From contig OY843751.1 in NCBI GenBank assembly GCA_963693055.1, positions 320,001 through 384,000 of the forward strand: a DNA stretch of 64,000 nt. The letters are read 5' to 3'. The DNA is from a bacterium (GTDB lineage: Bacteria; Zhuqueibacterota; Zhuqueibacteria; Residuimicrobiales; Krinioviventaceae). Of this stretch, positions 1-64,000 are shown one piece after another. A program made the position numbers and the translations under genes. Position 1 is the first letter of the stretch; the number at the start of each line of letters is the position of its first letter. The notes under the pieces are model-generated. The model did not search any database and was not told the origin of the DNA. It saw only the letters and a list, made by a program, of their open reading frames with translations.

Positions 1-83
1 ACTAGATTCACTGGAAGAGGGTAAAGCGTGCAGTGAATATTTATTGGATTGATTGCTGTAGTAACTTTCAGAAAGGACATGAT

Positions 84-770
84 ATGAGAACGCGACTGTA
101 TATTATATTGATTTTTATTTTAATGCTGGCATTTTCATGCTCAAAAGATGACTCTGTTACTGAACCGGATATTCAAGGAGATTTTTCCTTAAAAACCTAT
201 GCCTTGGAACGCAGTCCTAAAATCAACCGTACAGGTGCGGGATTGGATTTTGTCCATGATGGCGAATATGCAGATACTACCTATTTTGGAGACAGCACAC
301 CGGAAGCGTTTGTTGCTGATGCTGTCTTTTATAATCTTATGGTCTATTTTGAGGATGAAAAAGGTGATACCCAGAGTGAAGGATCGCCCGCTATTCTACT
401 TGCAGAAGAAGCACGGGCAATGCTGGCTGGAACAGGAATTGATTATTTCAATTCTTTTACCGAGATCACGTCTGCAATGCTTGACAGCCTGGCTTTTGAT
501 ATTACTATTGATTTTAATTCATGCATCAATGACAGCGGATTTTATGACAAATCTCTGATCCTGGCGGCGTATGATGGATGTGTGATAGGCAACAAATTCC
601 GCACACGTTTGCTAACCATTCCCACAGATCAGAGTGAAGAGGATTTACAACCTGTGTTTCTGGTACAAACCGTAGAGGGAAGCCTCGTCAAGTTTATGGT
701 AAAACAATTCAAAGGTTCCGGAGAAAATAAGCAGAAAACCACGGTAATGTGGCAGTTGCTGGAATTATAA
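84..770 (+). CDS. Lipoprotein, possibly HmuY-like surface ligand-binding protein
   Basis: ATG 84 after AAAGGA; lipobox LAFSC; C-terminal VFLVQTVEGSLVKF resembles the HmuY C-terminus; first gene of a TonB/ABC uptake operon. Confidence 0.55.
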   Translation: MRTRLYIILIFILMLAFSCSKDDSVTEPDIQGDFSLKTYALERSPKINRTGAGLDFVHDGEYADTTYFGDSTPEAFVADAVFYNLMVYFEDEKGDTQSEGSPAILLAEEARAMLAGTGIDYFNSFTEITSAMLDSLAFDITIDFNSCINDSGFYDKSLILAAYDGCVIGNKFRTRLLTIPTDQSEEDLQPVFLVQTVEGSLVKFMVKQFKGSGENKQKTTVMWQLLEL

Positions 771-800
771 TACTGAATTGGCAGATGAATGTAACAGGTT

Positions 801-3068
801 GTGTTGAAAATGATACGCAAATGTTTAATGTGGATATGGATTTTAGCATGGATTCCGGGCAGTTTGTTTGCCCGGTATATCCTGACCGGTAGGGTGTGCA
901 AGAGCAGTACCGGTAAGGGTATTGAAAATGTACAGGTACTTTTTGACAGCACAGGTGTTGTTACCGATTCGTCCGGATATTTTAATCTGGATTGTAAAAC
1001 AGCCCTGTATCCTGTGGAATTGTGGATAAGGCATATTCAGTACAAACCTACTACGGTTATGGTGAATGGTCCGGATGCAGAGACATACATTGAACTGGAG
1101 CCTGCGGTATTACAGACGGATGATATAACTGTAATCGCCGAACAACCCATCCGTTTCAGCAGTACGGTTTCCGCAAGATCCATCAGCAAAAAAGAAATTG
1201 AGGCTATTGTGCCTTCCACCACATCAGAGGTGCTGATTCGGACGCCGGGGATTGTGGTAAAAGATCCGTACCAGTCTCCCATTGTGCTGCGAGGATTAAG
1301 CGGACAACGATTGTTGATTCTGCGCAACGGCAACCGTCGCTTTAGCAGCTATCCCGCCGGATTTATGTCTCATGTTGTCAATATATATGATCTTGAAAAA
1401 GTAGATGTGGAAAAAGGTCCCGCTTCGGTGACTTTGGGCGCCGGGGCCATTGCCGGTGTGATAAATTTGATTGATAAATCTCCGTTCAAACAAAAGGGTT
1501 TGAACGCGCGCGTAACCACTGGTTATGCATCGAACAATAATGAAAAAAATACACTGTATTGCGGGGGATGGAGTAACGGAACCTTTGCGCTAAAAGGCGC
1601 GTACCGGGACCGGAATGCCGGCGTGTATCACGATGCTGACGGCAGCAGGGCCGTGAACAGTTTTTACGGCGATAAAGACGTGTTCACGGCCGCGGGTCTG
1701 CATACAAACAGACAAGAGTTGCGTCTGTATGTCGAACTGCATCGTGGCGGCCCATGGGGAAAACCGGTGGGTTTCAGCGGTACCCGCTACCTGCATGTCA
1801 AAACCCTGGCGGAAAACAGTGATAATTATAGCATGCATTACGATTATTCTCCAGGTGGCGTATTGGAAAAACTCGCTTTTTCAGCGTATTACGCCAGAGA
1901 GAACAGAGACCAGCAAAAACTATATCTGAATGCCGGTACCAAAGCTCCCTCGTATCAGGAACTGACCCTATATTCTGATTCCTGGTATGGTGCCAAGGTT
2001 GCTCCCTTGTTCAGGCTGAATAAAGATATGACCCTGCAATATGGCGCCGAGTTTTACCGGTTCAGTATTTCATCTCCTGTGAATATAACGGATTATTATA
2101 ACGGATATTATTTTGAAAACCAGGTGAGCCGTAACGCACGTTCTTTAACATCAGGCAGTTTTGCGGAATTGAAATACAGGGCAGGAAGCCATTTGTCTTT
2201 GCAGGGAGGTGTTCGTTATGATCATACGGCTGTTTATGAAGGTGATGTATTCAGCTTGGAACAGGAGCTGGAACGCCGCACACAAACCGGCGCATTGAGT
2301 GGAGCTTTTGCAGCGCAATACTTACTGGGCACTTTTAGCCGAATAAAGATCAATTTGGCAAAAGCGTTTCGTATGCCTACACCGCAGGAAATGTTTAGCG
2401 ATACCTATACCGCAAACGGCATTCTTTATGGCAATCCCGAATTGATGCCGGAATACAGCCGTAATATTGATCTGGTTTATCTGTTCAGCCACCCTGCGTT
2501 TCGGTTCGAGGTCAGTCCGTTTTACTGGCTGCTGGACGATATGATAAGCAAGGAAATCGTGTACGATATGCCCGGTCTCAATTATGAATATGTCAACATT
2601 GGCAGGGCCGAGATCTATGGCGGCGAGGTTGAAATCAGAATCCAACTTGATGATGCCTTTTGGAACACAGACGATCTGCACTTTTCACTTGGAGCTGCTT
2701 ACACACACGGAACGGAAATTACAGAATATGACTCGGGCACACTGTATGAACCACTGGATTATATTCCGCCGTTTCATGTCAAGGCTGAACTGGGATATGG
2801 ATTTTCAATCTCGAAACGACTCACTGTGAACTCTATGCTGTCTGTGCAGCAGTACAGCCGGCAGGCCCGTTTACCGGATGATGCTTATGTAACACCCGAG
2901 TATGCATTGTTTTCGCTCATGCTTGGAGTGAAATATCGTCATCGTTATGGCAATTCGGTTGTGCGGCTGGTAGTGAATAATTTTATGAACACCCAATATT
3001 ACGCGTTTCAGTCTTTTGTGCCCGGTAAAGGCCGGGATGTGAGACTGTATTGCTCGCTGGCTATTTAA
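801..3068 (+). CDS. TonB-dependent receptor (iron/heme/cobalamin type)
   Basis: N-terminal CarboxypepD-like domain, plug motifs (LRGLSGQRLLIL, VEKGPASV..GA.AIAGVINLI), GNPELMPE; start may be ATG 810. Confidence 0.9.
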   Translation: MLKMIRKCLMWIWILAWIPGSLFARYILTGRVCKSSTGKGIENVQVLFDSTGVVTDSSGYFNLDCKTALYPVELWIRHIQYKPTTVMVNGPDAETYIELEPAVLQTDDITVIAEQPIRFSSTVSARSISKKEIEAIVPSTTSEVLIRTPGIVVKDPYQSPIVLRGLSGQRLLILRNGNRRFSSYPAGFMSHVVNIYDLEKVDVEKGPASVTLGAGAIAGVINLIDKSPFKQKGLNARVTTGYASNNNEKNTLYCGGWSNGTFALKGAYRDRNAGVYHDADGSRAVNSFYGDKDVFTAAGLHTNRQELRLYVELHRGGPWGKPVGFSGTRYLHVKTLAENSDNYSMHYDYSPGGVLEKLAFSAYYARENRDQQKLYLNAGTKAPSYQELTLYSDSWYGAKVAPLFRLNKDMTLQYGAEFYRFSISSPVNITDYYNGYYFENQVSRNARSLTSGSFAELKYRAGSHLSLQGGVRYDHTAVYEGDVFSLEQELERRTQTGALSGAFAAQYLLGTFSRIKINLAKAFRMPTPQEMFSDTYTANGILYGNPELMPEYSRNIDLVYLFSHPAFRFEVSPFYWLLDDMISKEIVYDMPGLNYEYVNIGRAEIYGGEVEIRIQLDDAFWNTDDLHFSLGAAYTHGTEITEYDSGTLYEPLDYIPPFHVKAELGYGFSISKRLTVNSMLSVQQYSRQARLPDDAYVTPEYALFSLMLGVKYRHRYGNSVVRLVVNNFMNTQYYAFQSFVPGKGRDVRLYCSLAI

Positions 3069-3069
3069 T

Positions 3070-4125
3070 ATGGAAACGAATATGAAAGATACGGCATTAC
3101 AATATACGGAAATGGTGCGGCGTCAGTACCGGATTGCTTGGGTCATGGCCTTGCTGCTTGCGGCAGGTATCTTGCTTGCCCTGCATGTGGGACCGGTAAA
3201 ATTATCGATTTTGTCTTTATTTATAAACTCTGATACGAGCGCCTGGCGGGTGCTCGTGTCAATCAGAATGCCGCGTATTATGGCAGCGGTTTTGGCCGGC
3301 GCCGGATTATCCATAAGCGGTCTGTCAATGCAGAACGTGCTTCGAAATCCGCTGGCTTCTCCCTTTACGTTGGGTATATCCGGCGCGGCTGCTTTTGGTG
3401 CGGCCTTTTCGGTTATGACTTCCGGGATGCTGGGCAGTCTTGTTGCCTGGGACCCGGGTTCTTATAAATTTATTACGCCTCTGCTTTCAGGCTTTTCAGC
3501 ATTTGTGTGCAGCATGATTTCCGTATTGATCATTATCACGGTGATGAAGCATCGCGGCAGTCGTCCTTCTATTATTGTATTGGCGGGTATTATGACCAGC
3601 AGCCTGTTCAGTGCATTGACCTCGGCTTTGCAGTATTTTGCAAATGACCGTCAACTGGCTGAAATCATATTCTGGACATTTGGCGATCCGGGGCGGGCCA
3701 CGTATCCCATGCTGGTGGTACAGGCATTGATCATTCTGCCGATTCTGATCTGGATGGTGCGGCACACCTGGGATTTTACCCTGCTGCAATCCGGTGATGA
3801 TTCCGCCAAAGCTGGTGGATTGGAGCCTGCACGGTTTCGTCTGCGTGTTTTGCTGTTAGCGTCGCTTATGACGTCCATGATCGTTTCCGGATATGGCATT
3901 ATCAGTTTTGTTGGGCTTTTGGCCCCTCACTTTTGCCGTTACTTTTTTAAAAGCCAGACCATGCTGGTTACGGCATGTGCGGTGTTTGGCGGATTGTTTC
4001 TGTTATTGTCCGATACCTTGGCGCGTTTTGTTTTACAGCCGGTAATATTGCCAGTCGGCATTGTGACCGCGTTTTTTGGCGCTCCGTTTTTTATCATTAT
4101 GCTCATCAGGAACAAAGGACTATAG
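3070..4125 (+). CDS. FecCD/BtuC family ABC permease
   Basis: IRMPRI, MQNVLRNPLASPFTLGISGAA, GIISFVGLLAPH, LPVGIVTAFFGAPFF. Confidence 0.95.
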   Translation: METNMKDTALQYTEMVRRQYRIAWVMALLLAAGILLALHVGPVKLSILSLFINSDTSAWRVLVSIRMPRIMAAVLAGAGLSISGLSMQNVLRNPLASPFTLGISGAAAFGAAFSVMTSGMLGSLVAWDPGSYKFITPLLSGFSAFVCSMISVLIIITVMKHRGSRPSIIVLAGIMTSSLFSALTSALQYFANDRQLAEIIFWTFGDPGRATYPMLVVQALIILPILIWMVRHTWDFTLLQSGDDSAKAGGLEPARFRLRVLLLASLMTSMIVSGYGIISFVGLLAPHFCRYFFKSQTMLVTACAVFGGLFLLLSDTLARFVLQPVILPVGIVTAFFGAPFFIIMLIRNKGL

Positions 4126-4127
4126 AT

Positions 4128-4901
4128 ATGATACACGTGAGCAAACTCGATTTTGGATATACCGAAAATCCGGTATTGCAGGATATTTCGTTTAGAGTAG
4201 CTGCCGGAAATCTGTGTGGTATTTTGGGCGCAAACGGATCTGGCAAGACCACGCTGTTAAAGTGTATGCACGGTATTTTGCCGGTAATATCCGGTAATGT
4301 TCAGATCTGCGGCAAGACAATGCATAAAATGGGTGCGCGGAAACGGGCTGCCATTGCCGCCTATGTTCCGCAGGACACCAAACAGTTTGGCACCGGCACC
4401 GTGTTTGAGACCGTATTGCTGGGCCGTAAACCCCATTTTGGATCGAATCCTTCTTGTAAGGATATCGACATAGTTTCTCAGGTACTTGCTGAACTGGAAC
4501 TTGAAGATATGGCCATGCGTCCGGTACAGACGCTGAGCGGCGGACAACGGCAGCGTGTCTGTATTGCCAAAGCGCTGAGTCAGCAAACCCCGGTGATTAT
4601 TATGGACGAACCCACTGCCAATCTGGATTTGAAATACAAGATAGAGGTAATGAATATTCTCAGCCGCCTTGCTGAAAAAGGAAAAACCATTGTCATCAGT
4701 GTGCACGACATTTCCATCGCCTATGCCTATTGTACCGAGCTGGTACTGTTGAAATCGGGTAAAATGATAGACAAGGGCGGCAAAGAGGTACTGAGTATTT
4801 CCAATATTGAAAAGCTCTATGATGTAGACTATAACGACGTTTTACCGCTGGTAGAGACCATGCCCGGTGTTGCAAATTTTTCAGAAATTGTGTGTAATTG
4901 A
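4128..4901 (+). CDS. ABC transporter ATP-binding subunit (FecE/BtuD-like)
   Basis: Walker A GANGSGKT, LSGGQRQR, DEPT; ATG 4128 just after the permease stop. Confidence 0.95.
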   Translation: MIHVSKLDFGYTENPVLQDISFRVAAGNLCGILGANGSGKTTLLKCMHGILPVISGNVQICGKTMHKMGARKRAAIAAYVPQDTKQFGTGTVFETVLLGRKPHFGSNPSCKDIDIVSQVLAELELEDMAMRPVQTLSGGQRQRVCIAKALSQQTPVIIMDEPTANLDLKYKIEVMNILSRLAEKGKTIVISVHDISIAYAYCTELVLLKSGKMIDKGGKEVLSISNIEKLYDVDYNDVLPLVETMPGVANFSEIVCN

Positions 4902-4903
4902 GT

Positions 4904-5956
4904 ATGAATCGATTAATAAAATATACTGCTTTTAAAATGCTTGCTGTTCTCCTGCTATTGGGGAGCAGTGCATACTCTGCGGAATCTGTCATAACAGATA
5001 TGCGTGGTCGTACAGTTACTGTCCCGGAGAAGGTGGACCGTATTGCCTGTATTGGCAGAGGGGCGTTACGCATGGTTTGTTATATGCATGTAGCGGAAAA
5101 GGTAGTGGGTGTGGAATTCCCGGAGCGTAAAAAGACCGAGCATGCGCGTCCCTATTTGCTGGCGTATCCGTATTTGAAACAACTGCCATCCATTGGTATG
5201 GGCGCCAAGGGGGATCCCGAGTTATTGCTACAGGCCGCGCCACAGGTTATTTTTTTCGCGGATGGGAGTCCCCAGGCTGTTAACACCTTGCAGGACAAGA
5301 CCGGTATTCCGGTCATCAATATTACTTGCGGGGATCTGTATGATCGTCGTCAGGATTTTGACGATTGTTTGCGTCTGATAGCAGATATCCTCGACCGGCA
5401 GGACCGGTGCGACAGCCTCATTCAATTTGTAGATGATCAGATTGCCGAATTGGCTGCAATTGCGGAGCAAAATCAGTTAAAGGATGTATCCGCTTACATT
5501 GGCGGATTGATATTCAAGGGCCGGCAGGGCATTACCTCCACACAAGCCGCTTTTACGCCGTTTCAATTGCTGGGCATTGAAAATGTTGCGAGCGGCTTGC
5601 AGGCAAAATCCACCAATCCCGTCAACATCAATATCGAACAGTTGGCATTATGGTCCCCGGATGTGATATGTATTGACAAGGCCTGCAAAGCTCAGGTGCA
5701 AAAGGACTTGAAAGTCTATAGTTTTTTGGGTGGATTTGAAAATATGTATGAACTGTATCCCACACGGCTGTATGGAGAAAATTACGAGACGGTTCTGGTG
5801 AACGCGTTTTATCTTGCTTATGCTTTTACTGACCGGTCTATTGTCGAGTTTGAGGCCAAAACGGAAATCCTTTATGAGCGATTTTTGACACCCGGTGTAA
5901 TGGATAAAGTACGGTCAGTCTATGGCCTGCCGGGACCCTTCAGCGCGGGGGAGTAG
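4904..5956 (+). CDS. Iron/B12 ABC substrate-binding protein
   Basis: Signal peptide, ITDMRGRTVTVPEKVDRI, PELLLQAAPQVIF typical of Peripla_BP_2. Confidence 0.9.
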   Translation: MNRLIKYTAFKMLAVLLLLGSSAYSAESVITDMRGRTVTVPEKVDRIACIGRGALRMVCYMHVAEKVVGVEFPERKKTEHARPYLLAYPYLKQLPSIGMGAKGDPELLLQAAPQVIFFADGSPQAVNTLQDKTGIPVINITCGDLYDRRQDFDDCLRLIADILDRQDRCDSLIQFVDDQIAELAAIAEQNQLKDVSAYIGGLIFKGRQGITSTQAAFTPFQLLGIENVASGLQAKSTNPVNINIEQLALWSPDVICIDKACKAQVQKDLKVYSFLGGFENMYELYPTRLYGENYETVLVNAFYLAYAFTDRSIVEFEAKTEILYERFLTPGVMDKVRSVYGLPGPFSAGE

Positions 5957-6113
5957 AGCAGCTAGTCATTTCCGAGATTTTTATTGATTCCTAAATACAA
6001 ATTGTTAATTTGAGAATACCGTATAGGTGTTTTCTGTTTATTCTGGTATGAACGGTTCAAGAACAGTTAATAACTGGCAATTTGTAGTAATCCAAAATCG
6101 GGAGTGAATTTTG

Positions 6114-7175
6114 ATGAAAAAGACAATAGCCAATCTTTGCTTGATTTTATCAATCCTGTTCGTCCTTGTTTCCTGCCAATCCTCTCCAAACGCAAAATCG
6201 GAACATGTTTCCCTGGTGCAAAATGAATCTCAGAACAAGCTGGATATTTTCATCGACGGAAAATATTTTACTTCCTACATGTATGCGGACACGATATTGA
6301 AAAAGCCGGTTCTGTTTCCGCTGCTGACCGCGAGCGGAATACGCATAACCCGTGGGTATCCTTTGGCAACCAATCCCGGTGAGCGCATGGACCATCCCCA
6401 TCATTACGGATTGTGGTTCAATCATGGTGATGTGAACGGTGTGGATTTTTGGAACAGCGGGGTCATACCCAAAAAGCCCGGTGCGCTATACGGCAAGATC
6501 CATCATGTGAAATTTTTAACGATAGAATCCGGAGATGCCGGAACACTGGAGGTGACAAAGAAATGGATCAGTGACGCGGGAGAGCATTTTATTGATGAGC
6601 AAACACGTTATACGTTCAATGGAGATGAAAACACGCGCATCATAACGCATTTGACCACCCTTACCGCTCCCAATGGCGATGTGCTGTTTCAGGATTCCAA
6701 ACAGGGCACCTTTGCCATGCGGGTAAGACGCGAGTTAGAGATCCCCTCTAATAGTCCCACACTTCTTTTTGACAAGAACCTGCAGCCGGCGGATAGCGCG
6801 GTCGTGGATAAAAAAGGCGTGACCGGACAGTATTTGAACAGCAATGGATTGCAGGGGTATCCGGAGGTTTGGGGCAAACGCGCCAAGTGGATGCGGCTTT
6901 CTGGTTATGTAGAGAATGACAGTATATCCATCTGTATCTTTGCTCATCCCAACAATATCAACTATCCCCCGCATTGGATGGCCCGGGATTATGGATTGTA
7001 TGGTGTGAATCCCATGGGCAGCAACATTTATACAAATGGCGCTGAGCAATTTAATTTTGTTCTTGAAAAAGGCAAATCCGTTACATTCAAGAACCAGGTT
7101 GTAATTTTTAATAGCACCTTGCCAACACCGGCTCGCATTGACGCATTGTACAAGAAATTTATAACCAGCAATTAG
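6114..7175 (+). CDS. DUF6807 / 'PmoA-family' lipoprotein (beta-sandwich, probably carbohydrate-related)
   Basis: Lipobox LVSC; KPVLFPL..SG.RITRGYP, DHPHHYGLWF.HGDVNGVDFW, W.ARDYGLY.VNP. Confidence 0.8.
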   Translation: MKKTIANLCLILSILFVLVSCQSSPNAKSEHVSLVQNESQNKLDIFIDGKYFTSYMYADTILKKPVLFPLLTASGIRITRGYPLATNPGERMDHPHHYGLWFNHGDVNGVDFWNSGVIPKKPGALYGKIHHVKFLTIESGDAGTLEVTKKWISDAGEHFIDEQTRYTFNGDENTRIITHLTTLTAPNGDVLFQDSKQGTFAMRVRRELEIPSNSPTLLFDKNLQPADSAVVDKKGVTGQYLNSNGLQGYPEVWGKRAKWMRLSGYVENDSISICIFAHPNNINYPPHWMARDYGLYGVNPMGSNIYTNGAEQFNFVLEKGKSVTFKNQVVIFNSTLPTPARIDALYKKFITSN

Positions 7176-7199
7176 ATTATGAAAAGGCATTATGTTTAA

Positions 7200-7869
7200 T
7201 CCTTGTTCCAAGGCTCCGGCCCTGTAGTAAAAGAATTTATTTTTTACTCGAGGTCAAAAATCTAAAATCTTGTTCATAATCCCAGATTGCGTCCCTATGG
7301 GACGCGAAAGGTTTGGAGACCGGATGCTACAAATATTTGGCCCCTGACGGGGCCTATAAATGCTAAATCGGCACTCACAAATTCGTAAATAGGTCGTATT
7401 GCAATTATCCCGTTAGGGATAAAATATTTGTAGAAAATTAAAAAAAAATGTATTCGCATGCCGTCAGGTATGCAATATTTTTATCATGAAAGAGATGCTC
7501 ACCGTCACAATCCGTAAAGTGGTTTAATCTGCGTTCATCTGTGGTTCATTTTATTATTACGATATTTAAATCTTGTTCCATATTTGTACTTTTTACACTG
7601 CGTCGGCCCTTCGATACATCCCGATCCGCTAACTGGCGGACGGGACACTCAGGGACCGACTTTACGCTTGGCGGTTTGAACCCTCGTTCCAGGGCTCCGG
7701 CCTTGGAACGATAATATGTATAAAATTGAACCACGAAGAAAAGAAGGACACGAAGGGATAAAAATTCGTCTGCGACGGACAAACGAAATAAATTTCGTTC
7801 TACTGGCTCGCTAAAACTCGGGGACTGATCCGATAAATGGTTATATTTGCGTTCATCTGTGGTTCATTT
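7200..7869. repeat. Cluster of several REP-like short palindromes
   Basis: Hairpins at 7289-7305, 7339-7354, 7406-7421, 7456-7473; inverted ctacaaatattt/aaatatttgtag; 22-bp direct repeat 7530-7551 and 7848-7869. Confidence 0.75.
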
Positions 7870-7972
7870 CAAGTATGCGCCAATCCACATCTTGCCAAGC
7901 CTGAAAGATATTGCGCTTGCTTTATTGCCATCAATTTGCTATTCTTGTATAACATAACCTGATCGGGAGGAG

Positions 7973-9532
7973 ATGGAAATGAAGTATCTGCACATTTTAT
8001 TAATTTTCACACTGGTATTTGCTTTTTCATGCAGTAAAAGCTATGATTTTGAAACGGCCCGCCAATCTTCCGAGATTGCCGGTTACTCGCTCAGCAAGGT
8101 ACATCGCTGGCTGCGCGAGGTGGCGCTGGAACGCATCGATCCAGGCACCGGCCTCTATATAGCCGATGGCAAATGGAACTATCGCGATACCGCCGCGGAC
8201 TGTTATCCCTTTTTGACCTGGGCGGCGTATATTGTGGACCAGGACGCTCTTAACGGTCCGGTGCGGGATATCCTCCATGCGGAACAAAAGCTGTGTAACG
8301 AGCTGGACCGTATACCTGTTCCCTATGATTATGAGAAAAAAACGAAAATTGAATTAGATTATGACGAGATGATGTTCCAGGCCTCGGAATATGTCAAAGA
8401 CGGACTGATTGCTATTGTAGAGATCACCGGCAAGGACGAGTGGTTTGATCGTATGCGCGACATTGAGGATGATATTTGGAAATACGCCAAATACGATACC
8501 GATTATGGCAAGATTCCTTCAAAAAACATTGAAGTCAATGGAGAGCAGATTCAGGCGCTGGCAAGACTCTATACCATGACCGGTGAGGAAAAGTATTTGG
8601 AATGGGCAGAGCGGCTGGCAGACTATTATCTGCTGCCCGGCGATTTTGTACCCAATCGCTTGCGTGACCACGGCTGCGAGATTATTGGCGGACTCGGATT
8701 GCTGCTGGGCGTGGAATCAGTCCATAATCCGGATAAAGCCCGCGTGTACCAACCATTGATCAAAAAAATGCTGGATACCATTTTGGAAAGCGGCATTAAT
8801 GAAGACGGTATCATGTACAATACCTTTGATCAAAAAGACAATGCACACCTGAGCGACGGCTGGGGATACAATTATATAGGCTATTTGTGTTATGACATGG
8901 TGGCCAAACAACCGGTGTATCGCGCGCATATGGAACAGACATTGAAAAATCTGGCCAAACCTTTTTATACCAATTATCCCTGGGAAGGGGAGAGCATAGA
9001 CGGATTTGCAGACTCTATTGAGGGTGCCATTTACATGCTCAACCGGCTTCCGGTGCCAGAGGGATTTGCCTGGGTAGACCAGGAGATGGCGGCCAATGTG
9101 GTTTATTCAAATGAACCGTTACAAACCGCAAAACTCTGGGGTACCATGAAATTGCAATCCAATGGTGTGCGAACCACCCTGATGCATGCGCTTATGCATA
9201 CCCGCGGCGTTATTGCACGTCCCTGGCGGCAGGGCCTGAAACTCGGTGCCAGTGAAACCGAGGACGGCCTGGCCATTGTTGTAAAAGCGGAAAAGGACTG
9301 GTCCGGCACGTTGGTTTTTGATATCCCCCGTTACCGTGAGTATATGGATTTTGTATACGACTGGCCTCGCATGAACACCCTGCCCGAGTGGTTCACGGTA
9401 GAATCTGACACGGACTATGTGGTTAAAGACGTCTCGAATAAATCCAAAACAACCACTACCGGCAAGGCATTGCGTGAGGGGCTGCCTGTTAAACTCTCCG
9501 CCGGTGAAGAAAAACTACTGCTGGTAAAGTAA
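7973..9532 (+). CDS. Hypothetical lipoprotein, probable (alpha/alpha)-barrel glycosidase-like fold
   Basis: GGGAGG RBS; lipobox AFSC; LARLYTMTGEEKYLEWAERLADY helical-hairpin motif. Confidence 0.6.
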   Translation: MEMKYLHILLIFTLVFAFSCSKSYDFETARQSSEIAGYSLSKVHRWLREVALERIDPGTGLYIADGKWNYRDTAADCYPFLTWAAYIVDQDALNGPVRDILHAEQKLCNELDRIPVPYDYEKKTKIELDYDEMMFQASEYVKDGLIAIVEITGKDEWFDRMRDIEDDIWKYAKYDTDYGKIPSKNIEVNGEQIQALARLYTMTGEEKYLEWAERLADYYLLPGDFVPNRLRDHGCEIIGGLGLLLGVESVHNPDKARVYQPLIKKMLDTILESGINEDGIMYNTFDQKDNAHLSDGWGYNYIGYLCYDMVAKQPVYRAHMEQTLKNLAKPFYTNYPWEGESIDGFADSIEGAIYMLNRLPVPEGFAWVDQEMAANVVYSNEPLQTAKLWGTMKLQSNGVRTTLMHALMHTRGVIARPWRQGLKLGASETEDGLAIVVKAEKDWSGTLVFDIPRYREYMDFVYDWPRMNTLPEWFTVESDTDYVVKDVSNKSKTTTTGKALREGLPVKLSAGEEKLLLVK

Positions 9533-9549
9533 TAGATTTTGGGAACTCC

Positions 9550-9581
9550 CCCCACCCGGAGCTCCAGACCTCCGGGTGGGG
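9550..9581. repeat. REP-like palindrome family A, copy 1
   Basis: ccccacccggag...ctccgggtgggg, 12-bp arms. Confidence 0.85.
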
Positions 9582-9816
9582 AAAAATGTATTGTTAAGAC
9601 CGGATAAAAAGCTTGAAATAATGCTAATGAAATATAAAGAGAACCATGAGCTGGGAGATGATTTAATCTGGGATTATACCATAATAACAATTATTTTGTT
9701 TATTATTTCTCTTTCTACGCTAAAAAAGTACGGGATTTAAAATTTGGGTATTACGTTAAAAGTATACGGGTGACAAATAAAAGGTAGCCCTATAAGGATT
9801 CGAGGGGGTTAAGGTC

Positions 9817-10284
9817 ATGAATATTAATTATAAAAGAGTTTCGAGATATCTTTTAATCATATCACTTTTCATTTTTCTTGTTTATTTTGGTGCAAACGTA
9901 GCGAGTCTTTCCTTAATTGGTAAACCTGTAGTAAAAAAAATTAAGTTATATTCTCAATATTATAATGAAAAGATATATATAAAAAAGAAAAGTTGGGGTA
10001 TAACTGGAAGTGGGCAGGTTATTGTTATATCAAAATCCCCTGATAAAGATTTTCAACCTGATGAAACTCAAGAGTATGTATTTAATGGATTACAACCATT
10101 CTGTTATAAATTTGAAAATGATGCACTTTTTATCTTTGTAAGAAAAAAAACAACAATACCTGTAAAAATGTCAACAAAGATTGAAATAAAACAGATCATT
10201 TTGGATAATACTGAAATGATGACGTTATTTGATGATATTCGTGAAGGAAAAGAAAAGACTATACATAATATAGATTGGGAGTGA
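9817..10284 (+). CDS. Hypothetical AT-rich protein with N-terminal TM segment
   Basis: 155-aa ORF, purine-rich RBS, hydrophobic N-terminus. Confidence 0.7.
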   Translation: MNINYKRVSRYLLIISLFIFLVYFGANVASLSLIGKPVVKKIKLYSQYYNEKIYIKKKSWGITGSGQVIVISKSPDKDFQPDETQEYVFNGLQPFCYKFENDALFIFVRKKTTIPVKMSTKIEIKQIILDNTEMMTLFDDIREGKEKTIHNIDWE

Positions 10285-10303
10285 TTATTGGCCCGAGAGT
10301 ACC

Positions 10304-10337
10304 CACCTCCCGGAGGTCCCAGGACCTCCGGGAGGTG
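10304..10337. repeat. REP-like palindrome family A, copy 2
   Basis: cacctcccggaggtcc-ca-ggacctccgggaggtg, 16-bp arms. Confidence 0.85.
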
Positions 10338-10410
10338 AAATTTACTGTTCAATAAATAAAATCAAACTTTAATTAGAGTGTTTGTTATTCAAGTTTTGGA
10401 GTAGTTTCAA

Positions 10411-10731
10411 ATGAAACCACCTATTTTTGTATATGAACCTTTTGACCTTATGATTTTTGAAACAAAAGAGCTGGCTGAAAAGTATCTTGAAGCAGATATT
10501 GTTAAAGATTATGATTATTATGCCTGGGATAGTAATGGTACTACATTGGATTTTATATTTGATGGAAATCGAGTCGAGATCATTCAATTTGAAAACTCTA
10601 AAATAGAACGAAATAAACTAAAAGAGATAATCATTCAAACGTTTATAAATATTGGTATTGATCCCCAATGGTGTGAAAATGCTACATGGGAAGAATTAAT
10701 ACAAAAGAGTCTTGATTATACGATCGAATGA
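10411..10731 (+). CDS. Small acidic hypothetical protein (possibly immunity-like)
   Basis: GGAG RBS, 106 aa, acidic, AT-rich. Confidence 0.7.
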   Translation: MKPPIFVYEPFDLMIFETKELAEKYLEADIVKDYDYYAWDSNGTTLDFIFDGNRVEIIQFENSKIERNKLKEIIIQTFINIGIDPQWCENATWEELIQKSLDYTIE

Positions 10732-10898
10732 TTTAATATAATCTCAAAAAATATAACAATCAGCAACAGTAATGTCAGATCAGTAACAATTTGTCTGGAT
10801 TTGTCTTGAACAGAATTTTTAAATTCAAGGTGAATTACCTGCAAATCCACCTCTCAGAGACTGTTGGGAAATGTCATAAATTTTAAAAATCATCAATT

Positions 10899-11053
10899 CT
10901 CCGTCCCATCCGTCAGCTGACGGATGGGACGGAACTGTGGCTCGAAGCTCTGCTTCGCAAAAATTTTAAAATTAACAATTCGTGTTTTGCTTGACTCTCT
11001 CCAAGTACAGCTTGGAGCCAATTCTCCTTACCAAATAAAATTTGGTAAGGAGA
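10899..11053. repeat. Stacked hairpins (second palindrome family)
   Basis: tccgtcccatccgtcagctgacggatgggacgga; cgaagctctgcttcg; ctccaagtacagcttggag; tctccttaccaaat..atttggtaaggaga. Confidence 0.7.
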
Positions 11054-11068
11054 GTGTTTTTTAACAGG

Positions 11069-11085
11069 CACCCGGAGGTCAGGAC
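11069..11085. repeat. REP-like family A, truncated half copy
   Basis: cacccggaggtcaggac matches the left arm and loop of copy 4. Confidence 0.7.
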
Positions 11086-11132
11086 TTTAATTGAATTATT
11101 GAAAAAATTTTATGTGATTTTATTGATTCTTC

Positions 11133-11160
11133 TTGCAATAAAATTTCTTTTTCGTATATT
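11133..11160 (+). promoter_or_regulatory. Candidate sigma70-type promoter
   Basis: TTGCAA-16-TATATT. Confidence 0.35.
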
Positions 11161-11604
11161 AAATTAATTCCAATTCAAAATATTGCCTATGTTTGGGGAC
11201 ATGTTTTCCGGGGAATATTAAAGCAATTACACAATATGTAGGGTATTGTTATTAGGGTGAAAAGGGTAGTTTTTGTAGTATTATTCTCGTTATTTGCGTT
11301 TGTTTCAGTTTTGTGGGGAAAGGGAAACAATTCAATTGCTGTTACTGATACTTTTTGTCAACAGGTGTCTGTATATTATGCATGGATTTGTAATTCCATC
11401 TTATTTACATTTCTTTTCAACATAATAATTAATCAACAAATAATAGTCAACGGATGTAAATATTTTCATACCACTTTGCTGGGAATGCAAATTGAAGGGA
11501 CCAGTATGATAGGTATGTTCACTACAATTCAAGCCGTTAGCATTGAATGTTCAACACTCATAATAAATAATTAATAAACTGTAATGTTATTAAGGGAGGT
11601 AAGT

Positions 11605-12696
11605 ATGAAAAAGGCAACATTGATCCTTGCAACATTAGCACTATTAATTTCTCTATCCTGTACTCAGGAAAGTCCTGTTGATGTTTCAAAGTCTATCGAG
11701 TTAAACTCGATTAAATCGACAAGTGAAAATGTTACAGTAATCTTTGGCCCTCAAGTTTATACACGTGAAAGGGGAAAGCCTAAGACTGAGGAGATAATGA
11801 TAGAATCTCCTGGTTCTCCAAACAACTATTTTTTGATTATAGAAAATGGTGGAGATGAAAAGAACAGTCAGGTTACCAGTTGTTTTGTGGTATTGGATGA
11901 TGATACGTTGATTTGTCCAATCGATATTACCAAAGATACAGATTTGATAGAAAAAGAAATAGAATTAACAGGAGAAAATTTGCTTTCTATTCGATTAGAT
12001 GGCAAGCCGGGAAGTTATATAACAGTCTCTATTATTATGGAAGAACCTCCCTGCCCGTGTTGTACAGTAACTGACATTGATGGAAATACGTACAATGCTG
12101 TTCAAATCGGTACTCAGTGTTGGATGGTCGAAAATTTAAAGGTTACACATTATCGTAATGGAGATTCAATACCCAACTTGGTCTCTAATTCTGATTGGAT
12201 TAGTACAAGTAATGGTGCTTATTGTATTTATGAAAACAATATTGATAATATCGCTATTTATGGTTTGTTATATAACTGGTATGTGGTCACTGACAATCGT
12301 GAAATTGCTCCTGAGGGATGGCATATTCCTACAGATGATGATTGGAAACAATTGGAAATGTTTCTTGGGATGAGTCAAAACGAAGCTGACGCAACAGGCT
12401 ATAGAGGGACAGATGTTGGTGGGAAATTAAAAGAAACGGGTACAGAATTTTGGACAAGTCCAAATAAAGGTGCTACAAATGAAAGTGGATTTACATCACT
12501 GGGTTCAGCATCTCGCAATTATACAGATGGTGAGTTTAGTACACTTTATAATAATGCATTGTATTGGACAAGTTCTGAATCAGCAAGTGATACTGCTTGG
12601 TATCGCAGGTTGAGTTATCTGTTTAGTACAGTATATCGGGAAGATTATGCTCACAAAAAATATGGATTTTCCATTCGTTGTGTAAAAGACAATTAA
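11605..12696 (+). CDS. FISUMP (Fibrobacter succinogenes major paralogous) domain lipoprotein
   Basis: GGGAGG RBS; lipobox SLSC; TDIDGNTY.AVQIGTQCWMVENL, YGLLYNWY, PEGWHIPT, GFSIRCVKD. Confidence 0.9.
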   Translation: MKKATLILATLALLISLSCTQESPVDVSKSIELNSIKSTSENVTVIFGPQVYTRERGKPKTEEIMIESPGSPNNYFLIIENGGDEKNSQVTSCFVVLDDDTLICPIDITKDTDLIEKEIELTGENLLSIRLDGKPGSYITVSIIMEEPPCPCCTVTDIDGNTYNAVQIGTQCWMVENLKVTHYRNGDSIPNLVSNSDWISTSNGAYCIYENNIDNIAIYGLLYNWYVVTDNREIAPEGWHIPTDDDWKQLEMFLGMSQNEADATGYRGTDVGGKLKETGTEFWTSPNKGATNESGFTSLGSASRNYTDGEFSTLYNNALYWTSSESASDTAWYRRLSYLFSTVYREDYAHKKYGFSIRCVKDN

Positions 12697-12708
12697 TTTG
12701 AGTAAATA

Positions 12709-12746
12709 TTTCCCCACCCGGAGGTCAGGACCTCCGGGTGGGGAAA
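12709..12746. repeat. REP-like palindrome family A, copy 4
   Basis: tttccccacccggaggtc-ag-gacctccgggtggggaaa, 18-bp arms. Confidence 0.85.
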
Positions 12747-13078
12747 AAGTAGCAAACCAGGGGGATAGTATTCCTATTGTACATATTATCCAATGAAATT
12801 GATAACAATCATTACGAATGATGAATATAAAATACTATTGGTTTGTTAAATTAAATAGACTGCTATATAAAACGCTAGAATCCTCTTGTAATCCTCGTGG
12901 TTTAGTAAACACTCTATCCTCATGCAACCAGGAATGCTATTCCTTTCAGTCTTAATAAGAAAAATTTTAATGTAACATATATTTGATTATTCATAAAAAT
13001 TTTAAGGGATAGCAAAATGAATGGTCTGTTAAAGCGTTACAGAGATAAATCCCTGATGGATTTACCGTTGGAGATAAG

Positions 13079-13470
13079 TTGAGGTTTTGCGTATGGTCCA
13101 AATCTGACAATCAGGAGTTTATAGCCAATGTTGTTTTTGAGGAAGGCTCACCAAACGTATACATGGTGAATGGACTTTCCATTGTTGATGAAATGATAAC
13201 CCGGATTGATACAGATATTACATCTAATCTGAGAAAAGAGTTGCCTGAAAAGTTTGCATTGTTGCCGAATTATCCAAATCCCTTTAATCCTGAAACCTAT
13301 ATTATATTTGATTTACCCAAAGCATGTCATGTGAAAATATCAGTGTATAATATTGCCGGCCAGTTAATGGAGGAGTTGGCTGAAGAATTGATGATAACTG
13401 GCCGACACAGGATTGTATGGAATGCTTCGCAATACTCTACCGGAAATATTTCCTAAACGTAAATAAATAA
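13079..13470 (+). pseudogene. Remnant of a T9SS/FlgD-type C-terminal sorting domain protein
   Basis: FALLPNYPNPFNPET...VYNIAGQ; no signal peptide; frameshift where G-x-YFL is expected. Confidence 0.7.
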
Positions 13471-13497
13471 AAGCCCCTGTCATTATCAGGGGCTTTT
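13469..13497. terminator. Bidirectional intrinsic terminator
   Basis: aaaagcccctg...caggggctttt between convergent genes. Confidence 0.75.
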
Positions 13498-13611
13498 GAA
13501 ACACTAGTCTGTAAAATACAGACCCGGCTATTGTGTGTCTCAAATATATATGCTTGGCAAATTGTTACTATTTGTTTGAGATTTTTACCGGTCTAATGAG
13601 TTTAGGCAAAG

Positions 13612-16600
13612 TTAATCCAACAGCTCAGAGAGCAATTCTGCTATATCTCTGCGGATGTTTATAATTTCCTTCCATTTTGCATCATCATCGTATCCATCAA
13701 TAATAATATTATTTTTATGTTTTTTATAAAAATCCGCAATGACCGCAGCTTTATCAATATATACGTGACGGGCTTTTTCAATCAACTCTTTGGGAGCATT
13801 TTTTTGTTCTGCGGACTCTGTTGCCATTCTGAGCGCATATAATAGTGAATAATCTTCTACACCATCACGAACAGCTTCCCAGCGTTTACTGGTAACAACG
13901 CCTTTGCCATCATAAACCATATCGTATTCAAAACCTGCTTCCGGTTGAAACCAGGTCTTGGGTGTGGAAAAATAGGTCCAAAATCCAATACCGGTATGTC
14001 CAAATTTCCAACACATCCAGGCTTGTCCGCGATAATAATTCAACGGGGATAATTTTTTACCATTGTCTGAACAATTATAATTCCAGAATTGTTTGTTGGT
14101 AGAGTGAATAAAATCCAATTGTTCTTTTGGGAACGTCATTGTTGATAAAGGTGCCCAGATATCAACATATGGAGCAATTTCTTTGATTTGTTCCATGGTA
14201 ATATGCTGAACAGGATTGGCATAAATCAGGATGTTTTTGTCAATACTACGGACCAGTTTTGCCCATTTTAAAAAGTTGGCAACATTTTTACCATGCTCAA
14301 GTCCCGGTTCGTCCTGGGGATAAAAGACAATTTTATCATAACCATAACCCAAGCCTTTTAAATGTTCAATCCATTGGGGAATAAAGCTTTTATACGCTTT
14401 TAGCCATGGATCAGAAAAAGCAGGGGATGGACCATTCAGTTTTACAAAGCTGTGAAAAAGAGTTATACCATGTGGCGCATGTTTGGCCATGAATTTATCA
14501 TGTTCAGTATAATCAATATTTGTAATTTCTCCCGACTCGTCAAATGTTGCTGTTGCAGGAACCGTTCGTGGAAAAAGGTCAACACCATGTGCCAGCTGGT
14601 CTTCAAAAGTGCCTTTCGGGTACTCGGTTCTACTCCAGTTACACAAATGCAAAGGTTTTTCTTTGGGCAGGGGAGCATCCCAAATTTTGATGTTCAATTC
14701 AACTGTGGTTTCAACAAATTGAACGTCAAGGCTTTTCAGATGTATTTTAGCTTTCCAGGTACCGGGTGTGAGTTTTGCTGTATTGACGGTGATCCAAAGC
14801 TGTCTTGCATCCCAGGCGGGAACCACAAGCAGGTTACCCGTGTTCAACTCGGGAAGCGGGTCAGCAGAAAGGTCAGAATCCTGTGTGGGTACGCTAACAA
14901 CTTCCCGCAATGTAAATACATCGTCAGTTGAAACGGCATCTGATCCTGCAGGCGCAGAAAATTCATCAAACATGACACGAAGTGTACGCGCGCTACCGCT
15001 GAAATTAAACAAATTTACTGCGGCTGATTCAAATTCTCCCTGGAACGCTTCAACAGACAGGGGTGATTTTGCTGTTTGGCCTTTAGCAAGTTCATCCATT
15101 CCAACAAAGGGTGTCCATGGATTAGCTGTATAGGCACCCAGAATTTCATTTTTTTCGGCAACAAGATTTATTATTGTTAACTGATTTTCAAATTCTCTAG
15201 TCCAGTCAGATAAATTATCTCTCAATTCACGTCTTTTGATTGGTTCCAGCTTGGAAACATTTTTGACCAATTTTTTAGATTTTTCAATAGCCGCACTCAA
15301 GTAATATACGCGTTCTGTTATTCCCCGGCTATCAGGCAATTTGGGTAATAGTTGATTTATTTCATCCTCTATTTTTAAAAGATGTGATAAATCATCTGCA
15401 AATTTTTGTTTTTCAGTATCTGTCATTTTTACAGGACGAGCTTTTTTACTGTTTTTACGTGTATTCTGGCAAAATTCTCCTGCGGATCTGGATGCCCATG
15501 CACGATATTCCGCCCAAAGTACCTGAGGATCACTAATAACCGGCTCCCATCGATACGCTACAAGATTACCATTAATTACCGGAACCACAATACATAATCC
15601 GCCGTCTCCCCAAAGGTCTGCAACCACAGCAGCGGCATTTGTACCACCTTTTAATAAAAGCTCATTTTCCGGTTCACCGGAGCAACTATAGATATTCATT
15701 TTACTGCCATAGCCGGCAACAATGACTTCAATACTTCCATCACCGTCAATGTCTGCAATTGCCGGTGAGCGCCGGGCCCGACGTTCCAGTTTATCTGACC
15801 ATTTTAATTTACCATCTTGGGTTACGCATATAAAGTTTCCGGATAAATCACCCGCGTAAATTTCGATATCTCCGTCTTTGTCGGCATCAGCAACAGATAT
15901 TGAACTGTCTATTCTGTTTTTCATAGGATATGACCATAAAAGCTTGCCTTTGTTATTTACAGCAGCAAGATTATATCCCATTCCTGTAAGGATTTCTGCC
16001 TTCTTGTCTCCGTCAATGTCCCATATAACGGGTGCTGATACTTCGCTTTTTCGGCCAGAATTGAGGATATCTCCTTCAGGTTTAAATCGCCATATTACGT
16101 TTCCCTTATAGTCAAGGCAGATTAGGGGGGTATCTTCTGAAGCAATAATAATCTCGGCCTTTCCATCACTATCGATATCGCCAACTGCGGGAGCAGCTCC
16201 AATACCTTCCGATTCAACATACTTCCAAATTACTTGACCGTTGCCGTCAAGACATAAAAGTGTTCCTTTTTCGTCAGCGGTTATGATTTCTATTTTACCA
16301 TCCTGATCCAGATCTGACGCGACCACAGTCATGCATGCCCATTTAATTGTACTAAGCATATTGTTTTCCCAAACCAGTTCACCGGTCAGGCTGTTCAGGC
16401 AGCAGAGTCTGCCTTCATGGGTTAATACCAGCACTTCCAGGCCTGTATCACCCGTAACGTCCACTAGGGTAGGTGCAATGGTGATTCTTTTACCCATAAC
16501 GGTTTTCCAGATTTCGCGTCCATAGCCGTCAAGAGCTATTACATCTCCGGTCAAGCTTGCTACGACTATATCCAAATTACCATCACGGTCAACATCTCCA

Positions 16601-16743
16601 ATAGCCGCAGACGCATCAAAATTAATATCTGGTGATTTATATGTCCATATACAATCAACATTACCGGCAAATATTTTTATAGTAAAAAGGAATGAAACCA
16701 GAAATAGCATTATAATCGTTTTGAGGATTTTTCGGTTCATCAT
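13612..16743 (-). CDS. Secreted FG-GAP/PQQ-like beta-propeller fused to GH123-like/DUF4091 domain
   Basis: Repeated PA(I/V)GDIDxDGxxEI motifs; QDEP; SKRWEAVRDGVEDY. Confidence 0.75.
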   Translation of the reverse strand: MMNRKILKTIIMLFLVSFLFTIKIFAGNVDCIWTYKSPDINFDASAAIGDVDRDGNLDIVVASLTGDVIALDGYGREIWKTVMGKRITIAPTLVDVTGDTGLEVLVLTHEGRLCCLNSLTGELVWENNMLSTIKWACMTVVASDLDQDGKIEIITADEKGTLLCLDGNGQVIWKYVESEGIGAAPAVGDIDSDGKAEIIIASEDTPLICLDYKGNVIWRFKPEGDILNSGRKSEVSAPVIWDIDGDKKAEILTGMGYNLAAVNNKGKLLWSYPMKNRIDSSISVADADKDGDIEIYAGDLSGNFICVTQDGKLKWSDKLERRARRSPAIADIDGDGSIEVIVAGYGSKMNIYSCSGEPENELLLKGGTNAAAVVADLWGDGGLCIVVPVINGNLVAYRWEPVISDPQVLWAEYRAWASRSAGEFCQNTRKNSKKARPVKMTDTEKQKFADDLSHLLKIEDEINQLLPKLPDSRGITERVYYLSAAIEKSKKLVKNVSKLEPIKRRELRDNLSDWTREFENQLTIINLVAEKNEILGAYTANPWTPFVGMDELAKGQTAKSPLSVEAFQGEFESAAVNLFNFSGSARTLRVMFDEFSAPAGSDAVSTDDVFTLREVVSVPTQDSDLSADPLPELNTGNLLVVPAWDARQLWITVNTAKLTPGTWKAKIHLKSLDVQFVETTVELNIKIWDAPLPKEKPLHLCNWSRTEYPKGTFEDQLAHGVDLFPRTVPATATFDESGEITNIDYTEHDKFMAKHAPHGITLFHSFVKLNGPSPAFSDPWLKAYKSFIPQWIEHLKGLGYGYDKIVFYPQDEPGLEHGKNVANFLKWAKLVRSIDKNILIYANPVQHITMEQIKEIAPYVDIWAPLSTMTFPKEQLDFIHSTNKQFWNYNCSDNGKKLSPLNYYRGQAWMCWKFGHTGIGFWTYFSTPKTWFQPEAGFEYDMVYDGKGVVTSKRWEAVRDGVEDYSLLYALRMATESAEQKNAPKELIEKARHVYIDKAAVIADFYKKHKNNIIIDGYDDDAKWKEIINIRRDIAELLSELLD

Positions 16744-16823
16744 GTAGATATGGCTCCTTTGTCTTGAATTATTGTATTTAACAGTTACTTGTTTGTTATA
16801 TAAATACTTTTTGTTATTTATCG

Positions 16824-18116
16824 TTATTGCAATTCATACACATGTACATCAAAAGGTTTATAATCATCCAACAGTATGCCCTCATTAATCGACAGAGAAC
16901 GTCCTTCTTTTAAGACGATTGCATTGTTATACTCTTTTAATCCTGCAAGGCTCACCCGGACGGGTTTTCTATGCGAGTTGACAGTCAGTAAATAGGTTTT
17001 ATTATTGACTTTTTTGGCAAGAATTTCAACACCTGTATCTACCGAATAGCCAATTTCATGATACTCTTTTTTGATATCAAGCTCAAATGAACGGGCTGAC
17101 AGAATGTTTTGCATTTCTGCAAGTTCTTGTGTAAGGTTGTCAAGAGCCTCCATAAAGGGAGAAGGCTCGGGGGTATAATGGGTTCCCCAATAGTTGATAC
17201 CAACCGCTCCGTGAATTATAGCATTATATGCCATAAAGCGTGATTCTTCAAAGGTTGGATATTGTATCATGGCGGAATTTCGTTCAGGTTCTTTTTTCAA
17301 CATTTCCCAGGCAAAACCCTGTAATACCATAAAAAGCGGTTTGTTCTGATTTGTGACCTGTAGCATTTTATCTACATATTCGCCAACCTGGCTGATATAA
17401 GGATTTAATAAATCTCCTTGCAAACCATCCGGAAATAGGGCATAAGTAGGTGTGATTCCATGTGGAATAACCGGATAAATGTCGCAGGCAACAACATCTG
17501 TTGCATCATTGTATTTTTGCATGGTTGATACCAAATTTGTAGGGGCATGATTTGTATATATCAAATGTTCAGGATCATTTTGTTTGATGAATTGATAGGT
17601 TTCTATCATTAAATCTGCTTCTATTCTAGGTTCAGCAGAATTCCAGGTCCAGGCCGGCTCATCAGCAATTTCCCAGCATAACAGTGCAGGATGTGTTTTA
17701 TATTTATTAACCAATTCTGCAATTCGGTTTTGATCATCTTCACGATGCTCATTACGAATACAACCGGTAGAGAGCCATGTTTTCAGATTATTATCTTTGG
17801 CAGCGTCAAGGGCTTCCTGAGAAGCATTAGCGCGTACATAATTATAACCTTTTTTTGCGATTTTACCATATGGATCGTCGCCTTTGGGAAGATGATAAGA
17901 ACCGATAATAAAGGTACGCTTTCCGTCAATCACAAGCATGCCGTCATCATCCCAATGAAATTTCTTGTCAATCTCTGGTCTGTTTTGTGAACAGCCGGTC
18001 AAAATGATTATACTTGAAAATAATATCATTTTTTTAAGCATTGAAAGAGTTGTCTTTATTAATCCTGTTTTGTTTTGCTGAGCATTTACGAGTATCAAAT
18101 TTTGGAGCAGTTTCAT
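16824..18116 (-). CDS. Putative TIM-barrel glycoside hydrolase (GH-A clan-like) lipoprotein
   Basis: HPALLCWEIADEP, DIYPV, RFMAYNAIIHGAVGI; lipobox LTGC suggests a start near 18041. Confidence 0.65.
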   Translation of the reverse strand: MKLLQNLILVNAQQNKTGLIKTTLSMLKKMILFSSIIILTGCSQNRPEIDKKFHWDDDGMLVIDGKRTFIIGSYHLPKGDDPYGKIAKKGYNYVRANASQEALDAAKDNNLKTWLSTGCIRNEHREDDQNRIAELVNKYKTHPALLCWEIADEPAWTWNSAEPRIEADLMIETYQFIKQNDPEHLIYTNHAPTNLVSTMQKYNDATDVVACDIYPVIPHGITPTYALFPDGLQGDLLNPYISQVGEYVDKMLQVTNQNKPLFMVLQGFAWEMLKKEPERNSAMIQYPTFEESRFMAYNAIIHGAVGINYWGTHYTPEPSPFMEALDNLTQELAEMQNILSARSFELDIKKEYHEIGYSVDTGVEILAKKVNNKTYLLTVNSHRKPVRVSLAGLKEYNNAIVLKEGRSLSINEGILLDDYKPFDVHVYELQ

Positions 18117-18388
18117 AATTTCCCTTTTTTTTTAGATCCACATCGAAAATATGCTGTTAACTATATTAATTTAAAATGTCATATTTTTTTGAATAAAGCT
18201 TTGTTTTAACAGGGCGTTGGTTTTTTATGTTTTACGTATAATCACGCTCTTGTAAGTTAAGCAAATAGTTATCAATATCAACCAGAACTCTAAATTGAAT
18301 TCAAGGTTAAATCAAGACCAGGATTTAAGTGAATCTTTCAATTTGTCCTGATCTTGATATATACCATCCCACAAAACTTGATAATATA

Positions 18389-20992
18389 TTATTTACAATA
18401 TTCATTAATAGCAGATTGTGCATATTTATAACCAAGATCCAGAGCAGTTTGTAAATCTGAACAACCTTCCTTGTTATTTCCAATTTTGAAATGAACAAGC
18501 CCTCTTTTGTAAAATGCCGCTGCAAATTTAGGATTTAATTCAAGAACAATATTATAATTTTTGAGTGATTCTATATACTGTTCCATCTGATATTTTGCCT
18601 CAGCCCGATTATAGTATGCCTCAATATCTTTGGGATTAAGCTGAATGCATTTATCGAAATCTGTTACTGCGTTAGTATAGTCTTGAATATTCATTTTCGA
18701 AACGCCTCTTGCCAGATAGATATCAATATTTTTCGGGTTTAGCATCAGGCTTTGATCGTAATCATTAATGGCCAGTTGATAGTTTTCTGATCTCAGATAA
18801 GCGTCGCCTCGCATATGGTAAAGAACAGCGTTACCTGGTTTGGCGTCAATTGCCCGGGTATATGCTTTGGCTGCATCGGCGAATTTGCCGGTCTGCATAT
18901 TAATATCACCCAGGTGCTGGTTGGCGAGTAAGAATTTGGGATTCAGTTGCAGCGCTTTGTTCAAATCACCCACTGCAGCGTCAAGTTTTCCTAGATATCT
19001 TTTAGATATCGCACGATTTGTCCAATATGCTGCACTATCTGGTTCAAACTTTATTGCTTTATCAAAGTATTCTATCGAGGTTTCATATTGTTTACGCATG
19101 GCATAGCTGACACCAATTGCAGACCAGATATATGAATTTTTAGGGTCAATTTTTAATGCTTTATTAAAATACTCTTCAGCGCCTTTAAAGTTTTTCATTT
19201 GTATATAGATTTCTGCCAAATCTTTATAGACATCTGTAAATTCGGGATTCAATTTTAATGTTTTATTTAAATCATCAATGGCATCAAGCATTTTTCCAGC
19301 TCTTTTATAAGCAACTGACCTGGAATACCAATTGCCGTAATCTTGAGGATTTTGGTTTATTGCATCGGTATATGATTTGATCGCTTCGTCATATTTGCCA
19401 TAATAAAGAGCAACGTGTCCAACACGTAAGGGATAATTACTGCTATCAGAAAAAATATCTACCATTTTGTCCCAGGATTCACTTTTTCTATTAACAAATT
19501 CTGGTATATTGATAGCACGATTTTCTAAAATTAAATTTTCCAATAGTACCGCAGGTGTGTCATTGCCGTTTTCATCTATATGAGTAAGATAGAGTTGGGT
19601 GTAAGGGCCTCTTTCTTTGGAAGCAAATACTAACCATTTACCATTTGGTGACCAAGAGTGCCAGGAATTCATGGTTGTATTATTACAAATCATCTCTCTG
19701 GGTTCTCCGCCTTTAGCCGGCATTATCATTAATTTACTGTCTGGTTGAAGCAGCATAAAGTTTTCCGCTTGCGAAAATACAATCCATTTTCCGTTGGGAG
19801 AAGGTTTAGCAAAAAAATTACTCTTGTTATTGTTTGAGGCACCTTTAATAGGTATTGCTTTGCCACCTTTTCCATTATTGAATGGGATTTTATAAAGATC
19901 AAATTTAAACTCTTTTTCTCCGCTTATAAATTCTTCAGCAGCTTCTGTTGGTATTACAGCTGTTTTGTACTGTTCAATTTTTTCTGAACGATATGCTTTT
20001 GCCCGTGCAAAAATAAGGTGCTTGCCATCAGGAGACCAGACAGGATTTGACTGACAATACTGTGGATTACTGGCACCGGGCAGAGGGAAATATTTTTGTG
20101 TTTGTCGATCATATATTACAATTCTTCCTTTGATTGGGAAAAACAGTTGTGAAAATGCCAGATCATCTTTGGCTACAAAAATGGAACGGTCTTTAACGGT
20201 ACTAGCTACATAACGCCCATCTGGAGAAATTTGTGATAATAATCCAAAAGTTGTTTCTCCGTCATCTCGTTTGTAATCACTCCAGGTAATTATTTTATCT
20301 AACGTTAATGGAGTTACTTTTTCAATCTCGGATATAACATAAGATCCCTTGTCATTGGCATAATCCACATCCATAGCCATTGTCTCTCCATCACGTGTAA
20401 AAGAGTGACAATTACCGCAAATTGGCAGATTTTCTAACAGTACTTTAGATTCGCCATCTTGAGAGATATCGCCCAGCCGGTATCTGATGGAATTCAGATT
20501 TTTGAGCGCATGTTTAAAAGGTAATGGCACGTCACGATAAAATATTGCCGCATTTACAGAATCTTTTGATGTGCTGATGACAACACTGGAACCGGATACG
20601 ATGGATGATCCATTTATTCCTAGAATGGCTACCTGAAGATTCTGCTCAATTGATTGGGATTTGATCTGTTCCCACTGTACTGAGTCTGGCCGCCATTGCT
20701 GCTGCTCTGTAAATATATTGATTGATTGTTCATTCAAGTTTATTGAAACCAGCCATTTATCTGCTTGCTCTATCTCATCTTTCCACAGAAAGGTAGGTGC
20801 TACAATTTCAGGAGGAAATACAGTGTTATTTGCAGGATAGGAAATATAAAGATTACCCTTTAAATTTTTATTTTTCTGCCAATTTTCTATAACCTTATTA
20901 TTGCTGTTTTGACAGTAAAATAATTGAGACATGAATAAAATAGTGCATGTAAATATACATAAAATGATCTTTTTGGATTTAGTTAACTTCAA
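18389..20992 (-). CDS. TolB/PD40 beta-propeller with CxxCH motif plus C-terminal TPR array
   Basis: CGNCH; SPDG/SPNG PD40 repeats; about 10 TPRs; GGAGG RBS before TTG. Confidence 0.8.
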   Translation of the reverse strand: MKLTKSKKIILCIFTCTILFMSQLFYCQNSNNKVIENWQKNKNLKGNLYISYPANNTVFPPEIVAPTFLWKDEIEQADKWLVSINLNEQSINIFTEQQQWRPDSVQWEQIKSQSIEQNLQVAILGINGSSIVSGSSVVISTSKDSVNAAIFYRDVPLPFKHALKNLNSIRYRLGDISQDGESKVLLENLPICGNCHSFTRDGETMAMDVDYANDKGSYVISEIEKVTPLTLDKIITWSDYKRDDGETTFGLLSQISPDGRYVASTVKDRSIFVAKDDLAFSQLFFPIKGRIVIYDRQTQKYFPLPGASNPQYCQSNPVWSPDGKHLIFARAKAYRSEKIEQYKTAVIPTEAAEEFISGEKEFKFDLYKIPFNNGKGGKAIPIKGASNNNKSNFFAKPSPNGKWIVFSQAENFMLLQPDSKLMIMPAKGGEPREMICNNTTMNSWHSWSPNGKWLVFASKERGPYTQLYLTHIDENGNDTPAVLLENLILENRAINIPEFVNRKSESWDKMVDIFSDSSNYPLRVGHVALYYGKYDEAIKSYTDAINQNPQDYGNWYSRSVAYKRAGKMLDAIDDLNKTLKLNPEFTDVYKDLAEIYIQMKNFKGAEEYFNKALKIDPKNSYIWSAIGVSYAMRKQYETSIEYFDKAIKFEPDSAAYWTNRAISKRYLGKLDAAVGDLNKALQLNPKFLLANQHLGDINMQTGKFADAAKAYTRAIDAKPGNAVLYHMRGDAYLRSENYQLAINDYDQSLMLNPKNIDIYLARGVSKMNIQDYTNAVTDFDKCIQLNPKDIEAYYNRAEAKYQMEQYIESLKNYNIVLELNPKFAAAFYKRGLVHFKIGNNKEGCSDLQTALDLGYKYAQSAINEYCK

Positions 20993-21031
20993 AACTCAAT
21001 ACCTCCAAGTTTAAAATTGACTGTGTACTTG

Positions 21032-22201
21032 TTAAAAATCTGCTATTCCTTCAATTTCTACAGTCAAATTATTACGGCAAATATCAGATACAAGAAACAA
21101 TGCAGGGATTTCTTTATAATATTTGTTACATATATTTTTTACTAAAGGAATATCACTCTTGTTTTTAACATAAACCCTTAAATATGAGGGTCCTTTTAAA
21201 CTATCGCGAATTGAAACACCGTGTGCTTTTAGATTATCAATTGAAATCAGTTTGTTTATATTTTGCAAAGTAGCAATTGTTTGATCAGAAACAGTGTTTT
21301 CTTGGATTGTATATTGACCTATTATTGCTGCTGTACCTGAAATGAAAATTTGATTTACAGACTCGTTAGACACTACTTTTGCACGTTCAAATTTTGGACG
21401 GGTTTTATTTGCAGCATTTTTACCTACCAGAACGTTTTCTGAATACTGGTGCGCGTCTATCTGGTTTGGATTTTTTATAGGATGGATTGAAATGTTTTTT
21501 GCAAAAGAGATTGCAATAAAATCGAGGATAACTCCACCAACATTCATACCTATTCCGGTTGCTGCAGGATACCCGTTATTAAAAGAGCTTTTAGCATAAA
21601 AAGTAGATCTGACGTTATTAAATATTTGATAATTTTGTTCTATTTTCTGGTCGCTGGTTTTAACATCTAGAATTTTTTCTATGTAATTCCATTGGCGAAC
21701 AATGTTGCTAAAATCCAATCCCTCGTTTTGTAAAATTAATTCCATTTTATTAAACGCGTTTTGGGATTGCTCTGAAATTCCACTGTTCAGATCAGACATT
21801 GTCAGTCCGGTTGCATAAACTTCTTTCATGTCAGTATTCTGGACGACCACATACTTTATATTTTTAACTTTTTTTTGCAGGATCTGATAGCCATCAGCTT
21901 TTTCAGCAACAATAATTTCTAATGCTAAATGTTTATTTTCTTCTGGCGGTTGACCTACAAAACTGGTCGGGGGTGTGGAAGAATTGAAATTTGTGTCTAA
22001 AATTTTTGCCAGTTGTTTTTTTATTTCAAGATAACTGGTATTATTTTCTGCATTAACGAATATCGTTTGTTTGAGAATGTCGCTATTATCTAAATATAAC
22101 GATTTTAAAGTTTTTTCTAATTGTAACAGGCAGTTCTTGAATTGTTCATCTACCGTTTCGCCTTTAGTTGGGATAAATCCAAAACACTTTTTCTTAATCA
22201 T
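21032..22201 (-). CDS. Rid-superfamily protein, FkbO/Hyg5 chorismatase-like
   Basis: VRQWNYI, YPAATGIG, PKFERA, ISGTAAI, DICRNNLTVEIEG. Confidence 0.75.
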   Translation of the reverse strand: MIKKKCFGFIPTKGETVDEQFKNCLLQLEKTLKSLYLDNSDILKQTIFVNAENNTSYLEIKKQLAKILDTNFNSSTPPTSFVGQPPEENKHLALEIIVAEKADGYQILQKKVKNIKYVVVQNTDMKEVYATGLTMSDLNSGISEQSQNAFNKMELILQNEGLDFSNIVRQWNYIEKILDVKTSDQKIEQNYQIFNNVRSTFYAKSSFNNGYPAATGIGMNVGGVILDFIAISFAKNISIHPIKNPNQIDAHQYSENVLVGKNAANKTRPKFERAKVVSNESVNQIFISGTAAIIGQYTIQENTVSDQTIATLQNINKLISIDNLKAHGVSIRDSLKGPSYLRVYVKNKSDIPLVKNICNKYYKEIPALFLVSDICRNNLTVEIEGIADF

Positions 22202-22525
22202 CTCCGTAACCTCTTACTACTTGATATGCCATTCAGTCGAATATTCATGTAAGCGTTGCGATGCAATGCTTTTAATTTTATATTAAGCAGCTTGTTTCAT
22301 TCATATTATACAAGAATCAGTGGCTCTTTATTAGGGCCAGAAAATAGTTTGACACTTTTTTTACTTTTCAAAACATCCTTTTATAAAACGCAAAAGATAA
22401 TAATTAAAGAAACAACATTGGAGTTCGTCCTTTTATCCATTCATGTTGTTTTTTCAAGTATCATCCTTTGTATTAAAACCTAATGACTGGAACATGTGAC
22501 TCATTAGGTTTTGATTTTTAATATT

Positions 22526-22557
22526 TAAACGAGGAGCAATTTTTTGCTCCTCGTTTA
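22526..22557 (-). terminator. Intrinsic terminator at the end of the TBDR operon
   Basis: taaacgaggagcaa..ttgctcctcgttta. Confidence 0.7.
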
Positions 22558-22583
22558 TTGTAAAGCTTAATTTAACAATGAAT

Positions 22584-25469
22584 TTATTTAATCAAAGTAA
22601 CCTTTTGTACTGAATTAAAATGGCTTGCTTGCATTTTGACAAAATAAATTCCGGAGGAAATGTTGTTACCAGCATCGTTAAGACCATCCCATACCATATC
22701 ATAGGTACCGGCTGTTTTATATTCATTAACCAGCGTACGGATTTTTTGACCCATAACATTATAAATATCAACAGATACCATGTTAGATACCGGGATTGTG
22801 TAGCGAATTGTGGTGCTGGGATTAAATGGATTTGGATATGCATTATAAAGCGTATAAGAAGCAGGAATTCTTTCTTTATCCAAATCTTCAATACCGGTTG
22901 TAAAGCCTTCACGTGGTTTGAAACCGGATGTGAAATATACTGCATCAATTTCCCATGTAGCCCGTTCAGGATTGATCCCATAAGGACCCCACAGGTTGTC
23001 AGCAGATTCCCAATATTGATCTTTGAGGGATTCACTTGCAGGTTTGGTGAACCATTTAAGGGTACGAACCTCAGAAGTTCTGAAAGCCACATCTTCACGA
23101 CTATCAGCAGATGAGCCTTCCCATGCTAAACTCCATGGCAGGATTGCATCAACAGCAGCAGAGTCTGACATTGTCAGGAATTTCCATGGCAAACTAACAT
23201 ATTGCCATTCGCCGGTAAAGTGTCTGTCTCTTACGACTGCCAATTCACCTAATTCATTAATATCAATTACGGTTTCACCATCGATAAACGCATTAACAGT
23301 TTCCTGTTTGTCGCCAGAGTAGGTGGTACCATCATAATCTGGTTGAAAACCCTGTACCAGGAACCACAGTGGAGCTGTACCTGGTTCAGCTTTGATCCAG
23401 AAACTTACCCGATCAGTTTCACTGGCGTCAAAAGGAACGTTGTAACCCGCTACAGGAGCATCTTCGCGGCGTAAATCCAACCAGCAATTGTCAGACGGAA
23501 TGCGTTCTCCACCAATACTAATGGTCATGGAATAAGGACCACTTGCAGGATTGTCAGAGTTGATTAACATCCAGTCTTCTGCATTTTGAACACACCAGCG
23601 AACAATCGTTTCACAGCCGGGTTCAGTTTTGGTTCCGTAACGAACCGGATTACCATTGTTGGTATTGAGTTTTTCCGGATCAGGATCCATCATTGCGTTG
23701 TCCCATACCGCAATTTCTGCAGGATATGATTCACAAGAATTAGATTTTTGGAATTTAATTTCATCAAGTTCCCATGTAGCCCGTTCAGGATTGATCCCAT
23801 AAGGACCCCACAGGTTGTCAGCAGATTCCCAATATTGATCTTTGAGGGATTCACTTGCAGGTTTGGTGAACCATTTAACGGTACGTACCTGATCAACTCT
23901 AAAAGCAACATCATCGCGAGAATCTGCAGATGAGCCTTCCCATGCCAAACTCCAGGGCAGCAATTCAGCAACAGCAGCCGAATCGCTCATGGTTAAGAAT
24001 TCCCATGGCAAACTAACAAATTGCCATTCACCGTTAAAATGATTGTCACGCAATACTTTTAAACCACCATTACCATCTTTAACGATTATGGTTTCACCAT
24101 CGATAAACGCATTAACAGTTTCCTGTTTGTCGCCAGAGTAGGTGGTGCCATCATAATCTGGTTGAAAACCCTGTATCAGGAACCACAGTGGAGCTGTGCC
24201 GGGTTCAGCTTTGATCCAAAAAGTAACCCGGTCAGTATTACTGGCATCAAACGGTACATTATATCCCGCAACAGGAGCATCTTCGCGGCGTAAATCAAGC
24301 CAGCAATTGTCAGACGGAATGCGTTCTCCACCAATACTAATGGTCATGGAATAAGGACCACTTGCAGGATCGTCAGAGTTGATCAACATCCAGTCTTCTG
24401 CATTTTGAACGCACCAGCGAACAATATTTTCAGAACCGGGTTCAGTTTTGGTTCCGTAACGAACCGGATTGCCATTGTTGGTATTGAGCTTTTCCGGATC
24501 AGGATCCATCATTTCATTTGCCCATACATCAACTTCAGGTGTCAAGCAGTCATCAATTTCATCAGTATTAAAAGTGTCAAACATAATTTCATCAATTTCC
24601 CATGTAGCCCGTTCAGGATTGATCCCATAAGGGCCCCACAGGTTGTCAGCAGATTCCCAATATTGATCTTTGAGGAATTCACTTGCAGGTTTGGTGAACC
24701 ATTTAACGGTACGTACTTGATCAACTCTAAAAGCAACATCATCGCGAGAATCTGCAGATGAGCCTTCCCATGCCAAACTCCAGGGCAGCAATTCAGCAAC
24801 AGCAGCCGAATCGCTCATGGTTAAGAATTCCCATGGCAAACTAACAAATTGCCATTCACCGTTAAAATGATTGTCACGCAATACTTTTAAACCACCATTA
24901 CCATCTTTAACGATTATGGTTTCACCATCGATAAACGCATTAACAGTTTCCTGTTTGTCGCCAGAGTAGGTGGTACCATCATAATCTGGTTGAAAACCCT
25001 GTATCAGGAACCACAGTGGAGCTGTGCCGGGTTCAGCTTTGATCCAAAAAGTAACCCGGTCTGTACCACTGGCATCAAACGGTACATTATATCCCGCAAC
25101 AGGAGCATCTTCGCGGCGTAAATCAAGCCAGCAATTGTCAGACGGAATGCGTTCTCCACCAATACTAATGGTCATGGAATAAGGACCACTTGCAGGATCG
25201 TCAGAGTTGATCAACATCCAGTCTTCTGCATTTTGAACGCACCAGCGAACAATATTTTCAGAACCGGGTTCAGTTTTGGTTCCGTAACGAACCGGATTAC
25301 CATTATTGGTATTGAGCTTTTCCGGATCAGGATCCATCATTTCATTTGCCCATACTTTGACAGCATCGACAGTGTTTGTGGTAGTTTTTGATTCTTTGGC
25401 GGACAATGATCCAAACATAAAGAATGTAAAGACGAGTCCACAAAGTACTAGTAGTTTTGTTTTAAACAT
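22584..25469 (-). CDS. Secreted protein with three tandem CBM11/CIA30-like domains and T9SS/FlgD-type CTD
   Basis: Signal peptide; three ~255-aa repeats (FDAS.TDRV.FWIKA, EWQ.VSLPW); NAYPNPFNPST...KVTLIK. Confidence 0.8.
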   Translation of the reverse strand: MFKTKLLVLCGLVFTFFMFGSLSAKESKTTTNTVDAVKVWANEMMDPDPEKLNTNNGNPVRYGTKTEPGSENIVRWCVQNAEDWMLINSDDPASGPYSMTISIGGERIPSDNCWLDLRREDAPVAGYNVPFDASGTDRVTFWIKAEPGTAPLWFLIQGFQPDYDGTTYSGDKQETVNAFIDGETIIVKDGNGGLKVLRDNHFNGEWQFVSLPWEFLTMSDSAAVAELLPWSLAWEGSSADSRDDVAFRVDQVRTVKWFTKPASEFLKDQYWESADNLWGPYGINPERATWEIDEIMFDTFNTDEIDDCLTPEVDVWANEMMDPDPEKLNTNNGNPVRYGTKTEPGSENIVRWCVQNAEDWMLINSDDPASGPYSMTISIGGERIPSDNCWLDLRREDAPVAGYNVPFDASNTDRVTFWIKAEPGTAPLWFLIQGFQPDYDGTTYSGDKQETVNAFIDGETIIVKDGNGGLKVLRDNHFNGEWQFVSLPWEFLTMSDSAAVAELLPWSLAWEGSSADSRDDVAFRVDQVRTVKWFTKPASESLKDQYWESADNLWGPYGINPERATWELDEIKFQKSNSCESYPAEIAVWDNAMMDPDPEKLNTNNGNPVRYGTKTEPGCETIVRWCVQNAEDWMLINSDNPASGPYSMTISIGGERIPSDNCWLDLRREDAPVAGYNVPFDASETDRVSFWIKAEPGTAPLWFLVQGFQPDYDGTTYSGDKQETVNAFIDGETVIDINELGELAVVRDRHFTGEWQYVSLPWKFLTMSDSAAVDAILPWSLAWEGSSADSREDVAFRTSEVRTLKWFTKPASESLKDQYWESADNLWGPYGINPERATWEIDAVYFTSGFKPREGFTTGIEDLDKERIPASYTLYNAYPNPFNPSTTIRYTIPVSNMVSVDIYNVMGQKIRTLVNEYKTAGTYDMVWDGLNDAGNNISSGIYFVKMQASHFNSVQKVTLIK
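22943..25354 (-). repeat. Three intragenic tandem repeats of ~765 bp (periods 828 and 819 bp)
   Basis: Units at ~24590-25354, ~23762-24526 and ~22943-23707; catgtagccc marker at 24601, 23773 and 22954. Confidence 0.95.
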
Positions 25470-25624
25470 GTTTTCATTTCTCCTAACGTAGCAAATGAGT
25501 AGTAATTATGAATTGATCTGCGTTTCTTTCGAATTATTCGATTTTATCACATTTCAAAACAAAAGATACTTTTTCTTGATCTATATCCGGTTTTGAATTT
25601 TCCGAATTGATCAATCGCTTTTCT

Positions 25625-25683
25625 TATCACCTCCTTTTAATATTATTATGTAAAGATGAGTGGTCTCTTGTATCACCTCCTTT
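25625..25683 (-). promoter_or_regulatory. Two perfect start-less Shine-Dalgarno elements AAAGGAGGTGATA
   Basis: tatcacctccttt at 25625-25637 and 25671-25683; no start codon at normal spacing. Confidence 0.6.
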
Positions 25684-25689
25684 GTATTT

Positions 25690-27183
25690 TTAATGAATTT
25701 TATCTATGTATTCTATCAAATGGTCGTTAGTGATTATTGGAAAAAATGGTACAACATATTTATAGGGTTGGTCTTGGTGCATTACCAATAAATCTATAGA
25801 AGAAAGAGAGATATCTTCAAATGTCTTGAAATCTAGTTTGACCTTTTGGTAATATTTTTCCTGTAGTTTGTTGATGTATGGATTCAAGGTTTCGTTCAAT
25901 ATTTCATGATAATTTTTTGCAAAATCTCTGTTCTCTTGAACAGAATCTAAAAATTGGTGTTTTTTATTTAATGCAAAAAAAGTATCCTTCCACATGTTGA
26001 CATTTCTCTCAACAATATTGACTTTGTCATAACCTGCTTTATAAGCTTGTTGGGTTATGAAATGATCTCGAACAAGATCTGCAATAGCGAGACGTAACTG
26101 TTTTGGGAATTCATTGGGATTTACTTTATTGGTTCGGAAAACAAGTGGGTGAAACATGAGTGCATTTCGAAAATCATCAACTGTCCACACGTTGCCATCA
26201 ATTGTGAAAAAGACCTCTTGTAAAAATGCCTCATTGGACATTTCTTGTAAAGATTTTGGATTCTGTTCATCTTCCTGTTGCCATAATTGATTTATGGCAA
26301 TGTCCTTTTTTTCTTCTGATGTTGGGAAATATGAAGCATATAATATATCTGCCATTCTATTGAAAACGTCTTTATTAAAATCCATACGTTTACCACGCAT
26401 AATTTCAGAAACACGATTTTCCCAAATGACACTTGCTTTAATCTCTGTTAGTTTTTCGGTTATCTGATCTAGTCTTTCTCTCTGCTGTTTTTCTGTAATG
26501 ACTTTGGTATCAGTCCAGCCAAGTATTTTGATAAAAAGATAACCGTTTTCATCAAATTTGATTGGAGACAGCACTTGATCTTTGGTAAGGTTTTGTGAAA
26601 ATAAAGTTTGATGCAGTTTTATGTGTTCATCACTGTTCCATTGAACTTTACGAGTTGGTGCATTTTTTTCGCCCGTCATTTGAAAATAAAATTCATCAAA
26701 TTTTTGAGGATTTTGTACCAATTCATCATGTGCTTTTTCTGCAACGGTACTGTCAGTAATTGTGAAATAAGCAACATCATATTCCCGACCTGCAAATTTA
26801 TATGCATTTGTTAGTTCAGTATTGTCTAAAACAACTTTATCTGTAGCTTCAACATGATGCATATACTGACGCATTGCCTGTTCTTTATGTCCTTTGATAT
26901 AGTTTTGAAACTCTATGTTTTCCAGCAAGGGGGAATCACTTTCAGCTTCAATTGCCAGTATTTTTTCCGCAATGAGTGAGTTTAATATGATTTTTTTGTG
27001 AATATATGTATTGGCTTTGCAATAGTCTGGTCTTGGTACATATTCGGCGCGCCGAATAAATTCGTTAACACTAATAGTTGCCTTGCCGTCAATGTCTACG
27101 AGGATTTTTTCCTGAGGCTCTTTTGGTGTTTTGGTGCTGCAAGAAAAAAGTAAAAATATCAATATTAAAATTTTATACTTCAT
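25690..27183 (-). CDS. SurA/PrsA-like chaperone (PPIase-like) lipoprotein
   Basis: Lipobox LFSC; ISVNEFIRRAE, ILNSLIAEKILAIEA; degenerate parvulin-like middle; duplicated helical module. Confidence 0.55.
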   Translation of the reverse strand: MKYKILILIFLLFSCSTKTPKEPQEKILVDIDGKATISVNEFIRRAEYVPRPDYCKANTYIHKKIILNSLIAEKILAIEAESDSPLLENIEFQNYIKGHKEQAMRQYMHHVEATDKVVLDNTELTNAYKFAGREYDVAYFTITDSTVAEKAHDELVQNPQKFDEFYFQMTGEKNAPTRKVQWNSDEHIKLHQTLFSQNLTKDQVLSPIKFDENGYLFIKILGWTDTKVITEKQQRERLDQITEKLTEIKASVIWENRVSEIMRGKRMDFNKDVFNRMADILYASYFPTSEEKKDIAINQLWQQEDEQNPKSLQEMSNEAFLQEVFFTIDGNVWTVDDFRNALMFHPLVFRTNKVNPNEFPKQLRLAIADLVRDHFITQQAYKAGYDKVNIVERNVNMWKDTFFALNKKHQFLDSVQENRDFAKNYHEILNETLNPYINKLQEKYYQKVKLDFKTFEDISLSSIDLLVMHQDQPYKYVVPFFPIITNDHLIEYIDKIH

Positions 27184-27222
27184 GGTAATTAACCAACATT
27201 TTAATAATTGTAATGATTGATT

Positions 27223-27255
27223 TAAATGTCCGATCTAAAAAAGATCGGACATTTA
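27223..27255 (-). terminator. Intra-operon hairpin (terminator or stability element)
   Basis: taaatgtccgatct..agatcggacattta. Confidence 0.65.
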
Positions 27256-27286
27256 TTTAGTTTAATTTATTTGAGTAGCGGTGCAT

Positions 27287-28102
27287 TTATTCAAGTTCCA
27301 AAAAGTAGTTATACCGGTCAGCAACCGCATAGTTGTTCCAAAGACCGCCTTCGGTTGTTAACATTGCGAAAAAGTATCTTGCATTAAAACCATCAACACC
27401 GTCTTTATTTTCAAAATATTCAAAGGTTAATCCATCTCCATTTATCCAGTTAAGAAGAGTAAAACCTCCATCACCTGTAGGTTCATAACGGATACCGATC
27501 CATGTTTCACCCATATCCAGCTCCATCATTGCATTAAAGAGAAAAGAGTGCTCTTCCTGAGTAGCAATGCAAGGTAAATATCCGCCGGCAAGATCACAGT
27601 TGTAATTAGCCTCTGGCCAGGTAATTTTTGAACGAGAGATGTAGTAACAGTGACCGCCGAACCTTCCAAGTAATATGAATATATCGGGATCCGCCCAAAA
27701 TTTGGTTACTACAACCTGCATTTCTTTTTCTGCCTCATTAATGTTGTCTTTTAATGTAAAGCTTGTTGTTGTTCCGCTGTCAGATTTGGCAACAGCATAA
27801 AACGAGTTTGGATCATCAGCAATGGGGAGTATCTCGAAAACACTATTATCTTCAATTGTCCACTGATATTCAGGGTCTTCCAATAGTCGGGTAGTAAGTT
27901 TAAGCAACAATGTATCGCCTTCATTAATATACAGAGAGTCAACTCCATGAGGCTTATCATCCGATTGGTTGATATATATTTCATCTCCTAAAATTTTTGC
28001 CTTGTTGTAATTCAATTCTGGCTCAGTATGGCTATTAAAATCACACGCAACGATTCCAAAGCTAACTATCGCCACAAACAGAATTAAAAACCTATATTTC
28101 AT
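27287..28102 (-). CDS. C-type lectin domain lipoprotein
   Basis: Lipobox IVAC; GHCYY..TWPEA...C...GGYL..I..EE..FL, WIGI. Confidence 0.8.
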   Translation of the reverse strand: MKYRFLILFVAIVSFGIVACDFNSHTEPELNYNKAKILGDEIYINQSDDKPHGVDSLYINEGDTLLLKLTTRLLEDPEYQWTIEDNSVFEILPIADDPNSFYAVAKSDSGTTTSFTLKDNINEAEKEMQVVVTKFWADPDIFILLGRFGGHCYYISRSKITWPEANYNCDLAGGYLPCIATQEEHSFLFNAMMELDMGETWIGIRYEPTGDGGFTLLNWINGDGLTFEYFENKDGVDGFNARYFFAMLTTEGGLWNNYAVADRYNYFLELE

Positions 28103-28162
28103 TGTGCCTCCTATATCTATTATTAACTCTTGTTACAAGAGTAATCAATTATTGGATGGTTA

Positions 28163-29224
28163 TTAAAATTGCACACCAAAACTGCTGCAATGAATGTTGC
28201 CCAAAACTCCAAGCGTACGATAGGCATAATCAATATTGATTGACAGATTTGGAGAAAGATGATAATTTAAACCAGCTCCAAAAGTGGGCCCATAGTTAGA
28301 TTTTTCTAAAAACAGGGCTTTGTAGCCTGCCCGTAGAGAGAAATCTCCATATCCCGGGGCAAAAAATTTGTATTCTGCACCAGCATTAATGGATTCACCC
28401 ATGTTGTTTGGATGCAGGGCGTCAGCCTCCAGGACTAATTTTTGGTTTCCCAAAGAGATAGGAGTAACGGCAATACCAACCCGGAAAATGAGTGGTAATT
28501 CCCATTCAGACATTTTATATTTTCCCTGAAGATTTTGATAATTACCGTTAGCATCTACGTCAATGTCTACCGGAATCAGCAAATCATCACCATCGTATTC
28601 CATCTTTGAGCCATAATTTGATATGCTCATACCAATACGAAGACCATCTTTATTCTTGCTGTTAGGTGAAAAGAACGGGGTTTGCACAAGAACGCCCAAA
28701 TCAGCAGCAATAGCGTGACTGTTTGTATGCCAAATTTTTGAGTTGATGTATTTAAACGTAGCACCAAAGGAAAACCATTGAGCAATACTTTGGGCATATG
28801 ATAAACTAAAGTTGTAATCTAGTGCTGTATATTTTTCACCAGTACCATTCTGGTATTCAAGCGTTGTCACATCGATATCACCATAATTAAGGCTAAATAC
28901 TCCTACTGCTATAGTGCCGAGTCCCTGCAATGGCATAGCGAATCCTGAAAACATTGAATTTATATCAACCACCCATGGTTGATACATAAACAGCGCTTCG
29001 TTAGATTTCAAAAAGGCTAGACCAGCAGGGTTCCAATAAATGGATGACATGTCTCCGGTAGATGCAACATATGCATCTCCCATGGCATTGCCAGCAGCGC
29101 CAATCCCTATTTCCAAAAAACTAGCGGATGTTGTACCAACCCTATAGGGTTGCTGGGCTAGTCCCTGAATGCTTATCAGTAAAAAAAATGTCAAAATTGA
29201 AACTCTAAGGTGTCCTCTTAACAT
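28163..29224 (-). CDS. PorV/PorQ family outer-membrane beta-barrel
   Basis: FLEIGIGA...AMGDAYVA, IYWNPAGLA, LPLIFRVGIA, DYAY, terminal F. Confidence 0.9.
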   Translation of the reverse strand: MLRGHLRVSILTFFLLISIQGLAQQPYRVGTTSASFLEIGIGAAGNAMGDAYVASTGDMSSIYWNPAGLAFLKSNEALFMYQPWVVDINSMFSGFAMPLQGLGTIAVGVFSLNYGDIDVTTLEYQNGTGEKYTALDYNFSLSYAQSIAQWFSFGATFKYINSKIWHTNSHAIAADLGVLVQTPFFSPNSKNKDGLRIGMSISNYGSKMEYDGDDLLIPVDIDVDANGNYQNLQGKYKMSEWELPLIFRVGIAVTPISLGNQKLVLEADALHPNNMGESINAGAEYKFFAPGYGDFSLRAGYKALFLEKSNYGPTFGAGLNYHLSPNLSINIDYAYRTLGVLGNIHCSSFGVQF

Positions 29225-29260
29225 TACTTTATCCTTTCAATCTTAAAAAAATTTGTGAAC

Positions 29261-32200
29261 TTATTTAATGACACCAAATTTGCCGACTTTTTCTTCACCG
29301 GTCTCATCATCTTTAACATGATATAAATACATACCGGCAGCTATTTCCAATCCTTCCCAGGAAAGCATATCCCAGTGTAGAGTACCGGTATTATTGTCGC
29401 CAAAGCCTGAAAAGGTTGTCAAGCAGTCTCCCGGGCTATTTAATTCCCGTACAAGCATACCACTCACTGTAAAGATTTTGATAGTACATTTGGCAGGTAG
29501 ATTTGTAAATAACAATCTTCTACGCTGGTTCAGATATTTATTGACCACAGAGGGTTCCATCATATTTGTAGCAACATAAGGATTGGGAACTACACGTATG
29601 GAATCCATTAATGATTTCGCATTATTCGTATTGATCAATTTTTCGGCAGAAACTGTGAATGTCAATGAATCGGTTTTATACCAGGGTTTTAGGTGGCGAA
29701 TGGCATAAACATCGTTTGCTTTGGGTAAGTCACTTTCGTCATCGCAGCGTTGGAAATCAATGATGAATAAAACCCCATCCCATAATTTATTTGCATTATA
29801 TGGGCCAGCCAAAATACGATCTTCCAGAATATCAAACTGGCCGTTAGCATTCATGTCCTGAACCAGCATATCTAAAACACGAGGTGCTCCGGTAGAATCG
29901 GCAAAATCCAGACATTCAATTCTAAAGTTAAACTCTTCTTCAACCAGCAATTCATCTTTATTTAATCTGTTTCCATTTTCATCGTCAAGATAACCGGCAT
30001 ATCGCTGGGTAATCTGTGTTTTATGCAGGGGCTGATCGGAAAAGACAATGTTATAATCCCAGCTATAGCATTCCATGGCCAGGTTATCAATATAACGGAT
30101 GTTCATGGGAGATTCACCAGGCATCCATCCTGTGTTGGCCACATCGAGTTCTGCCAGGTCTGCATCCATTTGAACGCCCAGTTGTATTCCATCAAAAATA
30201 TCTGTCCACAAGAGTTCAGATGATGCCAGGTGGTAATGGTCGTCCTTTTCAATAATGGAAGTCATGTTAGCAGGGCCGCCACTTCCTAATACATCTGCAA
30301 GAACCAGTCTGTTATCTTCTGTTACATCATAGACCTTTAATCCATTAGCAGTGTATTTATATCCATAACCTGCATGGTATCTATAAGCAGAATCAATCTG
30401 ATCATAAGAGAATTTTATTTTATAGACGTGGTCATCTTTTAATGAATTGATATCAATAACTTGAGGAACAATTTTACCACCACCAATAGAACCATTATCA
30501 TCAACCTGAAAATCAACAGTCACTTCCTCTCCCGCAGCATCAGAACCGGGGGTAACAATTGCTACATTAGCACCAATGAATTCTATATTTTCAGAATCAT
30601 CTTTTCTGATAATGGCATTGTTTTCGGATGGAGAAATTCCGGCATTTTCATCCTGAGATATGAGGGAGGTTCCCTTGAGTCTGTCAGGTTCTATACCATA
30701 GTCGTAAGCTACCAGGGCATAATAATAGGTACGTCCATTTTGAACGGTTTCATCTTTGAATGAATACGCTACACCAGAGTTGTCACCCAGATAATAAGCC
30801 GTTCCATTCAAAAATCCCCAGGTGGCAAAACCTTCATACTCGTTTTTAAGGTCGCATTGAAAAATGGGTTTTGAAAAAGCTGCAGATCCATAACCATCTG
30901 TTATTACCATGGGATCAAGCATATCCGGATCTGTGGAACGATATACTTTATAGCCTTCAAAATCATTCTCTCCATTAAGAAATGATTCTTTTGTCAATCG
31001 GTCTGAACGATCGTCCCACATGAGTTGAACAAAACCGTCTCCGGCAACAGCCGTGAGCTTGGGCATTTCGGGTGGTTGAGCAAAACGATAGTCTTTTTCA
31101 TAAATAAGCTGAACTACATTTTTTAATGTAAAAAGGGCGGGAGCTGAATGATCAGCAGAAGTCAAACCTGCAAGGTCATCAAAAGTATGCAGCTCGGAAA
31201 TTGAGATAAATTCAGTTTGACCACGGTAAAGCGGAAAGATAGCCGTAGAAAATAGCTGAAACAGGTTGTCGATGTGTGTGGCACCGGCTTCCAGAATTCC
31301 ACTGGTCATATTTCTATATACGGACTCGTCATTTCTGAACCAGTTTACATAAGGCGCTGTATGTATAGGCGCTTCGTAAAATAACAATGTTGTTAAACCC
31401 AACATATCAGTTTCAGTTACATCAGTCCAGCCAAAATTTGGTTCAGCGTAACCTTCTCCAATGTCCGGTTTGTGATTACATTCAGTGCCGTCAGCATCGG
31501 GACCGGTATAATTTAATTCACTGGGAGAAACACCGTCGAGACCAATATCATCACCGGCATATTCGTCTGCCTGATAAATTCCGTCATTATTGGTGTCTTC
31601 ACCATCAGACCAATCCTGATCTTCGTCACCTGACCAATGCTCTACCAAATCTTCTTCAGTTTTGCCATAAAAGGATAGAAAATCATCTAAATTGGTTATA
31701 CCGTCATACTTGCCGACAAACATACCAGCGTCATTGTCACGCTCTTCATCGACCAAACCATCCTGATCATTATCTATAAAGTCATTAAAAATACCAGGAC
31801 TTTCAAGATAGGCATAACCCGCGGTTCCGGTTTTATATCCACCAGAACCAACTCCGTCAGTATCCCAGCAATATGACAAGTTCATAACTTTATTAAAATT
31901 GCCATCTTCACCCGTGTTTTCGCCACCAATATTATTGTCTAGCCAGTAACCAAATGCCATATTGGGTAGATCATAATCTGAAATATTTGCAACAGTATAT
32001 TCCCAAAAGATACAATCCTGTGCCATGGGATTGTTCCACTGAAAACCTCTCTGTTTGACTCTGATTCCCAGGCCACCCCAGGGTTCTCCTTTTTGTACAG
32101 TCACACTGCCATCAATATCACCAATTTTAACATCTTTGCGTGGATAATATTTTACCTTGTCGTCTTCTCCAAGGTATTCGAGGTCTTGGGCATCATTGGC

Positions 32201-32803
32201 AACAAAATAGGCTTCTAAATCTGCTTTAATTTGGCCACGACCAAAACGGCCATCCCATTCGCCCGCCCAATGCGTTTGGCGTCCTGTATAAAGCCAGCCG
32301 TGTGTTGGCCATGAATCCGGGTCATTGCTTAATGCCGGGGTTTCGCTGGCATTGTTCATATAGCCTGGAACCGGATGAAAGCCCCATTCCACCTGACCGG
32401 TAGGGTCTCGATCCATTTCTTCTCTATAATTGGTTTGGCAATAAAACAGAGTGTCAATCAGACCCTGAGCTTCCAGTGCTTTAATTTCATCAGGATCAGT
32501 GACTGGAATTGAATCTTGGGTAATGCAGACAGCCGAGCTTATTAACAGGCCCATATTGTCATGCATCTTGTTTCCACCAACACCTTTTGGCCACCAAGCA
32601 GTTGTAGCAACGGGATAACCACCCAATTCCGTATTGTTTTTAAAATTCAATTGAACACGGTTTCCTGACATTACACCTTCGCGCTCCAGATATGGATCGC
32701 CTGCGCTGTCTTGAGGACCGTCATAATTTTTCCCCTGAGCATAGAGGTCGGTTATGCTTAGAAATAGTAATCCAAAACAAAGAATAAAAAGTTTTATCCT
32801 CAT
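29261..32803 (-). CDS. Large secreted partner protein (Ca-binding DxDxDG motifs, FN3-like domain, T9SS-like CTD)
   Basis: ATG 32803 after GAAAGG; DNDQDGLVDE; PPEMPKLTAVAGDG..L.WD; IRVVPNPY...GMYLYHV...GKFGVIK. Confidence 0.8.
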   Translation of the reverse strand: MRIKLFILCFGLLFLSITDLYAQGKNYDGPQDSAGDPYLEREGVMSGNRVQLNFKNNTELGGYPVATTAWWPKGVGGNKMHDNMGLLISSAVCITQDSIPVTDPDEIKALEAQGLIDTLFYCQTNYREEMDRDPTGQVEWGFHPVPGYMNNASETPALSNDPDSWPTHGWLYTGRQTHWAGEWDGRFGRGQIKADLEAYFVANDAQDLEYLGEDDKVKYYPRKDVKIGDIDGSVTVQKGEPWGGLGIRVKQRGFQWNNPMAQDCIFWEYTVANISDYDLPNMAFGYWLDNNIGGENTGEDGNFNKVMNLSYCWDTDGVGSGGYKTGTAGYAYLESPGIFNDFIDNDQDGLVDEERDNDAGMFVGKYDGITNLDDFLSFYGKTEEDLVEHWSGDEDQDWSDGEDTNNDGIYQADEYAGDDIGLDGVSPSELNYTGPDADGTECNHKPDIGEGYAEPNFGWTDVTETDMLGLTTLLFYEAPIHTAPYVNWFRNDESVYRNMTSGILEAGATHIDNLFQLFSTAIFPLYRGQTEFISISELHTFDDLAGLTSADHSAPALFTLKNVVQLIYEKDYRFAQPPEMPKLTAVAGDGFVQLMWDDRSDRLTKESFLNGENDFEGYKVYRSTDPDMLDPMVITDGYGSAAFSKPIFQCDLKNEYEGFATWGFLNGTAYYLGDNSGVAYSFKDETVQNGRTYYYALVAYDYGIEPDRLKGTSLISQDENAGISPSENNAIIRKDDSENIEFIGANVAIVTPGSDAAGEEVTVDFQVDDNGSIGGGKIVPQVIDINSLKDDHVYKIKFSYDQIDSAYRYHAGYGYKYTANGLKVYDVTEDNRLVLADVLGSGGPANMTSIIEKDDHYHLASSELLWTDIFDGIQLGVQMDADLAELDVANTGWMPGESPMNIRYIDNLAMECYSWDYNIVFSDQPLHKTQITQRYAGYLDDENGNRLNKDELLVEEEFNFRIECLDFADSTGAPRVLDMLVQDMNANGQFDILEDRILAGPYNANKLWDGVLFIIDFQRCDDESDLPKANDVYAIRHLKPWYKTDSLTFTVSAEKLINTNNAKSLMDSIRVVPNPYVATNMMEPSVVNKYLNQRRRLLFTNLPAKCTIKIFTVSGMLVRELNSPGDCLTTFSGFGDNNTGTLHWDMLSWEGLEIAAGMYLYHVKDDETGEEKVGKFGVIK

Positions 32804-32864
32804 AGTTAAAAATCCTTTCGAAATTCTTCCTCTCATTAGATTCACACCTTTAATTCAAAAGTTG

Positions 32865-35570
32865 TTAAAACGATATACCAAGGCCCAATTTAACTAATCG
32901 TGGTGCAGACCAGTTTGCGGGGCTGTAAATACTTTCTTCATAAGTACTAAAGTCACTCCAAAAACCTAACAAGTCACTGGGTTTGATAATCGCCTGGTTG
33001 GTGCGTCCTGTATTCGAGTTTACATTATTTTCGTTCAAGTGATCAAAAAGATTATATACCCGTAAGGTTGCAATAAATTTGGCTCCCATAATGGTAGCAA
33101 TGTCATAATGTGCTTTTAAATCAAATTTATAGTGAGCCGGTTTGCTTGCTCCATTTGGATACAAGTTAATTCGGTTTAATGGATTTTCGCTGATTGGGCT
33201 CCATGTGTATGCAGAACCTGATCCAGCCCAACCCATTACTGTTACACCCCATTTGCTCAAGTTGTAACCTATAGACATGTTAAGAGTATGACGCTGGTCC
33301 CAACTCATTGGTATTAATGTGGGAACAGGATCCTGGCTGCTGCCAGCACGACTAAAGGTGAAAATTGGATTATCTGCATTACCCCGTGTGTATTGTAGGG
33401 TATAGTTAACTTCGGCAAAAAAGTTTGCAACATGTGCGTTGTATTTGAGTTCGAGTCCTCTTGCGTTTCCATAGTCTTTATTGCCATAGAGTCCATAACG
33501 AACAGAATTGTAGGTTGTAACAATATTAACTGTGGATAGGTTATAAATATCTCTGTACCAAAGGGCGACCTCAAGATCCATATATTCGTTAAGCGCCTGC
33601 CACAAGCCTATCTCATAGCTAACAGTCATTTCAGGATCAACATTGGGATTACCCAATGTGGTTTCGTAATCTGCTGGTGAGATTACATAAGAGCTGTTGA
33701 GATACATGGTGCTATGTGGGGGATATTGATAAAAGTGGCCATAGCTAAAACGCAGCAATGCTGTTTCACCCAGTTTATAAGATAAGCCTAAACGTGGGGC
33801 TATATTCATTTTAGCTTTTGCTTTTGGATATGTACTAACCCAATCTTCTGTACCTTCTTTTTGAAGCAAGTTACTGGGGTTTCTATAGTTGGAAGGGTAG
33901 GTTGTATTTGGATCAAAGTATTCACCTCTGACACCCAAATCAATAACCATGTTGTTATATTCCATTTTGTCTGAAATCCAACCAGCAAATTGATAGGGTT
34001 TCTTTTGGTAACTGTCGGTGTATACTGTTGAATCGGATGGTAACTCTGGTGCGTAAAGGAAATCTGACGCTGATGTGTTTCTATAATAATTTAATATGGA
34101 ACCGTTTAAATAATCATAATCAAATTGTTCACCCTGAAAACCCGCTTCAATATTATGATTATAGTTAGCCTGCCAGGTTATGTCAAAACGACCGAGCAAT
34201 TTTTTACTTGTTGTTTTGGAATAGCCTTTATCTTGACCACCTGTAACAAATCCAGTATATGATGAATTTGTTGAAAAAGAGTCATGAATGTAGCGACTAT
34301 CTTGTGGATCTTCATATAGATAACTGCCCCCCATATCTTTTGAATATGAAACTTTGATTTCATAAAACAATTCCGGGTTTAAAATATGGTTCAACTGGTA
34401 GGTCAGCATCTGACTTTTATTGTGGCTTCTACTACGACCATCGGGTTTATATTTTCTGGAATGGTTGTAAGATTGTCCTTCACTTTGGTTGCGTAAATAC
34501 ATTAATGACATTTTCAAGTTTTGCATCTTGTATGTCAGCTTGCCGTTGAAATTTATAGATTCGGACCAGCTCATGGGAACATATTCATTGTCACCGGTAT
34601 TTTCGTTATAAAGGTAAGCGCCGGTTTCAGGATCATATGAAGTACTGTCTTGATATAAGCTATAATCTGGTTGATCCGTTACGTTGAACCTTCTGACTCC
34701 ATTTAAATAACCATCATTATCCTGGACTCTGGCACTTGTAAAAAATGTCAGTTTGTCGCCAAATACAGGGCCGTGTAACATTACTTTATAATCTTCATTT
34801 CGGTCCATTTGAGAAGGTTTAAGGCCCATATAAACATCATCATGGGTGGTAAAATAGTTACCTAAATACCCTTCAATTTTACCATGAAAATCTTTACCGC
34901 CTTCTTTTGTAACTGCATTAACAATACCGCTCATCGCCTGTCCGTATTTGGCGCTGAACGTACCCGTAATGACTTCAACTTCCTGGACCGCATCCGGATC
35001 GATCTCTATCATTTGTCCTCTGTTGAGTCCATTATTGACAGACATACCATCGATCAAGTAGCTTGTCTCATTACTGCGACCACCGCGAAAGTGGCCCTGA
35101 ACAACACCTGGTTGCATAGCGACAACACTTCCAGTGCTTTCAACAGGAAGAACATTAATATCTTCTGATGATACATTTCGAATTGAACTCGTTTGGTCTT
35201 TTTTGATAGCAACGCGGTCTGCGGAAACGATAATTTCTTCACCAAGATCCAAAGCTTCCTGGCTCAGAGTCGTTGATAAAGTTAAGGTACGGTTAACAGA
35301 TACTTGCACATCTGTAATAAGTTTTGTTGCATACCCAATGCACATAAACTTGATTGTATACTTGCCCGGAGGAACATTCAAAATAAAGTAGTTTCCCTCG
35401 ATATTTGAAGCTCCACCTAAATAGGTGCCATCGACCATAACGTTAACACCTACAAGAGGCTCCCCTGTTTCAACATCTTTAATGGATCCGGCGATTTTAC
35501 CGGTTGTCTGTGAAAATATATTTCCAGACAAACATAAAAGAAGGAGAAAACCAATGGTGAATCTTTTCAT
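32865..35570 (-). CDS. TonB-dependent receptor (carbohydrate-locus type, not canonical SusC)
   Basis: TTGKIAG..D.ETGEPL.GVNV, HFRGGRSNE, ITGTFSAKYG.AMSG, PRLVKLGLGISF. Confidence 0.92.
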   Translation of the reverse strand: MKRFTIGFLLLLCLSGNIFSQTTGKIAGSIKDVETGEPLVGVNVMVDGTYLGGASNIEGNYFILNVPPGKYTIKFMCIGYATKLITDVQVSVNRTLTLSTTLSQEALDLGEEIIVSADRVAIKKDQTSSIRNVSSEDINVLPVESTGSVVAMQPGVVQGHFRGGRSNETSYLIDGMSVNNGLNRGQMIEIDPDAVQEVEVITGTFSAKYGQAMSGIVNAVTKEGGKDFHGKIEGYLGNYFTTHDDVYMGLKPSQMDRNEDYKVMLHGPVFGDKLTFFTSARVQDNDGYLNGVRRFNVTDQPDYSLYQDSTSYDPETGAYLYNENTGDNEYVPMSWSESINFNGKLTYKMQNLKMSLMYLRNQSEGQSYNHSRKYKPDGRSRSHNKSQMLTYQLNHILNPELFYEIKVSYSKDMGGSYLYEDPQDSRYIHDSFSTNSSYTGFVTGGQDKGYSKTTSKKLLGRFDITWQANYNHNIEAGFQGEQFDYDYLNGSILNYYRNTSASDFLYAPELPSDSTVYTDSYQKKPYQFAGWISDKMEYNNMVIDLGVRGEYFDPNTTYPSNYRNPSNLLQKEGTEDWVSTYPKAKAKMNIAPRLGLSYKLGETALLRFSYGHFYQYPPHSTMYLNSSYVISPADYETTLGNPNVDPEMTVSYEIGLWQALNEYMDLEVALWYRDIYNLSTVNIVTTYNSVRYGLYGNKDYGNARGLELKYNAHVANFFAEVNYTLQYTRGNADNPIFTFSRAGSSQDPVPTLIPMSWDQRHTLNMSIGYNLSKWGVTVMGWAGSGSAYTWSPISENPLNRINLYPNGASKPAHYKFDLKAHYDIATIMGAKFIATLRVYNLFDHLNENNVNSNTGRTNQAIIKPSDLLGFWSDFSTYEESIYSPANWSAPRLVKLGLGISF

Positions 35571-35707
35571 AAACCAATCCTTTCCTTATTCTTTTTTTTA
35601 TTCTATATTCTTTATTGATTTTCATTTTACTCCTCGAAAAATATTGATATATACGATGCATCATTAAATATTTATGATAAACAAGGTGCTATTAAATAAT
35701 TTTAAAA

Positions 35708-35723
35708 GCTAAAACGTTTTAGC
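35708..35723. promoter_or_regulatory. Candidate LacI-family operator
   Basis: Perfect 16-bp palindrome GCTAAAACGTTTTAGC with central CG, upstream of the TBDR. Confidence 0.75.
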
Positions 35724-35920
35724 AAAACAGTTAAAAAAAATATTACAACAAAATCAAATTTTTATTTATAGAAACTGTATTGCTCATGGTGATTTTTACA
35801 TATTGAAAAGTTTATGTTAAAAGCAGTTAATAAAATCACTTTGTTAATTCTTAAACCTTGCTTCAATGCGGTAAATTTTGTGATTAAGATAATATTTTTT
35901 AAATAAATCAAATAGAATAG

Positions 35921-35952
35921 ATGTATCAATTACTGCAAGAAATGTATCAATT
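35921..35952. promoter_or_regulatory. Candidate HTCS/AraC activator site
   Basis: Direct repeat ATGTATCAATT at 35921 and 35942 (21-bp period). Confidence 0.65.
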
Positions 35953-36156
35953 TAGAAAAATGTGGTTATGAATATAAATTGAATCGTTTTTATATTAATC
36001 CACTAAACTTTTTTCAAAAATTTTGTTATTTGATGGATTAATAATCACAGCAGAAAAAGTATGAGGATGGAAATGGTTTGTTGTATATATAGTTGCAATA
36101 CATATATCAGGTTATACATATTGTTCTGTGGGAATTGAGTTTATGATAAGCTAAAA

Positions 36157-38973
36157 TTAATTGTTGAAATTTTTTTGATAATCTGAAGGTTTTACTTTAA
36201 ATGCATTTTTAAAACACTTTGTAAAATAAGAAGGGGTTTCAAAACCGACTTTGAAGGCGATTTCAGAAATGGTCAAGTCTGAATTTTTCAAGAGGTCTGA
36301 TGCTTTGTGCAATTGTATGGTTTTTATAAATTCACTTGGAGCAAGACCGGTAATTGTTTTGATTTTCCGATAAAAAGTTAGCCGGTTCATACCAAATGTT
36401 TTACCTAAATTTTCAACAGATAAATTTGAATCCAAAATATGAATTTCCGCCTGTGCAATAACTTTTTGAAGAAATTCTTTGTCAAGATCTTTGATGCGGG
36501 GTTCATTTTTAAAGAACAAAATATCTTTGGAAAAATGTTCTTTAATCTTCTCTCTGTTTTTTATAATATTTTTTAATTTTAATTCAAGGATTTTGAAATT
36601 GAAAGGCTTTGTAATATAATAATCAGCACCGCATTCAAGACCTTCTATTTTATTTTCTTCAGTTGTTCTGGCAGAGAGTAAAATTATAGGAATGTGACTT
36701 GTATCTATGTCTGATTTTAATAATCTTGTCATCTCATTGCCATCCATTATGGGCATCATTATATCGCTAATAATAATATTGGGTTTATATTTTTTTGCTA
36801 ATGCGAGACCCTCTTTACCATTGTATGCTGCAATGATCACAAAATCTTTGACAAAATTATCTTTCAACATCTGGACAACATCTTTATTATCTTCGACAAC
36901 GAGTAATACTTCTGCATTATCATCAATAACATTTATTTGATTGACGGTTTGCTCCGGTAAATATTCAAATTCCTCAGAAACAAGGTGCTCAAAGGAATTT
37001 AAAGCTGTCAGGTCATTTCTAATTTCATTGTTTTTATATGCAGCAGCATTCGTAGGCAGTTGAATGGTAAATGTGCTGCCTTTATTGACCTCACTTTTTA
37101 CACTTATATTTCCATGATGCAGTGTCACAATTCTCTTGCTAAAGGCCAATCCTATACCTGTACTTGCTATTGAAGAATATCCATTTTGGTCAAAATTATG
37201 AAACTGCTCAAATACAAGTTCAAGTTCATTCTCAGGTATTCCAATGCCAGTATCTTTAACACTAATTTCGATGCATTTACTATTATCTTTAACGCAATCA
37301 CTATATATTACACTTAGAGTAATCTCTCCATTGTCTGGGGTAAATTTGAATGCGTTTGAAAGAAGATTGAAAACAACTTTTTCAAATTTTATAGCATCAA
37401 TAAAAACATTCATTTGCTCATGTTGAGCATAAAAGTTTAAATTAATATTTTTTATTTCTGCCGAGCTTTCAAAATAATTAAATATATCTTTTAAAAAACT
37501 TACAATATCATGTTCATCAATATTTAGAGAAACTTTCTGAGCTTCAATTTTTCGAAAATCCATTAATTCGTTAATGAGTTTTAATAATCTTTCAGCGTTT
37601 TTATTTAAAATGTTTAACTGTTTGGTAATATAATTGTCCTTGATATTTAAATTTTTTAATTGATCAAGGGTCCCTAAAATAAGAGTAAGAGGAGTACGGA
37701 ATTCATGAGAAATGTTTGTAAAAAATTGAATTTTAAATTCATTCGCTTTTTTTACAGTTTCTTGCATCTGATATAACTCGTCACGCTGCTTTTCAAGTTC
37801 AATTAAATGTTCTTCAATTGCCAGATTTTTTTCATTTAATTTACGATTCATCATTTTATTGATCTGTAAAGAACGGAACAGTAAAAAAAGAAAAGCAGCC
37901 AGCAAAAAAATGGCTGTAACAAGTGTAAAAATAAAATTTCGCTGCGAATTGTATTGAATGAATAAGCTGTTCAAGATTTGATTTTGAGTTTCAATTTTGG
38001 ATCGGATATTATGTATTTGATCTGATTTTATTTGCAACAATTTTGCATTTGTTGAATCAACAAGAATAGATTCCAGGCTAATATTTTTATCAACTGTATC
38101 TCCAATTAATATTTTAAATGCTGTTTGAATAGCTACATCACCACCTGTGGGATAAAGTATAGAGGCATCTAATTTGTTATCCATTACCATTTGAATGCCA
38201 CCACCATCACCAGGTAAAGCATCAATGCCGATAAATTTAATGTTTTGAGATAATTTCAATTCATTTAGAATGTTATATGCATGAATTGCAATTGCATCGT
38301 TGTGAGCAAATACCAGGTCAATGTCTGGGTGTTTTTTTATAGCATTTGAAATAAGTGTATTGAATTTTTCTTGATCAATAACAGCCCAATTATTATGTTT
38401 GCAGTTTATTAATTCTAAATTGTCACCTGTTCTTATGGCATCAGCAAACCCGGCTTTTCTTTCACGAGCCGGAGAAGATCCTGACAGTCCACAAATTTCA
38501 AGTATTTTTCCATTTGGCTTTATGAGATTTAATGCGTACGAACCTGCAAGATAACCAATTTTATAATTATCTGCACCAATATAGGTATTGTATGAATCGC
38601 TATTTATTTTCCGATCCAGCAAAATTACCGGAATTCCACTTTTGTAAGCTTTTTCCACAATAGGCGTTAGAGGCTCAGCTTCATTTGGTGAAACTATTAA
38701 CAAATCAACTTGCTGATCAATCAAATAAGATATGTCATTGATTTGTTTTTGATTGTTAGATTGTCCATCTAGTATTAAAAGTTTAATTTCGGGGTGTAAT
38801 GATGCTTCAAGCTTCATCTCATAATTCATTGACTGACGCCATAAATCATTGCTTACGCATTGTGAAAAACCCACAAAATATTTTTTGTTTTTTTCAGGAG
38901 AAAATTCTTTTGAACAGCCCCCCAAAAGAATTATTAAAACAAATAATAAACAATTTTTTTTCAATATTACCAT
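36157..38973 (-). CDS. Hybrid two-component system (periplasmic sugar-binding domain, His kinase, REC, AraC HTH)
   Basis: RbsB-like N-terminus (VGFSQC, DLLIVSPNEA), FFTNISHEFRTPL, NLLSNAFKFT, SDIMMP.MDG, EIAFKVGF..PSYF. Confidence 0.95.
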   Translation of the reverse strand: MVILKKNCLLFVLIILLGGCSKEFSPEKNKKYFVGFSQCVSNDLWRQSMNYEMKLEASLHPEIKLLILDGQSNNQKQINDISYLIDQQVDLLIVSPNEAEPLTPIVEKAYKSGIPVILLDRKINSDSYNTYIGADNYKIGYLAGSYALNLIKPNGKILEICGLSGSSPARERKAGFADAIRTGDNLELINCKHNNWAVIDQEKFNTLISNAIKKHPDIDLVFAHNDAIAIHAYNILNELKLSQNIKFIGIDALPGDGGGIQMVMDNKLDASILYPTGGDVAIQTAFKILIGDTVDKNISLESILVDSTNAKLLQIKSDQIHNIRSKIETQNQILNSLFIQYNSQRNFIFTLVTAIFLLAAFLFLLFRSLQINKMMNRKLNEKNLAIEEHLIELEKQRDELYQMQETVKKANEFKIQFFTNISHEFRTPLTLILGTLDQLKNLNIKDNYITKQLNILNKNAERLLKLINELMDFRKIEAQKVSLNIDEHDIVSFLKDIFNYFESSAEIKNINLNFYAQHEQMNVFIDAIKFEKVVFNLLSNAFKFTPDNGEITLSVIYSDCVKDNSKCIEISVKDTGIGIPENELELVFEQFHNFDQNGYSSIASTGIGLAFSKRIVTLHHGNISVKSEVNKGSTFTIQLPTNAAAYKNNEIRNDLTALNSFEHLVSEEFEYLPEQTVNQINVIDDNAEVLLVVEDNKDVVQMLKDNFVKDFVIIAAYNGKEGLALAKKYKPNIIISDIMMPIMDGNEMTRLLKSDIDTSHIPIILLSARTTEENKIEGLECGADYYITKPFNFKILELKLKNIIKNREKIKEHFSKDILFFKNEPRIKDLDKEFLQKVIAQAEIHILDSNLSVENLGKTFGMNRLTFYRKIKTITGLAPSEFIKTIQLHKASDLLKNSDLTISEIAFKVGFETPSYFTKCFKNAFKVKPSDYQKNFNN

Positions 38974-39236
38974 TACGTATTACTCAAATATTAATTCAAT
39001 AATTGCAATAGCATATCAGTCATTACATCCATAGAATATAAACAGTATCATGTTAATATTCAGGGTGAAAAAACATAGTGAAATTCGCTCAAAAAAACAA
39101 GTATAGTTTAATCCACTGGATTTATTCCGGAAAATTGAAAAATCGATATTCGGAGAGGAAAAGGTTAGATTCCCGATAAAGATTAAGTGATTTTACAGGC
39201 AGATGGTCAAAAAAAGAAATCAAGAGCTGGGTAGTA

Positions 39237-40253
39237 TTATTTACATGAAGCCCTGAAAATAAAATCTACTTCCAGTTCAATATTTTCTATTATATCTCCA
39301 TTGTACTTGTTTTCAATTGTATTCATTAATATTCGAACCGCATCTTTACTCATTTGCTCAATGGGCTGTACTATAGCGCTGATAGGTGTATACGATACCT
39401 TGAATGCAATTGGATCATCGTAACTGATAACTGACATTTTGTTGGAAATATCTACATTCAATTCTTTCAGACATTCAACACCCATTAGCCCCAGTTTATT
39501 GGTGGTAAATAGAATTGCATCGGCTTGTTTTTGAATAACGTCTTTGATTGCTTCCATTAAAACATCTTTTTGATGGCTGAAATCAAGATGTTTGATGATT
39601 GAGTGATTTACATTAATGCCATTGTCTTTTAAAGCATCAAGAAAACCTTCTTCTCTTTGCCTCATATGAATCAATTCAGGGATTATATTAATAAGCGCAA
39701 TATTTTTTCTGTTATTGGCTAAAAGTCGTTCTGTAGCTTTATAACTTGATTTATGATTATCGATCATTACCGAATGTGTATTGGGTATGTTAAAGATTCT
39801 GTCTACAATAACAAAAGGGATGTTTTGTTCTTGTAATTCAATTATTTCCTTTTCACTTCCATGAGGCGGTGTAATAATAAATCCATCGACCTGGCCATTT
39901 TTTAAAACTTTTAATTGGTTGGAAAATTTTGACAAGTTTTCATCCGAGTTTCCCAAAATGACATGATAGTTGTATTTAGAGGCTTCAATTTCGACATGTC
40001 GGGTCATGGTTGCAAAAAAAGGATTTGATATGTCAGCTACTATGAGTCCTAACGTTCTTGATTTGCCATGTCTTAAACTTTTTGCAAGATAATTTGGGGT
40101 GTAATTCATTTTTTTAGCAACTTTTAAGACTTTGGCTGTCATTTCATCGCTAATTCTTTTTTCTTTACTTTTACCATTGAGTACAAATGATACAAGTGAG
40201 GTTGAAACCCCAAGTTGTTTTGCAATATCTTTAATTGTGCTTTTGGTTTGCAT
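39237..40253 (-). CDS. LacI family transcriptional regulator
   Basis: TIKDIAKQLGVSTSLVSFVLNG, Y.PN.LAKSL, GLIVADISNPFF. Confidence 0.95.
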   Translation of the reverse strand: MQTKSTIKDIAKQLGVSTSLVSFVLNGKSKEKRISDEMTAKVLKVAKKMNYTPNYLAKSLRHGKSRTLGLIVADISNPFFATMTRHVEIEASKYNYHVILGNSDENLSKFSNQLKVLKNGQVDGFIITPPHGSEKEIIELQEQNIPFVIVDRIFNIPNTHSVMIDNHKSSYKATERLLANNRKNIALINIIPELIHMRQREEGFLDALKDNGINVNHSIIKHLDFSHQKDVLMEAIKDVIQKQADAILFTTNKLGLMGVECLKELNVDISNKMSVISYDDPIAFKVSYTPISAIVQPIEQMSKDAVRILMNTIENKYNGDIIENIELEVDFIFRASCK

Positions 40254-40752
40254 AATAAAATTTATTCACCAATTGATTGCCAGTAAAGTATAAATATCTA
40301 TTTAAAAGAATCGGGATTAATAAATTTTTCTAGTTGCTCATTTACTTTTTGTGTTTTTTTAAATCAATGTCTGTTCCAAAAAATGTTACGTGTTAACGTT
40401 TATAAAAAATTATAAATGTGCAGAATGTTATTAATGATTTTTCAATTTTTCTTGATACAATATTTATTAACAAATGTTAGGATAATATAAATAAAAGCTG
40501 GAGAAAGCCCGCAAAAAAAAATACAATTAAAACTATTTTGCAACCATTGTGCAAATAAATATATTTTATTTAAAAATTAAACTCTAAATGTCATACAAAT
40601 TAGAATATAATAATATTTTTATAATAAAGATTTAATTAACAATTAATAAAGAAGAAAAGCAAGAAAAAATAATTTTAAATTTAAATTGCTTTAGCAATAT
40701 TGCTTTAAATTAAATCTTTTTTGTTTAGAATTGGGATTATTTTCTTTTGGGG

Positions 40753-40780
40753 ACAAGGCCCTTTTTTTAAAGGGCCTTGT
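40753..40780 (-). terminator. Terminator hairpin after pgm
   Basis: acaaggcccttt..aaagggccttgt. Confidence 0.65.
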
Positions 40781-40815
40781 TATAATGAATTTAATTGGTT
40801 CAATTTCTCACATCT

Positions 40816-42453
40816 CTAAAAAACAGAAGCTACAAGGGATTTTGCTTCATTCTGAATTTTTTCTAAATGCGCTTTACCCTTGAAACTTTCGGCATAAATT
40901 TTATAAATTTCTTCAGTGCCGGAAGGACGAGCTGCAAACCAGCCATTTTCGGTGACGACTTTTAAGCCGCCAATTGCAGCGTTATTACCGGGTGCATGAG
41001 TTAATTTTTGCAGAATAGGTTCACCCGCAAACTCGCTGGCTTTTAACTGGTCTGGAGTCAGGTTCTTTAAAATTTCTTTTTGTGCTTTGGTTGCCGGCGC
41101 GTCAATGCGTTCATAAACCGGTGACCCGAATTTGTCTTCCAGAGATTGATAGATTTTGCCGGGATCCCGCTCGGTTTTGGCCAGTATTTCGGCAGCCAAC
41201 AGGTCCATAATAATACCGTCTTTATCTGTTGTCCAGGTTGTTCCATTCTTACGTAGAAAAGAAGCCCCAGCGCTTTCTTCACCACCAAAGCCATAAGAAC
41301 TATCGATTAGTCCATCAACAAACCATTTGAATCCGACCGGCACTTCGGATATTTTCCGCTTGAGATGAGCTGCCACACGGTCAAGCATTGAGCTGGAAAC
41401 CAGGGTCTTACCAATTGCAGCATCTTGCCGCCATTCCGGACGATTTTGGAACAAGTACCAAACGGCAACCGCAAGATAGTGATTGGGGTTCATCAAACCG
41501 CTGCTTTGGGTTACAATTCCGTGTCTGTCATAATCCGGGTCATTACCAAAAGCGATGTCGAATTTTTCTTTCAGTTTTATCAGGCCTGCCATTGCAAAAG
41601 GCGATGAACAATCCATTCGGATTTTTCCATCTTTGTCTAATGTCATAAAAGAAAATGTTGGATCAACATATGGATTTACGACCTCGATATTTAGCTTGTA
41701 TTTTTCAGCAATCGGTTCCCAATAGGCAATGCCGGCACCACCCATGGGATCAACCCCAATTTTTAATCCGGCAGACTGAATGGCATCCATGTCAACGATG
41801 TTTGCCAGATCATTTACATAGGGTTGAACGAGATCAAGATGTTGCACATTTTCTGCTTTTAGTGCTTTTTCGTAGAGCATGCGTTTAACATCTTTTAAAT
41901 CATTTTTCAGGATTTCATTGGCGCGTTTCTGAATTACACTAGTAGTAGCCGTGTCTGCAGGACCGCCATGAGGGGGATTGTATTTGAATCCTCCATCTTC
42001 TGGTGGATTGTGCGATGGTGTAATAACAACCCCATCTGCCAGACCTGAGGTTTTTCCCTTGTTGAAATTTAGAATTGCATGAGAGATGACGGGGGTGGGT
42101 GTAAAGCCAAGACCTTTTTGAATGATTACTTGCAGGTCATTTGCCGCAAAAACCTGAAGCGCTGTTGCAAACGCTGCCTCAGACAGTGCGTGGGTATCCT
42201 TTCCGATGAAAATGGGACCCTTTATGTCATTTTGATTTCTGTATTCACAAATGGCTTGTGAAACAGCAAGGATATGCGATTCTGTAAAGGTTTTTTTTAA
42301 TGAAGAACCACGGTGTCCCGATGTGCCAAAGGAGACCAGGTTTGTGGGATTTTCAATGTCGGGTTCATATGTATAATAAGCAGAAACAAGTCCGGGAATA
42401 TTAACCAGTAATTCCCGTGGAGCGGGTTTGCCGGCAAGTTTATTTTGACTCAA
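40816..42453 (-). CDS. pgm: Phosphoglucomutase (alpha-D-glucose-phosphate specific)
   Basis: [10 protein letters not shown], catalytic [26 protein letters not shown]. Confidence 0.97.
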
Positions 42454-42821
42454 TTGTAACTCCTTATTTTTTAAATTTTATATATTCAACTGTACTTTGA
42501 AAGTTCAGATTCAGGTTATTTAAAAATAAGGGATACATCTTGAAAAAACAATTGATAATTGAAATTTCTTGATGAATTGAGCATACCTGGTCTATATTGG
42601 GTAAGAGTATATGAGAAGAATTTTGCTCGAGTGCTGGTTTTCCGCAATCCAAACGATTCCCGGAGCTTTTTTGTCTGAATTAAAATTCGTAGGATTAAGG
42701 GATTATAGGATTGAAAAGCACCCGTTACAGAGATAGTCTCCGTCACGAGTTAAATGTTTGCTTTTTTGCGTTATTTTGGTTATGATCCAATACAGTGCTG
42801 TGTTTGTCAAAAGTCGGACCT

Positions 42822-43495
42822 GCGGTTTTGGCGCGCGCTACCACGATCCGGTCGACGGGCGGTTTATCAGTATTGATCCCATGGCAATGAAATACCCTGG
42901 ATTGACACCTTTTCACTATTGTTCAAATAATCCGGTAAATCGAATTGATCCAAGTGGCGAAAATGATAAATCTGCTATGTTAGAAGCCGGTATAAAGACA
43001 GTAGGAGGTGGTTTAACTTATGCTGCTGGATGGGCTCTACAAATTAAAGGAGTTGGAGTAACAATCGTTTCTGTAGATGGATTTTCAGCTCTTGGTGTTG
43101 GCTTGGTAGTTGGCGGTGAAGCATTGAAAGTCGCTGGAGGTTTTTCAGCAGCCACTGGAATTGCAGATTTTAGATTGGCAGCTAGCGTTCCTGATGGTAT
43201 TGATGCAAATGCAATCGGAAATCTCTCCTATGAAGTAGCTCAAGGAGCAGGCATTGAGGGTACTAAGCTGGAAATCATTGGACTTACGGAAGATATTTTA
43301 ACAGGTGGTAAAAATATTGGTAAGTTGGCTGTAGATGGTAGATCTTAAAAATTAATTGAAGCTCTTATTAATACTGCACAAATTACAGAGGATCTTCGAA
43401 ACTATATTATTGAAAGGGGAAAGCAAATTCAAGAAATAAAAGAAAAAAATGAACAAAGCGAACAATTGGAAGAAGATGACGAAGAAGAAAACTAA
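42822..43495 (+). pseudogene. Orphan Rhs core fragment plus C-terminal toxin domain with internal stop
   Basis: FGARYHDP..GRFISIDP...YCSNNPVNRIDPSG; in-frame TAA at 43346-43348 followed by 48 more sense codons. Confidence 0.8.
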
Positions 43496-43673
43496 GATAT
43501 AAATTATTCGGCAAACAATGGAGTTACTTATGATCATTAAAAGAGTATTGTCTATACTTTTTGATTTTTTTAGTTCTTTTTTGCCTGCTATTGCAGTTAA
43601 TTATGCAGGTGGTAATTTGGTTTTTTCATTTCTATTCTTTTTTATTATAACTCAAATTGGAGAATTATTTTTA

Positions 43674-44885
43674 GAAACCTCTGAAATATTATTAGAATCA
43701 AAGGTAATAATTTACTAATTTGCTGTATGATAAAAAAAACTGGAGTTTTACATGGGTCGCAATAGAATAAACAATGAAGACTTGTTTACCACAGCAGCAA
43801 ATGAAAATTTCAAAAAGCATATAAAAACCCAAAGCAAACAAGCTCTGGAAATTATCAAAGAAAAAATTGATTGGCAAAATTTACTTGAACCCATTGAAGA
43901 ACGTATTGAACAATCAAAAACCAGAAAATCAAATGCAGGCAAGCCGTCATTTGATTTGTTAGTTATTGTTCGTTGTTTTTTATTACAACGTATCTATGGT
44001 TTATCCGATCCTCGCCTGGAAGAAGAGATTGCGGATCGACGTAGTTTTCAATTGTTTCTGGAACTGACCAGTGCGGATGCAATCCCTGACGAAACCACTA
44101 TCTGCCGATATCGTGAACTATTTGCCCGTCTTGGTCTTGATAAAATACTGTTCCGGCAATTCAACAAACAGCTTGAAAAAATGGGTCTGATCGTTGGCAA
44201 AGGAACACTTGTTGATGCAACTATAAAACAAGCACAAGCGAAACCAGGAAGCAAGCGTGATCGTGATGCAGATTTCACAAAGAAACGTGGCAAAACGCAT
44301 TATGGCTACAAAGGCCATATTGGTACAGATTTGGACAGTGATATTATTCATTCTGTAGAGTTTACCAGCGCAAGTATTCACGACACAAATCTTTTTCCGG
44401 ATCTGATAACAGAAAAAGAAAATGCGGTGTTCGCAGATAAAGGTTACACGAACAAAGCCCGCAAGTGCAACCTGCGAGGCAAAGGAGTCTATTGCGGCAT
44501 TCTTGATAAAGGATATAGAAACCGAAATTTGACATCAAAGCAGGTAAAAAGAAATAAGCAATTATCTAAAGTTCGGAATGCAGTTGAAAGACCGTTTGCC
44601 TTTATGAAGCAAGTATTAGATTATGATCGGTGCAGTTATTATGATATGGGCCGAAATCGTTTTGAATTTGTGATTGCAGCATGGGTTTATAATATCAGGC
44701 GTATGGTTACATTAACCACTTGAGCCATTTCGTAGGTATATAACCTATGTATTAGAGTAATGATAGTAAATTTTGTCAAAGAACAATTTTAAATGTTATA
44801 GATTTTATAAATATTTCATTCTCTTTGGAAAATTGAACTCAATTTATTAGTTCAATATGAAAAAATCCAATATTTCAGATGTTTC
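43674..44885 (+). mobile_element. IS5-family insertion sequence
   Basis: Terminal IRs gaaacctctgaaatatt / aatatttcagatgtttc (1 mismatch); flanking direct repeat TTTTA. Confidence 0.92.
43752..44723 (+). CDS. IS5 family DDE transposase
   Basis: LQRIYGLSDP..EE, IPDETTICRYR, VDATI, YGYKGH, ADKGY, R.AVERPF. Confidence 0.95.
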   Translation: MGRNRINNEDLFTTAANENFKKHIKTQSKQALEIIKEKIDWQNLLEPIEERIEQSKTRKSNAGKPSFDLLVIVRCFLLQRIYGLSDPRLEEEIADRRSFQLFLELTSADAIPDETTICRYRELFARLGLDKILFRQFNKQLEKMGLIVGKGTLVDATIKQAQAKPGSKRDRDADFTKKRGKTHYGYKGHIGTDLDSDIIHSVEFTSASIHDTNLFPDLITEKENAVFADKGYTNKARKCNLRGKGVYCGILDKGYRNRNLTSKQVKRNKQLSKVRNAVERPFAFMKQVLDYDRCSYYDMGRNRFEFVIAAWVYNIRRMVTLTT

Positions 44886-45188
44886 TTTTAATTAAAATCG
44901 TAATGGTCATTGGGATTCCTATAAATAGAATTGCCAATAGTATCCGGACCAGGAAAAACGGTTGTTTTGCAGAGTTGATTTCAGCATTCATTTTTAACAT
45001 CCTTCTGGTTGGTTAATTTTCTTTTATATCATATTGTTTTCTCCTCAGGAAACCTATAGGACTTTTTTCTCATTCATGCTCTTTGAACTAGGCCTTTTGT
45101 CTTATATTCAGAATGAAAAGCTTAATTGGTGCTTGAATTAAAGAGAACATTTGTATATTTTCTTTTTATATGAACAAAAGGAAGAGGA

Positions 45189-46121
45189 ATGGCAGACCAT
45201 TACAAGATTTTTATAGCCCTGGTTAACCTGATGGCGGGTTCTGCAATTTTTATATATACCCACAATGTGCAAAAAACATTTTCTTTTTCATACATCAGGC
45301 ATGTAAAGCATTATATTGTTTATTATAATATTCTGATATTTTTATTGCTGGTTACAAAGTATTATGATGTGAATGTATCACTGGAGGCATTGTCTGGTTA
45401 TATACCAGTGATGGTCAAGTTTGTTGAGCTGATCTTTTCTTTGACTTTTATTGGGATGGCTTTTGCAGTTTTCAGTTTTTATAATGGCATTCGGGGAAGG
45501 AAAGTTAATCATAAAATTATAAAGTTTATCAGGGTTTTTTTGATATTAACTGTTTTCGGTTATATTGTTTACATATTTATAAATCCGCAAACAGCTGCGT
45601 ATAAATGGATTTCTATTGTTCTTGAATCGATTGGTGATCTGTTTTTTATTCTTCAGGTAGTTATTTTGACCGCAATGTTTTTGTATTCGAAACGGATTGA
45701 GAATCCGCTTGAGGCAAAGATGGTGCGTTTTTATCCTGTTTTGTATTTTATTGGATTTGTTTCGTTTTTCATTCTTTACCTGCTGCCGGCAGGATTCCGT
45801 TTGTATCTTTTATTCCCTTTGTTATTCTATTGCAATATTATTCCTGTGATCTGGTTGCGATTCTATTTTTTGAGGTTTGCCCAAGATAGTTTGGTTATCG
45901 TGTTTGATAACGATTTGAGAGATACTATATTTAAAAAATATAATATTTCAAAGCGGGAGCAGGAAATTATTGAATTGCTGTTAGAGGGTAACAGCAACAA
46001 AGAAATTACACAAAAGCTGTTTATTTCATTACATACGGTTAAAAACCATATCTATAATATCTATCAAAAAATGGGGATTAAAAGCCGTTATCAGTTATTA
46101 AATATGTTTATACAAAAATAA
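45189..46121 (+). CDS. Membrane-anchored LuxR-type HTH regulator
   Basis: About 7 TM segments, then ISKREQEII.LL..G.SNKEI..KLFIS.HTVKNHI. Confidence 0.88.
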   Translation: MADHYKIFIALVNLMAGSAIFIYTHNVQKTFSFSYIRHVKHYIVYYNILIFLLLVTKYYDVNVSLEALSGYIPVMVKFVELIFSLTFIGMAFAVFSFYNGIRGRKVNHKIIKFIRVFLILTVFGYIVYIFINPQTAAYKWISIVLESIGDLFFILQVVILTAMFLYSKRIENPLEAKMVRFYPVLYFIGFVSFFILYLLPAGFRLYLLFPLLFYCNIIPVIWLRFYFLRFAQDSLVIVFDNDLRDTIFKKYNISKREQEIIELLLEGNSNKEITQKLFISLHTVKNHIYNIYQKMGIKSRYQLLNMFIQK

Positions 46122-46139
46122 ATTTTAAATATGCTGGGC

Positions 46140-46592
46140 TCAATATCCCAATTGAGTCTGGGTTGGCCAGTTTACATACAATAATGCAACAAGTACTGCT
46201 AAATTGATAACAATATTGCCAATTTTATGGGGAAATAGCAGTATGAACGCATTCCAGTAAAGAAATATCGCCCACAATGAAATAACAGCCGAAATGATTA
46301 AAATCCTTCTCCAAAGATCTATTGGAATGAGTAAACCATTCATTGAAAAGGTACCACAAATAAATCCCGTAAAAGCAGCTACAAATAAAATTGCTGCAAT
46401 GATTCTGGAGACAGATGAACCCAGTAAATCTGTCAAGAGCCATGAATTCGCGGACCAGTTTTTAGCCCAATCGGGTCCTTTGGCACTGCCTACACCAAAT
46501 AACCCCAAGGCCGGGATAGCGCCCATGAGTTGTCCCACACCATGAAATACCAATATTGCAGTAATGGTCAATCGTAAAACTATCGGTGACAT
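46140..46592 (-). CDS. Hypothetical membrane protein
   Basis: About 4 hydrophobic segments; AGGGG RBS. Confidence 0.75.
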   Translation of the reverse strand: MSPIVLRLTITAILVFHGVGQLMGAIPALGLFGVGSAKGPDWAKNWSANSWLLTDLLGSSVSRIIAAILFVAAFTGFICGTFSMNGLLIPIDLWRRILIISAVISLWAIFLYWNAFILLFPHKIGNIVINLAVLVALLYVNWPTQTQLGY

Positions 46593-46771
46593 GTATTACC
46601 CCTTTTCCTGATGATTTGAATATTTAAAAATAAATGAATTTGGGCAATTCTGCAAGGGATTTTAATATTTGTTGTAATATGCATCAATATGATAAATTAA
46701 AAGTCGTTTCCGAAATAACCTGAACCTCATTCATGTTGTAACATTTTATCAGGTAAAGGAGAGGAGAATGT

Positions 46772-48988
46772 ATGAGACGTTCAATCATATGGGGATTGGG
46801 GTTATTACTGATATTTACCATGCAGGGATTGACAACCAATGTGGTATCTGAAGGTGTCTTAGCAAGATACTATTATGTGGATGAACCGAATGAAATACAG
46901 TTTGTTGCCAGTAATGACAGCAATTTTACCGCTGATAAATATACGGCAACGGTAACGGTTAAGGACAAACAGGGTAATGTTGTCTTTGATGATGAGGTGG
47001 AAGGTACAGACCTGAAACCGTATACCAAAGATACACTATCTACCCAAATTAAATGGACGCCCACACTGACCGGTTATTATGATCTTTCCGTAAAACTGGA
47101 TTTTGAATGGGAAGTTTATCCGGAAGATAATGAGAAAACGGTCGAGGTGCCGGTCATTATAAGCCGGTCAACTGCCGCATCTGTGTTAAACAGTTATCTG
47201 CCATCGTTATTCACTGACCTTGAAAAGGTGTGGGCATTTATGCCGCAGGAACCTTTACAGCCGGGTGATAAACTGGAATCTTTTGATACTCGCGAGTTTT
47301 CAGTATCGCTCGATTCGTGGAAATATTTGGGCTGGGTAGACTGGGGCAAGGATTTTAACTTTGCTCATCCGGGATATTATGTAACCATTGACGCTTTTGA
47401 TTCTTCAAAAGTGGATACGAATTATATCAACTGGTACCCTAAAATCAATGGATTGACATATCTGGGAGATTATGACGAACGAATCAATAGCGATGACCGG
47501 GTGTATGGTACGGATCCTGAACAGACTGTGGAAACGGATACGGAAACCATAACCGATCAGTCATCTACCTCTGCTACGGGTGATTCAATTTGTGTACTGC
47601 TGGTAACCGGTAGTGAAGATTCAGACAGAGAACGGGAAGCCCGGCAGTTTAATATTGATGTTATTCGAAATAATTTGATGAATGAAAGTCTGGGAGTAAA
47701 CCTCCCGGAATCCAGTTTTGAAACGTTACGGAATCCCACGAGACAGCAGATTATTGATAAAATTCGTTCAATGAAGGACAAATGCAAAGCGGTTTATTTT
47801 TATTATACAGGCCATGGCTGGGATGGCGGCATGTGCACCAGCGATACCGCAAATGCCTGGATTGGATATTGGGACCTTGCCAATGAGCTATACGATACCA
47901 ATGCACAAGATATTAATGTAATACTGGATACCTGCCACTCGGGATCCGCAATAGAGTGGTTTGATAGCTATCGAAAGCGGGACCGTAATGTTACGGTTTT
48001 GACATCGTGCACCGCGGATACATTGTCCTGGCGGTATGTGATACAGAATGACGGAAACGGCGATGCTATCTGGGGCAGCTTTTTTACCTGGGCCTGGGTG
48101 AAATGTTATGGCGATCCTGCTGCTGATGCAAACAATGATGGTATGGTTTCGTTGGTAGAGGCGTTTGACTGTGTTCGGGCCGCGAATCCCGAGCTGGATG
48201 GGGATCATATCAACACACTGATGAATCCGCAGCGATTTACACATCGGGCGGTGGTACCTCCAGCCGAGCCGGAGCAGCCGGTTACGGTGCCGGACTCTGA
48301 TTTGCGAATTACGGCAAACGATTACAACGAATATGATCTGGATATGGGCGTAACAGTCAAGACTTATGGTTATGATGATGAATTTTATGTGGAACCCTAT
48401 GGCGGCGGTATTACCGGACTGGGCACGTACAAGTATTACAATACGGAATATTATTTTACTCCCGCTGATGTGGAGGATTATACCAAATATACCCTCGAGT
48501 TCAAGTACACACTGGGACTCGATGTCTATACCTTGAATGCTAAACTGGGGCTGGTGTATCGTGACAGTTCCGATTCAAAATGGAATGTTTGGGAGAAATC
48601 AGAAATCGATACCAGCAAGCAGACGGTATATGGCTATGATATCAACAAGGACGGATACTGGGCGCTGGGCACCATAACGCTGGAGACCGCTGTTGATGGC
48701 AGTGAACAAATCGTTGCGGCACCCCTGGGGTACCGGTTGGAACAGAATTATCCCAATCCTTTTAACCCTGCTACAAAGATCATGTACAGTATTCCATCAA
48801 GACAGCATGTCAAACTGGCGGTATATGATATAACAGGTCGTACCGTTGCGTTGTTATTTGAAGGGGTTCAGGATGCGGGCATACATCAACTGGGATTTGA
48901 CGCATCTGCTTTGTCATCCGGAACATATTTTGTGCGCATTGAAAGCGGGGATTACACCGCGATTCGAAAGATGGTATATGTGAGATGA
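46772..48988 (+). CDS. Secreted clan CD (caspase/legumain-like) peptidase-domain protein with T9SS/FlgD-type CTD
   Basis: YFYYTGHG, VILDTCHSG; N-terminal CARDB-like domain; QNYPNPFNP...KMVYVR. Confidence 0.8.
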   Translation: MRRSIIWGLGLLLIFTMQGLTTNVVSEGVLARYYYVDEPNEIQFVASNDSNFTADKYTATVTVKDKQGNVVFDDEVEGTDLKPYTKDTLSTQIKWTPTLTGYYDLSVKLDFEWEVYPEDNEKTVEVPVIISRSTAASVLNSYLPSLFTDLEKVWAFMPQEPLQPGDKLESFDTREFSVSLDSWKYLGWVDWGKDFNFAHPGYYVTIDAFDSSKVDTNYINWYPKINGLTYLGDYDERINSDDRVYGTDPEQTVETDTETITDQSSTSATGDSICVLLVTGSEDSDREREARQFNIDVIRNNLMNESLGVNLPESSFETLRNPTRQQIIDKIRSMKDKCKAVYFYYTGHGWDGGMCTSDTANAWIGYWDLANELYDTNAQDINVILDTCHSGSAIEWFDSYRKRDRNVTVLTSCTADTLSWRYVIQNDGNGDAIWGSFFTWAWVKCYGDPAADANNDGMVSLVEAFDCVRAANPELDGDHINTLMNPQRFTHRAVVPPAEPEQPVTVPDSDLRITANDYNEYDLDMGVTVKTYGYDDEFYVEPYGGGITGLGTYKYYNTEYYFTPADVEDYTKYTLEFKYTLGLDVYTLNAKLGLVYRDSSDSKWNVWEKSEIDTSKQTVYGYDINKDGYWALGTITLETAVDGSEQIVAAPLGYRLEQNYPNPFNPATKIMYSIPSRQHVKLAVYDITGRTVALLFEGVQDAGIHQLGFDASALSSGTYFVRIESGDYTAIRKMVYVR

Positions 48989-48992
48989 AAAT

Positions 48993-49023
48993 AAAAAAGG
49001 GCGGTCAAGGGTCGCCCTTTTTT
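48993..49023. terminator. Bidirectional terminator
   Basis: aaaaaagggcg...cgccctttttt between convergent genes. Confidence 0.75.
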
Positions 49024-49026
49024 GTT

Positions 49027-49989
49027 TCAATCCATTTTTATCACCAATTTCCCCCGAATCCTTTCACCCTTTTCCATTGTGGTAATGGATTCCACGGCGC
49101 TATTCAATGGGACGGTTTTACCAATGACGGGTTTCAGAATGCCTTGTTCCGCCAACTCTGCAAGCTTGAGTAGACGTTCACGCTTGCCTAGGGTGTTGAA
49201 TACGGTATAGGATTTGTTGGAAATCAAGGATGTCAACAAGGCCAATGGTAATCCGGAAGTGGGGATAATATGTATAAATGTTCCTCCCGGTTTGAGGATC
49301 TTCAGGCATTTGCTGAAAGAGAGTGTTCCCGGTGTATCGAAAATGATATCAAAAGGGTGGGATAAATTATATGCGGATTTGCTCCGGTAATCATAAACCT
49401 CGTCGCAGCCCAATTGTTTTGCATCTTCCATGTCGTAACTGCCGCAGAATCCGGTCACTTTTGCACCGGATCCTTTCGCAATCTGTACGGCCATGTGTCC
49501 CACGCCACCCATACAACCGTTCACCAGTACATCCATACCTGACGCAAGGTGGGCTTTGTCGAAAAAGGCCTTGAGTACCGTACTGCCGGCTACACCAAAA
49601 CAGGCGGTTTGTTCAAAGGAGACACTGTCCGGGATGGGTACAGTCAATTCCGCATCCACAGCCACATACTCGGCAAAAGTGCCGCTGTTGCGGTAATCGG
49701 CCCAGCCGAACATCCGGTCTCCCGGATTCAGACCGGTTACATTGCTGCCGGTTTGTTCAACGATACCGCTAAAGTCTATACCCATCTGCCGGGGGAATCT
49801 GCTGCGGGTCACAAACCGCACGAGTCCGGACCTCAATTTGAGGTCCACCGGATTTACGGACGCGGCCTTGACGCGTACCAGCACCTGGTTACTTTTTGGA
49901 ATCGGAGTGGGGACTTCACCGAGGTGCATGACCTCGGGGCCGCCGTATCGATTATAGAGAATGGATTTCATAGAATAATACGCTTTCAA
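49027..49989 (-). CDS. NAD(P)-dependent MDR oxidoreductase (quinone reductase-like)
   Basis: YGGPEV, VKAASVNPVD, G.DFSG.V, G..GGVG; start may be 49971. Confidence 0.9.
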   Translation of the reverse strand: MKAYYSMKSILYNRYGGPEVMHLGEVPTPIPKSNQVLVRVKAASVNPVDLKLRSGLVRFVTRSRFPRQMGIDFSGIVEQTGSNVTGLNPGDRMFGWADYRNSGTFAEYVAVDAELTVPIPDSVSFEQTACFGVAGSTVLKAFFDKAHLASGMDVLVNGCMGGVGHMAVQIAKGSGAKVTGFCGSYDMEDAKQLGCDEVYDYRSKSAYNLSHPFDIIFDTPGTLSFSKCLKILKPGGTFIHIIPTSGLPLALLTSLISNKSYTVFNTLGKRERLLKLAELAEQGILKPVIGKTVPLNSAVESITTMEKGERIRGKLVIKMD

Positions 49990-50178
49990 TTGTTTTAATG
50001 GGAAAACAAAATTGTTCAGGGGTTATTCCATTTCATTACTTGAAAAAACAGAGGATTGTGGATTGTAAACAATTATCATATTTTAATATTCGGATATCAA
50101 ATATTTTGGAATATTAAAATAAAATTTTATATTATTGTCTCTCTTTACGTCAAATCAAAAAAAAATTGAGGAAAAATT

Positions 50179-52521
50179 ATGGGTAAATCGTTTTTCAGTT
50201 TCCTGATCATTGCATTGACCAGCACATTCTGCCTGGCCGGTGGTGGTCAAAAATCTGCTGTAGATTATGTCGATCCTTTTATTGGTACTGACTTTTTTGC
50301 ACATACCTACCCCGGGGCAGTTGTTCCGTTCAGTATGGTGCAATTGAGTCCTGATACCTATAACCAGGGTTGGACCTATTGTTCCGGTTATCAGTCCAAG
50401 GATTTTTCACTGATGGGATTCAGCCATACCCATCTTTCCGGAACCGGCGGCGCGGAAATGGGTGATATTCTGATCATGCCTACTACCGGACAAAAACTTT
50501 TTGTTGTACCCGGTACGCGTGAAAATCCTGATGAAGGGTACCGTTCCCGTTTCAGCCATGATCGTGAATGGGCAACTCCCGGTTATTACGCGGTTGATTT
50601 GCTGGATTACGGCATAAAAGCAGAGCTGACTGCAACAAAACGTGTGGGAGTTCACCGCTATACTTTTCCCAAAAGTGAAAATGCCCATATCATTATGGAT
50701 CTGACCCATGTGATTGGTGGTGCTCCTGAAGCTCCATCTCATGTAGAGTTTGTAAATAATTACAAAATGCAGGGTTGGAAGCAAGGTTCAACTGTTAAAG
50801 TGTATTTTGTTGCCGAGTTCAGCAAACCTTTTGCAGCTTTTGGCACTTGGGACACCTCTTACGATATGCCGGAATCCGATGAAGATCTGTATCCTTATCA
50901 CACGCACGAAACCGGTAATGCAATTGGTGCATTTGTCAATTATGTGACAACCGAAGGTGAACAGGTTGTTGTCAAAGTTGCAATTTCTTATGTAAGTGTA
51001 GAAGGCGCACAGAAAAATTTGGATGCCGAAGTTCCCCATTGGGATTTTGAACAGGTCCGTTATGAGGCCCGTGAAACCTGGGCAAAAGCATTGTCTGCCA
51101 TTGATATTCAAGGCGGAACTGAAGATCAGAAACAGATCTTTTATACCGGATTGTATCATTCATTACTACCCCAGTACATCAGTTCGGATGTAGATGGTAA
51201 ATATGTAGGTATGGATGGCAGTATTCAGACCGCAAAAGATTTCGAGTTTTTCCCCACATTTCTGGCCTGGGATACGTTTCGTTCAGAACATCCATTGATT
51301 ACCCTGGTAGCTCCCGAATATGTGGATGATATTGTAAAATCCATTGAATCCAAAGTCAGAACATATGGCTGGCTGCCGGCACAGCATACACGTAACCAGT
51401 TCCAACAGGGCATGGTGGGTGACCACCTGGTGCCTATTGTGGTAGATGCCTATATGAAGGGTTTTCGTGATTTTGATGTAGAGTTTTTGTACAATGCCAT
51501 GAAAGCCAAGGCGACTACAGAGGCGCCATCCAAATATCCCAGCGATCACAGTCGCTCCGGTATCGATTATACCAACAAGTTGGGGTATGCTCCGTGCGAT
51601 CGTATTACAGAATCGGTTTCCAATACTCTTGAATTTGCCTATAACGACTGGTGTCTGGCGCAGATGGCCAAAGAGATGGGCAAGATGGATGATTATGAAA
51701 TGTTTATGAAAAAAGCCGGAAATTATAAAAATGTGTGGGATTCAGAAACACGTTTTATGCGTCCGCGCAAAGTGAATGGTGATTTTCTTGAATTAAAAAC
51801 TGATAAACAGGAAATTAAACATTACAAAGACCATTCTTATTTTGGCTATTTTGATCCATTTTTGATTGGCCGCAGACCCAATCGCCACTATTCAGAATCT
51901 GATGCATGGGATTATCTCTGGTTTGTTCCGCATGATCCCAAAGGACTTGTTAATTTGTTTGGCAGTCAAGATGCTTTTATTGCCAAGCTGGATAGCCACT
52001 TTACCATAAGTCCTGAAGTTTCTTTTCCGAAATATGTCGGTGTTGTGGGTACCTATGGTCAATATGTTCATGGTAACCAGCCTGCTCATCATGTGGCCTA
52101 TATGTATGATTACGCGGGCCAGCCCTGGAAAACCCAAATGCGTACCCGTCACATCATGGACTTTTTGTATCGCACCGGTCGTGCCGGTATCTGCGGTAAT
52201 GATGATATGGGTTCATTATCATCATGGTATGTGTTGAGCGCAATGGGATTTTACCCTGTTAGTCCCGGCTCTAACGAATATGCTATCGGTTCACCCTTGT
52301 TTGATAAAGCAACAATCAATCTTGGTGCACCATACAGTGGTAAGGAATTTACAGTCAAGGCTGTAAATGTTTCTGCAGAGAATAAATACATCCAGTCCGC
52401 AAAACTGAATGGCAGAGACCTGAATAAAGCAATTCTTTCTCAGGAAGCCATTGCGAATGGCGGTACCCTGGAATTGATTATGGGACCCGATCCCAATAAA
52501 TCATGGGGTTTGGGAAAATAG
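50179..52521 (+). CDS. GH92 family alpha-mannosidase
   Basis: YVDPFIGT, PGAVVPFSMVQLSPD, GFSHTHLSGTG, WDTFRS.HP, HGNQP.HH, GNDDMGSLSSWY. Confidence 0.95.
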   Translation: MGKSFFSFLIIALTSTFCLAGGGQKSAVDYVDPFIGTDFFAHTYPGAVVPFSMVQLSPDTYNQGWTYCSGYQSKDFSLMGFSHTHLSGTGGAEMGDILIMPTTGQKLFVVPGTRENPDEGYRSRFSHDREWATPGYYAVDLLDYGIKAELTATKRVGVHRYTFPKSENAHIIMDLTHVIGGAPEAPSHVEFVNNYKMQGWKQGSTVKVYFVAEFSKPFAAFGTWDTSYDMPESDEDLYPYHTHETGNAIGAFVNYVTTEGEQVVVKVAISYVSVEGAQKNLDAEVPHWDFEQVRYEARETWAKALSAIDIQGGTEDQKQIFYTGLYHSLLPQYISSDVDGKYVGMDGSIQTAKDFEFFPTFLAWDTFRSEHPLITLVAPEYVDDIVKSIESKVRTYGWLPAQHTRNQFQQGMVGDHLVPIVVDAYMKGFRDFDVEFLYNAMKAKATTEAPSKYPSDHSRSGIDYTNKLGYAPCDRITESVSNTLEFAYNDWCLAQMAKEMGKMDDYEMFMKKAGNYKNVWDSETRFMRPRKVNGDFLELKTDKQEIKHYKDHSYFGYFDPFLIGRRPNRHYSESDAWDYLWFVPHDPKGLVNLFGSQDAFIAKLDSHFTISPEVSFPKYVGVVGTYGQYVHGNQPAHHVAYMYDYAGQPWKTQMRTRHIMDFLYRTGRAGICGNDDMGSLSSWYVLSAMGFYPVSPGSNEYAIGSPLFDKATINLGAPYSGKEFTVKAVNVSAENKYIQSAKLNGRDLNKAILSQEAIANGGTLELIMGPDPNKSWGLGK

Positions 52522-52542
52522 AGTTTTAATGGATTTCTTAAA

Positions 52543-52571
52543 GTAGGGAACGGTCTTAGACCGTTCCCTAC
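52543..52571. repeat. GTAG-type REP palindrome, copy 1
   Basis: gtagggaacggtct-t-agaccgttccctac. Confidence 0.92.
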
Positions 52572-52596
52572 AATTTATAAAGTATATGGGGTCTTT

Positions 52597-53133
52597 ATGA
52601 ACAGGGGTAGCAAATTTTTTTTATTCATTCTTTTTCTCTCTAGTGCTTGTATTAGTGATGAATTGGATGAAAGGATATCTTATATTTCGGATATGCCTTA
52701 TTGTCCTGAATATTCCGGTGATTCATTATATTGGGATATTGTTAAAGATGGCTTAGTGATAGTCCCTCAGTTGATCGATAAACTAAATGATAGCACAACC
52801 ACAGAGCTAATTGTACCACTTTGGGGTGGTTATTATACTGTTGCAGATATATCACATCTATTAATTTGGAATATCATACAGGATGTACCTATTCTCGATC
52901 TTGTCGGTTCCACACAAGAAGAAAGGGATCAAGATGGATATGGATGTTACTGGGCGTTTGTGAGGAAAGATTATCAGAATCGTATAATTCTTCAAAGTAG
53001 GATCAGACATTGGTTTGAGAAGAATAAGGACAATTTGGTATGGAAAAAAGAATTACGTGTTGTTGAACCAAACGATCGTATGTATCCTGTGAATCATCCG
53101 GCAGGAGGATATTTTATTTTAAAAGAAAAATGA
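52597..53133 (+). CDS. Hypothetical lipoprotein (REP-bracketed cargo)
   Basis: 178 aa, lipobox-like LSSAC. Confidence 0.75.
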   Translation: MNRGSKFFLFILFLSSACISDELDERISYISDMPYCPEYSGDSLYWDIVKDGLVIVPQLIDKLNDSTTTELIVPLWGGYYTVADISHLLIWNIIQDVPILDLVGSTQEERDQDGYGCYWAFVRKDYQNRIILQSRIRHWFEKNKDNLVWKKELRVVEPNDRMYPVNHPAGGYFILKEK

Positions 53134-53143
53134 AAATTTGCAA

Positions 53144-53172
53144 GTAGGGAACGGTCTCAGACCGTTCCCTAC
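53144..53172. repeat. GTAG-type REP palindrome, copy 2
   Basis: gtagggaacggtct-c-agaccgttccctac. Confidence 0.92.
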
Positions 53173-53197
53173 AATTGTGAATTTTAATGGGGGTGTT

Positions 53198-53698
53198 TTG
53201 AATTATAGAGATAGGAAATTACAACGTCTTCCCGGATATGACTATACTCAAGATGGCAAATATTTTGTAACCTTTTGTGTTAAAGATAAACGATGTATCT
53301 TGGGCCAAGTGAAAAATGGATTTATGGAGTTGAATAAATTTGGAATGATTGTATATGACTGTTACCTTGATTTATTAAATCATTATGAAAATTGTTTACC
53401 CCAAGATTATATAATAATGCCTAATCATGTGCACTGTGTCATAAAAATTGATAATTCAAAAATTAAGATTCCGGATAATGCGAATGATCCTTTTTGCAGA
53501 TATGGTTTGTCTGAAATGGTCAGAGCTTGGAAGTCTTTTTCATCAAAACGGATAAATGAAAATTATGAGGACTATTTTAAATGGCAAAAGTCTTTTTATG
53601 ATCATATTATTCGTAATGAAAAAGAATTATATGCCATAAAAAAATATATAAAGAACAATCCTGGGAAATGGGATGAAGATAGATTCTTTTATGAATAG
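53198..53698 (+). CDS. REP-associated tyrosine transposase (RAYT, HUH Y1)
   Basis: RLPGYDY...YFVTFC, IMPNHVH, WQKSFYDHIIR, YIKNNP..W; flanked by REPs; TTG start after GGGGG. Confidence 0.93.
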   Translation: MNYRDRKLQRLPGYDYTQDGKYFVTFCVKDKRCILGQVKNGFMELNKFGMIVYDCYLDLLNHYENCLPQDYIIMPNHVHCVIKIDNSKIKIPDNANDPFCRYGLSEMVRAWKSFSSKRINENYEDYFKWQKSFYDHIIRNEKELYAIKKYIKNNPGKWDEDRFFYE

Positions 53699-53707
53699 AA
53701 AAAAGTA

Positions 53708-53736
53708 GTAGGGAACGGTCTCAGACCGTTCCCTAC
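53708..53736. repeat. GTAG-type REP palindrome, copy 3
   Basis: Identical to copy 2. Confidence 0.92.
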
Positions 53737-53753
53737 TCGAATTTAGCTTATTT

Positions 53754-54713
53754 TTATTCCTCAATACAAATTTCTTTTCTGCCAATGGCTTTAAATGTTT
53801 TGATCAATAATATTGCAATGATCAGGATCAAAACAACCAAAGCTGCCAAAGCAATAACTTTAAATATTATATAATGCGTTACATGAGACATGAGTATAGA
53901 TGCCAGAACAAATGCCGCAAGTGGAAAGGTATAGGCCCACCATGACAGGAAAAAATTGATCTTTATAAAGTTTTTACCCTGCATAAATATAAAGAAAAAG
54001 AGAAATAAAGCTGAATAATAGAGTATACGCGCGAACACATCAAATTCACCGGTGAGCTTGTTGTAAGCAATAAAGCCAATGGCTGGCGCCGCAAAGAGAA
54101 TAAATAGCGTTGGCAGCAGCTTGTCTGGCAATGGATCATGAAAAATCAAACGGTAAAAGATGATGGTGGTCAGCATGATCATCCAGATGGTTCCGATGGT
54201 GAAAAAGAACCAGGATATTTCGGGATGTGCGTGTTGTACACCGGCAATGGGAACAATGATATTGCCCACAACCGGGATGAACCATGCAGGACTCAGATGG
54301 TGGATCTTGAAATGTTTATGCGTGACCCAGGCGTTTATAATACTGAAACCAAAAATCAGTGTAAGCACAACACCGGCAATCCACAATCCTTTGGATACAC
54401 TCATGTTGAGCTGTAAAAACGCTACACTCAATACCAGAGGGACTTTGGCTATAAGCGGGAAAAAATTGATCTTGATGGGATGATGATACTCTTCAATCAC
54501 ATCTTGTCTGAACATGATGAGTTTAAATCCGTAAAACACAAGCATGGTAATATATAATAGTATGGTAAATCCAATAAATCCTAAACTCACTGTATGGGGT
54601 AAAAAGGGTACCAGTGATTCTGTTTTGAGAAGAGCCAGAGAAAATCCGGCAAATCCCAATACGGGTGCAAAGAATGAAATGGGAAAGTGTTTTAATCTCA
54701 ACTGGTGTGTCAT
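53754..54713 (-). CDS. tehA: SLAC1/TehA family anion channel
   Basis: FPISFFAPVLG, HPIKINFFP, PAWFIPVVGNIIVP, PTLFIL.AAPA, SWWAYTFPL. Confidence 0.85.
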   Translation of the reverse strand: MTHQLRLKHFPISFFAPVLGFAGFSLALLKTESLVPFLPHTVSLGFIGFTILLYITMLVFYGFKLIMFRQDVIEEYHHPIKINFFPLIAKVPLVLSVAFLQLNMSVSKGLWIAGVVLTLIFGFSIINAWVTHKHFKIHHLSPAWFIPVVGNIIVPIAGVQHAHPEISWFFFTIGTIWMIMLTTIIFYRLIFHDPLPDKLLPTLFILFAAPAIGFIAYNKLTGEFDVFARILYYSALFLFFFIFMQGKNFIKINFFLSWWAYTFPLAAFVLASILMSHVTHYIIFKVIALAALVVLILIIAILLIKTFKAIGRKEICIEE

Positions 54714-54729
54714 GTGTGTGTCCTTTATT

Positions 54730-55698
54730 TTACATTGCTGCCTGAAATAATACAGTTAAAAGATTGCCGGTGTTTTGATCATCAATGATTTCGTAATTAA
54801 TCATCAGCCGGTTCAACGGATTAAAATAATACCCCGCGCTTAGGGTTGAACGGGATTTTTCACTGCCCTGGTCGTCGTTATACTTGTCGAATCTGAATCC
54901 TGCTTCTATATTTTGGGGAAACATGTAGGTTGCATAGAGGTAATACCCTTCAGGATTGATGGTATCGAGGCTTGTATAATTGTCATATTTGGCACGGATA
55001 TATTCTGATTGGATGGTCAGTGATTGTTTTTGATACCGGAGCAAAAAGCCCAATGCTGACTCGTCCAGCTCTTGTTCGTTCCAGGGACGGGTGCCGCTAT
55101 AAATGGAAACTCCTGCAAGAAAGTATTTTTGTATATCTGCTCCAACAAAGACAGCCAGATCTTTTTTGTTATTATTGTCATTTGTATTGGCGCCTGTGCC
55201 GTTGAAAACCATGGCTTTAACATGCAATTTGAATGAGTCGCTAAATGGAAACAGGGTTTCGGCGGCCAAGCCGGTGTCTCGGTAAAATGCGCCTTCTGCA
55301 CCCAGCTTTTTAACAATATTGGTTGTGATAAAAGAAGGGGATACAAACTTCCATTTTACCAGAGGGCCATAGGCTTCGTATCCAAAGGGGTATTTAAATT
55401 GTCCTGCACGCAGGGACAAATATTTATCCACCTGATATTTAACCCATGCTTGCATTAATACCTGACTTTTTACATTGCCCATGGCATGAAAGCTCCATTT
55501 TTCAGCAGTTTTACCGTTTACCAGCAGCATGGCTGTGTTGAGCTGGAACGTGTTGTCCGGATTTGCATTGTCGGATTCGTTCTGGATATAACTACTTTGG
55601 ATCCAGACACCCCAGTCAGGTTCTATGGATTGCTTTTCCTGTGCAAAGAGCATACTGGTTGCAAAAATAAAAAGTAGTAGCGATGTAAAAGATTTCAT
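54730..55698 (-). CDS. OprO/OprP-like anion-selective porin
   Basis: Signal peptide; AGQFKYPFG.E, RDTG, FNGTGAN..DNN..KD. Confidence 0.75.
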   Translation of the reverse strand: MKSFTSLLLFIFATSMLFAQEKQSIEPDWGVWIQSSYIQNESDNANPDNTFQLNTAMLLVNGKTAEKWSFHAMGNVKSQVLMQAWVKYQVDKYLSLRAGQFKYPFGYEAYGPLVKWKFVSPSFITTNIVKKLGAEGAFYRDTGLAAETLFPFSDSFKLHVKAMVFNGTGANTNDNNNKKDLAVFVGADIQKYFLAGVSIYSGTRPWNEQELDESALGFLLRYQKQSLTIQSEYIRAKYDNYTSLDTINPEGYYLYATYMFPQNIEAGFRFDKYNDDQGSEKSRSTLSAGYYFNPLNRLMINYEIIDDQNTGNLLTVLFQAAM

Positions 55699-55927
55699 AA
55701 TGATTTCCAAAATTTTAGTAAAACAAGGGATAAATGATTATTAAATAAGATGAAAGCCAGGGGTGAAAGATTCAAAGTTTTGTTAAGAATTAATCAGGTA
55801 AGCTTTTTTATTACCTTTGATAATAAAGATTTAGAACTGTGAAGTTTGAAAGGGATTGCTTAAATCTTGAATTTTTCTGGTTTTCATGTGTATAATATAG
55901 AAATGTGAGAAACTATTTGGAGTTATT

Positions 55928-56554
55928 ATGAAAAAGATAAAACCTTTTGAGAACATGGATGCTGCTATTGAATCTCTGGATAACGGTGGTCATTTTTATA
56001 ATATTTTAACCAAAGCGGATGATGGTGTTATCAGCCGATCTGAATTGGGAAAAGTCGGAGGGATTTTTAGTGATAAACAGCAAATAGTGCTTTTTCTCGA
56101 GATGTCTCTGTTAGCATTCAGGCAAGCGGATAAAGAGTTGGTTCTTTCAAAGCTTGACAAGTCGTTGTCAGCGAGTTATCTGAAATTCAAGTCGCAGGTG
56201 CTGCTGCCTTCAGAAGCTAAAAAAGATGGGATTGTCTCCTCAAATGCAATTATAACCGGAATACCCAAGCTTGTGGATTCGCAATCAGATTTTGTGGGAT
56301 TTATCATGTTCCCTATTATGAGTGGGGATGTGCCCACAATGATGATGGTTCCCATGACTGACGAGTATGATGTATATGAGCTACGGGATGATGAATCGTC
56401 AGATACATTTTTAATTGCGCATACCAAAGATGAAAAGAAACTGCCGAATGAAAAAATAATATTGGGCGGAGTTATTAAAGAACTGCAAGCTGAAAAAGAA
56501 GCTGGCAGCCCGGCAGGTAAATTTCTTGAGGTTATTTATTACTGTGAGTTTTAA
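55928..56554 (+). CDS. Hypothetical protein
   Basis: 208 aa, GGAG RBS, upstream TTGAAT-18-TATAAT, downstream hairpin. Confidence 0.8.
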   Translation: MKKIKPFENMDAAIESLDNGGHFYNILTKADDGVISRSELGKVGGIFSDKQQIVLFLEMSLLAFRQADKELVLSKLDKSLSASYLKFKSQVLLPSEAKKDGIVSSNAIITGIPKLVDSQSDFVGFIMFPIMSGDVPTMMMVPMTDEYDVYELRDDESSDTFLIAHTKDEKKLPNEKIILGGVIKELQAEKEAGSPAGKFLEVIYYCEF

Positions 56555-56560
56555 TTTAGC

Positions 56561-56597
56561 AGATACCAATTTAATAAATTAAATTGGTATCTTTTTA
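56561..56597. terminator. Terminator between convergent genes
   Basis: agataccaatttaa..ttaaattggtatct-ttttt. Confidence 0.6.
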
Positions 56598-56598
56598 T

Positions 56599-58311
56599 TT
56601 AAAAATAAAACCTGAATCCTATATTAAAATTGAAATGATTGCCGCTGGTTTCTTCTTCAATATCTATTGTATTGTTTTCAAACGATGTATCATTAAAGTT
56701 TCCCCGAATCAAAATGATTGTGCCACCAATACTCATGTTCCGGGTTAATAGATAGTCTGCAGCAATTTCGGCATAACTGCCAAGGGTACTGCTTTCCAAA
56801 GTCAAATGCTCACCAAAGATGTTGCCTTTGTCGGTATAATCGAGCTTTCCGAATCCCAGAGCACCTGAGAAATAAAATTTTTCTTTCAATCGTTGATACG
56901 CGCAAAATACAGCTCCAGCAAATGTAAAGGTGAGGTCATCACTAATGTCACCATGGGCAAGCACTTCCATTGTGTCTTGATCATAGATATAGATATCATT
57001 GATCGAGCCATATGAATGAAATCTTGAATATCGTAGACCTATACCGTATTCGTGGGTAATAAACATCGTTGCTTCAATATTGATATTGGTTCCGCCTTTG
57101 ATCTCATCGTAATAATCATCCATGATTTCAGTGCTGTTGGATGGGATTTCTGCCAGATACCTGCTATAACCATATCCTAAACCCACATGGAATTTGTGCA
57201 GCATTTCTCTTTTCTTTGGATGGAATTGGGTATGGTTGTCAACAGGCGTGTTTTGATATCCGGGCAAGCCGAGTTTGCCAGTATAGGCAGTATTTTCTGC
57301 CGTCTTTTCCGGTATGTTAATTGTGTTTTGCGATTGTCCGGTTTGCGCAAGGGCTTTTTGAAAAGTAACGGGATCACAGCTCTCAAACTTGGGATATATT
57401 TCAAGGTAAATCAATGAATCCTGTTTTATTGTTTTGGTTTTAAAATAGTTTGTTCCCAGTGTGTCGATTAGGATATCTCCCTGAGGGCCCAGGTATAGCA
57501 AAATATTATCATAATAATAATCTTTTACATAACCGGGGATGCTTCCTGATTTTGATTTGAATTTTAGTCCATTTTCATCCTGACTTGTCAATTCACCGGT
57601 GATTACGGTATTTTTATTATCTTTTGTAATCAATAACGGACACCGTTTAAGAATTTCTGCTTTGATTGTTTGAAATGGTGGAGTATATGTAATGACAGGT
57701 TTTGCAACATTGTCAATTTTGTATCGGCCGTCTGGTCCGGTCAATAGCAATATGTCTTCCATGGCATAGAATTTTGTTTTTGGATCGTAAAACATGCTGA
57801 CCCGGTTTTGATCGAACAGGATCCCATTGTACAATTCCGCGACAAGTTTTCCTTTGAGCTTTTCACCGCTTTTCAATTTGAGCTCATAGATAAGGGACTT
57901 GTTCTGTATTTCTTTGCGGGATTTGGATCCTGAGGGATTGAGTTTTTCGTACACAGACTCGTAAACATCCATGCCATCATAAGGGGATTGCGATTCCCAG
58001 TAGCTGTAACCGTTTGGTGCAATCAGCACTTTGCCGGATTGATTTAATAGTATTGAAATTTGTTGAAAAGAATAATAATTTGATTGTAAGCCTTGCTTTG
58101 ATGTGTAATATACACCATTTTGATCAAGCGAATCTATTTTGCCGAAAATAACGCTTCCGGGTTGAGATTTTAATATTAATATGGGGCAGTGTTGTGATAC
58201 AATTTTTTTCTTTTCTTTGGATTGAATACTGTTATCTGCAAAGGTTGAAATAGTATTTATAACTAGAAAAATGAAAACAATTACTGCAAAGAATCCCGAT
58301 TTCTGCTTCAT
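56599..58311 (-). CDS. Outer-membrane beta-barrel protein with repeated N-terminal domains
   Basis: Signal peptide; C-terminal amphipathic strands ending GFRFYF. Confidence 0.7.
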   Translation of the reverse strand: MKQKSGFFAVIVFIFLVINTISTFADNSIQSKEKKKIVSQHCPILILKSQPGSVIFGKIDSLDQNGVYYTSKQGLQSNYYSFQQISILLNQSGKVLIAPNGYSYWESQSPYDGMDVYESVYEKLNPSGSKSRKEIQNKSLIYELKLKSGEKLKGKLVAELYNGILFDQNRVSMFYDPKTKFYAMEDILLLTGPDGRYKIDNVAKPVITYTPPFQTIKAEILKRCPLLITKDNKNTVITGELTSQDENGLKFKSKSGSIPGYVKDYYYDNILLYLGPQGDILIDTLGTNYFKTKTIKQDSLIYLEIYPKFESCDPVTFQKALAQTGQSQNTINIPEKTAENTAYTGKLGLPGYQNTPVDNHTQFHPKKREMLHKFHVGLGYGYSRYLAEIPSNSTEIMDDYYDEIKGGTNINIEATMFITHEYGIGLRYSRFHSYGSINDIYIYDQDTMEVLAHGDISDDLTFTFAGAVFCAYQRLKEKFYFSGALGFGKLDYTDKGNIFGEHLTLESSTLGSYAEIAADYLLTRNMSIGGTIILIRGNFNDTSFENNTIDIEEETSGNHFNFNIGFRFYF

Positions 58312-58491
58312 AATTACACCCCTGTTTCTTAAAGTGTTTTGAACCCCTGAGAGTTGTTAAAAAGATAATAGAACAAATGATTAGATTCAAGTAAAAATAT
58401 GTTGATTTGCCTGGTATAATTACTTGCTTGACACCTCCGAGGTGCCGGGCAAATGTTGGAGGCTGAGGAAAAAGTGAACCAAAATCAACCT

Positions 58492-58520
58492 TTGCAATTG
58501 TGGCATCTTGTTTGTATATT
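58492..58520 (+). promoter_or_regulatory. Candidate sigma70-type promoter
   Basis: TTGCAA-17-TATATT upstream of the aminotransferase. Confidence 0.5.
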
Positions 58521-58582
58521 AAAGGTTTATAATTCATTTGTCCTGGCTTAGGGCCTATAATTTACCTTACAAGGAGCATGTT

Positions 58583-59884
58583 ATGCGAAGAAACATTGTT
58601 CATGAAGGGTCAGGGCAGCTAACTTACGAGATACGTGAGATTGTCGAAGTCGGTATGCAGTTGAAGCAGAAGGGACTGGATATCGTCTGGGAGAACATTG
58701 GTGATCCCATTCAAAAAGGCGAAAAGCTGCCGGACTGGATCAAAGAAATCATTGGAGATTTGGTTGCGCAAGAGCGCACCTATGGTTATGTACATACCAA
58801 AGGTGTTCCCGAAGCGCGAGCGTTTTTGGCGGAAAAGGTCAATGAACGCGGCGGCTGCCAGGTAACCATAGATGATATCGTATTCTTTAACGGTCTTGGC
58901 GACGCAGTTGCCAAAGTGTTCGGTTTCCTGAAACGCGAGGCGCGGGTGATTGGCCCATCCCCGGCATATTCCACGCATTCTTCTGCGGAAGCGGCGCACT
59001 CTGGTTATGAACATTTGACCTACGAGCTGGACCCGATGATGAACTGGATGCCGGATCTGGACGATCTGGAGAACAAGGTTAAATATAATGATTCTATTGC
59101 CGGCATGTTGATTATCAATCCTGATAATCCCACCGGTTCAGTATATCCCAAAGAATTTTTAGCGCGTATGGTAGATATTGCCCGTCGTTACCGCTTGTTT
59201 GTGGTTTGCGATGAAATCTATGCGCATATTATATATAACGGTGCCAAATCCGCGCATCTCAGCGAAGTGATTGGTGATGTGCCCGGTATAGCGTTACGCG
59301 GTATTTCCAAAGAATACCCCTGGCCCGGATCACGCTGCGGCTGGATTGAGGTGTTTAACCAGCACAAGTATCCGGATTTCGAAATGTATGTAAACAGTCT
59401 GGTAAGTGCCAAGATGCTTGAAGTGTGCTCTACCAGTCTGCCGCAATACTCGATACCCAAGGTGATGGGCGATCCCCGGTATTTGGATCATCTTGAAAAC
59501 CGCAAAAAAATGTTTGAAAAACGTGTGAATGAAGCATTTGAGATCTTTTCTGAAGTAGATGGCGTTTATGTAACACGTCCCCAGGGTGCGTTCTATATGA
59601 CCGTATTGTTTGACAATGGCAGTCTGAATGACAAGCAATGCCTGCCCATTAAAGACGCAGAGATCCGCAGTTTTATTGAGGAAAAAGTGGATGGTGTGGC
59701 ACCGGACAAGCGGTTTGTCTATTATCTGCTCGCATCCAAAGGAATCTGTGTGGTACCGTTAACCGGATTTTGCTGCACACGTCATGGTTTCCGTATTACC
59801 ATGCTGGAATGCGACGATGAAAAACGCCGCAATACTTGGCTGACCATTGCGGAAAGTATTAAAGAATATATCGCTTCGGCGTAA
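58583..59884 (+). CDS. PLP-dependent aminotransferase class I/II
   Basis: ENIGDP, INPDNPTG, DEIY, ISKEYPWPGSRCGW; AAGGAG RBS. Confidence 0.93.
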   Translation: MRRNIVHEGSGQLTYEIREIVEVGMQLKQKGLDIVWENIGDPIQKGEKLPDWIKEIIGDLVAQERTYGYVHTKGVPEARAFLAEKVNERGGCQVTIDDIVFFNGLGDAVAKVFGFLKREARVIGPSPAYSTHSSAEAAHSGYEHLTYELDPMMNWMPDLDDLENKVKYNDSIAGMLIINPDNPTGSVYPKEFLARMVDIARRYRLFVVCDEIYAHIIYNGAKSAHLSEVIGDVPGIALRGISKEYPWPGSRCGWIEVFNQHKYPDFEMYVNSLVSAKMLEVCSTSLPQYSIPKVMGDPRYLDHLENRKKMFEKRVNEAFEIFSEVDGVYVTRPQGAFYMTVLFDNGSLNDKQCLPIKDAEIRSFIEEKVDGVAPDKRFVYYLLASKGICVVPLTGFCCTRHGFRITMLECDDEKRRNTWLTIAESIKEYIASA

Positions 59885-59908
59885 ATAATATTGTTTTATG
59901 GAATTTCG

Positions 59909-59944
59909 GCCCGCTCTCTGATTTCAGGGAGCGGGCTTTTTTTT
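59909..59944 (+). terminator. Intrinsic terminator
   Basis: gcccgctctctga..tcagggagcgggc followed by a T-tract. Confidence 0.8.
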
Positions 59945-62372
59945 AGAATCCCCATCGGAATCCTACTGTGGGCAGGATTGATATTTTATAAGGTTCTCTT
60001 TCTATTCGGGCATTAATTATTTTGCCGTCCTCAAAATCCGCGTCAAACTCTACTTTTTTATAAAAGATTGGATTCGCGCGATTATAGACATTGCGTATGG
60101 AAAAGTAGGGCGCAAAGGTGAATTTGCTGCGTTTAATCAGCTTGATTACCGTAATATCCAACCGATGATAATAAGGATACCGGACCCTGCCTCTTGGCAC
60201 ATCCATTTCTGTTTGTTGATACCAGACTGTGCCATTGTCCCATTTTTTTTGTGGATAGGGTAAATGTAGTTCCGGAATCATAGCCAGGTAATTTACAGGA
60301 TCGTACGGCTGGCCGGTATGAAATTCCCAATAGGCTGAAAGGGAGGTGTTGTGTTTCATGTCCATTTGTGTGAATGCCTGGATTTTGTGGCGCTGATCGA
60401 AATTGGTGTCGTATGACAGTCCGTTATACGTGCGGTCACTGTGTGACCAGACATAGCTGCACCAACCGGTCATGTTAAACAGTTTTCCTCCAGCTTCAAA
60501 TTCTATGCCTTTGGCCTTTCCCGGGGTTTGGGCGAAACGCGGTGTGCCATCTGTTGCTTTGAGCAGTCCGTCAAAAGATTTGTAATAACCGGTAATTCTG
60601 AGTTTTGTGTTTTTCGAAAGCGTATAACCAAGTGTACCGATATAGTGGTCCGCGGTTTCTACCGAACTTGTCTGGTCCATGGGAAAATAGAGCTCCAAAA
60701 AGCCGATTATCCCTTCTTCCAGCGCGGTAGTTACGCCCTGGGAATAGCGACCGTAAGCAAGATCAAACTGCAATTTGTCTGTGAACCGGTATTGCAGGTT
60801 TATTCTCGGTTCGAGATAAAGTTTGGATGCGTTACCCCATTTGGTTAACCGCAGTCCCTGGCGGGATGACAATTTGTCCGTATATCGGATATCCGATTCC
60901 AGGAAACCCGCACGAGAAGAATAGGTCTGTTCATAGTTAAAAGAATCCGCGGGGGCATGATCAAAGAATAATTGAAACTGTTCTTCTAAAAAGGTGTATT
61001 CTCCCTCCCAGAAATAGTCGGATTTATATTTAGAGTGCTGCATACCCCCGCGCAGGTTTACACGCTCATTCAGTTCATGATTTAAATTAATTTTAGTGGT
61101 TGCATCTGTAAATCGATTTTTTATTTCAGCGCCCTGTTCGGCATTGTGTTTGACGATCTGGTTATCAATCCATTGTTTGTTCTCCTGAAATTTAACATCC
61201 ATGTGGTCAGGGAATTCAGCGGATTGTTCATTGAATGCGGCATTTATGTATTGACTGTTAAAGTGATGGGCGGTCAGGGTTGTTCGGTTGTTAATAAAAT
61301 ACTGCCATTTAATAGAGTATAGTTTGTTATTCCAGTTGAGCTGGTCCTGGTCTTTGAACTTGTATTTCAATGTGGTAGTATCTATGGACGACTGCAATTG
61401 CCCTTCAAATTCATCGTCAATGTTCATGTCATCTTTGCTGTGTAGTGTTAAGAACTGGACATTATGCTTTTCCCCGGGAGTAAATTCCAGTTTCAGGGTT
61501 TGATCATAATAGTCATAAGGGAGATCATAAAATTCAAAGGAATTGGGTATCTTGATATAACTGCTTCTGCCTGAATAGAGCCAGCCGAAATATTTACCCA
61601 ATTTGCCACCGGTTGTGACATCACTACCAATGATATTCAGGTTGATGCGATGCGGGAAATTGTTGACCGGTGTTTTGGTTTGGATAGCCAACACAGAGGA
61701 GAGCTTGTCGCCATATTGTGCCGAGAAACCACCAGGGGAAAAGATCAGATTGTCTACCATATCATTATTAAAGAATGAGGTAATACCAAATATGTGATAG
61801 GGATAATAAATGACTGCGCCATCAATTGTTACCAGGTTTTGATCGGGATTGCCGCCGCGCACGCAGAGTTGGTTTGAGGCTTCGCTGTTGGAGGTAACGC
61901 CAGGCGTCTGCTGGATGGTCCTGAACAGGTCTGGCAAACCCACGGAGGGCATGATCTGTATCTGATCTGATTGTATACGGCGGATTGAGGGATCCATGCT
62001 GAACGTCGGTTCGACATATTTAGCTGCGGTTATGCTGACCTCGGGCAGGTCAATAGATTGTTCGGCAAGCTCGATAATCAGTTTGCGACTGAAATCGATT
62101 TGGGAATTGATAGGTATCTTGACAGACTGATATCCCATATAAGATATTTCTAATGTGTCAGAAGTGAATATGAGGCCGTAAAAATGGAACTCACCCCGGT
62201 TGTCTGTCGCGGTACCGGTATTAGATTGTAAAAAGACAAGGTTGGCAAAGGGCAGAACCTCGCCGGTGGATTTGTCTTTAACAATACCTTGTAACGATCG
62301 CTCACGTGCCGAGAGATGGCTAACAAAGATCAGAATGACCAGGAATGTCAAGAGTTGTTTCTTTGCGTTCAT
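59943..62372 (-). CDS. TonB-dependent receptor
   Basis: DLFRTIQ.TPGV, VRGGNPDQNL..IDG, GGFSAQYG..LSSVL, YHRLD, LPTVGFRWGF. Confidence 0.9.
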   Translation of the reverse strand: MNAKKQLLTFLVILIFVSHLSARERSLQGIVKDKSTGEVLPFANLVFLQSNTGTATDNRGEFHFYGLIFTSDTLEISYMGYQSVKIPINSQIDFSRKLIIELAEQSIDLPEVSITAAKYVEPTFSMDPSIRRIQSDQIQIMPSVGLPDLFRTIQQTPGVTSNSEASNQLCVRGGNPDQNLVTIDGAVIYYPYHIFGITSFFNNDMVDNLIFSPGGFSAQYGDKLSSVLAIQTKTPVNNFPHRINLNIIGSDVTTGGKLGKYFGWLYSGRSSYIKIPNSFEFYDLPYDYYDQTLKLEFTPGEKHNVQFLTLHSKDDMNIDDEFEGQLQSSIDTTTLKYKFKDQDQLNWNNKLYSIKWQYFINNRTTLTAHHFNSQYINAAFNEQSAEFPDHMDVKFQENKQWIDNQIVKHNAEQGAEIKNRFTDATTKINLNHELNERVNLRGGMQHSKYKSDYFWEGEYTFLEEQFQLFFDHAPADSFNYEQTYSSRAGFLESDIRYTDKLSSRQGLRLTKWGNASKLYLEPRINLQYRFTDKLQFDLAYGRYSQGVTTALEEGIIGFLELYFPMDQTSSVETADHYIGTLGYTLSKNTKLRITGYYKSFDGLLKATDGTPRFAQTPGKAKGIEFEAGGKLFNMTGWCSYVWSHSDRTYNGLSYDTNFDQRHKIQAFTQMDMKHNTSLSAYWEFHTGQPYDPVNYLAMIPELHLPYPQKKWDNGTVWYQQTEMDVPRGRVRYPYYHRLDITVIKLIKRSKFTFAPYFSIRNVYNRANPIFYKKVEFDADFEDGKIINARIEREPYKISILPTVGFRWGF

Positions 62373-63253
62373 TAAAAAAACTCCCCTGACTTTTTCATGC
62401 TATCCGGATAAGTGACATGCAGTGGGAATTTAACCGTGCAAGAATTGGTGGCGTTAAATACTCCTTTGGCGCCATTGAGGTTGTTGTTTTTTGTATTATA
62501 GGTATAATGATCATCTTGTAAATAAAATGAATAAAGCTCTTCCAGTTTCCTAAATTCCGGAGACATGGATTCAAGATCTCCATAATTCGGGATAAAGCGA
62601 AAGGTCGAGTCCACAGCAACAATGGTTAGCGGGACTGTTATTGTAGTATCTGAGCAAACCTCATTGTCAGCACGGTCCATACTGTGATAAAATTCGGGTA
62701 CATATGTAGAAGTAAAGAATGTTGAATAAAATGAACCCTGGTATAATTCATGTGGAAGTTTCAAGTCTATATTATAGTACAATGCCCTTGCAGAGGGCTG
62801 CCATTTGAATTTGGGCCTGCCCGTTGTATCAATGGGCCACGAGTGGGGATATTCTATTGTAATGGTATCATCCGGCTGTGGGTAGATAATTTCAAAGGGG
62901 CCGGGCATCTGTACTGCGCCGCTGGCTACCATTTGACTGTCTATAAACATTTCAAGCCTGCATGTATCATTGGGATTTACTGTAAATTTGTTGATGCTGT
63001 TTTTGTATACTCCGTCATGGGTGTGAGACAAGAGGATGGTCTGGTCTCTGCAAGAAAGAGTGATTTTAGCATTGGTGACCGCTTCGGGCATGCTTTCGGG
63101 TATGGCTTTTCCTGCCAGTACGATTTGTTCTGTGTAACTTGGATCAATACAACAGAATAGATAATATTCTGACAGCGTATCCGGATCAATAACCACGGGA
63201 TCAAGAGAACAGCTAAGATATAACAGAGATGTAATAATAATTAGATTTCTCAA
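62372..63253 (-). CDS. DUF4249-like lipoprotein, partner of the TBDR
   Basis: Lipobox YLSC; A.ITL...G.Y; NLNGAKGVF; stop overlaps the TBDR start. Confidence 0.65.
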   Translation of the reverse strand: MRNLIIITSLLYLSCSLDPVVIDPDTLSEYYLFCCIDPSYTEQIVLAGKAIPESMPEAVTNAKITLSCRDQTILLSHTHDGVYKNSINKFTVNPNDTCRLEMFIDSQMVASGAVQMPGPFEIIYPQPDDTITIEYPHSWPIDTTGRPKFKWQPSARALYYNIDLKLPHELYQGSFYSTFFTSTYVPEFYHSMDRADNEVCSDTTITVPLTIVAVDSTFRFIPNYGDLESMSPEFRKLEELYSFYLQDDHYTYNTKNNNLNGAKGVFNATNSCTVKFPLHVTYPDSMKKSGEFF

Positions 63254-63397
63254 ATAGCCCCTCGATAATTAAAAAATTTTTTTATGTTATTTGGAATAAT
63301 TCATATACTAAGTTTTTGCTTTTTAGTTCCCAGGAAATTATGTTTTGGCTTTTAGATGGAATCCTTATATTACTAAAAATTTATGGATTGTAAGCGT

Positions 63398-64000
63398 ATG
63401 AAAAAAAGTGTATTTATAATAGTTGTTATGTTTACAAGTAGTGTTCTTTCTGGGGATAATCAGTTTTTATCTTTGGATTCCTCAGCCTTCTGGCAGCCCG
63501 TCGATTATCATGGGCATGGGATTGTGACTGTGAATGACGGTACCCTTGTGCTGGGCAAAGGCGAGACAGTAACCGGGGTAAAATGGACTGGCGGGGAGCT
63601 GCCCACATTCCAATACGAGATTAGTTTTGAAGCCAAGCGCACCAGCGGAAATGATTTTTTCTGTGCACTGACCTTTCCGGTGGATTCCAGTTTTGCCACA
63701 CTGGTATTGGGTGGCTGGCAGGGCAATGTTACGGGACTGAGCTGTATTAACGGCATGGATGCCGCGCGCAATTTTACCTGTACGTTTATGAAATATGAAA
63801 ACCAGCAGTGGTACGCGGTCAGGTTAGAGGTAACGGATGATGCTGTAAGGGCCTGGGTAGATGACAAGCGAGTGGTGGAGGTCTTTCGCGCGGATGGCGC
63901 GTTCTCTTTGCGGGACGAGATGGAGATATGTAAGCCCCTGGGGTTCGCAAGCTGGAAAAGCAGCGGCGAGATTCGGAATATCCGGTTAAAAGTGCTAAAA
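63398..64000 (+). CDS. DUF1080 (3-keto-disaccharide hydrolase-like) protein, runs off the window end
   Basis: Open frame not in the ORF track: MKKSVFII..., YEISFEAKR.SGNDFFC.LTFPV, GGW.G.VTGLS.ING, EIRNIRLK. Confidence 0.8.
   Translation, partial: MKKSVFIIVVMFTSSVLSGDNQFLSLDSSAFWQPVDYHGHGIVTVNDGTLVLGKGETVTGVKWTGGELPTFQYEISFEAKRTSGNDFFCALTFPVDSSFATLVLGGWQGNVTGLSCINGMDAARNFTCTFMKYENQQWYAVRLEVTDDAVRAWVDDKRVVEVFRADGAFSLRDEMEICKPLGFASWKSSGEIRNIRLKVLK

What the first reader, a model, noticed from the sequence alone, without database searches (positions are those of the whole stretch)
22584..35570. SusD-less glycan-uptake machine: TBDR, giant secreted partner, dedicated PorV, lectin, chaperone and multivalent binder
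Seen: six co-oriented genes next to HTCS and LacI regulators, with no SusD-like gene. The 1180-aa partner carries a CTD (VVPNPY...GKFGVIK) unlike the NYPNPFNP tails elsewhere in the window and is followed directly by a PorV-family barrel. Known: Bacteroidota PULs use SusC/SusD, and PorV binds CTDs as a T9SS shuttle. Inference: here a private PorV anchors its cognate CTD protein at the surface as the TBDR lid, an alternative PUL architecture. I recall similar gene orders in related phyla but know of no mechanistic description.
Basis: partly seen in the sequence, partly recalled or inferred. Interest (0 to 1): 0.8.

Follow-up and report, generated by a model that had tools for sequence, protein, structure and literature searches.

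The report
SusD-free importer with barrel-tethered partner
An outer-membrane nutrient importer, a large unannotated secreted-type protein and that protein's own small anchoring barrel are encoded as a conserved trio, twelve times in this genome (which has no detectable SusD) and across several relatives of the Bacteroidota, and they likely do the job that the SusC/SusD pair does in Bacteroides, although no contact between them has been shown.

Summary
Observation confirmed. The core is the trio TonB-dependent receptor (TBDR), 1180-aa partner and PorV/PorQ-family barrel.

It recurs 12 times in this complete genome, where three SusD models find nothing. In relatives the TBDR lies directly upstream in 67 of 69 loci and the barrel directly downstream in 59 of 61. 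The 12 trio barrels form one clade apart from the housekeeping PorV, and all 12 partners share an atypical PorZ-like tail. Two partners folded (1180 and 732 aa) share a GH94/GH15-type beta-supersandwich without a catalytic barrel.

Accessories vary: chaperone-like lipoprotein 36/72 loci, lectin 11/72, triple-repeat protein 1/72.

Against the reading: no interface was tested (complex tool unavailable). Tail and barrel show no co-divergence beyond linkage. Only 5 of 12 trios have clear sugar context. 28 of 81 phylum genomes carry both partner and SusD. GldM and GldK were not found, so secretion is non-canonical.

Eight literature searches found the gene order only in Rhodothermus gene lists, unexplained. 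This scan has reported the same trio on other genomes at least 15 times. Likely a barrel-tethered substrate-capture partner of the TBDR (0.6).

The parts
32865..35570 (-). TonB-dependent receptor, 901 aa: CarboxypepD-like N-terminal domain, plug, barrel. Not a SusC; member of a trio-specific TBDR group
   Evidence: (TIGR04056 60 bits vs cut-off 368)
29261..32803 (-). Partner, 1180 aa: predicted signal peptide without lipobox, beta-supersandwich (~40-575) with an acidic insertion (~335-470), FN3-like domain (~578-760), beta-rich insert (~760-1057, long type only), atypical PorZ-like C-terminal domain (~1066-1180)
28163..29224 (-). PorV/PorQ-family barrel, 353 aa, in the trio-specific clade
27287..28102 (-). 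Predicted lipoprotein with a C-type lectin-like domain; no EPN/QPD sugar motif seen (motif recalled). Accessory, 11 of 72 related loci
27223..27255 (.). 14-bp hairpin between the lectin and chaperone-like genes; possible internal terminator or stabiliser (inferred)
25690..27183 (-). 497-aa predicted lipoprotein, degenerate PpiC/SurA-like by language-model features. Accessory, 36 of 72 loci; a paralogue follows the partner in a second long-type trio
22584..25469 (-). 961-aa type A CTD protein with three tandem ~275-aa Trp-rich repeats (97%, 85%, 85% identical); weak lead to carbohydrate-binding jelly rolls; rare accessory
22527..22556 (-). 13-bp hairpin 27 nt after the last gene; likely end of the transcript (read by eye; not listed by the terminator scan)
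35708..35723 (.). Perfect 16-bp palindrome GCTAAAACGTTTTAGC, 138 nt upstream of the TBDR start, unique in the genome at up to 1 mismatch; likely LacI-family operator (resemblance recalled)
36157..38973 (-). Hybrid two-component regulator with a periplasmic sugar-binding sensor; best PDB match 2x7x, E 6e-75
39237..40253 (-). LacI-family regulator

Best explanation
The TBDR, the 1180-aa partner and the PorV-family barrel are a conserved three-gene module that likely builds one outer-membrane import unit, in which the barrel would hold the partner's uncleaved tail and the partner would act as the substrate-capturing cap of its own TBDR, as SusD does for SusC. Shown: gene order and conservation; a barrel clade and a tail class specific to the trios; co-divergence of TBDR barrel and partner N-domain; SprA, PorU and a housekeeping PorV elsewhere in the genome. 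Predicted: partner fold (supersandwich, FN3-like domain, PorZ-like CTD). Inferred steps: (1) Sec export; (2) passage through SprA; (3) hand-off to the cognate barrel rather than to PorV/PorU, so the tail is kept, by analogy with PorZ-PorQ and type B CTD-PorP/SprF pairs; (4) the N-terminal supersandwich sits over the TBDR loops and presents oligosaccharide or another solute; (5) TonB-driven import. At this locus a sugar-sensing HTCS and a LacI with a likely operator would control the operon; the substrate is unidentified. The PpiC-like lipoprotein likely helps fold the long-type partner or TBDR. The lectin and repeat protein are likely optional binders.
For: Genome: 12 trios; 12 of the 13 closest TBDRs have the barrel at +1/+2, against none downstream among the other 44. 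The 12 trio barrels form one clade with no other member (SH-aLRT 96, quick tree of 25 rows), apart from the housekeeping PorV (242 bits on NF033710). All 12 partners share the same tail class, distinct from type A tails; it matches the PorZ tail (NF052228 E 3e-7; 5m11 Z 12.0, rmsd 2.8, 93 aligned, 27% id). Relatives: TBDR directly upstream in 67 of 69 loci with room; barrel directly downstream in 59 of 61, the other 2 within 2.6 kb. The short-type partner is present in 71 of 81 phylum genomes; 28 of 29 fetched loci have a TBDR hit and 28 of 29 a barrel hit within 1.5 kb. Long and short partners, whose bodies average 23% identity among the paralogues, share the supersandwich (Z 19.0 and 19.1). 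Across 43 complete trios, TBDR barrel and partner N-domain distances correlate at rho 0.88, partial 0.73, close to their split-half reliabilities of 0.87 and 0.89; this pair is also the best correlated among the 12 paralogues (0.77). Common neighbours of relatives are GH3, GH16, GH5, CBM9 proteins, SSF and ROK. No SusD in the genome. Precedents in print: cognate barrels handle linked CTD proteins (PMC10202324, PMC12618676); a FadL/PorV homologue, BamG, binds another barrel laterally and holds a surface protein (PMC12578637).
Against: Linked genes share history, so co-divergence does not prove contact. Tail-barrel correlation is weak (0.38; partial -0.03; 0.39 among paralogues), though both are noisy (split-half 0.44 and 0.54). 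Clear sugar context holds for only 5 of 12 trios, and the closest relatives of this locus have mixed neighbours. SusD and partner co-occur in 28 of 81 genomes, and R. marinus lists a SusC/SusD pair in the same xylan locus as a TBDR plus CTD hypothetical (PMC6987092, Table 1), so this is not a strict replacement. GldM and GldK were not found, with positive controls, so the export route is non-canonical and surface location is inferred. Two of 69 partners lack an upstream TBDR and one locus has three partners for one barrel. The supersandwich fold alone shows no function.
Confidence: 0.6

Rival explanations
1. The barrel anchors the partner, but the partner works beside the TBDR as an independent surface binder or enzyme (for example mutarotase/epimerase-like), as SusE/F or SusG do, without forming a lid.
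For: The N-domain fold also matches galactose mutarotases (Z about 13). Many invariant acidic residues lie in the long-type N-domain. Some partners lack a TBDR or are tandem. A piece of the N-domain profile also hits two ordinary type A CTD proteins.
Against: One partner per TBDR in 12 of 12 trios. N-domain residues are not conserved across paralogues, as catalytic residues would be. No catalytic helical barrel in either model. Tight TBDR-N-domain co-divergence.
Confidence: 0.2
2. The partner and barrel are dedicated assembly or stabilising factors for this TBDR group (a BamG/BamH-like arrangement), helped by the SurA-like lipoprotein, and do not touch substrate.
For: A PorV/FadL homologue scaffolds surface proteins on BamA (PMC12578637 passages). 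A PpiC-like lipoprotein is co-encoded in 36 of 72 loci. Trios also occur in non-sugar contexts.
Against: An assembly factor need not be duplicated with every TBDR. Partner bodies diverge more than tails (23% vs 37% identity among paralogues), as expected of substrate-specific parts. The fold neighbours are carbohydrate-active proteins.
Confidence: 0.12
3. The TBDR-like barrel helps export or energise display of the partner in a lineage whose T9SS lacks the Gld motor; the module is a surface adhesin/display unit rather than an importer.
For: GldM and GldK were not found in the genome. The partner has an acidic insertion with DxDxDG-like repeats and an FN3-like domain, as adhesins often do.
Against: About 220 ORFs hit by the type A-tailed protein have no private TBDR, so export does not need one. 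The TBDR keeps plug and barrel. Sugar transporters, kinases and glycosidases surround relatives.
Confidence: 0.06

Closest known systems
SusC/SusD (RagA/RagB) pairs of Bacteroidota polysaccharide utilisation loci
   Same: TBDR with a CarboxypepD-like N-terminal domain followed directly by a dedicated partner gene; many paralogous units per genome; neighbours are glycosidases, HTCS/LacI regulators and sugar transporters.
   Different: The TBDR is far below the SusC cut-off. The partner has no lipobox and no SusD hit, and is predicted to be beta-rich with a T9SS-type tail. A third gene, a PorV-family barrel, is obligatory.
Type B CTD substrates with cognate PorP/SprF shuttles (SprB-SprF, PG1035-PorP)
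   Same: A CTD protein encoded next to a private barrel that likely handles and anchors it.
   Different: The barrel is PorV/PorQ family, not PorP. The tail is PorZ-like, not type B. The pair is tied to a TBDR; known type B cargo are described as adhesins.
PorZ-PorQ and PorU-PorV of the T9SS attachment complex
   Same: PorV/PorQ-family barrel and a PorZ-like tail; a retained tail is the proposed anchor.
   Different: The barrel is neither the PorV nor the PorQ orthologue by score; the partner is not PorU or PorZ; housekeeping PorV and PorU lie elsewhere in the genome.
Bacteroidota BAM: BamA-BamG-BamH
   Same: A FadL/PorV homologue sits beside a larger barrel and holds a surface protein; a possible architectural model.
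   Different: BamH is a lipoprotein and the large barrel is BamA; no contact is shown here.
N-terminal beta-supersandwich of GH94/GH15/GH65/GH116 and galactose mutarotases
   Same: Fold of the partner N-domain (Z up to 19, rmsd 3.2-3.3, about 250 residues aligned).
   Different: 5-12% identity, and no catalytic helical barrel follows.

Membership tests
SusC/SusD PUL core | TBDR of the SusC/RagA family | tested here: not met
   TIGR04056 60 bits vs cut-off 368, N-terminal part only
SusC/SusD PUL core | Adjacent SusD-family lipoprotein | tested here: not met
   No Pfam hit for the partner; no Cys lipobox; PF07980, PF14322 and PF12771 absent genome-wide with ringing controls
SusC/SusD PUL core | Partner has the SusD helical fold | tested here: inconclusive
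   Both models are beta-rich with few helices; absence from a fold list is not an exclusion
SusC/SusD PUL core | Co-located CAZymes and regulators | tested here: met
   Met for the family and 5 of 12 trios; at this locus regulators plus only weak glycosidase hits
SusC/SusD PUL core | Stable transporter-lid complex | not tested
Type B CTD / PorP-SprF pair | Type B CTD (PF13585) | tested here: not met
   No hit for the window partner; best paralogue 26.2 bits, under cut-off 27
Type B CTD / PorP-SprF pair | Barrel of the PorP family (TIGR03519) | tested here: not met
   Best in genome 22 bits vs cut-off 90.6; control genome has 8 over cut-off
Type B CTD / PorP-SprF pair | Barrel gene next to its CTD gene | tested here: met
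   59 of 61 loci; 11 of 12 trios adjacent, the twelfth four genes apart
PorQ-PorZ / PorV-PorU | Barrel in the PorV/PorQ family | tested here: met
   NF033709 207 bits vs cut-off 90
PorQ-PorZ / PorV-PorU | Orthologue of PorV or PorQ | tested here: not met
   NF033710 98 vs 250; NF033711 91 vs 220; housekeeping PorV elsewhere
PorQ-PorZ / PorV-PorU | Tail retained uncleaved and bound to the barrel | not testable with these tools
   Needs proteomics or a structure
Canonical T9SS in the host | SprA, PorU, PorV | tested here: met
   SprA 662 bits; two PorU over cut-off; PorV 242 bits, just under cut-off 250, full length
Canonical T9SS in the host | GldM/PorM and GldK/PorK | tested here: not met
   GldM none, control genome 369 bits; GldK only partial matches up to 104 bits vs 350, control 577
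Canonical T9SS in the host | GldN/PorN | tested here: inconclusive
   None found, but no positive control rang; GldL was not searched
GH94/GH15/GH65 glycosidases and phosphorylases | N-terminal supersandwich | tested here: met
   Z 19.0, rmsd 3.2, 259 aligned; Z 19.1, rmsd 3.3, 243 aligned
GH94/GH15/GH65 glycosidases and phosphorylases | Catalytic (alpha/alpha)6 barrel | tested here: not met
   DSSP of both confident models shows only scattered helices; no GH Pfam hit

The most novel reading that the evidence does not exclude
KSB1, Calditrichota, Marinisomatota, Ignavibacteria and Rhodothermota use a second, independently built outer-membrane uptake machine: a 1:1:1 TBDR-barrel-lid complex. 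Its lid is exported by a T9SS without the Gld motor and clamped by a private PorV paralogue that reads a dedicated tail class. It is the main counterpart of SusCD in these phyla and serves glycans and other solutes.
Probability: 0.45. Interest if true: 0.85.

Novelty: new variant of a known kind. Interest (0 to 1): 0.7.

Why it matters
PUL prediction keys on SusC/SusD pairs (own knowledge), so glycan-uptake loci of SusD-poor phyla that are abundant in sediments and the ocean would be missed. In the sample of this phylum, partner matches outnumber SusD matches 324 to 62 over 81 genomes (matches are not copy numbers, and at most 14 candidates per genome were scored for the partner). The trio gives a marker for such loci. 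It would link T9SS tail-barrel recognition to nutrient import, and it is testable in cultured Rhodothermus or Caldithrix. It also raises how SprA works without GldM and GldK.

Tried and rejected
Complex prediction (TBDR barrel with the PorV-family barrel) was not available, so nothing was folded and binding is untested. The HMMER search of 50% representatives never ran.

A search for longer, fused forms of the barrel found none at E<=1e-20 among 6941 candidates; this is weak evidence. A profile search of the partner against PDB sequences gave 0 hits at E<=1. Foldseek on the whole partner gave only low-TM matches. No SusD structure appeared in the 50 rows listed by either fold search, which does not exclude it. 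hhalign of long against short partners aligned only the tail; N-domain homology rests on the two folds and a chain of phmmer hits. The insert at 760-1057 was not folded alone, so its fold is untested.

Specific tail-barrel co-evolution was not detected. Strict mutual exclusion with SusD is rejected. A six-gene conserved machine is rejected. The promoter scan was at chance level (75 found vs 75.9 expected). The operator palindrome is exact only in the near-identical locus L021; two other loci of 72 had 3-mismatch look-alikes. Fructose as inducer was considered from the 2x7x match (its identity as a fructose sensor is recalled) but not adopted, since no fructan enzyme was seen among the window genes scanned. 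The careful barrel tree did not finish, so the quick tree is quoted. Searches crashed after printing the values cited; the paralogue part was rerun.
Full report
Observation. The six ORFs, their orientation and the two upstream regulators are as described. Pfam and NCBIfam give a TBDR that is not SusC (TIGR04056 60 bits vs 368), an unannotated partner whose only hit is the PorZ tail (E 3e-7), a PorV/PorQ-family barrel (207 vs 90 bits) below the PorV and PorQ orthologue cut-offs, a C-type lectin domain, an unannotated lipoprotein and a type A CTD protein. A perfect 16-bp palindrome 138 nt before the TBDR is unique in the genome at up to one mismatch, and hairpins lie after the lectin gene and after the last gene. 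This fits one regulated transcript (inference).

The unit is a trio. In the complete 6.5-Mb genome I called 5133 ORFs with a simple script and found 57 TBDR-like ORFs. Twelve of the 13 closest to the window's TBDR have a PorV-family gene one or two genes downstream; of the other 44, one has a profile hit, upstream. Ten trios read TBDR-partner-barrel, one TBDR-barrel-partner, and in one the partner lies three genes before TBDR-barrel. The thirteenth TBDR has no barrel within three genes. All 12 partners (685-1280 aa) end in the same tail class, with a variable insertion after the PNP motif, distinct from the type A tails aligned beside them. The 12 trio barrels form one clade holding no other of the 25 rows (SH-aLRT 96, quick tree). 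The housekeeping PorV is a separate gene.

Distribution. The partner has 2570 homologues at E<=0.001 among 7996 scored candidates; the named ones among the 120 listed are mostly KSB1 and Calditrichota. The TBDR is directly upstream in 67 of the 69 loci with at least 500 bases of room. The barrel is directly downstream in 59 of the 61 loci with a complete partner and room; the other two have it within 2.6 kb. The chaperone-like gene occurs in 36 of 72, the lectin in 11 of 72, and the repeat domain only in the near-identical L021. The short-type partner is found in 71 of 81 phylum genomes. Of 29 fetched loci, 28 show a TBDR hit (one of these downstream, in a locus with tandem partners) and 28 a barrel hit. 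SusD is found in 32 of the same 81: both 28, partner only 43, SusD only 4, neither 6 (kin are not independent).

Partner structure. AlphaFold2 of the 1180-aa partner (88 sequences; pLDDT 84, pTM 0.77) is beta-rich. Residues ~40-575 match the N-terminal supersandwich of GH15/GH94/GH116-type enzymes (best Z 19.0, rmsd 3.2, 259 aligned, 10% id) and mutarotases (Z about 13). The tail matches PorZ (Z 12.0, rmsd 2.8, 93 aligned). A 732-aa paralogue (32 sequences; pLDDT 82) gives largely the same matches (Z 19.1). Neither model has a catalytic helical barrel. The tail loop 1077-1093 is conserved in the long family yet has low confidence in the monomer (likewise 619-636 in the paralogue), as a partner-binding loop might (inference). 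The FN3 label rests on source names and weak Foldseek rows.

Co-divergence. Over 43 complete trios, TBDR barrel vs partner N-domain gives rho 0.88 (partial 0.73; 0.76 when length-matched), while barrel vs tail gives 0.38 (partial -0.03). Split-half reliability is 0.87 and 0.89 for the first pair and 0.54 and 0.44 for the second, so the second test has little power. Among the 12 paralogues all pairs correlate: TBDR-body 0.77, TBDR-barrel 0.71, tail-barrel 0.39. This shows duplication as a unit, not contact.

Secretion. SprA, two PorU and PorV are present. GldM and GldK were not found although a control genome rang; GldN was inconclusive; no PorP family gene was found. The 961-aa protein hits 221 ORFs including itself, apparently through its tail, so CTD export is likely heavily used.

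Substrate. Neighbour clusters across the 72 loci include CBM9-bearing CTD proteins (40 loci), GH3 (17), GH16-malectin (17), GH16 (16), SSF (15), GH5-CBM6 (13) and ROK (11), each named from one representative. In this genome two trios sit among pectin enzymes, one among amylases and one beside GH2/GH5; with the window's sugar regulators that makes 5 of 12. Others neighbour sulfatases, phosphoesterases, an MFS/dehydrogenase cluster or nothing telling (63 neighbours scanned). The closest relatives of this locus have mixed surroundings. The HTCS sensor matches 2x7x (E 6e-75).

Accessories. The 497-aa lipoprotein resembles PpiC-domain clusters (Atlas 0.95-0.99) and has a paralogue behind another long partner (E 2e-12). 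The lectin is Lectin_C-like without the recalled EPN/QPD motif. The 961-aa protein has three repeats spaced 828 and 819 nt apart, each with 14 Trp, only 5 relatives besides itself, and leads at 0.92 to galactose-binding-like and SGBP-B domains with low shared-feature counts. 'Binder' is plausible but weak.

Literature. Eight full-text searches found no description of the trio as a system. The library lacks most subscription papers, and I opened no supplements. PMC9530828 (section 18 read whole) lists tonB, hypA (T9SS tail) and hypB (PorV/PorQ) in the R. marinus alginate locus, the last two as hypothetical genes. PMC6987092 (passages and Table 1) lists a TBDR followed by a CTD-bearing hypothetical beside a SusC/SusD pair; I did not test the third gene. 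PMC10202324 (passages) and PMC12618676 (abstract, passages) document cognate barrel-CTD pairs and retained tails. PMC12578637 (passages) describes BamG. PMC11285876 and PMC5317091 (passages) add nothing on the trio. PMC9143113 was seen as a listing only. Earlier notes of this scan report the same trio in at least 15 other genomes; these are unchecked and not independent support.

Verdict. This is a real, widespread and apparently unexplained module built from known parts. It likely works as a SusCD counterpart with a barrel-tethered partner (0.6), but it is not a member of the SusC/SusD family or of the type B/PorP pairs. Physical contact and the lid role remain untested.

Noticed in passing
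genome G000:C1 near 3067389, 3292239, 4294942, 5256418, 5656090, 5994833, 6146637, 6302735: Eight non-trio PorV-family genes also sit next to a large protein with an atypical tail (493-3157 aa, two of them PorU-like), suggesting a genome-wide rule of one barrel per atypical tail.
   Followed up: partly
whole genome G000: SprA, two PorU and PorV with about 220 tail-bearing ORFs, but no GldM, GldK or PorP by HMM; 3 other non-Bacteroidota genomes also lacked GldM.
   Followed up: partly
L016:12076-16721 (just left of the window): NifH and two nitrogenase component 1 genes beside a GAF-sigma54 activator; whether this is a true nitrogenase was not checked.
   Followed up: no
L027:282-12263: Three tandem long-type partners followed by a single barrel; the upstream region is cut by the contig end.
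   Followed up: no
L017:3344-5830: TBDR of the trio group without partner or barrel, followed by two lipoprotein-like genes and facing another trio cluster.
   Followed up: no
window 801-5956: Ordinary TBDR with a FecCD-type ABC transporter.
   Followed up: no
window 13612-22201: Downstream block: FG-GAP propeller protein, weak GH2-like TIM barrel, PD40/TPR protein and FkbO/Rid-like protein; link to the operon unknown.
   Followed up: partly
window 42758-44723: A short ORF with an RHS-core-like motif and a transposase-like ORF, both judged by eye; the first has no Pfam hit.
   Followed up: no
window 46772-52521: A type A CTD protein with a caspase-like domain, and a GH92 mannosidase.
   Followed up: no
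L017:11652-19794: Two large type A CTD proteins weakly match part of the partner's supersandwich profile, so the domain may also occur outside trios.
   Followed up: no

Follow-up and report, generated by a model that had tools for sequence, protein, structure and literature searches.

A REP-flanked RAYT gene and a likely foreign ORF behind an apparent second copy of its REP-leader module

A REPtron with a passenger gene

We describe a locus in which a RAYT gene and a likely foreign ORF each begin behind a REP hairpin and a related ribosome-binding leader, in the order REP-ORF-REP-RAYT-REP. Judging from sequence, we see about an even chance that a REPtron gained a one-off passenger here, the RAYT having copied its own REP and RBS module in front of the foreign gene; the locus has the look of a single capture, or of a donated leader, and not that of a gene-exchanging array. 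The REPtron is a known arrangement, and gene sequestering by a RAYT was proposed in 2012, as the available text of PMC3333891 has it; what is new is the passenger behind a duplicated leader. The locus constitutes a small test case, since its 166-aa enzyme is intact, its three REPs are clean, it has one passenger and a natural empty site exists: excision or joining of the 601-bp unit by the RAYT would turn the proposed sequestering of genes by TnpA_REP into fact. The locus also bears on the question of what RAYTs bring to their hosts.

In the window (the whole 64,000-nucleotide stretch that was analysed, from a closed, 6.5-Mb genome), the locus lies between two convergent genes that are conserved in the sister species, a GH92 glycoside hydrolase on the left (50179..52521, plus strand) and a SLAC1-family (PF03595) channel on the right (53754..54713, minus strand). 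REP1 (52543..52571) starts 21 nt after the GH92 stop. It is followed by leader 1 (52572..52596, plus strand), which carries a GGGG ribosome-binding-like run and is homologous to the RAYT leader, and by the cargo ORF (52597..53133, plus strand), which encodes 178 aa and is predicted to be secreted, possibly as a lipoprotein. REP2 (53144..53172) comes next, then the RAYT leader with a GGGGG ribosome-binding-like run (53173..53197, plus strand), the RAYT or TnpA_REP gene itself (53198..53698, plus strand; 166 aa, PF01797) and finally REP3 (53708..53736). The order of the three 29-bp GTAG…CTAC hairpins, the 178-aa ORF and the intact RAYT is as the earlier note had described it, and so is the equal spacing: the cargo ATG at 52597 and the RAYT TTG at 53198 each stand 25 nt behind their REP. 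The short gaps of 9-10 nt between stops and REPs were also found, with the cargo stop (53133) 10 nt before REP2 and the RAYT stop (53698) 9 nt before REP3. GC content is 34.8% in the cargo and 28.9% in the RAYT against 43.8% and 39.0% in the flanking genes. A promoter scan stayed at chance level (6 found against 7.9 expected); both ORFs may be read through from GH92. REP3 is followed by a T-run on the minus strand and is terminator-like for the convergent SLAC1-family gene, so that it may have a double role.

All three REPs have 14-bp arms flanking one unpaired base, T in REP1 and C in REP2 and REP3, and each runs from a 5' GTAG to a 3' CTAC; the copies are near-identical and fold with z-scores of -5.7 to -7.3 relative to shuffles.

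The enzyme is a class 2 RAYT with double-foot REPs

By its domain, its motifs and its REPs, the enzyme is a class 2 HUH/Y1 TnpA_REP/RAYT protein. It matches the Y1_Tnp domain (PF01797) at 29.6 bits (cut-off 23) and NF047646 at 49 bits, below the cut-off of 80; its HuH motif (H77-V78-H79) and its Y---NP motif (Y150-I-K-N-N-P, Y-x3-NP) are invariant or nearly so among homologues and are intact here; GTAG REPs both flank it and are dispersed in the genome; and it is of low copy number, with one copy of the gene in the genome. An in-frame GTG lies 3 nt before the TTG at which we place the start; the closest homologues begin near the TTG, which makes it a reasonable choice. An IS200/IS605 element with a passenger was ruled out by the Y---NP motif (class 1 has Y---Q), by the identical REPs at both ends and by the single copy. 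The score against NF033573 was only 14 bits against 55.

TnpA_REP subclass 2.4 is defined by a double-foot REP in the accessible parts of Quentin et al. 2018 (10.1101/279083), and the GTAG…CTAC double foot is present in 3/3 copies here. We treat the RAYT as 2.4-like, an assignment that rests on the REP type and the homologues rather than on subclass HMMs or a tree. Compared with the subclass 2.4 REPtrons of that account, the insertion or internal REP is absent from this RAYT and a REP-leader-ORF unit is added upstream; passenger genes are not described in the sections consulted (10.1101/279083). The closest homologues carry a VGNGLKPFPT-type peptide, and an internal hairpin occurs in 52 of 64 related loci (drawn from the best 80 of 576 confirmed stretches). 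Our search found no bench study of 'double foot' or 'subclass 2.4' RAYTs beyond the 2018 classification, and the subclass appears unstudied at the bench.

A repeated REP-leader module in register with both starts

The likeness of the two leaders, 15/25 identical positions, proved to be as the earlier note had counted it. The same identity is reached by 9/829 predicted genome leaders with leader 1 and by 7/829 with leader 2 (~1%). When each leader is taken together with the 15 nt upstream of its REP, the flanks of REP1 and REP2 are identical at 24/40 positions (p=1.25e-4 against AT-rich intergenic DNA), so that the repeated unit is a module of ~70 bp, more than the palindrome alone. The likeness extends into the start codons, as direct repeats in register, and on these alignments the REP1 and REP2 modules are homologous. 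The cargo ORF starts where module 1 ends, reaches the base of module 2 and adds no spacer, leader or tail to them; the predicted extended hairpin around REP2 (53133..53185, plus strand), which has a lower stem after a 2-nt bulge, opens on the final base of the cargo's stop codon. REP2 is the top match to both REP1 flanks among 13 other sites. All REP copies share some of this flank likeness as a feature of the family, so that an origin of REP1 from REP2 specifically is not required.

We propose that the RAYT placed a copy of the module that precedes it, comprising REP, flanks and ribosome-binding leader, before a likely horizontally acquired gene. The copying would act on single-stranded DNA, through HUH cleavage followed by strand transfer, a step with an in vitro precedent in E. 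coli TnpA_REP; cleavage and strand transfer by TnpA_REP have been shown for other proteins, as far as the portions consulted of PMC8266576 and PMC3333891 go. The block would afterwards be kept or lost whole, as one unit, between species.

Two rivals of this proposal meet the module directly. The first holds that cargo and REPtron are incidental neighbours: the cargo would have entered a variable gap by ordinary horizontal transfer, the REPtron would have sat or landed alongside, REP1 would reflect local seeding, and one later deletion or replacement would account for the sister. We think this rather unlikely, given that the cargo has neither leader nor tail of its own, that its start is in exact register with that of the RAYT (an equality rare elsewhere, see below) and that REP2 is the best match to both REP1 flanks; observations in its favour are pointed out where they arise. 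The second is a host-driven tandem duplication of REP-leader-RAYT, after which the cargo replaced the first RAYT ORF and in which RAYT catalysis took no part. Such a duplication would leave direct repeats whose register holds into the start codon, as the modules do, but it requires two events, neither the cargo nor its surroundings show a RAYT remnant, and the cargo is complete at either end; we regard it as very improbable.

The sister species has an empty site

G001 is the only sister species, a congener, and our comparison is one of two species. Its identity to the window is 92% on one side and 87% on the other of an indel block of 1,228 bp (52523..53750), whose edges lie ~20 nt outside REP1 and ~14 nt outside REP3; in place of the block, its gap between GH92 and the convergent SLAC1 gene contains 93 unrelated bases with an unrelated hairpin. 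That this gap has another hairpin in the sister is one of the points that favour incidental neighbours. The cargo was not found elsewhere in G001, and G001 has no match to this RAYT. The earlier note named a cargo gene syntenic without REPs in relatives as a refutation; the sister does not show this, as it lacks the whole REP1-REP3 block. The joint with the 93-base replacement was also found in two public runs (X4, X5), which may be G001's source, as X1 and X3 may be the source of the window, so that neither pair counts as independent support. Among the contigs of the sister and of the runs, which drop rare variants, we found neither a REP-RAYT-REP locus minus the 601-bp unit nor a slot with other cargo.

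The weight of this empty site is limited, since gene indels are a common background in this species pair. In an 800-kb sample of G001 (~12% of it), 32 blocks of >300 bp are specific to this genome, and 13 other gene-carrying blocks stand on near-empty sister sites; indels of this frequency again favour incidental neighbours. Hairpins are not enriched at indel edges (10/64 edges against 32/300 controls), and the RAYT/cargo block is the only one of the 32 specific blocks with hairpins at both edges in that sample.

The SLAC1 gene occurs in 2/43 genomes of the order, both within the genus, and there being no outgroup with this gene, gain versus loss of the block is not polarised. The module flanks are 40% diverged against ~10% for orthologous DNA of the two species, and the capture event may thus be old. 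This old divergence, together with decayed REPs shared by the two species, makes it more likely that the sister lost the block than that it never had it.

The REP family and the cassette question

The REP family has 13 copies within 6 mismatches in this genome, 10 of them away from the locus, and its pattern was found in 2/167 genomes of the phylum, this one and G001. The latter has 9 REP copies within 3 mismatches, of which 7 lie in blocks that align to REP sites here; two more sites have decayed counterparts. Since REP sites are common to both species and the RAYT is missing in G001, the enzyme was likely active before the split of the two species.

The earlier note had read the REP-to-REP units as gene cassettes with a standard RBS slot. 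In its strongest form this is an integron-like system, in which the units are exchangeable and the RAYT excises and inserts them. The anatomy of the locus is indeed cassette-like, but the remainder of the closed genome does not bear out a general system: there is one unit only, a look at its 10 other REP sites showed no second REP-leader-cargo unit, and the two further REP-gene-REP arrangements that were tested are syntenic with the sister. A multi-unit exchangeable array was rejected for the same single cargo unit and for the absence of alternative cargo in the sister. We consider the integron-like system improbable.

Parts of the module do recur in the genome. At a dispersed REP (4212979) the 3' flank is no worse a match to the RAYT leader than that of REP1 (0/5,000 null draws), and 5' flanks near 5.44 Mb match the 5' flank of REP2; about 150 comparisons were made, so that the strongest matches alone count. 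RAYT-like flanks on dispersed REPs, and on a gene-less copy in another genome (L154, see below), speak against a general cassette system and for copying of REP and leader together. Elsewhere, at G000:C1:1572998-1576776 and in the corresponding sister locus L206, two REPs of the family bracket a tandem array of paralogous secreted-protein genes, 2 here and 3 in the sister, and homology with the sister resumes at the right REP foot.

The array at 9.5-12.7 kb of the window, in which an echo of the locus had been seen, is not part of the REP/RAYT system. Its hairpins belong to a different family that lacks GTAG and has 3 copies within 7 mismatches genome-wide, and its ORFs start 235 and 73 nt after hairpins, with no fixed leader. 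The interval 9550-12748 is a variable slot: homology with the sister stops at 9549, the foot of the first hairpin, and small ORFs and a FISUMP-domain protein here stand opposite ~7 kb of other genes in the sister, with a different hairpin at the same edge.

A wider REP motif was found at 8 viral loci and at 7 loci of other genomes of the phylum, with 0 RAYT or cargo matches. In the 8 viral contigs (L220-L227) the double-foot REPs have the same stem ends, some lie within reading frames, and no RAYT lies within 3 kb.

RAYT loci elsewhere

A single-sequence search of genome contigs for the RAYT found nothing; an alignment search of the same contigs yielded 576 confirmed stretches, of which the best 80 gave 79 loci. 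In this set (best 80 of 576) 64/79 RAYT loci have a cognate hairpin, and 9 were picked out as REP-ORF-REP. At 2/79 (L131 and L173, again among the best 80 of 576) the RAYT adjoins a tight unit of one gene, an ORF without a family; the other loci picked out are loose, multi-gene or made of long genes. These two units favour the integron-like system, and their rarity speaks against it. Viral collections held 3 RAYT loci.

The spacing can be judged from 18 other RAYT loci, drawn from the best 80 of 576. The distance from REP to RAYT start ranges there from 7 to 96 nt, which contradicts a standard slot and, with it, the cassette reading; yet the distance is equal in 2/153 pairs, so that chance is an unlikely source of the exact 25-nt match here. 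Among other REP flanks in 22 loci, 0/66 showed a RAYT-like leader ahead of a proper ORF start, a further point against the integron-like system, in a test that missed L109.

Two loci show how such an arrangement may arise. At L154, the RAYT's REP, RBS and ATG are copied 4.7 kb away, with a mere 27-codon frame behind them and no gene. At L109, whose RAYT is the closest among the surveyed loci (49%, among the best 80 of 576), a similar REP-leader stands ahead of a frameshifted methylase gene, confirmed as such, which is cut off at the RAYT's REP; after the RAYT there is an apparent tail of what we take to be a restriction gene. The two loci point to a likely mechanism in which REP modules are copied with the RAYT leader, this is accompanied by local rearrangement, and a gene sometimes comes to stand behind the copied module.

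REPs also fill gaps around RAYTs whatever the gene, next to a presumably ferredoxin-like ORF at L131 and to what we take to be CRISPR-like genes at L154, as incidental neighbours would have it. Many related RAYTs lie in or beside operons that we take, mostly from N-terminal sequences, to be of the restriction-modification type (L109, L112, L114, L120, L130, L174, L179, L007, L009-L011, L014 and L015).

REPtrons in the two species

Four RAYT-like loci were examined in the two species, one of them the locus described here, which G001 lacks, and none is common, intact and at one site, to both. The window has one degenerate hairpin at about 58.42-58.48 kb where the sister has REP-RAYT(144 aa)-REP (L056, G001:C3:2392562-2393357) with ~45 nt of duplicated flank, so that a second RAYT type is represented by one filled and one empty site. 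Duplicated flanks there against one REP here indicate that direct-repeat recombination could occur, a point in favour of the host-driven duplication. G000:C1:6442211-6443008 and L052 (G001:C2 about 1359600-1360406) are REPtrons of the same type at non-orthologous sites; they are ~82% identical from GTAG foot to foot, where homology ends, they share no cargo, and the copy here is frameshifted. A second REPtron type at different sites in the two species and with no shared cargo is again a point in favour of incidental neighbours. L052 lies within a 1.6-kb G001 block with a 142-aa ORF starting ~24 nt after a REP. Finally, L051 (G001:C3:339249-342500) has a RAYT-like gene of 177 aa in a long paired-hairpin array, and this gene has no match in this genome.

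The sequence comparison of this pair suggests that whole REPtrons move, and the four loci together suggest that in this lineage complete REPtrons are gained and lost or relocate. RAYTs are pictured as stable and vertically inherited in the parts available of PMC5581495 and PMC3333891, and our comparison of two species sits uneasily with this picture; RAYT loss and patchy distribution are already known.

Among the nearest described systems is the E. coli REPtron with its BIMEs, for which Ton-Hoang et al. 2012 (PMC3333891), in the text at hand, proposed that distant cleavage followed by strand transfer captures genes, with codA-cynR and tnpA_REP as examples. There, as here, the RAYT is bordered by REPs; BIMEs there are replaced by single double-foot REPs here, and the cargo here is foreign and apparently uses a copy of the RAYT leader. 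The tnpA_REP–prochlorosin association of picocyanobacteria likewise has RAYTs beside variable accessory genes, with a diversifying mechanism proposed in the passages seen (10.1101/2020.03.09.984088). Our literature search, with most subscription papers outside it, found no RAYT cassette system described.

The cargo family and integron cassettes

The cargo has 382 relatives at E<=0.001 and no Pfam or NCBIfam family. The earlier note called it a lipoprotein, which is plausible in that its signal ends in L-S-S-A-C, but this Cys is missing from the two closest homologues. A confident AlphaFold model (pLDDT 92.6) is mostly helical. Foldseek returned no PDB match for it at E<=0.001 and a wide search reached a best Z of 4.0; neither shows a known or a new fold, and the model may possibly represent an undescribed one. 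A lead to DUF4943 (PF16301) came from language-model neighbours at 0.93, with DUF4943 in 12% and 99% of members and a recognition value of 2261 (the tool's threshold being 2300); a PF16301 match was found in 0/69 aligned cargo homologues at E<=0.1. Within the phylum the family occurs in 3/167 genomes in unrelated contexts, and the two others have no adjoining REPs. The cargo is likely foreign, acquired by horizontal transfer.

Integron cassettes and CALINs consist of promoterless single ORFs with minimal spacers and repeated hairpin sites, CALINs by definition being without an integrase. The anatomy here is similar, with one unit only and a HUH enzyme in place of the tyrosine recombinase. Metagenomes supplied 35 loci with cargo homologues, 32 of them with a complete ORF. 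Integron-type core sites (a GTT word upstream, its complement after the stop) occur at 14/32 complete loci and in 9/22 clusters, against 92/3,859 host ORFs (2.4%), with attC-likeness judged by this core-site test alone. The cargo family thus often has cassette-type core sites elsewhere, which favours the integron-like system, as does the parallel between single-stranded hairpin chemistry and attC recombination. Against it, 0/35 metagenome loci had, within 1.5 kb of the cargo homologue, a RAYT hit or a GC-rich hairpin of at least 11 bp in the stem. An integron or CALIN at the locus itself was rejected: no attC-like core sites follow the cargo, the sole GTT/AAC complement being an arm of the REP, REP2, 10 nt past the stop. 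The integron integrase TIGR02249 was found above cut-off in 0/2 genomes, those of the two species. Put together, these sequences suggest that the cargo is a habitually mobile, probably secreted protein, here bounded by REPs rather than attC.

It is tempting to speculate that double-foot-REP RAYTs are a HUH-based analogue of integrons, REP and leader serving as recombination site and portable RBS, which would capture, express and swap promoterless genes from the integron-cassette pool. We give this little credence; if true, it would provide a concrete host benefit for RAYTs regarded as 'domesticated'.

A cargo homologue at L200:1498-2061 (G142) has what we take to be a recA-like gene directly before it and a recX-like gene after it, and a presumably recA-like fragment also lies upstream of the homologue in L091. 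In L077 and L078, at about 6986, an ORF ~1.5 kb downstream of the cargo homologue starts with VGAACLRP, which at the peptide level resembles a translated GTAG-type REP.
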